Made by a program: the position numbers and the translations under genes. Below are positions 1 through 27,049 of a stretch of DNA of 27,049 nt, one piece after another. How positions within the stretch are numbered: the first letter of the stretch is position 1; each line of letters starts with the position of its first letter. The notes under the pieces were generated by a model. That model saw only the letters and a list, made by a program, of their open reading frames with translations, was not told the origin of the DNA and did not search any database. Source of the stretch: Desulfobacteraceae bacterium (lineage in GTDB: Bacteria; Desulfobacterota; Desulfobacteria; Desulfobacterales; UBA11574); contig JABMQM010000339.1 in the NCBI GenBank assembly GCA_013203195.1, forward strand, positions 1 through 27,049. Reading direction: 5' to 3'.

Positions 1-71
1 CCCATAGTGATCATTTTGGATTCGTGGATGGACACTACCTAAAGAATTGTAGCTTTATATTTTTCGACCTC

Positions 72-125
72 TCACCGAAAAATATTATGAGTAAACCTTT
101 GCGTTCTTCGCGCCCCTGCGGTGAA
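72..125. repeat. REP-like interspersed repeat remnant (CTTTGCGTT-CTTCGCGCC-CCTGCGGTGAA arm with truncated partner TCACCG)
   Basis: 97-125 shows about 9-nt periodicity ending in GCGGTGAA. TCACCG (72-77) is the reverse complement of CGGTGA (119-124). It resembles the CTCTGCG...GCGGTGAA intergenic repeat type (recalled, not database-checked). Confidence 0.5.
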
Positions 126-259
126 CTTTTAAAAAATATCATTTAAACCGGCAAAATTCCCCCATGAAATCGTCACAAAATTAACTCCTCCTGATAAGCT
201 CTGCCATCCAACAATTTTATCTCACTGAAATAATTATCAAAATAAGGATAGACGGGGGA

Positions 260-275
260 TGGCATGTTTATTGCA
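260..275 (+). promoter_or_regulatory. sigma-54 (RpoN) -24/-12 promoter P1
   Basis: TGGCATGTTTATTGCA: GG(261-262)-N10-GC(273-274), one mismatch to TGGCAC-N5-TTGCW. It is intergenic and oriented toward module 1. Confidence 0.7.
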
Positions 276-312
276 AATTCAAGTAAAAGTTAAAGCTCAA
301 GGAATATCTTTC

Positions 313-405
313 ATTTGAATTCATCCCGACCTGCAAGACTTCGCGAGTTCCCCTCGGTATGAGTCCAGGGTCGAAGACAGTCGAGTCGCAACGGGGAATT
401 CAAAT
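313..405 (+). other. Candidate structured RNA / leader hairpin (about 93 nt)
   Basis: ATTTGAATTC(313-322)/GAATTCAAAT(396-405), CCCG(325-328)/CGGG(392-395), TGC(332-334)/GCA(388-390), GACT(337-340)/AGTC(384-387) and CCCT(351-354)/AGGG(367-370) form one nested bulged stem. No known RNA family was recognised. Confidence 0.35.
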
Positions 406-492
406 TTAAAGATCCATTGCGTCCAGGCCGTATTGCAATAAAAAACTAAACAATACAATATGTTGTCTTGTTGGAAGGGATGTAATCCAAGG

Positions 493-580
493 GGGCGGAG
501 TCTGCCCGAAAGGAGGTTTAAGGAGCGGCCGCAGGCCTTGAGGAGCGCTTCGCTTGAGGATCGGCCTCTGGCCTTGAGGG
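493..580. repeat. Array of four triloop mini-hairpins joined by AGGA / TTGAGG linkers
   Basis: GGGCGG-AGT-CTGCCC (493-507), GGCC-GCA-GGCC (527-537), AGCG-CTT-CGCT (544-554) and GGCC-TCT-GGCC (563-573). TTGAGG occurs three times. Confidence 0.6.
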
Positions 581-810
581 TTAGTAGATAGCCGAAGATA
601 AATAAACTTAAAGAAAAAAGAAAATGGGTCTATCCGGGATCAAAATAGAACATGGTAATATTAGCAAATTGCAAAATGGTAGTTTATATTTTGACAGGGT
701 TGATGTTCTGGAAACCAGATAGCTGAAATTGTAAGGGCGGAAGTTTACAGCTTCTTTCAAAAATAACAGTTAAAACCTGTAGATATGTTCTATAGCTAAA
801 GAATGAATAA

Positions 811-2274
811 ATGAAAATCCTGCATGTCTTTTTCTATATGAAGACCGGTGGAGTGGAAAGAAGCATTACGCGTATGCTTCCCAGACTCCATAATCCGCCG
901 GATCTTGAAATGAGGTTAATTCTGGCTGTCGCCGGAGGAGAACTGCTCGATGAAATCGAATCTGACGTTCCCACCAAAGTGCTTCATGGCAAAGACATGT
1001 TCCGACAAATACATGAAGAGGCCTTAGAGTGTGATGTCGTCCATGTCCATACCATAAATGACATGAGGCTCCTGCTTGATGCGGTTGCCTGGGCACCGGT
1101 GCCGGTTATTGAAAACATCCGCACCCCGATTGAAAGTCAAGCGCCTCAACTGTCAGACTGTCTCGTTCCCATAGCCGACTATATCAGCGAATGGCAATCT
1201 ATTACGGCTCCGATCAAGGTTATTCCGGATGCACTACCGGTTACATCGTCTCCGCCGCTTGATAAGTTCAACAGTCAGACCCCGGTATATTTTTTGGAAG
1301 TAGCCCGGCCTGACAAGGAACGAACTTATAACCTGGATGATTTTTACCCGCTGTTCAACGAACCGGGATTGGTTCACATAGATATTGTGGGAAGTGATGG
1401 AGAGAACAAACCCGGGCTTACCTACCATGGCCTGCAGAAGGATACCAGGCCCTTTTTCCAAAAGGCACATTTTCATTTTAATGCCCCCGAGTTTGAGGCT
1501 TTCGGGCTCACCATACTCGAGGCATATCGAGATGGCGCCATTCCTATTGCACAGAATACCGGAGGCTTAAGAGACCTGGTAACAAATGAAAAAACAGGCT
1601 ATCTGTTTAAAGAGGGGATGAATTTTGCTGAGGTTAAGGCCATGCTGCGCAAAATCGTCCGAGAATATCTGAAAACCCCCGGAAAATTTGCGGAAATAGC
1701 AAGCCAAGGATACAATCAACTGAAGCAAAACTATTCCATCGAATCCTGTGTTCAATCTTATCGGGAATTATATAAAAACATCCAGCGCAAAAACAGACCC
1801 GTATGGGACCAGGGATGGTCGCCGGAATTTGGAGCATTCTACGATCTTTTCGGGCTCAAGCGACTTTCTCCGGAAATGGCGATTTCGTTGTCGTCTCAGC
1901 TGCGAGACCCACAAGAAAGGGCTATGGCATTTTTGCGCAGCGCCCAGTTGTTTCTCCCGGCCTCTCCCCAAAAGGCCAGTGAATGCTTGGGACAGATTAC
2001 AGAAGAGCCGCTCGATACCTACGACTTCTATTTTGCCAGGCATGAAACAGATTATCTGCTTGGCAACTTAAACAGCGCAGAAGCGAATTTATGCCGGTGC
2101 ATTGAAAAGGCGCCTGAACGCATGGAGCCTTATATAACGCTTGCTGACTTTCTCCTGCAAAGACGGGATGTTAAAAAGGCGCTTGACGTGCTGATTTCAT
2201 TTCAAAAACAAAATGGTCCCTCACAGGTCATTGATTCCTTCATACAAAAAATCGATACAAATGCATTCCAATAA
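811..2274 (+). CDS. GT4-family (GT-B) glycosyltransferase with C-terminal TPR-like region
   Basis: N-terminal MKILHV...GGVERS motif; EAFGLTILEA (E-x7-E) and GGLRDLVTNEKTGYLF donor-binding motifs; C-terminal helical TPR-like repeats (AEANLCRCIEKAPERMEPYITLADF). Confidence 0.85.
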   Translation: MKILHVFFYMKTGGVERSITRMLPRLHNPPDLEMRLILAVAGGELLDEIESDVPTKVLHGKDMFRQIHEEALECDVVHVHTINDMRLLLDAVAWAPVPVIENIRTPIESQAPQLSDCLVPIADYISEWQSITAPIKVIPDALPVTSSPPLDKFNSQTPVYFLEVARPDKERTYNLDDFYPLFNEPGLVHIDIVGSDGENKPGLTYHGLQKDTRPFFQKAHFHFNAPEFEAFGLTILEAYRDGAIPIAQNTGGLRDLVTNEKTGYLFKEGMNFAEVKAMLRKIVREYLKTPGKFAEIASQGYNQLKQNYSIESCVQSYRELYKNIQRKNRPVWDQGWSPEFGAFYDLFGLKRLSPEMAISLSSQLRDPQERAMAFLRSAQLFLPASPQKASECLGQITEEPLDTYDFYFARHETDYLLGNLNSAEANLCRCIEKAPERMEPYITLADFLLQRRDVKKALDVLISFQKQNGPSQVIDSFIQKIDTNAFQ

Positions 2275-2293
2275 AATAGTAGATAACAGTACC

Positions 2294-3820
2294 ATGCTGG
2301 TTGTTCAAGTTGAGCCGCCGCAGCAGGAAGACGAGGGTGATTATTATTACAGAACCTATGCCCCCGGTCTGGCCATGGCACAAGAAGAGGGCGTCTATGT
2401 TATCAACTTGACGAATGTTCATCGCCATAAAGAAGATATCATGGGAAAGGCGGATGTCCTTATTCTAAAAAACATCTGTGATGCCGACATCCTGCCTCTG
2501 ATCAAAGAGAGGAAACAGCAAAAAAGACTGACGGTCTACGAGTTGGCCGATGACATATGTGCGGTGCCCCCATGGAATCCGACCCATTTTTTTTACAAAG
2601 ACCAGGAAAACCTTCTGCTTTTCAAAAGGTTGGCCGGCTACTGCGATGCCATGCAGTTCAGTGTACCGGAACTTCAAAGGCTGTACAGTTACCTGACTCC
2701 TTGTTCAGCTGTCTTTTTAAACCAAATTACAAACGTACCTTCTGAGAGAAATTATGAACATTCCAAGGATATTATCGTCGGCTGGGGCGGTTCTCACGGT
2801 CATCTGGAGGATATGGCCCAGATTGCCGAGCCCCTGATTGATTGGATCATATCAAGGGATAAAGTAAAACTTTCCCTAATGTGCTCGGATCCAATCTGGT
2901 CACTCTTTGAGAGGCTGCCGGAGATGCGCAAGCAAAGGTTCAAAACCGGTTCCTTGAGTGAATACTATGCGTTTCTCAAGCAAATTGACATCGGTCTGGC
3001 ACCTTTAAATAATACGGGATTCAACAGGTCCAGATCGGACGTAAAATTTTTGGAATATGCAATTTCCAGCGTAGCTCCGGTGCTTCAGGCACAAGTGCCG
3101 TATGCGGAAACCGTTAAGCATGGCGAGACGGGCTTTTTATTTGAAGATACAGCCGGGATGCTCAATATTCTTGATATGCTTGCAGATGATGTTGCTTATA
3201 TTCCCCAGGTGGCCCGGGCTGCACGCGAATACGTTATCAAAGAGCGCCTGCAGCAGGTGCACAGCCAAGAAAGAACAGCGTTTTACCGGACGCAGTTGCG
3301 CATGCTCAACAACTATAATGGAGAAAAAGCTGATGCCGGCAGCATTTTTGAAGCGTTTGCCGACATTGAAGGTGCGATACGCGACGGCCGGTATTTGAGG
3401 TTAACGTCTACCCGGTTTGAGAACCTGTTGCATGATGGACTGGTTTTGAGCCAGGTGGAAGGGGAAAAAGTATTGGCATGGTCAGCTTTTTCAGAAGCAT
3501 CCCGAGCAGAGCCTGATAATTATCTGCCCTACTTATTTGGAGCTTCTTGTTCGAAAGATACAGCCGGCTGTCTGGATCAGGCTGTCGAAATAAATCCGCA
3601 TTCTTTGAAATCATGGATTCTAATGGGCGAGGAGTATGCGCGCCAAGGGGATATTGTGAAATCGATTCAGTGTTTTGAATCGGCCGCAGAGATTTTTCCT
3701 GATTATGAAATCCCCTATATGAGAACTGCTGCACTTTTGCAGAAATTGGGGCATAAAGAGGAATCGATGTCCCTCTTTGACAAGTGTAAAGCACTGACCC
3801 TGCCTCTGCAGGGGCCATAA
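2294..3820 (+). CDS. GT-B (GT4-like) glycosyltransferase with C-terminal TPR repeats
   Basis: IIVGWGGSHGH and DIGLAPLNNTGFNRSRSDVKFLEYA motifs, VKHGETGFLF, and a TPR tail (AVEINPHSLKSWILMGEEY...FESAAEIFPDY). Start moved from 2213 to the in-frame ATG at 2294 to avoid overlap with the upstream gene. Confidence 0.8.
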   Translation: MLVVQVEPPQQEDEGDYYYRTYAPGLAMAQEEGVYVINLTNVHRHKEDIMGKADVLILKNICDADILPLIKERKQQKRLTVYELADDICAVPPWNPTHFFYKDQENLLLFKRLAGYCDAMQFSVPELQRLYSYLTPCSAVFLNQITNVPSERNYEHSKDIIVGWGGSHGHLEDMAQIAEPLIDWIISRDKVKLSLMCSDPIWSLFERLPEMRKQRFKTGSLSEYYAFLKQIDIGLAPLNNTGFNRSRSDVKFLEYAISSVAPVLQAQVPYAETVKHGETGFLFEDTAGMLNILDMLADDVAYIPQVARAAREYVIKERLQQVHSQERTAFYRTQLRMLNNYNGEKADAGSIFEAFADIEGAIRDGRYLRLTSTRFENLLHDGLVLSQVEGEKVLAWSAFSEASRAEPDNYLPYLFGASCSKDTAGCLDQAVEINPHSLKSWILMGEEYARQGDIVKSIQCFESAAEIFPDYEIPYMRTAALLQKLGHKEESMSLFDKCKALTLPLQGP

Positions 3821-3886
3821 CCGTTCACGGGTTCAGGGGTTTCCGCCTTCGCCGGGCTACGGCGGGACAAGCAGGGTTCAAAGGTT
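3821..3886. repeat. Heptamer tandem array interrupted by a REP-like hairpin element
   Basis: CCGTTCA/CGGGTTC/AGGGGTT, then CCGCCTTCGCCGGGCTACGGCGGGACAAGC (3843-3872, CCGCC/GGCGG stem), then AGGGTTC/AAAGGTT. Confidence 0.6.
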
Positions 3887-3915
3887 TACCCGCCTATATT
3901 TATAAACAGTCATTG

Positions 3916-5628
3916 ATGGAGAAAACATTGAAAACAACTGAATCTCGCTATCAGCAGACATTGCCGGAAGAATTTTCAATGGTCACCTTAGAGAAAAATC
4001 TGGCGGTCATAGGGCACACTAACGAGAGTTTTTTTCAGCGTATATGCCTGCCGGTTGATGGGTCCCGTGTCCATTTTATCAAAAACGGCGAAATTCGCTA
4101 TCAGATTAACCAAACCCTTTTCCCTTTTGTCATGCACAAAGAAGAGCTGGAGGGGACATTGAACGATGTAAAGGGTTCGGAAAATATTCTGCTTTTCGGT
4201 ATTGGGCTGGGAGAGCAGCTTGATGATCTGCTGAAACGATTCAAAAAGGCTAAAATCACAGCATGGGATCGAGACCCCTGGCTCATCCGCCTGGCGCTGA
4301 TGAAGGCAGACTTTAGTTCATATATCAGCACCGGCAGATTGCAGCTTCATATGGGTGCTGATATTTTGGATATCCTTGATACGGCCAAAACTGCTTCAAT
4401 TGTGTGTCATCCTCTTTTGTGTTCAGTGTACAAAAATGAATGGAAATTGCTCCAAAACGGCACTGCTGCCAAGCGGGCCATGATCTGCTCCGGGGGGCTT
4501 TTTGTGGACGATGTGAGTAAGGCTTTGGAGGGATTTGGTTATACACTCTACACGTTAGATATAAAAGGGTTGTCCGTTGAAGAAATATCGCTGGCTATCA
4601 AGCGCTTCAAACCTCTGGTGGCTTTTGCCGTCAACTATAAAAACGGCCTGGCGGAGCTGTTCGAAAGTCACGGTGTGGACCTGATTTGCTGGGAGGTGGA
4701 TCCGGCAACAGACCAACCCGAGCCGATCAGCACGGGCTCGGAGCGTGCCTATATCTTTACTTATCGCAAGGCCAATGTTGAGGACTTTGTCAAAGCCGGG
4801 TTTAATAATGTGGAACACCTTCCCCTGGCCTCTGATATTGAAAAAAGATCGCCGACACAACTTTTGCCGGAAGAGCACGACATCTATGACACACCCTTAT
4901 CTTTTGTGGGATCGAGTATGCTGGGCAATGCGACGTCCTTCCGCAACATCTTTCTTTCACAGTACAGATCTTATCGGGGTGGCTCTGAGGATGCGCTCAA
5001 AGAAGGAGAACAGCGTTTAGAAGAGGTGCTATCCATGCAGAGGCAGGATTTTTCTGTTTATGTGATCCCGGATCTTTTAGCTAAACAGTTTTCCGGTTTC
5101 GTCAGCCACCTTTTGGAGCTTCCCGGTGCCCATGATCCTTTCATTTTGGTGGGTGAGATTGCGGCCGCGGAAAAGCGCATCAATTACATAGCGAATCTGG
5201 GCAGCCTGGGCGTGAAGATTTGGGGTGATGACGGGTGGCGCAGTGCTGAACGATATGGGGTTAAGTATATGGGTAGTGCCGGCCACACGTTTGAGATCAA
5301 CAAGATTTACGGTGCATCCAACATTAACGTGGATATCAACAGGTTGTTTCAGATGGATATTATCCCGATGCGGATCTTTGATATTATGGCCTGCGGCGGT
5401 TTTGTTCTGGCGGAATACAGCCGGGAACTGGCCGGCCTCTTTGAAATAGGCAGGGAGATCGAAACATATCGCACCTTCGATGAGCTGGCCTCAAAGGCGG
5501 CCTACTATCTGGATCACGAATCCGAAGCATTGAAAATCGTTGAGCGGGGCATGGATGCAGTGCGCAAGAACCACAGGATTTCGTCCAGGGTCGAGCATAT
5601 GCTAAAGGCCTGCGCCCAAAAAACATAA
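3916..5628 (+). CDS. CgeB-like glycosyltransferase (Glyco_trans_1_2-type C-terminus) with a Maf-like N-terminal domain
   Basis: C-terminal LSFVGS, KIYGASNINVDI, MRIFDIMACGGFVLAEY, LFEIGREIETYR and LASKAAYYLDHESE are typical CgeB-family motifs. The N-terminal LLFGIGLGE...AWDRDPWLIRLAL resembles the N-terminus of the Maf protein at 23687. Confidence 0.8.
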   Translation: MEKTLKTTESRYQQTLPEEFSMVTLEKNLAVIGHTNESFFQRICLPVDGSRVHFIKNGEIRYQINQTLFPFVMHKEELEGTLNDVKGSENILLFGIGLGEQLDDLLKRFKKAKITAWDRDPWLIRLALMKADFSSYISTGRLQLHMGADILDILDTAKTASIVCHPLLCSVYKNEWKLLQNGTAAKRAMICSGGLFVDDVSKALEGFGYTLYTLDIKGLSVEEISLAIKRFKPLVAFAVNYKNGLAELFESHGVDLICWEVDPATDQPEPISTGSERAYIFTYRKANVEDFVKAGFNNVEHLPLASDIEKRSPTQLLPEEHDIYDTPLSFVGSSMLGNATSFRNIFLSQYRSYRGGSEDALKEGEQRLEEVLSMQRQDFSVYVIPDLLAKQFSGFVSHLLELPGAHDPFILVGEIAAAEKRINYIANLGSLGVKIWGDDGWRSAERYGVKYMGSAGHTFEINKIYGASNINVDINRLFQMDIIPMRIFDIMACGGFVLAEYSRELAGLFEIGREIETYRTFDELASKAAYYLDHESEALKIVERGMDAVRKNHRISSRVEHMLKACAQKT

Positions 5629-5692
5629 GCGTTCACGGTTTTCCGTTCACCGTTCACTGTGTACCATTCACCAACGGACAACGAACAACGGG
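5629..5692. repeat. Heptamer tandem array with inverted half (CCGTTCA-type x6, then CAACGGA-type x3)
   Basis: In-register 7-mers GCGTTCA, CGGTTTT, CCGTTCA, CCGTTCA, CTGTGTA, CCATTCA (5629-5670), then CAACGGA, CAACGAA, CAACGGG (5672-5692). CCGTT and AACGG are complementary. Confidence 0.7.
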
Positions 5693-5699
5693 CAAAGAT

Positions 5700-6881
5700 A
5701 TGGAATTATCGTTTCCAGGGTTAAGTTTTCTGACGTCATTGATCCCCCTTAAGTTTGATACAGACGGCTATACTACCTCTTTTCAGCCTGCTGCCGGCTC
5801 TGCTTCCGGTTTAGAATACATTCTGGTTTTGACCAACATACAAGTTAAGCTTTTTGGTTTAGGGTCCATTCAAGGGGTTTCGCTCTTTCACTCAATAACG
5901 TTACCGGAAAAGTTTAAGGCCCCTGAAATCTACGACGGTAGTCAAGATCTTAGCGGCAAGCGCGTATTAATCCTGATGTTCAACGGCTGGGGTGATATGA
6001 TCCTCATCCAGCCGGCTTTGCGTGCTTTTTACGAGAAGGCCAAATCCTCAGCAGCGCCGCCCAGAATCACCCTGGGCTGTAATTGGGTGCATAACTTTCC
6101 TTATCCGGGTGTGTTGTTTGTGCATGATGTACGGCCGAATATCATGACACTCAAAGAACTTCGCGAATTTGATTTGCTTATAAATCTAATTCCAGTGAAC
6201 CATCAAAGGTCTAAGCATAAATCCATGAAGGACCTGTGTCTTGAAATCATGAAACTCAATGGAAAAGACCAAGAGACTTTTCTGCCTTCAATTACTCCCG
6301 ATACTGCCAGGGTTGCAAGGTTCAAACCGGTGCTTGAGCAGATTAAAGAAGATTCAGGGAAAAAATTGCTTTGCGTAAACTGGAAATCGAGATTTTTGCA
6401 TAAAAACGCCCAACCCTCTTTATTCTTTGAAGTAGTAAAAGAACTCTCTAAAGAGTATCAGGCAGTGCTGTTCAAGGATGCTGAGCCGGCCAAAATAATG
6501 CAGCAAGAGATTGATGCGGACGATTGTCCGGTAATGAATCTTTCTTACCTTATCAATGATTACCATGACACCATTGCAGCGCTGTCATTGATGGACGCTT
6601 TCGTCTCGGTAGACACGGGAATCGTTCATGCCGCCGGTGCTCTGGGCGTACCGGGTGTGGCGCTATTCGGTCCGTTTCCTCCCGCAACTCACGTTTCAGA
6701 CTACCCTTCTGTTACCGGTTTTAGAGCCGAATATGAAGGAAAAGCTTGCAGTGGACCCTGCCTGGAAACGCATCGAGGCTGTGCGGAGGTCAATTATTCT
6801 CAAGATGCAGTGAGCCCCTGTTTTCAGGCCATAACCCCTGAAAATGTTGTCGGGGTTTTCGAAGGTCTCTTTGCGGTATGA
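5700..6881 (+). CDS. GT9-family (heptosyltransferase-like) glycosyltransferase
   Basis: LSGKRVLILMFNGWGDMILIQPALR and DAFVSVDTGIVHAAGALGVPGVALFGP are GT9 signatures; C-terminal Cys cluster. Confidence 0.8.
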   Translation: MELSFPGLSFLTSLIPLKFDTDGYTTSFQPAAGSASGLEYILVLTNIQVKLFGLGSIQGVSLFHSITLPEKFKAPEIYDGSQDLSGKRVLILMFNGWGDMILIQPALRAFYEKAKSSAAPPRITLGCNWVHNFPYPGVLFVHDVRPNIMTLKELREFDLLINLIPVNHQRSKHKSMKDLCLEIMKLNGKDQETFLPSITPDTARVARFKPVLEQIKEDSGKKLLCVNWKSRFLHKNAQPSLFFEVVKELSKEYQAVLFKDAEPAKIMQQEIDADDCPVMNLSYLINDYHDTIAALSLMDAFVSVDTGIVHAAGALGVPGVALFGPFPPATHVSDYPSVTGFRAEYEGKACSGPCLETHRGCAEVNYSQDAVSPCFQAITPENVVGVFEGLFAV

Positions 6882-6884
6882 AAA

Positions 6885-7964
6885 ATGGATTCTAATGCAC
6901 CAAAAATAAGTGTGATTGTGCCGACTTATAACAGAGCGGCTATGCTGAGCGGATGCATTGACGCCGTCCTGTCTCAAACTATGCAGGATTTTGAGATTAT
7001 CATAGTCAGCGACGGCTCTGCTGATGCAACCAAAGAAGTAGTTTTGGGATATAATGACCCGCGCATATTATTCTTTGAGAAAGAGAACGGCGGGCAAGCC
7101 TCAGCCCGTAATTTAGGTATACGCAAATCCAGCGGGAAATACATATCCCTGTGTGACGATGATGATCGCTTTTATCCGCATCATTTATCAACACTGACCA
7201 AATTATTGGATGATAATAGCGGTGTGGGTATGGTTTATTCCGATGCAATATGGGTCTATGACAACGGATCAAGAAAGCCGGAAGTCAAATTTTCGGAAGA
7301 TTTCGACAAAAAAGCTCTGGAAAACTTCAATTATATCACTACGCAAACGGTCCTGTTTAGAAGATCGTGTTTAAAAAATACGGACCTCTTTAATGAAGAC
7401 CCACATCTAAGAAATGGCCTGGAAGATTGGGAGTTTTTTCTGCGGCTTTCCGACAACTATGCTTTCTCGCATATCAAGAAGGTATCAGCCGAATACGTTG
7501 TCCATGAAGAGAATTCTTTTCACCCCGGCTCCGGTTATGATTACAGCCGGGCCTTCTTGCATGTGCGGACACAGAGATTTGAATATCTTACAGCGGAATT
7601 CGGCCCTTTTCTTTTCGACCATGTTGATCACATGTACCCATATAATCTGGTTCAATGTTATCTGGACAGCGGAAAAATAAAAGAGAGTCGCGAAATAGCC
7701 GATAAGCTCCACCGGCTTTATATGAAATACAGCAAAAACAACAATCAAGCACCAATTACAGAGCTGGTGATCCTTTTTTCTTTAGGTATAAGCCATTTTG
7801 CCGCAGGTTATGAAACAGAAGCCGGCAACTTTTTCAGAATTATCGTTGACCATCCCTCCTACACATTAATTAAAGAACAATTTGACGGGTTTGCCAACCA
7901 GTACGCAAACAGAATCCCCAATATGGGCCTTAAAACCCTGCTGGGCAATTGCTTTATCGCCTAA
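6885..7964 (+). CDS. GT2-family glycosyltransferase
   Basis: ISVIVPTYNRA, IIIVSDGSAD, GQASARNLGI, YISLCDDDD (DxD) and EDWEFFLRL motifs; helical C-terminus. Confidence 0.9.
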   Translation: MDSNAPKISVIVPTYNRAAMLSGCIDAVLSQTMQDFEIIIVSDGSADATKEVVLGYNDPRILFFEKENGGQASARNLGIRKSSGKYISLCDDDDRFYPHHLSTLTKLLDDNSGVGMVYSDAIWVYDNGSRKPEVKFSEDFDKKALENFNYITTQTVLFRRSCLKNTDLFNEDPHLRNGLEDWEFFLRLSDNYAFSHIKKVSAEYVVHEENSFHPGSGYDYSRAFLHVRTQRFEYLTAEFGPFLFDHVDHMYPYNLVQCYLDSGKIKESREIADKLHRLYMKYSKNNNQAPITELVILFSLGISHFAAGYETEAGNFFRIIVDHPSYTLIKEQFDGFANQYANRIPNMGLKTLLGNCFIA

Positions 7965-8103
7965 CGCCGGGATTGGGCAAAAGGGGGTGTTTTTCGAAGG
8001 TCTCCAGGTGTACTAGGCAGCTTCTTCCCTTCAGCAACGGGTATCTGGAATGTTGATTAACATAACCATCCGTTATTCTGTTAAAAAAATACTTCAATGA
8101 GCT

Positions 8104-8119
8104 TGGCACATCTTTTGCA
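8104..8119 (+). promoter_or_regulatory. sigma-54 promoter P2
   Basis: TGGCACATCTTTTGCA is a perfect TGGCAC-N5-TTGCA match, 86 nt upstream of the pseB start. Confidence 0.85.
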
Positions 8120-8205
8120 AATCATTAAAGTTGATTTGAAAGTTGAATTAAACTTTTTAACCCTTTCACACGATATGCTTTAAAAGGACTGCTAAGGAGA
8201 CTTAG

Positions 8206-9546
8206 ATGACATACAGAATCCAAAAAGTGAGCGACAAACTAGAAGTTCCACGGTCAACTATCCGGTACTGGGAAAAGGAATTCCCTCAACTTGTGAACCC
8301 CAAAAGGACCAATGGCGGGCAGAGGAGATATTCCGAGCAGGATATCGGCAATTTGCATAATATTAAGAACCTGCTCCATCATAAGAACAAAACCATTGAC
8401 GAAGCCAGGATTGTTCTAAAACAGGGGAATACTGACGTAGGCAAGATTGACTGGCAAAATCAATCCATTCTCCTGACCGGCGGTACCGGCTCTTTTGGAA
8501 AACACTTTTGCAAAATAATGATTGAGAAATACCGCCCCAAGGTCATACGAATATACAGCCGGGATGAACTAAAGCAGCATGAAATGCGGCAGCAATTTGG
8601 CGAAGAGTATATAAGGTATTTTATCGGCGATGTGCGTGACTCCGATCGTATGAGAAGGGCCATGGAAGGGGTCGATATCGTTGTGCACGCCGCTGCTTTA
8701 AAGCAGGTCCCGGCCTGCGAATACAATCCGCTTGAAGCGGTAAAGACTAATATTCACGGCGCCCAGAACGTGATTGACGCCGCCATTGATGTAGGCGTCA
8801 GCAAGGTCATCGCCTTGAGCACTGATAAGGCTGTCAATCCGGTCAATTTGTACGGCGCCACCAAGCTTTGTGCTGATAAGATCATCATTCAGGGAAATGC
8901 TTATTCAGGACCGAGAGGCACAATATTCAGCTGCGTGCGCTATGGAAACGTCATTGGAAGTCGAGGCAGCGTCATCCCTCTGTTTACAAAACAAAGAAAA
9001 ACCGGAAAGATAACCATAACCGACAGACGCATGACAAGGTTCTGGCTTACTTTAGATCAAGCGGTTGAGCTTGTGTTGGACGGGTTTTGTCACATGCAGG
9101 GCGGAGAAATTTTTGTGCCCAAGATTCCGAGTATGAGGATCATGGATCTTGCCAAAGCGATAGCACCTGAATGCGACATTGAAATCATCGGAATACGGCC
9201 GGGAGAAAAAATACATGAGGCCCTTATTACCGAAGAAGAAGGCAGAAATACAGTGGATTATAACGGCATCTACGTCGTCATGCCGAACTATTCGTGGTGG
9301 ACCAGGAAAAACTATAAAAGCGGAAAAAAGTTGCCTAAAGGTTTTACTTATACGAGTGACAAAAATGATAAATGGTTGTCTGTGGAGGACTTAAAAGAGG
9401 TTATTTATGGCCCTGCTTCGATGGCAAATGATCCCGACACTAAACTAGCAACCGCAATTCACCATTTAAATGAAAAAATTATATTGAACCTGCTTAATTC
9501 GGAGGAATCTATCCCTGAAGTTAATAATCAATGGATTGCTAGTTGA
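8206..9546 (+). CDS. pseB: MerR-type HTH domain fused to UDP-GlcNAc 4,6-dehydratase (inverting), PseB
   Basis: aa 1-73 (YRIQKVSDKLEVPRSTIRYWEKEFPQLVNPKRTNGGQRRYSEQD) form a MerR wHTH. From about aa 85: ILLTGGTGSFG, HAAALKQVPACEYNP, STDKAVNPVNLYGATK, RYGNVIGSRGSVIP, MTRFWLTL, GIRPGEKIHE. RBS AAGGAG at 8194-8199. Confidence 0.92.
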   Translation: MTYRIQKVSDKLEVPRSTIRYWEKEFPQLVNPKRTNGGQRRYSEQDIGNLHNIKNLLHHKNKTIDEARIVLKQGNTDVGKIDWQNQSILLTGGTGSFGKHFCKIMIEKYRPKVIRIYSRDELKQHEMRQQFGEEYIRYFIGDVRDSDRMRRAMEGVDIVVHAAALKQVPACEYNPLEAVKTNIHGAQNVIDAAIDVGVSKVIALSTDKAVNPVNLYGATKLCADKIIIQGNAYSGPRGTIFSCVRYGNVIGSRGSVIPLFTKQRKTGKITITDRRMTRFWLTLDQAVELVLDGFCHMQGGEIFVPKIPSMRIMDLAKAIAPECDIEIIGIRPGEKIHEALITEEEGRNTVDYNGIYVVMPNYSWWTRKNYKSGKKLPKGFTYTSDKNDKWLSVEDLKEVIYGPASMANDPDTKLATAIHHLNEKIILNLLNSEESIPEVNNQWIAS

Positions 9547-9600
9547 TAAAGGGTCGCTCTTACTTAGAAATATACACAACTATTTTGAGATCAATAACAT

Positions 9601-10953
9601 ATGAACGCTGTTCAACATCTTAAATTTAAAAATTTAGAAGCGATACCACCTGAAGACCAACGCAGCTTTATCCCCTATGGTCGTCAATGGATCGATGAAG
9701 AAGATATCAAGGCCGTAGAAAACGTCTTGAGATCAGACTATCTAACCCAAGGTCCGAAGGTCAGGGAATTTGAGGAAGCTTTTGCTCAGTACGTAGGCTC
9801 TCGTTACGCTGTTGCCGTTTGCAGCGGGACGGCCGCGCTTCACCTGGCTTGCTTGGCGGCGGATTTGGGGCCCGGAGATGAAATCCTGACATCTCCGATC
9901 ACTTTCGCGGCAACGGCAAACAGTGCCCTATATGTGGGGGCCAAACCTGCCTTTATTGATATTGATCCTGAGACGTTCAATCTTGATGTTAAAACTCTTG
10001 AAACCTATCTGGAAGAAAAAACGTCTCCAAATCGCGGGCGTCAATCCAGCACCTCTGGTGAGCCTTATCCTCGTGCAGTTATACCGGTTCACTTCGGAGG
10101 GCTTCCCTGTGATATGCCGGCGATTCAAAGCATCGCCCAAAAGCACGGGTTGGTTGTGATTGAAGACGCCTGCCATGCTTTAGGCGCAACCTATCGGCAT
10201 CAAGAAACCGCTAACGGCAAACAGAGATCAAAAGGGAACAAGTGGATCAAGGTGGGTAGTTGCATGCATTCCGACATGACTGTTTTCAGCTTTCACCCGG
10301 TCAAGCACATTACTACAGGTGAAGGCGGTATGGTAACAACCAACAGCGCGGAATTTTATCAGAGACTTGTTCTTTTCAGAAACCACGGCATCGCCCGCGA
10401 TGTCGACAAATTCAGCGATGAGCTTTTGGCCATGGATTCGGAAAACCAGCTGTCCGGTTTCGATCGGCGCATGATGCCTTCGTGGTATTACGAAATGCAG
10501 GGGCTGGGTTTCAATTACCGCATTAATGATATTCAATGTGCGCTGGGCATATCACAGCTAAAAAAAATTGATTATTTCATCCGGCGCCGGCGTTTTATTG
10601 CAGAGCAATATTTAAAGTTTTTAGATAGTATCCCCTGCTTTTCCATACAGATAGAACCGGAGGGCTATAAATCTTCGTATCACCTATATGTTTTATGCTT
10701 AGATGCCCAGACAAAAATTAAAAGAGACCAGGTCATTAACATCTTAAAACAGATGGGTATCGGCACACAGGTTCATTACATTCCGGTCTATCAACATCCG
10801 TTTTACCGGCAGTTGGGGTATGAAGAACAAAAATGCAGCAATGCCGAAAACTATTTTAAAAACTGTTTTTCTATTCCCATGTATCCGGCAATGTCCAACG
10901 AAGATATCAATCGAGTGATGAATGCACTCGAAAAAGTAGGGGGGATGCTTTAG
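9601..10953 (+). CDS. pseC: UDP-4-amino-4,6-dideoxy-N-acetyl-beta-L-altrosamine transaminase (DegT/DnrJ family)
   Basis: FIPYGRQWIDEEDI, LTQGPKVREFE, EDACHALGA, SFHPVKHITTGEGG (PLP lysine), WYYEMQGLGFNYR and QVHYIPVY motifs; directly follows pseB. Confidence 0.9.
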   Translation: MNAVQHLKFKNLEAIPPEDQRSFIPYGRQWIDEEDIKAVENVLRSDYLTQGPKVREFEEAFAQYVGSRYAVAVCSGTAALHLACLAADLGPGDEILTSPITFAATANSALYVGAKPAFIDIDPETFNLDVKTLETYLEEKTSPNRGRQSSTSGEPYPRAVIPVHFGGLPCDMPAIQSIAQKHGLVVIEDACHALGATYRHQETANGKQRSKGNKWIKVGSCMHSDMTVFSFHPVKHITTGEGGMVTTNSAEFYQRLVLFRNHGIARDVDKFSDELLAMDSENQLSGFDRRMMPSWYYEMQGLGFNYRINDIQCALGISQLKKIDYFIRRRRFIAEQYLKFLDSIPCFSIQIEPEGYKSSYHLYVLCLDAQTKIKRDQVINILKQMGIGTQVHYIPVYQHPFYRQLGYEEQKCSNAENYFKNCFSIPMYPAMSNEDINRVMNALEKVGGML

Positions 10954-12063
10954 ATGAACTTTACCATTGTTCCTCTCAACGGAGAACACTACGATGATTG
11001 GGATGCCGTATGTCGGGCCAGCCAAAATGCCTGGTTTTGGCATACCACGCAATGGCTGGACTATACAGAAGCCTATAATCCGGCCCTTGAAAGCAAGTCC
11101 TGCTCCTTTCTTTTATATGACAATTCTAGTGCTGTCGCTGCCGTGCCGCTACTAATGGAAAGAATTCAAAATGGGAAGGCAGCCTTTTTAGAATTTTCAT
11201 TCGGTGGCGGGTGGCTGCCGTCACCGGTATGTATCGCCGGGCTTTCATCAAAAAAAGAGAAGCAAATCTTTAAAGCTGCTTTTGATCATATCTTTGCACT
11301 TGCCCGTGATAAAAATATTGCCAGAATCAGGTGCCGATCGAATCCTTTTGTGCATCTGCAATCCGAAATGGCAGCCTTTATTCCAACGACAGTTAAATAT
11401 GGATTTGCTCCCTATCTCTTGCCGACTCAAATCATCGATGTAACCAAGAACCCGGCCATTCTTTTCAAGGAAATGCGCAAAGGTCACCGCAGCGACATTA
11501 AAAAGGCCGAAAAAAAATTGGAGAGCTTTGTCATTTCAAGCGAGAATATTTCATACGACCTTTTTTCAGCATATCGGCAGCTTCATACCAAAGCTGCCGG
11601 TGGTCAAACGCGGCCTGCGGAGACGTTTGAGATGATGTATGAATGGATAAAAAATGGGTTTGGAATCCTTTTTGGGGCCACGCTGGACGGTAGACCGGTA
11701 AGCTTTGCTTACGTAAATACTTATAAAGATTGTGCGTATTATAGTTCAGCCTGTAATGATCCGGGAATTCAAAACCTTCCTTTAGCTCATTTTGTTCAGT
11801 GGCAAATCGTAAAGTGGCTGCATGAGCAAAATTTTAACTACTACGAGATCGGCTGGCAGTTTTATTCAAATACCGAAATTTTTACGGCATCGGCCAAGGA
11901 AATTGCTATTTCCAGATTTAAAAGAGGGTTTGGCGGCGTAACCGTCCCCATTGTATTTTCCGAGAAATTTTTTTCCCGGCAGGATTATACAGCCATAAGC
12001 CGGGAGCGCATGGAAAATTTTTCCAAGGTATTACCAGAATTGACTGCGTGCTCTGCCAATTAG
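10954..12063 (+). CDS. GNAT-fold protein of FemAB/X-like type (putative aminoacyl/acyl transferase)
   Basis: WDAVCRASQNAWFWHTTQW, EMRKGHRSDIKKAEKK, HFVQWQIVKWLHEQNFNYYEIG and ISRFKRGFGG match the FemAB-like double-GNAT pattern. Confidence 0.7.
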   Translation: MNFTIVPLNGEHYDDWDAVCRASQNAWFWHTTQWLDYTEAYNPALESKSCSFLLYDNSSAVAAVPLLMERIQNGKAAFLEFSFGGGWLPSPVCIAGLSSKKEKQIFKAAFDHIFALARDKNIARIRCRSNPFVHLQSEMAAFIPTTVKYGFAPYLLPTQIIDVTKNPAILFKEMRKGHRSDIKKAEKKLESFVISSENISYDLFSAYRQLHTKAAGGQTRPAETFEMMYEWIKNGFGILFGATLDGRPVSFAYVNTYKDCAYYSSACNDPGIQNLPLAHFVQWQIVKWLHEQNFNYYEIGWQFYSNTEIFTASAKEIAISRFKRGFGGVTVPIVFSEKFFSRQDYTAISRERMENFSKVLPELTACSAN

Positions 12064-12080
12064 ACCAAGGAAATTGTACT

Positions 12081-13553
12081 GTGAAAGTTCTCTTTTTTAA
12101 TTATGCAAATTATTTAGAGATTGGAATCCCCGGCGGTATTGCAATCTTGAGTGCACTGCTCAAAGAAAGCGGGCATCAGGTTCGGCTTTTTGACACCACG
12201 TTTCTTAAGCCGGCGTATTACCGACGGAGTCAAAATGCCGGCCCCGCCGTCTTCAAGGAGACGCCCTATACCCTTGAAGACCGCGTTGAAGATGATCCGG
12301 TTGTGGATCTGAAGGAAGAATTCTCAAACATACTAAAAGAATTTCAGCCGGATCTTTTGGCTGTGTCGGCCATGACGACGAATTTCGATAAAACCCTGGA
12401 TTTATTGAAACAGGTACAACCGGACTGCTTGGTTGTGATGGGCGGGGTGCATGCCACGCTGGAACCCGAAGAAGTGCTGCGTTCTGAAGTAGTAGATATG
12501 GTCTGTATCGGCGAAGGGGAAGGCGCACTTGTGGATCTATGCAATGCCTTAGACGCGGGGCAAGAAACCCGCAACATTCCGAACCTGTGGTTAAAACGCA
12601 ACGGCAACTTGATTCAAAACACCCTGCGTCACTTTCAAAACCTTGATCATATACCTGTTCCGGACTGGTCCATCTTTGATCAAAGGCACCTTTTTCGGCC
12701 GTTCGAAGGCAAGGTTTACAAAGGTTCTTTTATAACGAATTCGCGCGGCTGCCCTGAACGGTGCACGTATTGTGTTAATAAAGTGATCCGCAAAACCCAT
12801 CGTGGCTGCGGGAGCTATTTTCGCCGTCAGTCCCCTCAAAAAACCATTAACAACATTAAAACGTTAAAAGAAGAATATGGCGCTACATGGTTTAAATTTG
12901 CAGACGATACTTTTCTACTCCACACTCATGCGGAACTAGAAACTTTAAAAGACGGTTTAAATGATCTTTCGATAAATTTTGGCTGTTCTGTACAGCCCAC
13001 AACAATTAACAAAGAGAAAGTGGCTCTCGCAAAGAAAATGGGTTGTGTGGCAATGACCGTGGGCATCGAAAGCGGCAATCAGGAAATAAGGAGAAAAATT
13101 CTCAATCGCAGGATTTCCAACCAAAAGCTTGAAAACGGAATCCGTACCATCATTGATGCCGGCATCCGGGTCTCAACCTTCAACATGATCGGTTTGCCGG
13201 GAGAGACTCGAGAAAATGTTTTCGAAACCATTAAATTTAATAAAAAGCTGGGTATAAAGGCGGCAAACGTATACATCATTTATCCTTTCCCGGGAACGGA
13301 AATCGCTGAAATCCATAAAACAAATTACCGCGATGCGGATGGCAAGATGATTTCCATGGGCGAGGCCGCCAGATTCAATCTTTCCCACATGTCTCCGGCA
13401 GAACTGGAGGGGTTGTGCAAAACTTTTAATCTTTATCTAACCCTGCCGGAAACATACTGGGGACAGATCAAGGCGGCTGAAGGTCAGGATGAACGATCAC
13501 AGCAAATATTTCAGGAGCTTGAGGTGCTGGCAAACACGTTTATTTCGTCCTGA
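12081..13553 (+). CDS. Cobalamin-binding radical SAM protein (class B methylase-like)
   Basis: N-terminal B12-binding region (DLLAVSAMT...VVMGGVHAT...DMVCIGEGE); SRGCPERCTYC CxxxCxxC motif at 12750-12773; FADDTF, GIESGN, MIGLPGET. GTG start at 12081 with AAGGA upstream. Confidence 0.85.
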   Translation: MKVLFFNYANYLEIGIPGGIAILSALLKESGHQVRLFDTTFLKPAYYRRSQNAGPAVFKETPYTLEDRVEDDPVVDLKEEFSNILKEFQPDLLAVSAMTTNFDKTLDLLKQVQPDCLVVMGGVHATLEPEEVLRSEVVDMVCIGEGEGALVDLCNALDAGQETRNIPNLWLKRNGNLIQNTLRHFQNLDHIPVPDWSIFDQRHLFRPFEGKVYKGSFITNSRGCPERCTYCVNKVIRKTHRGCGSYFRRQSPQKTINNIKTLKEEYGATWFKFADDTFLLHTHAELETLKDGLNDLSINFGCSVQPTTINKEKVALAKKMGCVAMTVGIESGNQEIRRKILNRRISNQKLENGIRTIIDAGIRVSTFNMIGLPGETRENVFETIKFNKKLGIKAANVYIIYPFPGTEIAEIHKTNYRDADGKMISMGEAARFNLSHMSPAELEGLCKTFNLYLTLPETYWGQIKAAEGQDERSQQIFQELEVLANTFISS

Positions 13554-13573
13554 AATTCAGAAGGTTCCAGGCA

Positions 13574-14596
13574 ATGGCGTTTAAAGCAGAACATAACATG
13601 AAAATAGCCGTCATCGGTTGCGGCTCCATTGGGAAACGGCATATTCGCAACCTCCTTGCTCTGGGGGTGCATGATATTATCGCTTATGATAAGGACGCCA
13701 AGCAACTGGCTGCCGTGGAGACTGATACTGGAATCAGAGCACTTCATTCGTTACCTGAGATTATATCTCGCAAGCCTGATGCAGTCCTTGTCTGTACGCC
13801 CAACAGTCTGCACGTTCCGGTTGCTTTCAAGTTTGCAAAAATTGGCTCCCAGCTATTTATTGAAAAACCCTTATCCCATAATTTAGACGGAGTGGATCAA
13901 CTGCTCGCAGAAGTTAATGAGCAGAAACTTATCACAATGGTTGGCTGTAATTTTAAGTTCCATCCAAGCTTTATAAAAATGAAAGCAATCCTTGAGTCCG
14001 GGATTCTAGGCAAAATACTTTCCGCTCGCTGCCAGTTCGGGCAATATCTTCCAGACTGGCATCCCTGGGAGGATTACCGTACAGGCTATAGTGCCCGATC
14101 CGATCTTGGCGGCGGCATCCTATTAGATTCTCATGAATTCGATTACATGCAATGGTTCTTGGGAGATGTGTCGGAGCTGTTTTGTTTTGCCGGAAAAGTC
14201 AGCAACCTCGAAATTGACACCGAAGACACCGCCGAAGTTCTGATCAAATTCCAAAACGGCACGATTGCCGGAATTCACCTGGATTATACTCAACGGGCCT
14301 ATCAACGAAATTATGAGTTTTTCGGAGAAAACGGCACTTTGAAATGGGATTTTCAGGAACGCAAAGTGTGGCTCTATCTGGCAAGTGAAAATAAATGGGA
14401 GGTTTTCGAGGAGCCCAGAAATTATAATTTAAATGAAATGTACACAGAAGAAATGAAGCACTTCATAGAATCGATTATGAATGAAAAGGAAACCATTACG
14501 GACATTTTTGCCGGTTGGAGGACGCTGAAACTTATCATGGCTGCCAAGGCATCGGCAGAGGATGGTAAAATGAAAAAGTTTGGGGAGGTTTGCTGA
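13574..14596 (+). CDS. Gfo/Idh/MocA-family NAD(P)-dependent oxidoreductase
   Basis: KIAVIGCGSIGKRH, IEKPLS and GGGILLDSHEFD motifs. An alternative start is the ATG at 13598. Confidence 0.88.
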   Translation: MAFKAEHNMKIAVIGCGSIGKRHIRNLLALGVHDIIAYDKDAKQLAAVETDTGIRALHSLPEIISRKPDAVLVCTPNSLHVPVAFKFAKIGSQLFIEKPLSHNLDGVDQLLAEVNEQKLITMVGCNFKFHPSFIKMKAILESGILGKILSARCQFGQYLPDWHPWEDYRTGYSARSDLGGGILLDSHEFDYMQWFLGDVSELFCFAGKVSNLEIDTEDTAEVLIKFQNGTIAGIHLDYTQRAYQRNYEFFGENGTLKWDFQERKVWLYLASENKWEVFEEPRNYNLNEMYTEEMKHFIESIMNEKETITDIFAGWRTLKLIMAAKASAEDGKMKKFGEVC

Positions 14597-14597
14597 G

Positions 14598-16649
14598 ATG
14601 GTGCTAGCGATTATCCAGGCGCGAATGGGTTCCACGCGCCTTCCGGGTAAAGTCCTGGCCGACATTAACGGAGCGCCGATGCTTTGGCATGTAATGCATC
14701 GGGTGCAAAGCGCTCGCTCTATCGATCACGTTGCCGTGGCTACTTCTAATAATTCTGTTGACGACCCTCTAGTTGAATTTTGTCTAAAAAATGACTATCA
14801 GTTTTTCCGTGGTAGTGAAACTGATGTCCTTGATCGCTTCTACCAGGCTGCCAAGCGATTCAAAGCTAAAGTCGTAGTTCGCATTACCGCCGATTGTCCG
14901 CTCATTGATTCTCTCGTTATCGACAAGGTCGTAAAGACTTACCTTCAAGGGGATTATGATTATGTTACCAACACTCTGCATTATACCTATCCCGACGGCG
15001 TTGATGTGGAAGTGTTTTCCTTTGCGGCGCTGCAAACAGCCTGGCAGGAGGCCAAATCGCCTCTGGAACGGGAGCATGTGACCCCTTACCTGCGGAACTC
15101 AGAGGCATTTAAGATACACAACGTTGAAAACGAGGTTGACCTGTCCGGCCGCTACCTGCGCTGGACAGTAGACGAACCTTGTGATTTGGAATTCGTTCGT
15201 GCCGTCTATGAAAAAACCGCTTCAGTAGGTTTGTATTTTGGCATCGAAGCTGTATTGCGACTACTTGATCAGGAGCCCGATCTTGCGGAAATCAATAAGG
15301 GAATCATTTGCAATAATGGTTACTATAAATCTATTGCCAACGAAACTCCGGTTGCAGCCCTAAACCGGAAACTGACTCTATCTGGTAAACTCAAAGCCAA
15401 GGCTGCACAGCTTATACCTTCAGGCACCCAGACTTTCAGCAAAGGGCCTACGCAATTTGTCCAGGGCGTAGCACCGGTATTTTTAAAGCGCGCTGAAGGG
15501 AGCCATGTGTGGGATGTGGACGGCAACGAGTATATTGATTTTCCCATGGCCCTGGGACCGATTATTTTGGGCCATAACTATCCTGCCGTAACCGCAGCCG
15601 TCATTCGCCAGATCCATGACGGAACTATTTTTTCTTTGCCCCATCCGCTGGAAGTTGAGTTGGCTGAAATGCTGGTTGAGTCCATACCGTGTGCCCAGAT
15701 GGTTCGTTTCGGAAAGAACGGCTCCGACGCCACCGCCGGGGCTGTGCGGGTGGCCCGTGGTTATACCGGAAAAGATATTATCGCCTGCTGCGGATATCAT
15801 GGCTGGCAGGACTGGTATATTGGAACCACAACTCGAAATAAAGGTGTCCCCGAAACCGTCGAGAAACTGACTGTTAGCTTTGAATATAACAACATTTCCA
15901 GCCTGGAGCGCATATTTTCCGAGCATCCCGGCCAGGTGGCTGCGGTAATAATGGAGCCTGTCGGTGTAATTGAGCCTGAAGAAGGCTTCTTGCAGCATGT
16001 ACGAGAGATAACAAATAAAAATGGAGCACTTTTGATCTTTGATGAAGTAATCACCGGCTTTCGCCTGGCTTTAGGTGGTGCCCAGGACTACTACGGAGTC
16101 ACGCCTGATCTTGCGTGTTTCGGCAAGGCCATGGCCAACGGTTATCCGCTTTCAGCAATCGTCGGACGGCGGGACGTTATGGAATGTTTCGACGAGGTAT
16201 TTTTTTCCTTTACGTTTGGCGGTGAAACCCTTTCTTTGGCAGCAGCAAAAGCAACCATCTCTGAGATGAAAGAAAAAAGTGTCATCAGCCACCTCTGGGA
16301 GCAGGGTCAGAAGGTAAAAGACGGCTACAATGTTTTGGCACAAGAGTTTGGTGTTAATGATTTTACAGAGTGCATCGGGTTGCCTCCGCGTACGTTGATT
16401 ACCTTTAAAGATGAGACCGGAAACGAATCCTTACTGTATAAAAGTCTGTTTCAGCAGGAATGCTTGAAGCGGAGGGTGCTCTTTTCGGGGGGCCAAAACA
16501 TCTGTTTTGGACATAGTAACGCCGACATTGACCACACCCTGCGGGTTTATCGCACGGCCATGGAGATTTTAGCCGCTGCCGTTAAAAACGGAGATGCCCG
16601 GCAAAGACTTGAGGGTGAACCTGTCAGTCTTGTTTTCAGAAAACCATAA
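14598..16649 (+). CDS. SpsF-type cytidylyltransferase (PseF role) fused to a class III (glutamate-1-semialdehyde aminomutase-like) aminotransferase
   Basis: N-terminal LAIIQARMGSTRLPGKVL, VVRITADCPLID, EREHVTPY, WTVDEPCDL. From about nt 15372: WDVDGNEYIDF, RFGKNGSDAT, LIFDEVITGFR, CFGKAMANG (PLP Lys codon 16125-16127). RBS GGAGG at 14584-14588. Confidence 0.88.
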   Translation: MVLAIIQARMGSTRLPGKVLADINGAPMLWHVMHRVQSARSIDHVAVATSNNSVDDPLVEFCLKNDYQFFRGSETDVLDRFYQAAKRFKAKVVVRITADCPLIDSLVIDKVVKTYLQGDYDYVTNTLHYTYPDGVDVEVFSFAALQTAWQEAKSPLEREHVTPYLRNSEAFKIHNVENEVDLSGRYLRWTVDEPCDLEFVRAVYEKTASVGLYFGIEAVLRLLDQEPDLAEINKGIICNNGYYKSIANETPVAALNRKLTLSGKLKAKAAQLIPSGTQTFSKGPTQFVQGVAPVFLKRAEGSHVWDVDGNEYIDFPMALGPIILGHNYPAVTAAVIRQIHDGTIFSLPHPLEVELAEMLVESIPCAQMVRFGKNGSDATAGAVRVARGYTGKDIIACCGYHGWQDWYIGTTTRNKGVPETVEKLTVSFEYNNISSLERIFSEHPGQVAAVIMEPVGVIEPEEGFLQHVREITNKNGALLIFDEVITGFRLALGGAQDYYGVTPDLACFGKAMANGYPLSAIVGRRDVMECFDEVFFSFTFGGETLSLAAAKATISEMKEKSVISHLWEQGQKVKDGYNVLAQEFGVNDFTECIGLPPRTLITFKDETGNESLLYKSLFQQECLKRRVLFSGGQNICFGHSNADIDHTLRVYRTAMEILAAAVKNGDARQRLEGEPVSLVFRKP

Positions 16650-16651
16650 AC

Positions 16652-18214
16652 ATGAAAAAAGGTGAAACCAACCGCAACCAAATTGTTTTTCGAGCCGATG
16701 CCGATACCAGTATGGGCACCGGTCATCTCATGCGCTGCCTGGCTTTGGCCCAGGCGTGGCAGGACACCGGTGGCCAAGCGACGTTTTTGACAGTATCAAA
16801 CTCCTTGATGCTTAACGGCCGGTTGCAATCAGAAGGTATGGTTGTAAAGCATCTTAAAACCCCGCTAGCCGGTTATGAGGATGCCTTGCAGACGGCCGCG
16901 CTTGCAAAAGAGATAAATGCATCCTGGATCGTGTTGGACGGTTACCAATTTGATGGCGTCTATCAAAAAACCTTAAAGGATAAGGGTGTATCTCTCTTGT
17001 TTATAGACGATTTCGGTCACGCCGGTCACTACTCTGCGGATATTGTGCTGAATCAAGGCATCCATGCTGCTACGAATTTATATCCCCATAAAGAACCTTA
17101 TACCCAACTTTTACTCGGCCTCCGCTATGCGCTATTACGGAGGGAATTTTTAAGCTATCAGGGTTGGAAGCGGGAGAATCCGGACGTAGCCAGAAAAATA
17201 CTGGTAACCTTGGGCGGTGGAGATCCGGATAATGTAACCAAAAAAGTCGTGCGGGCGATACAGCAACTTGAAGCAGAAAACTTAGAAGTCTTCGTTGTTG
17301 TCGGCAGCAATAATCCGCATTATGAAGAACTGGAATCTATTGCCGGCCCTTCGCCGTTTTATATTAGTTTATTACAGAACGTGACCGACATGCCGGCCCT
17401 GATGGCCTGGGCGGATATGGCTGTTTCGGCCGGAGGTGGCACCTGTCTGGAAATGGCATATATGGGACTGCCAAACATAGTCATGGTGTTGGCGGAAAAT
17501 CAGCAGGGCAACGCTGAAAGTCTGGGGTCTTCCGGTATTTCCATAAATTCAGGGTGGCACAATGAGGTTGATGAGCTTGGTCTTGCAAAGACCTTAAGCA
17601 TGCTGATTTCAAATCAGATGCTTCGTAAAGAAATGAGTGCCAAGGCACAGGAATTGGTGGACGGCACCGGAACGAGTCATATCTCGTCGCTTATTGATAA
17701 ACTATCACGGCAATGCCGGGTCACAGACGATATAAGGGTGCGCCGTGCCTGCATTCAGGATGGCGAACTGCTTTGGAAATGGGCCAATGATTCAAGTGTC
17801 CGTGCTAATGCATTTCATGCCGATAAGATTCCCCTAAAAGAACATCTCCGGTGGTATCAAAATAAGCTGAACTCTCCGGACACACTTATATGGATACTAG
17901 AGCTTGGCAGTCAACCTGTTGCTCAAATACGATATGATCGAGTGGAACCGGCTACAGCAGAAATAGATATTTCCGTGACAGCCGATTGTCGCGGCATGGG
18001 TTTAGGCATCAAAGCACTGGTTTTAACCGCGGATATTTCAGGCAGAGAACTTGGTGTTAAGCATATAAAAGGGATTGTGTTTGCTTCCAACAAGGCATCT
18101 TCACGCGCATTTACTAAAGCCGGTTTTAAGCTCGCCGGCCGGGAAAAAGTTTCTGACAAGCTTTGCGATATTTTTATTCGAGAATGTGCTGAAACGGCAA
18201 GGGAGGCCTGTTGA
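16652..18214 (+). CDS. pseG: PseG (UDP-2,4-diacetamido-2,4,6-trideoxy-beta-L-altropyranose hydrolase) fused to a PseH-like GNAT N-acetyltransferase
   Basis: FRADADTSMGTGHLMRCLALA, IVLDGY, LVTLGGGD and ADMAVSAGGGT motifs. From nt 17732 a GNAT domain follows (LLWKWANDSSVR...HLRWY...GQ-like AQIRYD...RGMGLG...NKASSRAF). Confidence 0.9.
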   Translation: MKKGETNRNQIVFRADADTSMGTGHLMRCLALAQAWQDTGGQATFLTVSNSLMLNGRLQSEGMVVKHLKTPLAGYEDALQTAALAKEINASWIVLDGYQFDGVYQKTLKDKGVSLLFIDDFGHAGHYSADIVLNQGIHAATNLYPHKEPYTQLLLGLRYALLRREFLSYQGWKRENPDVARKILVTLGGGDPDNVTKKVVRAIQQLEAENLEVFVVVGSNNPHYEELESIAGPSPFYISLLQNVTDMPALMAWADMAVSAGGGTCLEMAYMGLPNIVMVLAENQQGNAESLGSSGISINSGWHNEVDELGLAKTLSMLISNQMLRKEMSAKAQELVDGTGTSHISSLIDKLSRQCRVTDDIRVRRACIQDGELLWKWANDSSVRANAFHADKIPLKEHLRWYQNKLNSPDTLIWILELGSQPVAQIRYDRVEPATAEIDISVTADCRGMGLGIKALVLTADISGRELGVKHIKGIVFASNKASSRAFTKAGFKLAGREKVSDKLCDIFIRECAETAREAC

Positions 18215-19260
18215 TGAGTTTTATTGAAATCAATGGCCGCAGAATAGCAAAAGGCCATCCAGCTTACATCATTGCTGAAATGTCAGCCAACCATAATCAG
18301 GATTTTGCAAAAGCCGTCAGAATTATTGAAGCGGCCCAAAAAGCGGGTGCCGATGCGATCAAACTCCAGACCTACACACCGGACACAATTACCATCGACT
18401 GCGACAATGAATATTTCAAAATCCAAGGAACTATCTGGGCGGGGAAGAATCTGTATCAGCTTTATGGAGAAGCTTTTACACCCTGGGAATGGCAACCAAA
18501 GCTCAAAGAAGTTGCCGACAAACTGAAGATTGATATCTTTTCTACTCCCTTTGATTCAAGCGCTGTTGATTTCTTGGAGAAGATGAATGTACCTGCATAC
18601 AAGGTGGCCTCATTCGAGAATGTAGATATTCCACTGTTGGAAAAAATCGCCTGTACCGGCAAGCCGATTATCATGTCAACCGGAATGGCGACACTTGGTG
18701 AAATCGATGAAGCGGTCCGGACAATCAGGCAGGCAATGAACAACCAGCTGGCTTTGCTCAAATGCACCAGTGCTTACCCGGCTCCGCCGGAAGAAGTCAA
18801 TCTAAAAACCATCAATCATTTGAGCGAAGCTTTTGACGTTCCCACCGGCCTGTCCGATCATACTATGGGTAGCGCTGTAGCTGTAGGGGCGGTGACACTG
18901 GGTGCGTGTATTGTTGAAAAGCACTTCACACTGTCCAGGAAAGATCCAGGGCCGGACAGTGCCTTTTCCATGGAGCCGCATGAATTTAAAACTATGGTGG
19001 AGGATATTCGGACCATAGAAAAGGCACTGGGGAAAGTATGTTATGGCATCACTGAAAAACAGAGAGAAAGCAGGGCATTTCGGCGTTCTTTGTTTGTGGT
19101 GGAAGATGTCAAGGTCGCAGAGGAATTTACGCAAACAAATGTACGTTCCATTAGGCCGGGTAACGGGCTGCATACCAGGTACCTGACAAAAATTATCGGC
19201 AAGAAAGCTGCTACAAACATTGCCGGAGGCACTCCACTATCATGGGACTTATTAGGATAA
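18214..19260 (+). CDS. pseI: Pseudaminic acid synthase (NeuB family with C-terminal SAF domain)
   Basis: IIAEMSANHNQD, AIKLQTYTPDT, TPWEWQPKL, FSTPFD, IMSTGMA, LLKCTSAYP, GLSDHT, EKHFTL and SIRPGNGL motifs; TGATG overlap with pseG; RBS GGGAGG. Confidence 0.92.
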   Translation: MSFIEINGRRIAKGHPAYIIAEMSANHNQDFAKAVRIIEAAQKAGADAIKLQTYTPDTITIDCDNEYFKIQGTIWAGKNLYQLYGEAFTPWEWQPKLKEVADKLKIDIFSTPFDSSAVDFLEKMNVPAYKVASFENVDIPLLEKIACTGKPIIMSTGMATLGEIDEAVRTIRQAMNNQLALLKCTSAYPAPPEEVNLKTINHLSEAFDVPTGLSDHTMGSAVAVGAVTLGACIVEKHFTLSRKDPGPDSAFSMEPHEFKTMVEDIRTIEKALGKVCYGITEKQRESRAFRRSLFVVEDVKVAEEFTQTNVRSIRPGNGLHTRYLTKIIGKKAATNIAGGTPLSWDLLG

Positions 19261-19263
19261 AGT

Positions 19264-20076
19264 ATGCACAACAAAGCAAGGATACTTAGCACTGCACAAA
19301 ATGCTTCCCATCTAAAAGGGCGCATTGAAGCCAATCAAGATCAACAGACAGATCTGAATCATTGGATCTTCAGTCTTCTATCGGTACAAGAAGGTTGGAA
19401 GGTTCTTGAGCTGTGCTGTGGCACGGGAGCACAGACAACTTATCTGGCAGAAAAAGTGGGGCCAAAAGGCCATATTTGGGCTCTCGATATATCTGTCGAA
19501 GCTCTGGAACATATCGATAAAACGCTCGGCAAACAATATCTCAACCGTATTACAACCATGGAAGTCGATCTGGACAATTTTTCAGGTCAACTGGCAAGAA
19601 GAGGATTCGTTGAGCCCTGTTTTGATCTGATTTTTTGTTCTTATGGATTGTATTATTGTTCCAATATTCAAGAGACCTTGGCTGAGATTGAAAGATGGCT
19701 AAGACCAAACGGGAAAATTGCGATTGTTGGTCCTTTTGGACCAAACAACGAGCCGCTTTACGACATTTTGCATAAAAATGGTGTGGTGATATCCGAGTAT
19801 GTGATGCACACCAGTAAAACTTTCATGACCTTTGATGTTGTCCCTTGGGCGTCTGAAAAATTTGAGCATGTCTCCATCCATCCCCTGGTAAATCCTGTTG
19901 TCTGGGAAAGTGCTGAGACACTAATGAAATATTGGAAAAACTCGACTTTTTACGATGAAACCAAGCTCGATTCGGTTCGTTTTCATGCTGAGAAACACTT
20001 TCGACAAGCTGGCCGGTTTGTGAATGAAAAATGGGTCATGTTGTTGGTGGCAGAGCACAAGCGCCGCCTAAGGTAA
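19264..20076 (+). CDS. Class I SAM-dependent methyltransferase
   Basis: Motif I KVLELCCGTG, post-I ALDIS, FDLIFCSYGLY and LRPNGKIAI. Confidence 0.85.
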   Translation: MHNKARILSTAQNASHLKGRIEANQDQQTDLNHWIFSLLSVQEGWKVLELCCGTGAQTTYLAEKVGPKGHIWALDISVEALEHIDKTLGKQYLNRITTMEVDLDNFSGQLARRGFVEPCFDLIFCSYGLYYCSNIQETLAEIERWLRPNGKIAIVGPFGPNNEPLYDILHKNGVVISEYVMHTSKTFMTFDVVPWASEKFEHVSIHPLVNPVVWESAETLMKYWKNSTFYDETKLDSVRFHAEKHFRQAGRFVNEKWVMLLVAEHKRRLR

Positions 20077-20089
20077 AAAGGTATGACCG

Positions 20090-20818
20090 TTGGATAACAA
20101 AAGTAATTCGAAAAATCGATATTTAGTGGTCGCTGCCCATCCCGATGACGAAGTACTTGGTTGCGGCGGCACGATTGCCCGCCTGGCACAGGAAGGCCAT
20201 CAGGTCTATATTGCCATTTTGGGAGAAGGGGTCACATCTCGCTACGCCCAGCGCGAAGAGGCGGATAAAACAATGGTGGCGACGCTTCGTGCTCATAGCC
20301 ATAAAGTAAAAGAATTATTATGCGCCAAGGACCTGTTCATCTTCGATCTGCCCGACAACCGTTTCGATACGATACCCCTGTTGGAAGTGGTGAAAATCAT
20401 CGAAAGCTTGATCGAACGTCTGCAACCGGAGGTTGTATACACTCAACACGGCGGTGACCTTAACATAGATCACGTTATCACCCATCGTGCCGTACTTACC
20501 GCAACCCGTCCGATTTCAGGCTGCCCGGTAAAAAAGCTTTATGCCTATGAGGTCCCCTCATCTACTGAATGGGCCTTTGCACAGTTTGCACCGGCTTTCC
20601 GGCCCAATGTGTTTGTGGATATCAGCACAACCCTCGACACAAAGATAAAAGCAATGCAAATTTACGAAAGTGAAGCCCGCCCATTTCCTCATCCGCGATC
20701 ACCGGAAGCCTTGCGCGTTACTGCGCAACGGTGGGGAAGCGTTGTCGGCCTGGTTGCGGCGGAAGCATTCGAGTTAATCTACAGCCTAAAACACTCTATC
20801 GTAAAAGAGGAAACATAA
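20090..20818 (+). CDS. PIG-L/LmbE-family N-deacetylase
   Basis: VVAAHPDDEVLGCGGTI (HxDD metal motif), DLNIDH, FVDISTTLDTKIKAM and AEAF; TTG start. Confidence 0.9.
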   Translation: MDNKSNSKNRYLVVAAHPDDEVLGCGGTIARLAQEGHQVYIAILGEGVTSRYAQREEADKTMVATLRAHSHKVKELLCAKDLFIFDLPDNRFDTIPLLEVVKIIESLIERLQPEVVYTQHGGDLNIDHVITHRAVLTATRPISGCPVKKLYAYEVPSSTEWAFAQFAPAFRPNVFVDISTTLDTKIKAMQIYESEARPFPHPRSPEALRVTAQRWGSVVGLVAAEAFELIYSLKHSIVKEET

Positions 20819-21052
20819 ATTTGAGTGCTGTTCTTTCCAAGGATGAGGAAGGTTCGCGAATCATGCAAAAAAAAATTAATGAATCAAAATTAAAGAAAAA
20901 ATAATAGATACGTATTTTAGTCGAGGAATGCGTGCAATACTTAAATGATGATGTGTCAAGAAATGAAATAGCCGCAAAGGGTTCTCAAGGATAACCTCTT
21001 TCAGTCAAGCGGAATACCTGAAAGATGTACTGAATGATTAATTTTCGTTTAT

Positions 21053-21068
21053 TGGCACACATTTTGCA
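21053..21068 (+). promoter_or_regulatory. sigma-54 promoter P3
   Basis: TGGCACACATTTTGCA is a perfect TGGCAC-N5-TTGCA match in the roughly 400-nt gap before module 3. Confidence 0.85.
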
Positions 21069-21228
21069 AATATACTTTGCTTGAAAGTTGAATTTAAGAT
21101 TTGCAATTTTTTGTGCCGAATAAAACGGATAGCCAGCAGCAGTAGTTGTTTGTTAATTGGAGACAGAGGAAGTTAACATCATGTTTTGTTTAAAAATATA
21201 ACCACCCGGACATCGAGAGGAGTCATTG

Positions 21229-23685
21229 ATGGAAATGAAAAACCTATCTGTTTGTATCGTGGGAAAGGATAAAGCAGAGGTTCTCAAACAGTGTATTGAA
21301 TCTTGTTTGAAAATAACCGACCAGATATCATATGTTGATCTGGAATCAAACGACAACAGTATCCATGTCGCAAAAGAATGCGGCATTTACGTTTTGAATG
21401 GCAAATCATTTCAAAAGGCGCCTGAAACGTTTAAGGAATTCAATAAATCGAATTGGACTCTTTTTTTGAGGCCTGATGAAAAGATTATATATGAATCCGA
21501 AGCGCAAATCACAGAGATCCTGGATAAAAGCGATACCATGGGATATAGTCTCATTATAAACACCCCCATATCGCCTGAAACGTTTGAAGATTACCGATGG
21601 ATTAAAATCCCCGGAAAGCCGGACAGCTATTCCCCCGAAGCATTAATCGTTCCGAAAATTGAAATCAGGCTGGTACGAAAACAATTCTTTGCCAAGGCTC
21701 TCAATCTTATGATTTCGTTTTCTCCGGACAGAGTTTATTCCTTTGACAGCAAAATAATTAAAGATATCCAGATTCATTCACTGGAAGATAATGTTCAAGA
21801 GGAGATAACCCCCGAAGATACTAAAGATTTGGAAATGAAATTTCTCAGGGGAGAGGTATCCGTAGATGCTGAGGAAGATTATGGCATGTGGGAACTTGGA
21901 GACCGTTTTATCGGCTACAACATTTTGAACACGGGTGATCTGTCCCGATATTATCGGGGACTTGCCATGGGATTTGGAAGTGAAAGCATGTATGTGGCTA
22001 TGCTCAACGTGCTTGCAAAATATGGCAGATTCAACGAAGCTCGGGAATTTTTTGATGCCTGGCAGGAAAAATGGGGCATTTTTGATACACCTGAACCTTA
22101 TAAATTCGGAGGAATCATTTATGCACACCTGTTTCAACTGGAAAGGGCAGTTTCATTCTTTCATAAATATTTGGAATTGGCTTCCGAAGAACTTGCTGGA
22201 GAGGCTCGCCTTTTATTGGCAAAATCGCTGCTGCTTCTGGGCAAAAAAGACGAAGCAATTAAACTTTTTAAGCAATCGCTTCGCCACCATATGGACGATT
22301 TAGACCGCGCCCTTATCCAAACAATCGAAGATGCTAACTGGAAGCCACCCAGACTTAGCTTATGTATGATTGTAAAAGATGAGGAGGCAAATATCTCCCA
22401 AACTCTTGATTCCGTAACAGGCATAGTCGACGAAATCATTGTTGTGGATACAGGATCTCAAGACGAAACAAAAGATATCGCAAGGAAATTTAATGCGAAA
22501 ATCATAGACATCGACTGGGAAGATAATTTTTCAAAAGCTAGAAACGCCGGGCTCCGGAGTGCGACGGGCGATTACATTCTATGCCTCGATGCCGATGAAT
22601 ACATAGACCCCAGAGAAAGAATAAAACTGGCCCTTTTTAAAATGATTTTGCCTTCCGAACGGGATGTTGCCTTCCGGGTAAAGATAGATATGGAAGATCC
22701 GGATGAAGAACTATCGGATATATGGCGCCTTCCCAATACGATTCAACCCGATTACCAGGTAAGACTTGTACCGGCTCGAAAGGAGATCTCTTTCGAAGGA
22801 TTTGCTTTTGAGAGCATGGACAAATCCATTACGGATCTCGGAATAAAAATGGTAACCAATGAAGTGGTTAAGATCACCCACTCAGAAACTGACCGTAAAT
22901 GGAGAGACCTACGCAAAGAAAAGGCCGTTGAGAAGATCTATGATACCGGTCCCGATCCGGAAACCGCCCTGCAAGCGGCTTTATACAATCTAAAACTTGG
23001 AAATCCTAGTACGGCATTGAAATGGCTTGACCTGGCTCAATTTGATAATCCTCGCCTCTGGATGAAAATTATCACCCTTTATTGCAGACTGGGCCAGACA
23101 AAAAATGTTGCTGGGATTATAAGAAAAGCCCTCAGAGAATTTCCGGATTCTCTGGAATTGTGTTTGGCAAAAGCAGAACTTCATTTCGTAGAGGGCGAAC
23201 ATGAGATCGTTTATAAAACTCTTGATCCGAATATGGAAAAAATTGAAAAAGAAATGTCCAGAGAGGATCGCGCAAGTGCCGCGTATCTTTATGGCATGGC
23301 TTTGCTGGAGAGAGGCAATCTGGGAAAAGGTATTGAATTGTTATCCGATGCCCGCGAATTGGGTTCCTGGAATATGCGTTACAAGATAGGAGGTATTTAC
23401 GCCCTTACGATAGCAGAGGAGTGGGAAAGTGCAATTCGTGCCCTTTCCGAGGTCTTGAAAGAAGAAAACCTGGCAATTATGGATACGATCGATGATTTTG
23501 CCGATCTGGGGATCGTTTTTAAGAAACTCGGTAGTCATTTTGAAATCAATGGCAGGGTAGAAGCTTCAGAGCTATGCCAAAAAATATTTCTGAACATTAT
23601 TGAAACCAAGTTATCCGATCCGGAAGATATAGAAAAATTAACCCATTATTTAGATACGCACAATATTGGGAAGGAGCAACCTTAG
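21229..23685 (+). CDS. Tandem GT2 (degenerate) - TPR - GT2 (intact) - TPR glycosyltransferase
   Basis: N-terminal LSVCIVGKDKAEVLKQCIES...FLRPDE. A second domain from nt 22354 has LSLCMIVKDEE...VVDTGSQD...FSKARN...CLDADE. TPR-like helices lie between and after. RBS AGGAG at 21218-21222. Confidence 0.85.
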   Translation: MEMKNLSVCIVGKDKAEVLKQCIESCLKITDQISYVDLESNDNSIHVAKECGIYVLNGKSFQKAPETFKEFNKSNWTLFLRPDEKIIYESEAQITEILDKSDTMGYSLIINTPISPETFEDYRWIKIPGKPDSYSPEALIVPKIEIRLVRKQFFAKALNLMISFSPDRVYSFDSKIIKDIQIHSLEDNVQEEITPEDTKDLEMKFLRGEVSVDAEEDYGMWELGDRFIGYNILNTGDLSRYYRGLAMGFGSESMYVAMLNVLAKYGRFNEAREFFDAWQEKWGIFDTPEPYKFGGIIYAHLFQLERAVSFFHKYLELASEELAGEARLLLAKSLLLLGKKDEAIKLFKQSLRHHMDDLDRALIQTIEDANWKPPRLSLCMIVKDEEANISQTLDSVTGIVDEIIVVDTGSQDETKDIARKFNAKIIDIDWEDNFSKARNAGLRSATGDYILCLDADEYIDPRERIKLALFKMILPSERDVAFRVKIDMEDPDEELSDIWRLPNTIQPDYQVRLVPARKEISFEGFAFESMDKSITDLGIKMVTNEVVKITHSETDRKWRDLRKEKAVEKIYDTGPDPETALQAALYNLKLGNPSTALKWLDLAQFDNPRLWMKIITLYCRLGQTKNVAGIIRKALREFPDSLELCLAKAELHFVEGEHEIVYKTLDPNMEKIEKEMSREDRASAAYLYGMALLERGNLGKGIELLSDARELGSWNMRYKIGGIYALTIAEEWESAIRALSEVLKEENLAIMDTIDDFADLGIVFKKLGSHFEINGRVEASELCQKIFLNIIETKLSDPEDIEKLTHYLDTHNIGKEQP

Positions 23686-23686
23686 A

Positions 23687-25588
23687 GTGGACACTGAAAT
23701 ATTTAAGAAAAATTTGTCAGCCCTGGAAGAGAAATATCCGGCACTTGCATCAAAAATCAAGAAAAACAGTATTGAGGAGAGCCGTTATAAAATCATACGG
23801 GCAGAAACTGGGGAGCCGAACCTCTTAGTTGCAAAGAATGATAGTTTTATCATGTTGTATGATAATGCAAGTCCCTATGAGTATTGTAAAAAGTTTTTGG
23901 AAGGGATGAATATTGCCTATGCTCCCGTCGTCCTTTTTTTAGGATTTGGGCTTGGTTACCATCTGCACATGTTTTCACAGCTTTATGCAGATAAGGCGCA
24001 AGCGAAAAAAATTATTGTATTTGAAGATGATATCAATATTTTCCATCTTGCAATGGAAATGAGCGACTTAAGCCGTCTCATTACTCACCCTGATATGCAT
24101 TTCTTTGTAAGAGAAGATCCGGATGATACAGTTCACCAGATTCGAAGAGAAATTCTGGCAGATAAAGGCACATTCTTTCAGATCAGAAGCACAAAGGTTA
24201 TGCCTCTCCCGGCCAATATACTATTGAATGATGAATACTATCGCAAAGCGCTTGATATTACCAGGATGGCATTTCGCCAGCAAATGGTATTATGCGGAAA
24301 TGATTGCACAGATGCATTTTTAGGCGTAGAAAACCTGCTCGGTAATATTAAGCACATCGTTTCTCATCCCGGAATTAATCAACTTCGGGATAAATTTAAG
24401 GGAAGACCTGCGGTTACTGTCGCATCGGGACCGTCTCTTGAAAAAAATATTCATTTCCTGAGAGATATTCGAGATCGTGCTCTTATCCTTTCCTGTGACT
24501 CAAGTTTTTTGCCTTTAATGAAAAGAAATATAAGACCCCATATGGTCGCTTCTCTCGAAAGGACCGCCGGCACGAACATGTTCTACGAGAGCGCTTCGGA
24601 CGTTGACGGCATCTATTTAGCTTTTTGTCCCGTGGTCCAGCCGGATGTCTACGACAGCTTCCGAGGAAAGAAAATAATCGTTTACCGGGATTTTTCACAT
24701 TTTAAGTGGTTTGACTTAGACAAAGGAACCCTTTCCATTGGCCCCGCCGTATCGAATATGGCATTCAAAATAGCTGAATATCTTGGCTGCGATCCTATTA
24801 TTATGATCGGGCAGGACCTGGCCTTTGCAGAAGACGGGGATACGCATGTCGAAGATATGCTGTTTGGAGAGCGTGATGAGTATTACTATTCATCTATAAT
24901 TGAAGCCGAAGGAAATTACGGAAGTCCCGTAAAAACTTCAAGAACATGGGAAATATTCAAGTCGTATCATGAAGAGGATATACGCTATTATAAAGGATTA
25001 TGCATCAATGCAACCGAAGGTGGGGCAAAGATCAGGGGTACCCATGTGATGACTTTTGCTGAGGCCATCAATAAATACTGCCGGAACGAATTCTTTCCGG
25101 AAGCGATCATTGCCGATTCAATTTCTGATTTTGAAAAAACCGTAAATATCCCGCAGGAGCTTAAATCCATTCTGGACAGGTGCATAGAGACACGTTTCGG
25201 TCTGAAAGAAACCATTAACATGTTATTAGAATTTCGCAAGGAAATTTTGGAAGTCCAAAATAACATGGTCCGCCCCTTTATGTATGAGGGTAAAGATGTG
25301 GATAGTGCTTACCTTGTATCAATTGCAGAAAGATTTCTCGGCATCATGGATACCTTCCTGGAAGATCGGAATGTACGCGAAATTATGGCGCACACAGTTC
25401 ACTCACAAATTGTATTTTTCACCAACAAGTTTAATTACTTGAAAGATATTTATTCCCATAAAGACTGCTTACATTCAGCACAGATTTTAATGATCAAGGA
25501 ATGGCTCGGCGTGATCGGGCAGTTATTCGTTTCAACTATTGATTCCCTGGAGCGAGCAGAGAAGATGCTCGCAAAAGAGATAAGCTAG
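23687..25588 (+). CDS. maf: Motility-associated factor (Maf; MAF_flag10/DUF115), putative flagellin nonulosonate transferase
   Basis: PAVTVASGPSLEKN, ILSCDSS, IRPHMVASLER, GCDPIIMIGQDLAF and INATEGGAKI motifs; N-terminal FKKNLSAL...FLGFGLGYH; helical C-terminus. GTG start with AAGGAG at 23671-23676. Confidence 0.85.
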   Translation: MDTEIFKKNLSALEEKYPALASKIKKNSIEESRYKIIRAETGEPNLLVAKNDSFIMLYDNASPYEYCKKFLEGMNIAYAPVVLFLGFGLGYHLHMFSQLYADKAQAKKIIVFEDDINIFHLAMEMSDLSRLITHPDMHFFVREDPDDTVHQIRREILADKGTFFQIRSTKVMPLPANILLNDEYYRKALDITRMAFRQQMVLCGNDCTDAFLGVENLLGNIKHIVSHPGINQLRDKFKGRPAVTVASGPSLEKNIHFLRDIRDRALILSCDSSFLPLMKRNIRPHMVASLERTAGTNMFYESASDVDGIYLAFCPVVQPDVYDSFRGKKIIVYRDFSHFKWFDLDKGTLSIGPAVSNMAFKIAEYLGCDPIIMIGQDLAFAEDGDTHVEDMLFGERDEYYYSSIIEAEGNYGSPVKTSRTWEIFKSYHEEDIRYYKGLCINATEGGAKIRGTHVMTFAEAINKYCRNEFFPEAIIADSISDFEKTVNIPQELKSILDRCIETRFGLKETINMLLEFRKEILEVQNNMVRPFMYEGKDVDSAYLVSIAERFLGIMDTFLEDRNVREIMAHTVHSQIVFFTNKFNYLKDIYSHKDCLHSAQILMIKEWLGVIGQLFVSTIDSLERAEKMLAKEIS

Positions 25589-25590
25589 GA

Positions 25591-26928
25591 ATGAAAGGCA
25601 AAATTCCGGTGCGAGGATCTAAAAAACAGAGTGGAGGTCGGATTTCTCTTTGCATGATAACAAGGGATGAAGAACATTTTCTGGCCCAGTGCTTTAATAG
25701 TGTTAAGCCCTTGGTGGATGAAATAATCGTTGTTGACACGGGCTCAACTGACCGAACTGTTGATATCGCCGGAAGCTATGGGGCCAAAATTTATCACCAT
25801 GTATGGGAAGATGACTACAGCAAACACCGCAACCAATCCATCTCTTATGCTACCGGAGAATGGATTTTAATTATGGATGCCGATGAGGTGATTGCGTCCA
25901 GGGATGTTGGTAGGGTAAGGGCGATTTTAAACTCAGTGCATGCAGAAGGTTTTTTGTTTACCCTGAGAAACTATGAAAATAAATTTGATTTGGCCAATCT
26001 ACAGATAAATCCAAACGACTATGAAGAAGGTAAGGGCTATCCCGGGTTTATCCCTCAAGATTTGATCCGCCTTTTTAAAAACGATCCGGACATCTATTTT
26101 ACCGGAAAAGTTCATGAGACGGTAACGAAATTATTTCAGGAGTCGGGGAAGTTGGTTTGCAATACAGGTATTCCAATCCATCACTATGGCAAGGTTAGAA
26201 AAGATCGACTTTATCAAAAACAGCAAATCTATCTAAGGCTAGGAGAAGATAAGGTCAGGGAAAATCCCGATGAGCCCATGGCCTACAAATATTTAGCAGA
26301 TCAATATCTGGAGTTGGGAATGCCGGATAGTGCCTTAGAGGTGACAGACAAAGGACTTGCCCTTTTCCCGGATATGATTGAGCTCCATTTTAACCGAGGT
26401 CTAGCCTTGAGTAGAATGCAGCAATTAAGGGAAGCAAAAATTGAATACCAGTGGGTTCTTGATAGGAAACCGGAGCATCTGGGGGCTTGTCATAACTTGG
26501 CCCAAATATACTTTAGTGAAGATCAGTTTAAAGAAGTTGTTGAGTTGTTGACCAAAGGAATAGATTTGGGACTTTGTCATCCCGCGGTTTATTTTCTTTT
26601 AGGCCGGGTTTATGATGCTGCCGGGAATTGGGAGAAATCCCTGGAACAATTTGACCGTGCGTTGGAGATTCAACCAAATTGTCCGGATGTCAACTGTTAT
26701 AAGGCAGTAATATTTTTAAATAGAAATATGTATGACACAGCTTTGAATGCCCTTGAAAAGGAGATCGAAATCAGCGGTAACCTGGCAGGTGCATACACCC
26801 TCTTGGGCCAGATGAGCCACGAGCTCAAAGATTTAAAGAGCGCTGTCCAATTTTTTCAAAAAGTTCTTACCATAAAGCCCGATGACCCCACCGCAAAAAA
26901 TTACTTGCGACAAAATGCGGGTCAATAG
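25591..26928 (+). CDS. GT2 glycosyltransferase with C-terminal TPR repeats
   Basis: ISLCMITRDEE, IVVDTGSTD, WEDDYSKHRN, ILIMDADE, GKVHE and IHHYG motifs, then multiple TPRs. Confidence 0.9.
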   Translation: MKGKIPVRGSKKQSGGRISLCMITRDEEHFLAQCFNSVKPLVDEIIVVDTGSTDRTVDIAGSYGAKIYHHVWEDDYSKHRNQSISYATGEWILIMDADEVIASRDVGRVRAILNSVHAEGFLFTLRNYENKFDLANLQINPNDYEEGKGYPGFIPQDLIRLFKNDPDIYFTGKVHETVTKLFQESGKLVCNTGIPIHHYGKVRKDRLYQKQQIYLRLGEDKVRENPDEPMAYKYLADQYLELGMPDSALEVTDKGLALFPDMIELHFNRGLALSRMQQLREAKIEYQWVLDRKPEHLGACHNLAQIYFSEDQFKEVVELLTKGIDLGLCHPAVYFLLGRVYDAAGNWEKSLEQFDRALEIQPNCPDVNCYKAVIFLNRNMYDTALNALEKEIEISGNLAGAYTLLGQMSHELKDLKSAVQFFQKVLTIKPDDPTAKNYLRQNAGQ

Positions 26929-26936
26929 CCTGACCC

Positions 26937-26964
26937 GGACAAGCCCGCCGGAGGCGGACAAGCC
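26937..26964. repeat. REP-like mini-hairpin CCGCC-GGA-GGCGG flanked by GGACAAGCC direct repeats
   Basis: GGACAAGCC at 26937-26945 and 26956-26964. GGACAAGC also ends the element at 3865-3872. Confidence 0.55.
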
Positions 26965-27020
26965 GCAAGCCCAACAAAAAATATCTTATCACGAAAACCA
27001 TTGCCAGTATTGGCTGATTA

Positions 27021-27048
27021 TGGATACTGGTTCCTGGATACTGGATGT
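27021..27048. repeat. Heptamer tandem array (TGGATAC-type x4, truncated by the window end)
   Basis: TGGATAC, TGGTTCC, TGGATAC, TGGATGT in register. Confidence 0.65.
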
Positions 27049-27049
27049 C

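Follow-up and report, generated by a model that had tools for sequence, protein, structure and literature searches.

A MerR-type DNA-binding domain fused to PseB and an AAAGTT-box promoter array that accompanies it in Desulfobacterota

The fusion gene and its operon

The window (the whole stretch of DNA that we analysed, 27,049 nucleotides) carries on its forward strand a single 446-residue ORF (8206–9546) in which a MerR-type winged helix-turn-helix (HTH) is joined to PseB, the inverting UDP-GlcNAc 4,6-dehydratase. Its ATG lies immediately 3′ of an in-frame TAG at 8203, and the ribosome-binding site AAGGAG is found at 8194–8199. The HTH occupies residues 3–73 (8212–8424), where Pfam's MerR_1 matches with an E-value of 4e-19 (68.9 bits against a gathering cut-off of 21.6); AlphaFold2 (AF2) predicts helices at 5–12, 16–25, 44–59 and 64–72 and a wing at 33–42, with pLDDT values of about 90. 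The PseB domain spans residues 84–399 (8455–9402): it scores 510.4 bits against the NCBIfam equivalog TIGR03589 (cut-off 407.75), covering profile positions 3–323 of 324, and Pfam's Polysacc_synt_2 matches residues 88–359 with an E-value of 2e-104. The extended-SDR motifs are intact (TGGTGSFG at 91–98, STDKA at 205–209 and YGATK at 216–220) and invariant or nearly so across 40 fusions, and the closest solved relative of this part is H. pylori FlaA1 (2GN4, E 1e-112). These profile and motif checks agree with a preliminary description of the locus, which had read it as one ORF with a strong ribosome-binding site, a MerR domain and a complete PseB. By homology, the C-terminal 320 residues should be active as PseB and so catalyse the first committed step towards pseudaminic acid. 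Residues 400–446 (9403–9543) form a poorly conserved tail with 24% mean pairwise identity, modeled by AF2 as a low-confidence helix (pLDDT below 50).

The two domains are joined by a short junction, residues 74–83 (8425–8454), of which AF2 models 74–78 as a disordered linker after helix α4, followed by the PseB Rossmann strand at 87–91. The remainder of the junction is the native PseB N-terminus, with its IDW motif: unfused PseB relatives begin M-x-N-I-D/N-W. The linker proposed earlier, at about 8411–8478, is start-free as claimed but consists mostly of this native N-terminus. The proposal, also made earlier, that the coiled coil and effector domain typical of MerR proteins are absent is borne out, since the Pfam match stops at residue 73 and the AF2 linker follows. 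Between codon 50 (8353) and codon 105 (8518) there is no in-frame ATG, GTG or TTG, only rare CTG and ATT codons without a Shine–Dalgarno sequence, which upholds the suggestion that no canonical start would let PseB be translated alone, and we found no PseB other than the fusion in its own genome. The current annotation, "UDP-N-acetylglucosamine 4,6-dehydratase (inverting)" alone, hides the regulatory domain.

The fusion is real. Contigs of four sequencing runs, all of one study and perhaps the very runs from which the assembly was built, cross the HTH/PseB junction (8295–9243) with no indels, as would not be expected of the frameshift or chimera that the preliminary description had wanted checked. 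Of the 120 protein clusters that match best, 119 have the same MerR_1 plus PseB architecture. Overall, more than 100 independent clusters share it, and within Desulfobacterota it is found in about 49 species genomes (Desulfobacterales, Syntrophales and Desulfobulbales), one of them a MAG assigned to Desulfosudis oleivorans (L044). Two genes wrongly joined in assembly or annotation can thus be dismissed with near certainty; that reading is already refuted by the junction and the survey. The HTH is also under purifying selection, with a dN/dS of about 0.13 versus 0.06 for PseB, and residues S17, T18, R20, W22, F26, G37, R40, R41 and Y42 are invariant. These homologues retain the domain, contrary to one outcome that the preliminary description would have taken as refutation. 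Recombination is visible within the HTH region. The top apparently stand-alone matches that extend through residue 84 were set aside as fragments or decayed copies of fusions.

The rest of the operon (9601–20818, forward strand) encodes a PseC-type aminotransferase, a FemAB-like GNAT, a B12 radical SAM enzyme, a Gfo/Idh/MocA oxidoreductase, a cytidylyltransferase-aminotransferase, a PseG–PseH fusion, PseI (NeuB), a methyltransferase and a PIG-L deacetylase, and the Pse pathway is recognizable in it at the domain level (DegT aminotransferase, Glyco_tran_28_C plus GNAT fusion, NeuB, CTP_transf_3). A Maf gene (MptE-like plus Maf_flag10_N) follows at 23666–25588, and the genome has FlhA and two FliA-type sigma factor genes. 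The region may be a flagellin glycosylation island, as designated earlier, but no flagellin domain or gene was found in the 80%-complete MAG. In one orthologous locus (L036), FliW adjoins the fusion.

A promoter array that accompanies the HTH

Upstream of the fusion gene lies a sigma-54 promoter, P2 (8104–8119; TGGCACATCTTTTGCA, TGGCAC-N5-TTGCA), that matches the consensus at 11 of 11 positions, so the fusion is indeed, as first described, the first gene after such a promoter. Three boxes follow on the same strand. Box 1 (AAAGTT, 8127–8132) lies over the expected sigma-54 transcription start, and in orthologues its position is fixed at 4–6 nt past the −12 element; box 2 (AAAGTT, 8139–8144) is 12 bp farther on, within a 14-mer, TTGAAAGTTGAATT, that is repeated at 21081–21094; and box 3 (TAAACTTT, 8149–8156), about 11 bp past box 2, is a putative sigma-28-type −35 element (consensus TAAAGTTT, which is the sequence of box 3 in most orthologues). 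Twelve nucleotides past box 3 stands a −10-like element, CACGATAT (8169–8176), which matches the consensus GCCGATAA at 5 of 8 positions; this is a weak form, and many orthologues have strong ones (GCCGAAAA, GCCGATAT). Taken as a whole, TAAACTTT-N12-CACGATAT matches the sigma-28 consensus TAAAGTTT-N11/12-GCCGATAA at 12 of 16 positions, and nine fused orthologues have two or fewer mismatches. A search of RNA runs found none that contains the locus. The pse operon is therefore predicted to have tandem sigma-54 and sigma-28-type flagellar promoters, the second of which (FliA-type, at the end of the box array) the preliminary description had missed. The boxes are mainly direct repeats with 12- and 11-bp spacing that follow the sigma-54 promoter and sit at or above the sigma-28 −35, rather than a palindrome inside an over-long sigma-70 −35/−10 spacer as in canonical MerR operators. 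An RNA-hairpin reading was rejected: the window has AAAGTT/AACTTT pairs, but most orthologues have AAAGTT/AAGTTT, which are unable to pair. A permissive Rfam search of the whole window gave no match.

The array is not confined to this gene. A second copy, at 21053–21122 on the forward strand, precedes the GT2-TPR, Maf and GT2-TPR genes and comprises another 11/11 sigma-54 promoter, P3 (21053–21068), an inverted ACTTTG (21074–21079), an AAAGTT box (21084–21089), a −35-like TTAAGATT (21094–21101) and a −10-like GCCGAATA (21115–21122). With a core score of 20.5 bits it is the sole other strong site among the 96 sigma-54-like promoters of the genome. A third, at 260–297 (forward strand), has sigma-54 P1 (260–275; 10/11) followed by closely packed boxes, AAGT, AAAGTT and AAAGCT, with a 6-bp period; this variant is also found in orthologue L050 and before the stand-alone HTH gene of genome G034. 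Among those 96 promoters the element is confined to those of the island, and none of the roughly 33 good sigma-28 promoters in the genome is accompanied by extra boxes. A gene for a PAS-AAA+ sigma-54 activator on another contig (C266) carries two AAAGTTG boxes and is a possible extra regulon member, but no promoter of this kind precedes the orthologous genes of five fused genomes, and the boxes may be chance. Counted against our best reading is that the 18-mer is single-copy outside this genome, because of which a wider regulon is unsupported.

Most fused loci have the element TAAAGTT-N5-AAAGTT-N5-AAAGTTT at a fixed distance past the sigma-54 −12 box. Of 45 fused orthologues, 36 are preceded by a sigma-54 promoter (score at least 9/11), as are 23 of 44 unfused pseB genes. 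To keep the comparison non-circular we counted AAGTT in the 60 nt that follow, only at loci with such a promoter: it occurs 0, 1, 2 or 3 times at 6, 7, 14 and 9 of the 36 fused loci versus 22, 1, 0 and 0 of the 23 unfused ones, and a sigma-28-like promoter is present at 23 of the 36 versus none of the 23. A position weight matrix (PWM) of the element scores 28–47 bits in about 29 fused loci and no more than −1.4 in all 45 unfused loci, upstream of which no array was found. Several unfused genes (L072, L073/L075, L076 and L018) branch within the clade of fusions and have kept the sigma-54 promoter while the boxes are missing. By these comparisons the AAAGTT-box array accompanies the HTH. The fit is imperfect: in the Desulfobulbales-type fused loci the array has diverged (PWM 0–7 bits) with a nearly unchanged recognition helix, and some fused loci (L026, L033) have no element within 800 nt; we count both observations against our reading. 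In L068 and L069, the most divergent fused loci, AAGTT arrays are present but a sigma-28 −10 is absent.

The array also occurs without PseB. The pattern "sigma-54 promoter then AAAGTTNAA" gave 23 matches in 16 of 401 genomes of the phylum (1 for the reversed control), and in genomes without the fusion the gene immediately downstream of it is a stand-alone MerR_1 gene that encodes the same GGQRRY wing. Genes of this kind, encoding 113–116 residues, head sigma-54 sugar operons in four genomes (G034, G171, G316 and G388). Like the fusion, these relatives combine the GGQRRY wing with a T(I/L)R(Y/F)WEKE helix, come first in their operons and have AAAGTT boxes after a sigma-54 promoter, sometimes together with a sigma-28 promoter; unlike it, they have a conserved short C-terminal helix (RVAEVVK.EV..F) where the fusion has PseB, and they are only about 30–35% identical to the HTH of the window. 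Another stand-alone relative, G386, lacks the promoter, which again counts against us. None of 16 housekeeping-type short MerR genes has the array upstream, and the housekeeping paralogue of the genome itself (C357) has a GQRLY/GHRLY wing and no such promoter. The likeness to the short ihfA-linked MerR subfamily drawn in the preliminary description therefore needs correction, since it is the GGQRRY stand-alone genes, and not those of the C357 type, that have the promoter. An HTH search at E 1e-9 was too broad to mark the box-linked subfamily, matching 114 of 401 genomes.

Relation to known regulators

Canonical MerR proteins (MerR, CueR, SoxR, BmrR) have a long α5 coiled-coil helix and a C-terminal effector region, both absent in the fusion. 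A closer parallel is CarH, whose DNA-binding domain is the second-best solved match to the HTH by profile (E 4e-12). The CarH tetramer binds three tandem 11-bp direct repeats on one DNA face, one of which contains the −35 element (PMC9304148). CarH/LitR and the fusion both combine a MerR-type winged HTH lacking the coiled coil, a short flexible linker and a ligand-binding oligomerising domain, although for the fusion oligomerisation is a prediction. The boxes of the window may form an operator of similar layout: repeats lie about 11 bp apart in CarH, and the boxes are spaced by 12 and 11 bp, the third of them the putative sigma-28 −35. CarH/LitR and the fusion differ in the repeat itself (TnnACA in CarH, AAAGTT here), in the promoters (sigma-54 plus sigma-28 here) and in the partner, a B12 photoreceptor in CarH/LitR and a catalytic SDR enzyme here; Pfam found no B12-binding domain in the fusion protein, and only the DNA-binding domain is related to CarH.

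BldC is likewise a MerR-like winged HTH without coiled coil or effector domain and binds AT-rich direct repeats head-to-tail as multimers (PMC5859096). It oligomerises via the HTH itself and consists of nothing else, whereas the fusion has 446 residues with an additional enzyme domain, and PDB searches at E ≤0.001 gave no match to a chain named BldC. The MerR-like HTHs TnrA and GlnR are under the control of an enzyme, glutamine synthetase (PMC5859096). In trigger enzymes of this sort, as in the fusion, a DNA-binding module is linked to a pathway enzyme, either covalently or by physical contact; they control their own pathway, and the fusion would do the same, perhaps in response to a ligand. 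The PseB half shares its catalytic motifs and its operon partners (PseC, PseG/H, PseI) with the characterised PseB/FlaA1 enzymes of Helicobacter and Campylobacter, which have no DNA-binding domain. In the literature that we searched, we found no report of a MerR–PseB fusion or of any other nonulosonic-acid enzyme-regulator.

How the fusion protein may act

Enzyme-regulators such as BirA, PutA and NadR unite catalysis in a pathway with DNA binding that regulates that pathway, and the PseB fusion probably also controls its own operon. Our preferred reading, which we hold with somewhat better than even confidence, is that it binds the AAAGTT boxes and autoregulates the pse operon in a CarH-like manner, with PseB supplying the oligomerisation. 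The N-terminal 73 residues would belong to a small subfamily of local regulators that appear as the first genes of sigma-54-driven sugar or glycosylation operons, and the HTH would most likely bind the phased boxes between and over the tandem promoters. With box 1 covering the sigma-54 start and box 3 serving as the sigma-28 −35, the expected outcome would be autoregulation, most likely repression, and in this genome control would extend at least to the Maf/glycosyltransferase operon at 21053. PseB would here replace the conserved C-terminal helix of the stand-alone relatives, and its oligomer would line up several HTHs along a single face of the DNA, the part played in CarH by the B12 domain. 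The earlier idea of a regulator acting on its own operon has in this way gained comparative support, from a conserved box array tied to the HTH.

The sign of the regulation could be the opposite. It is possible, though we consider it unlikely, that the HTH binds the boxes to activate transcription or to switch promoters. From positions of about −40 and −55 relative to the sigma-28 start, it would recruit or assist sigma-28 RNA polymerase and block the overlapping sigma-54 start, so that the operon would change from middle-class (sigma-54) to late-class (sigma-28) flagellar expression. Activation is common among MerR relatives, typical activator positions are occupied by boxes 1 and 2 (about −57 to −40 from the inferred start), the weak −10 of the window might need help, and the ordinary sigma-28 promoters of the genome lack these boxes. 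Yet box 3 is the −35 itself, an overlap that in CarH means occlusion, and the arrays of L068 and L069 have no sigma-28 −10 to be helped. Those two loci also weigh against a less probable explanation, in which box 3 and GCCGAWA are a plain FliA-type promoter, the other two boxes might serve sigma-28 RNA polymerase as UP-like sequences or additional −35 elements, the A/T-rich phased repeats are read by the polymerase itself, and the HTH acts elsewhere and was inherited with them as one block. The sequence does fit a sigma-28 promoter of a type abundant in this genome, recombination breakpoints fall within the HTH region, and the element always adjoins HTH-coding DNA, so that joint gain and loss could reflect linkage or one-block recombination; we count this against our preferred reading. 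None of the roughly 33 good sigma-28 promoters in this genome has the additional boxes, however, and the array stands before stand-alone HTH genes in unrelated operons and, in the window, before a GT2 gene 13 kb from the HTH; moreover, when intergenic sequence is conserved between orders at saturated dS, something must read it specifically. That the HTH no longer binds DNA, and is a structural or oligomerisation appendage of PseB or a protein-contact module, seems very unlikely: some MerR-like folds do act via protein contacts (TnrA and GlnR partners, PMC5859096), but in 40 diverse fusions there is no variation at the recognition-helix and wing residues S17, T18, R20, R40, R41 and Y42, the dN/dS of the HTH is low, and the stand-alone relatives are little beyond the HTH domain.

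A further step may be imagined. PseB could be a metabolite-gated switch, in which a ligand (NADP, UDP-GlcNAc or the end product CMP-pseudaminic acid) sets the oligomer or conformation that gates the HTHs on the array and thereby toggles the sigma-54 and sigma-28 promoters. We regard this as doubtful, and gating by UDP-GlcNAc or CMP-Pse in particular as speculative, as is the multivalent display of HTHs on a hexamer that the preliminary description proposed; PseB is reported to be a hexamer and to be feedback-inhibited by CMP-Pse, in work by Ishiyama (2006) and McNally (2008). Such a gate would be a checkpoint tying sugar-nucleotide pools, the donors of the flagellin glycan, to the flagellar transcription hierarchy.

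The flagellar sigma factors alone are usually held responsible for the expression of nonulosonic-acid pathways, and dedicated regulators of flagellin glycosylation islands are, to our knowledge and in the literature searched, essentially undescribed. What appears to be new here is the predicted arrangement of AAAGTT boxes immediately 3′ of a sigma-54 promoter, with the last box doubling as a sigma-28-type −35 and the array tied to the HTH. Should the protein bind these boxes, an SDR sugar-nucleotide enzyme would join the short list of enzyme-regulators, and the CarH principle (a MerR head, a foreign oligomerising body and tandem direct repeats) would be extended to a metabolic enzyme and to sigma-54/sigma-28 promoters. 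The locus offers a concrete and cheap experimental system, one protein and a 50-bp DNA site, for which nature provides the controls: unfused PseB relatives without the site and stand-alone HTH relatives with it.

The MerR–PseB fusion and its operon

The ORF at 8206-9546 (+) encodes 446 residues, and its ATG, preceded by AAGGAG, lies immediately 3′ of an in-frame TAG. Pfam assigns MerR_1 to residues 3-73 and Polysacc_synt_2 to residues 88-359, the NCBIfam PseB equivalog matches residues 84-399 with a score far above cut-off, and the GxxGxxG, STDKA and YxxxK motifs are all intact, in agreement with the preliminary description of a MerR HTH and a complete PseB in one ORF with a ribosome-binding site. 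With ATG, GTG and TTG all absent in frame between codons 50 and 105, no canonical start could yield PseB by itself, as was also proposed there. The junction, for which a check with reads had been suggested, is spanned with zero indels by the per-run contigs of 4 metagenome runs. AlphaFold2 confidently predicts a MerR-type α1-α4 fold plus wing and, after a 5-residue disordered linker, the PseB body; the model contains no coiled coil, as expected from the earlier reading that the usual MerR one is missing. The fusion is the only PseB that we found in this genome (the MAG is 80% complete).

The fusion gene is indeed the first after a sigma-54 promoter and opens a pse operon that also encodes a PseC-type aminotransferase, a PseG-PseH fusion, PseI, a cytidylyltransferase-aminotransferase and several tailoring enzymes. 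Glycosyltransferase operons flank it, one of them encoding a Maf protein, and each of the three gene blocks is headed by a sigma-54 consensus promoter, all on the + strand. The genome encodes FlhA and two FliA-type sigma factors; despite these and Maf, a search of the MAG found neither the N- nor the C-terminal flagellin domain, and since it is 80% complete, flagellin genes may be missing from the assembly. The stretch from promoter P1 (260-275) to the first glycosyltransferase gene is untranslated and unusually long (276-810, ~535 nt), and GGCC…TTGAGG motifs recur in a G+C-rich part of it (about 500-580); another genome has a comparable G+C-rich stretch, GGGGGCGGAGCCTG…GGCCTCGAGGA, 3′ of the boxes at one locus (L208, in G171).

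Distribution and inheritance of the fusion

Database entries name these proteins PseB alone, and literature searches found no description of a MerR–PseB fusion. A MerR domain precedes PseB in 119 of the 120 best-matching 90% clusters (71-100% identity), and with pairwise dN/dS at 0.13 for the HTH (0.06 for PseB), homologues retain the HTH under purifying selection, a point on which the preliminary description had left its proposal exposed. Across 40 diverse fusions, S17, T18, R20, W22, F26, G37, R40, R41 and Y42 of the recognition helix and wing are invariant; the C-terminal tail is hardly conserved. When one genome per species was scanned, 49 had the complete HTH and junction, nearly all of them Desulfobacterota (Desulfobacterales, Syntrophales, Desulfobulbales and one Desulfosudis oleivorans MAG); of 400 genomes sampled evenly across the phylum, 9 besides this one had the fusion and roughly 55 an ordinary PseB. 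One of the 49 is a MAG labelled Zixibacteria, whose fused gene (L067, listed with L033; Candidatus Zixiibacteriota) groups on a long branch with a Desulfobacteraceae copy, reflecting either horizontal transfer or mis-binning. In three Logan samples (L176-L178; protein P0126) the fusion has decayed, apparently into a pseudogene: a 197-aa product combines the HTH with the first ~120 PseB residues, a PseB fragment of 96 aa comes next, and pseC still follows. Relatives of the HTH also form tandem arrays within single proteins (P0128, P0134, P0136, P0137, P0182), with 2 copies in 200-220 aa, 3 in 506 aa and 7 matched stretches in 1070 aa.

The HTH is 99% identical to that of Ca. Desulfatibia vada (L021; dS 0.23) and PseB 85% identical (dS 1.08), which suggests a recombination breakpoint inside the fusion gene. 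In 3 runs, a second, lower-depth contig matches 8206-8274 only, with unrelated DNA before the ATG (…GACAACCGTGAACGGAAAACGGAGTAAGAT); this is a co-occurring strain, and the mosaicism is at strain level.

A phased AAAGTT array and its association with the HTH

When the upstream regions of fused orthologues were aligned, TAAAGTT-N5-AAAGTT-N5-AAAGTTT proved strongly conserved immediately 3′ of the sigma-54 -12 box, with GCCGAAA or GCCGATA 11-12 nt after it. The boxes are spaced 12 and 11 bp apart and so lie on one helix face; at the promoter at 260 and in some lineages, the same box is packed at 6-bp intervals. Box 1 overlaps the predicted sigma-54 start, and the sigma-28-type -35 coincides with box 3; together with GCCGATA, box 3 forms what we take to be a classical FliA promoter (TAAAGTTT-N11-GCCGATAA). 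The pse operon therefore appears to have tandem flagellar promoters (8104-8176, +): sigma-54 -24/-12 elements, then, ~45 nt on, a predicted sigma-28-type TAAAGTTT-N11/12-GCCGAWA, a layout repeated at L022, L031, L032, L047 and other loci. None of the genome's about 33 good FliA-type promoter copies has the two extra boxes. In some lineages the fused pseB 5′ UTR (L010-L013, L030) has an insertion of 150-300 nt between the array and the start codon, made up of degenerate short repeats of the AACGGT/GACCGTT type.

Where a sigma-54 promoter is present, at least one AAGTT lies within the next 60 nt in 30 of 36 fused loci (2 or 3 in 23) but in only 1 of 23 unfused ones, and a sigma-28-like promoter follows in 23/36 and 0/23, respectively. 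Unfused relatives often retain a perfect sigma-54 promoter, alone and without boxes. About 29 fused loci score 28-47 bits against a weight matrix, whereas all 45 unfused loci score -1.4 or lower, and an 18-mer core occurs in 5/5 fused genomes tested and 0/5 unfused (reversed control, no matches). The PseB tree forces at least 6 changes between the two states, and the boxes are absent from the unfused loci nested in the fused clade (L072, L073/L075, L076, L018). The array has diverged in Desulfobulbales-type fused loci and was not found within 800 nt in a few others. Among the 96 sigma-54-like promoters of this genome, the element is limited to those of the island. At C266:268-320 (L180), a sigma-54 promoter followed directly by two AAAGTTG boxes precedes a gene for a PAS-AAA+ sigma-54 activator (461 aa); since this promoter is absent upstream of the orthologues in five further fused genomes, it may be a chance occurrence.

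The array also accompanies HTH relatives without PseB. We searched 401 genomes for AAAGTTNAA at 4-25 nt after a sigma-54 promoter, which gave 23 matches in 16 genomes (reversed pattern, 1). Outside fused genomes, matches immediately precede stand-alone MerR_1 genes of 113-116 aa (G034, G171, G316, G388) and a decayed copy (G342), and a further match lies ahead of a GT2 gene (G270). The stand-alone proteins share the T(I/L)R(Y/F)WEKE helix and the GGQRRY wing, and their genes come first in other sugar operons, where the gene that follows encodes a SIS isomerase, a DegT aminotransferase or, with its start overlapping the HTH stop, an SDR epimerase/dehydratase. In contrast, none of 16 housekeeping-type short MerR genes (GQRLY wing, including this genome's paralogue on C357) has the sigma-54 promoter or boxes. 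The array thus follows this HTH subfamily irrespective of the attached domain. Because it always adjoins HTH-coding DNA, and the HTH region has evidently recombined, joint inheritance explains part of the pattern. PseB replaces the conserved C-terminal helix of the stand-alone proteins (RVAEVVK.EV..F), and the fusion looks like an operon's first enzyme captured by its leading regulator gene.

A proposed CarH-like model for the fusion

In profile comparison, the DNA-binding domain of CarH/LitR is the second-best solved relative, behind MerR itself, and CarH is the closest working model: it has no MerR coiled coil, and its B12 domain mediates oligomerisation. CarH binds three tandem 11-bp direct repeats, with the -35 within one (PMC9304148), and BldC is a precedent for the reading of AT-rich direct repeats by a MerR-like head (PMC5859096). 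From these precedents we propose that a PseB oligomer would present its HTHs to the AAAGTT boxes; the bound protein would lie over both the sigma-54 start and the sigma-28 -35, repressing its own operon and, in this genome, likewise the Maf operon (promoter at 21053-21068). A serious alternative is that the HTH acts at the sigma-28 promoter as an activator or promoter switch. On either account the boxes would be its site, and by analogy we regard the fusion as a candidate enzyme-regulator of CarH-like design. That UDP-GlcNAc, NADP or CMP-Pse might gate it is an attractive but speculative idea, which gained no support in this analysis. Between a TTGACC -35 and the -10 of a canonical MerR-family gene for 143 aa (L170, G040:C40:227593-227610), AAAGTTAAATTGAACTTT forms a perfect palindrome that looks like a classical MerR operator made from the same AAAGTT half-site.
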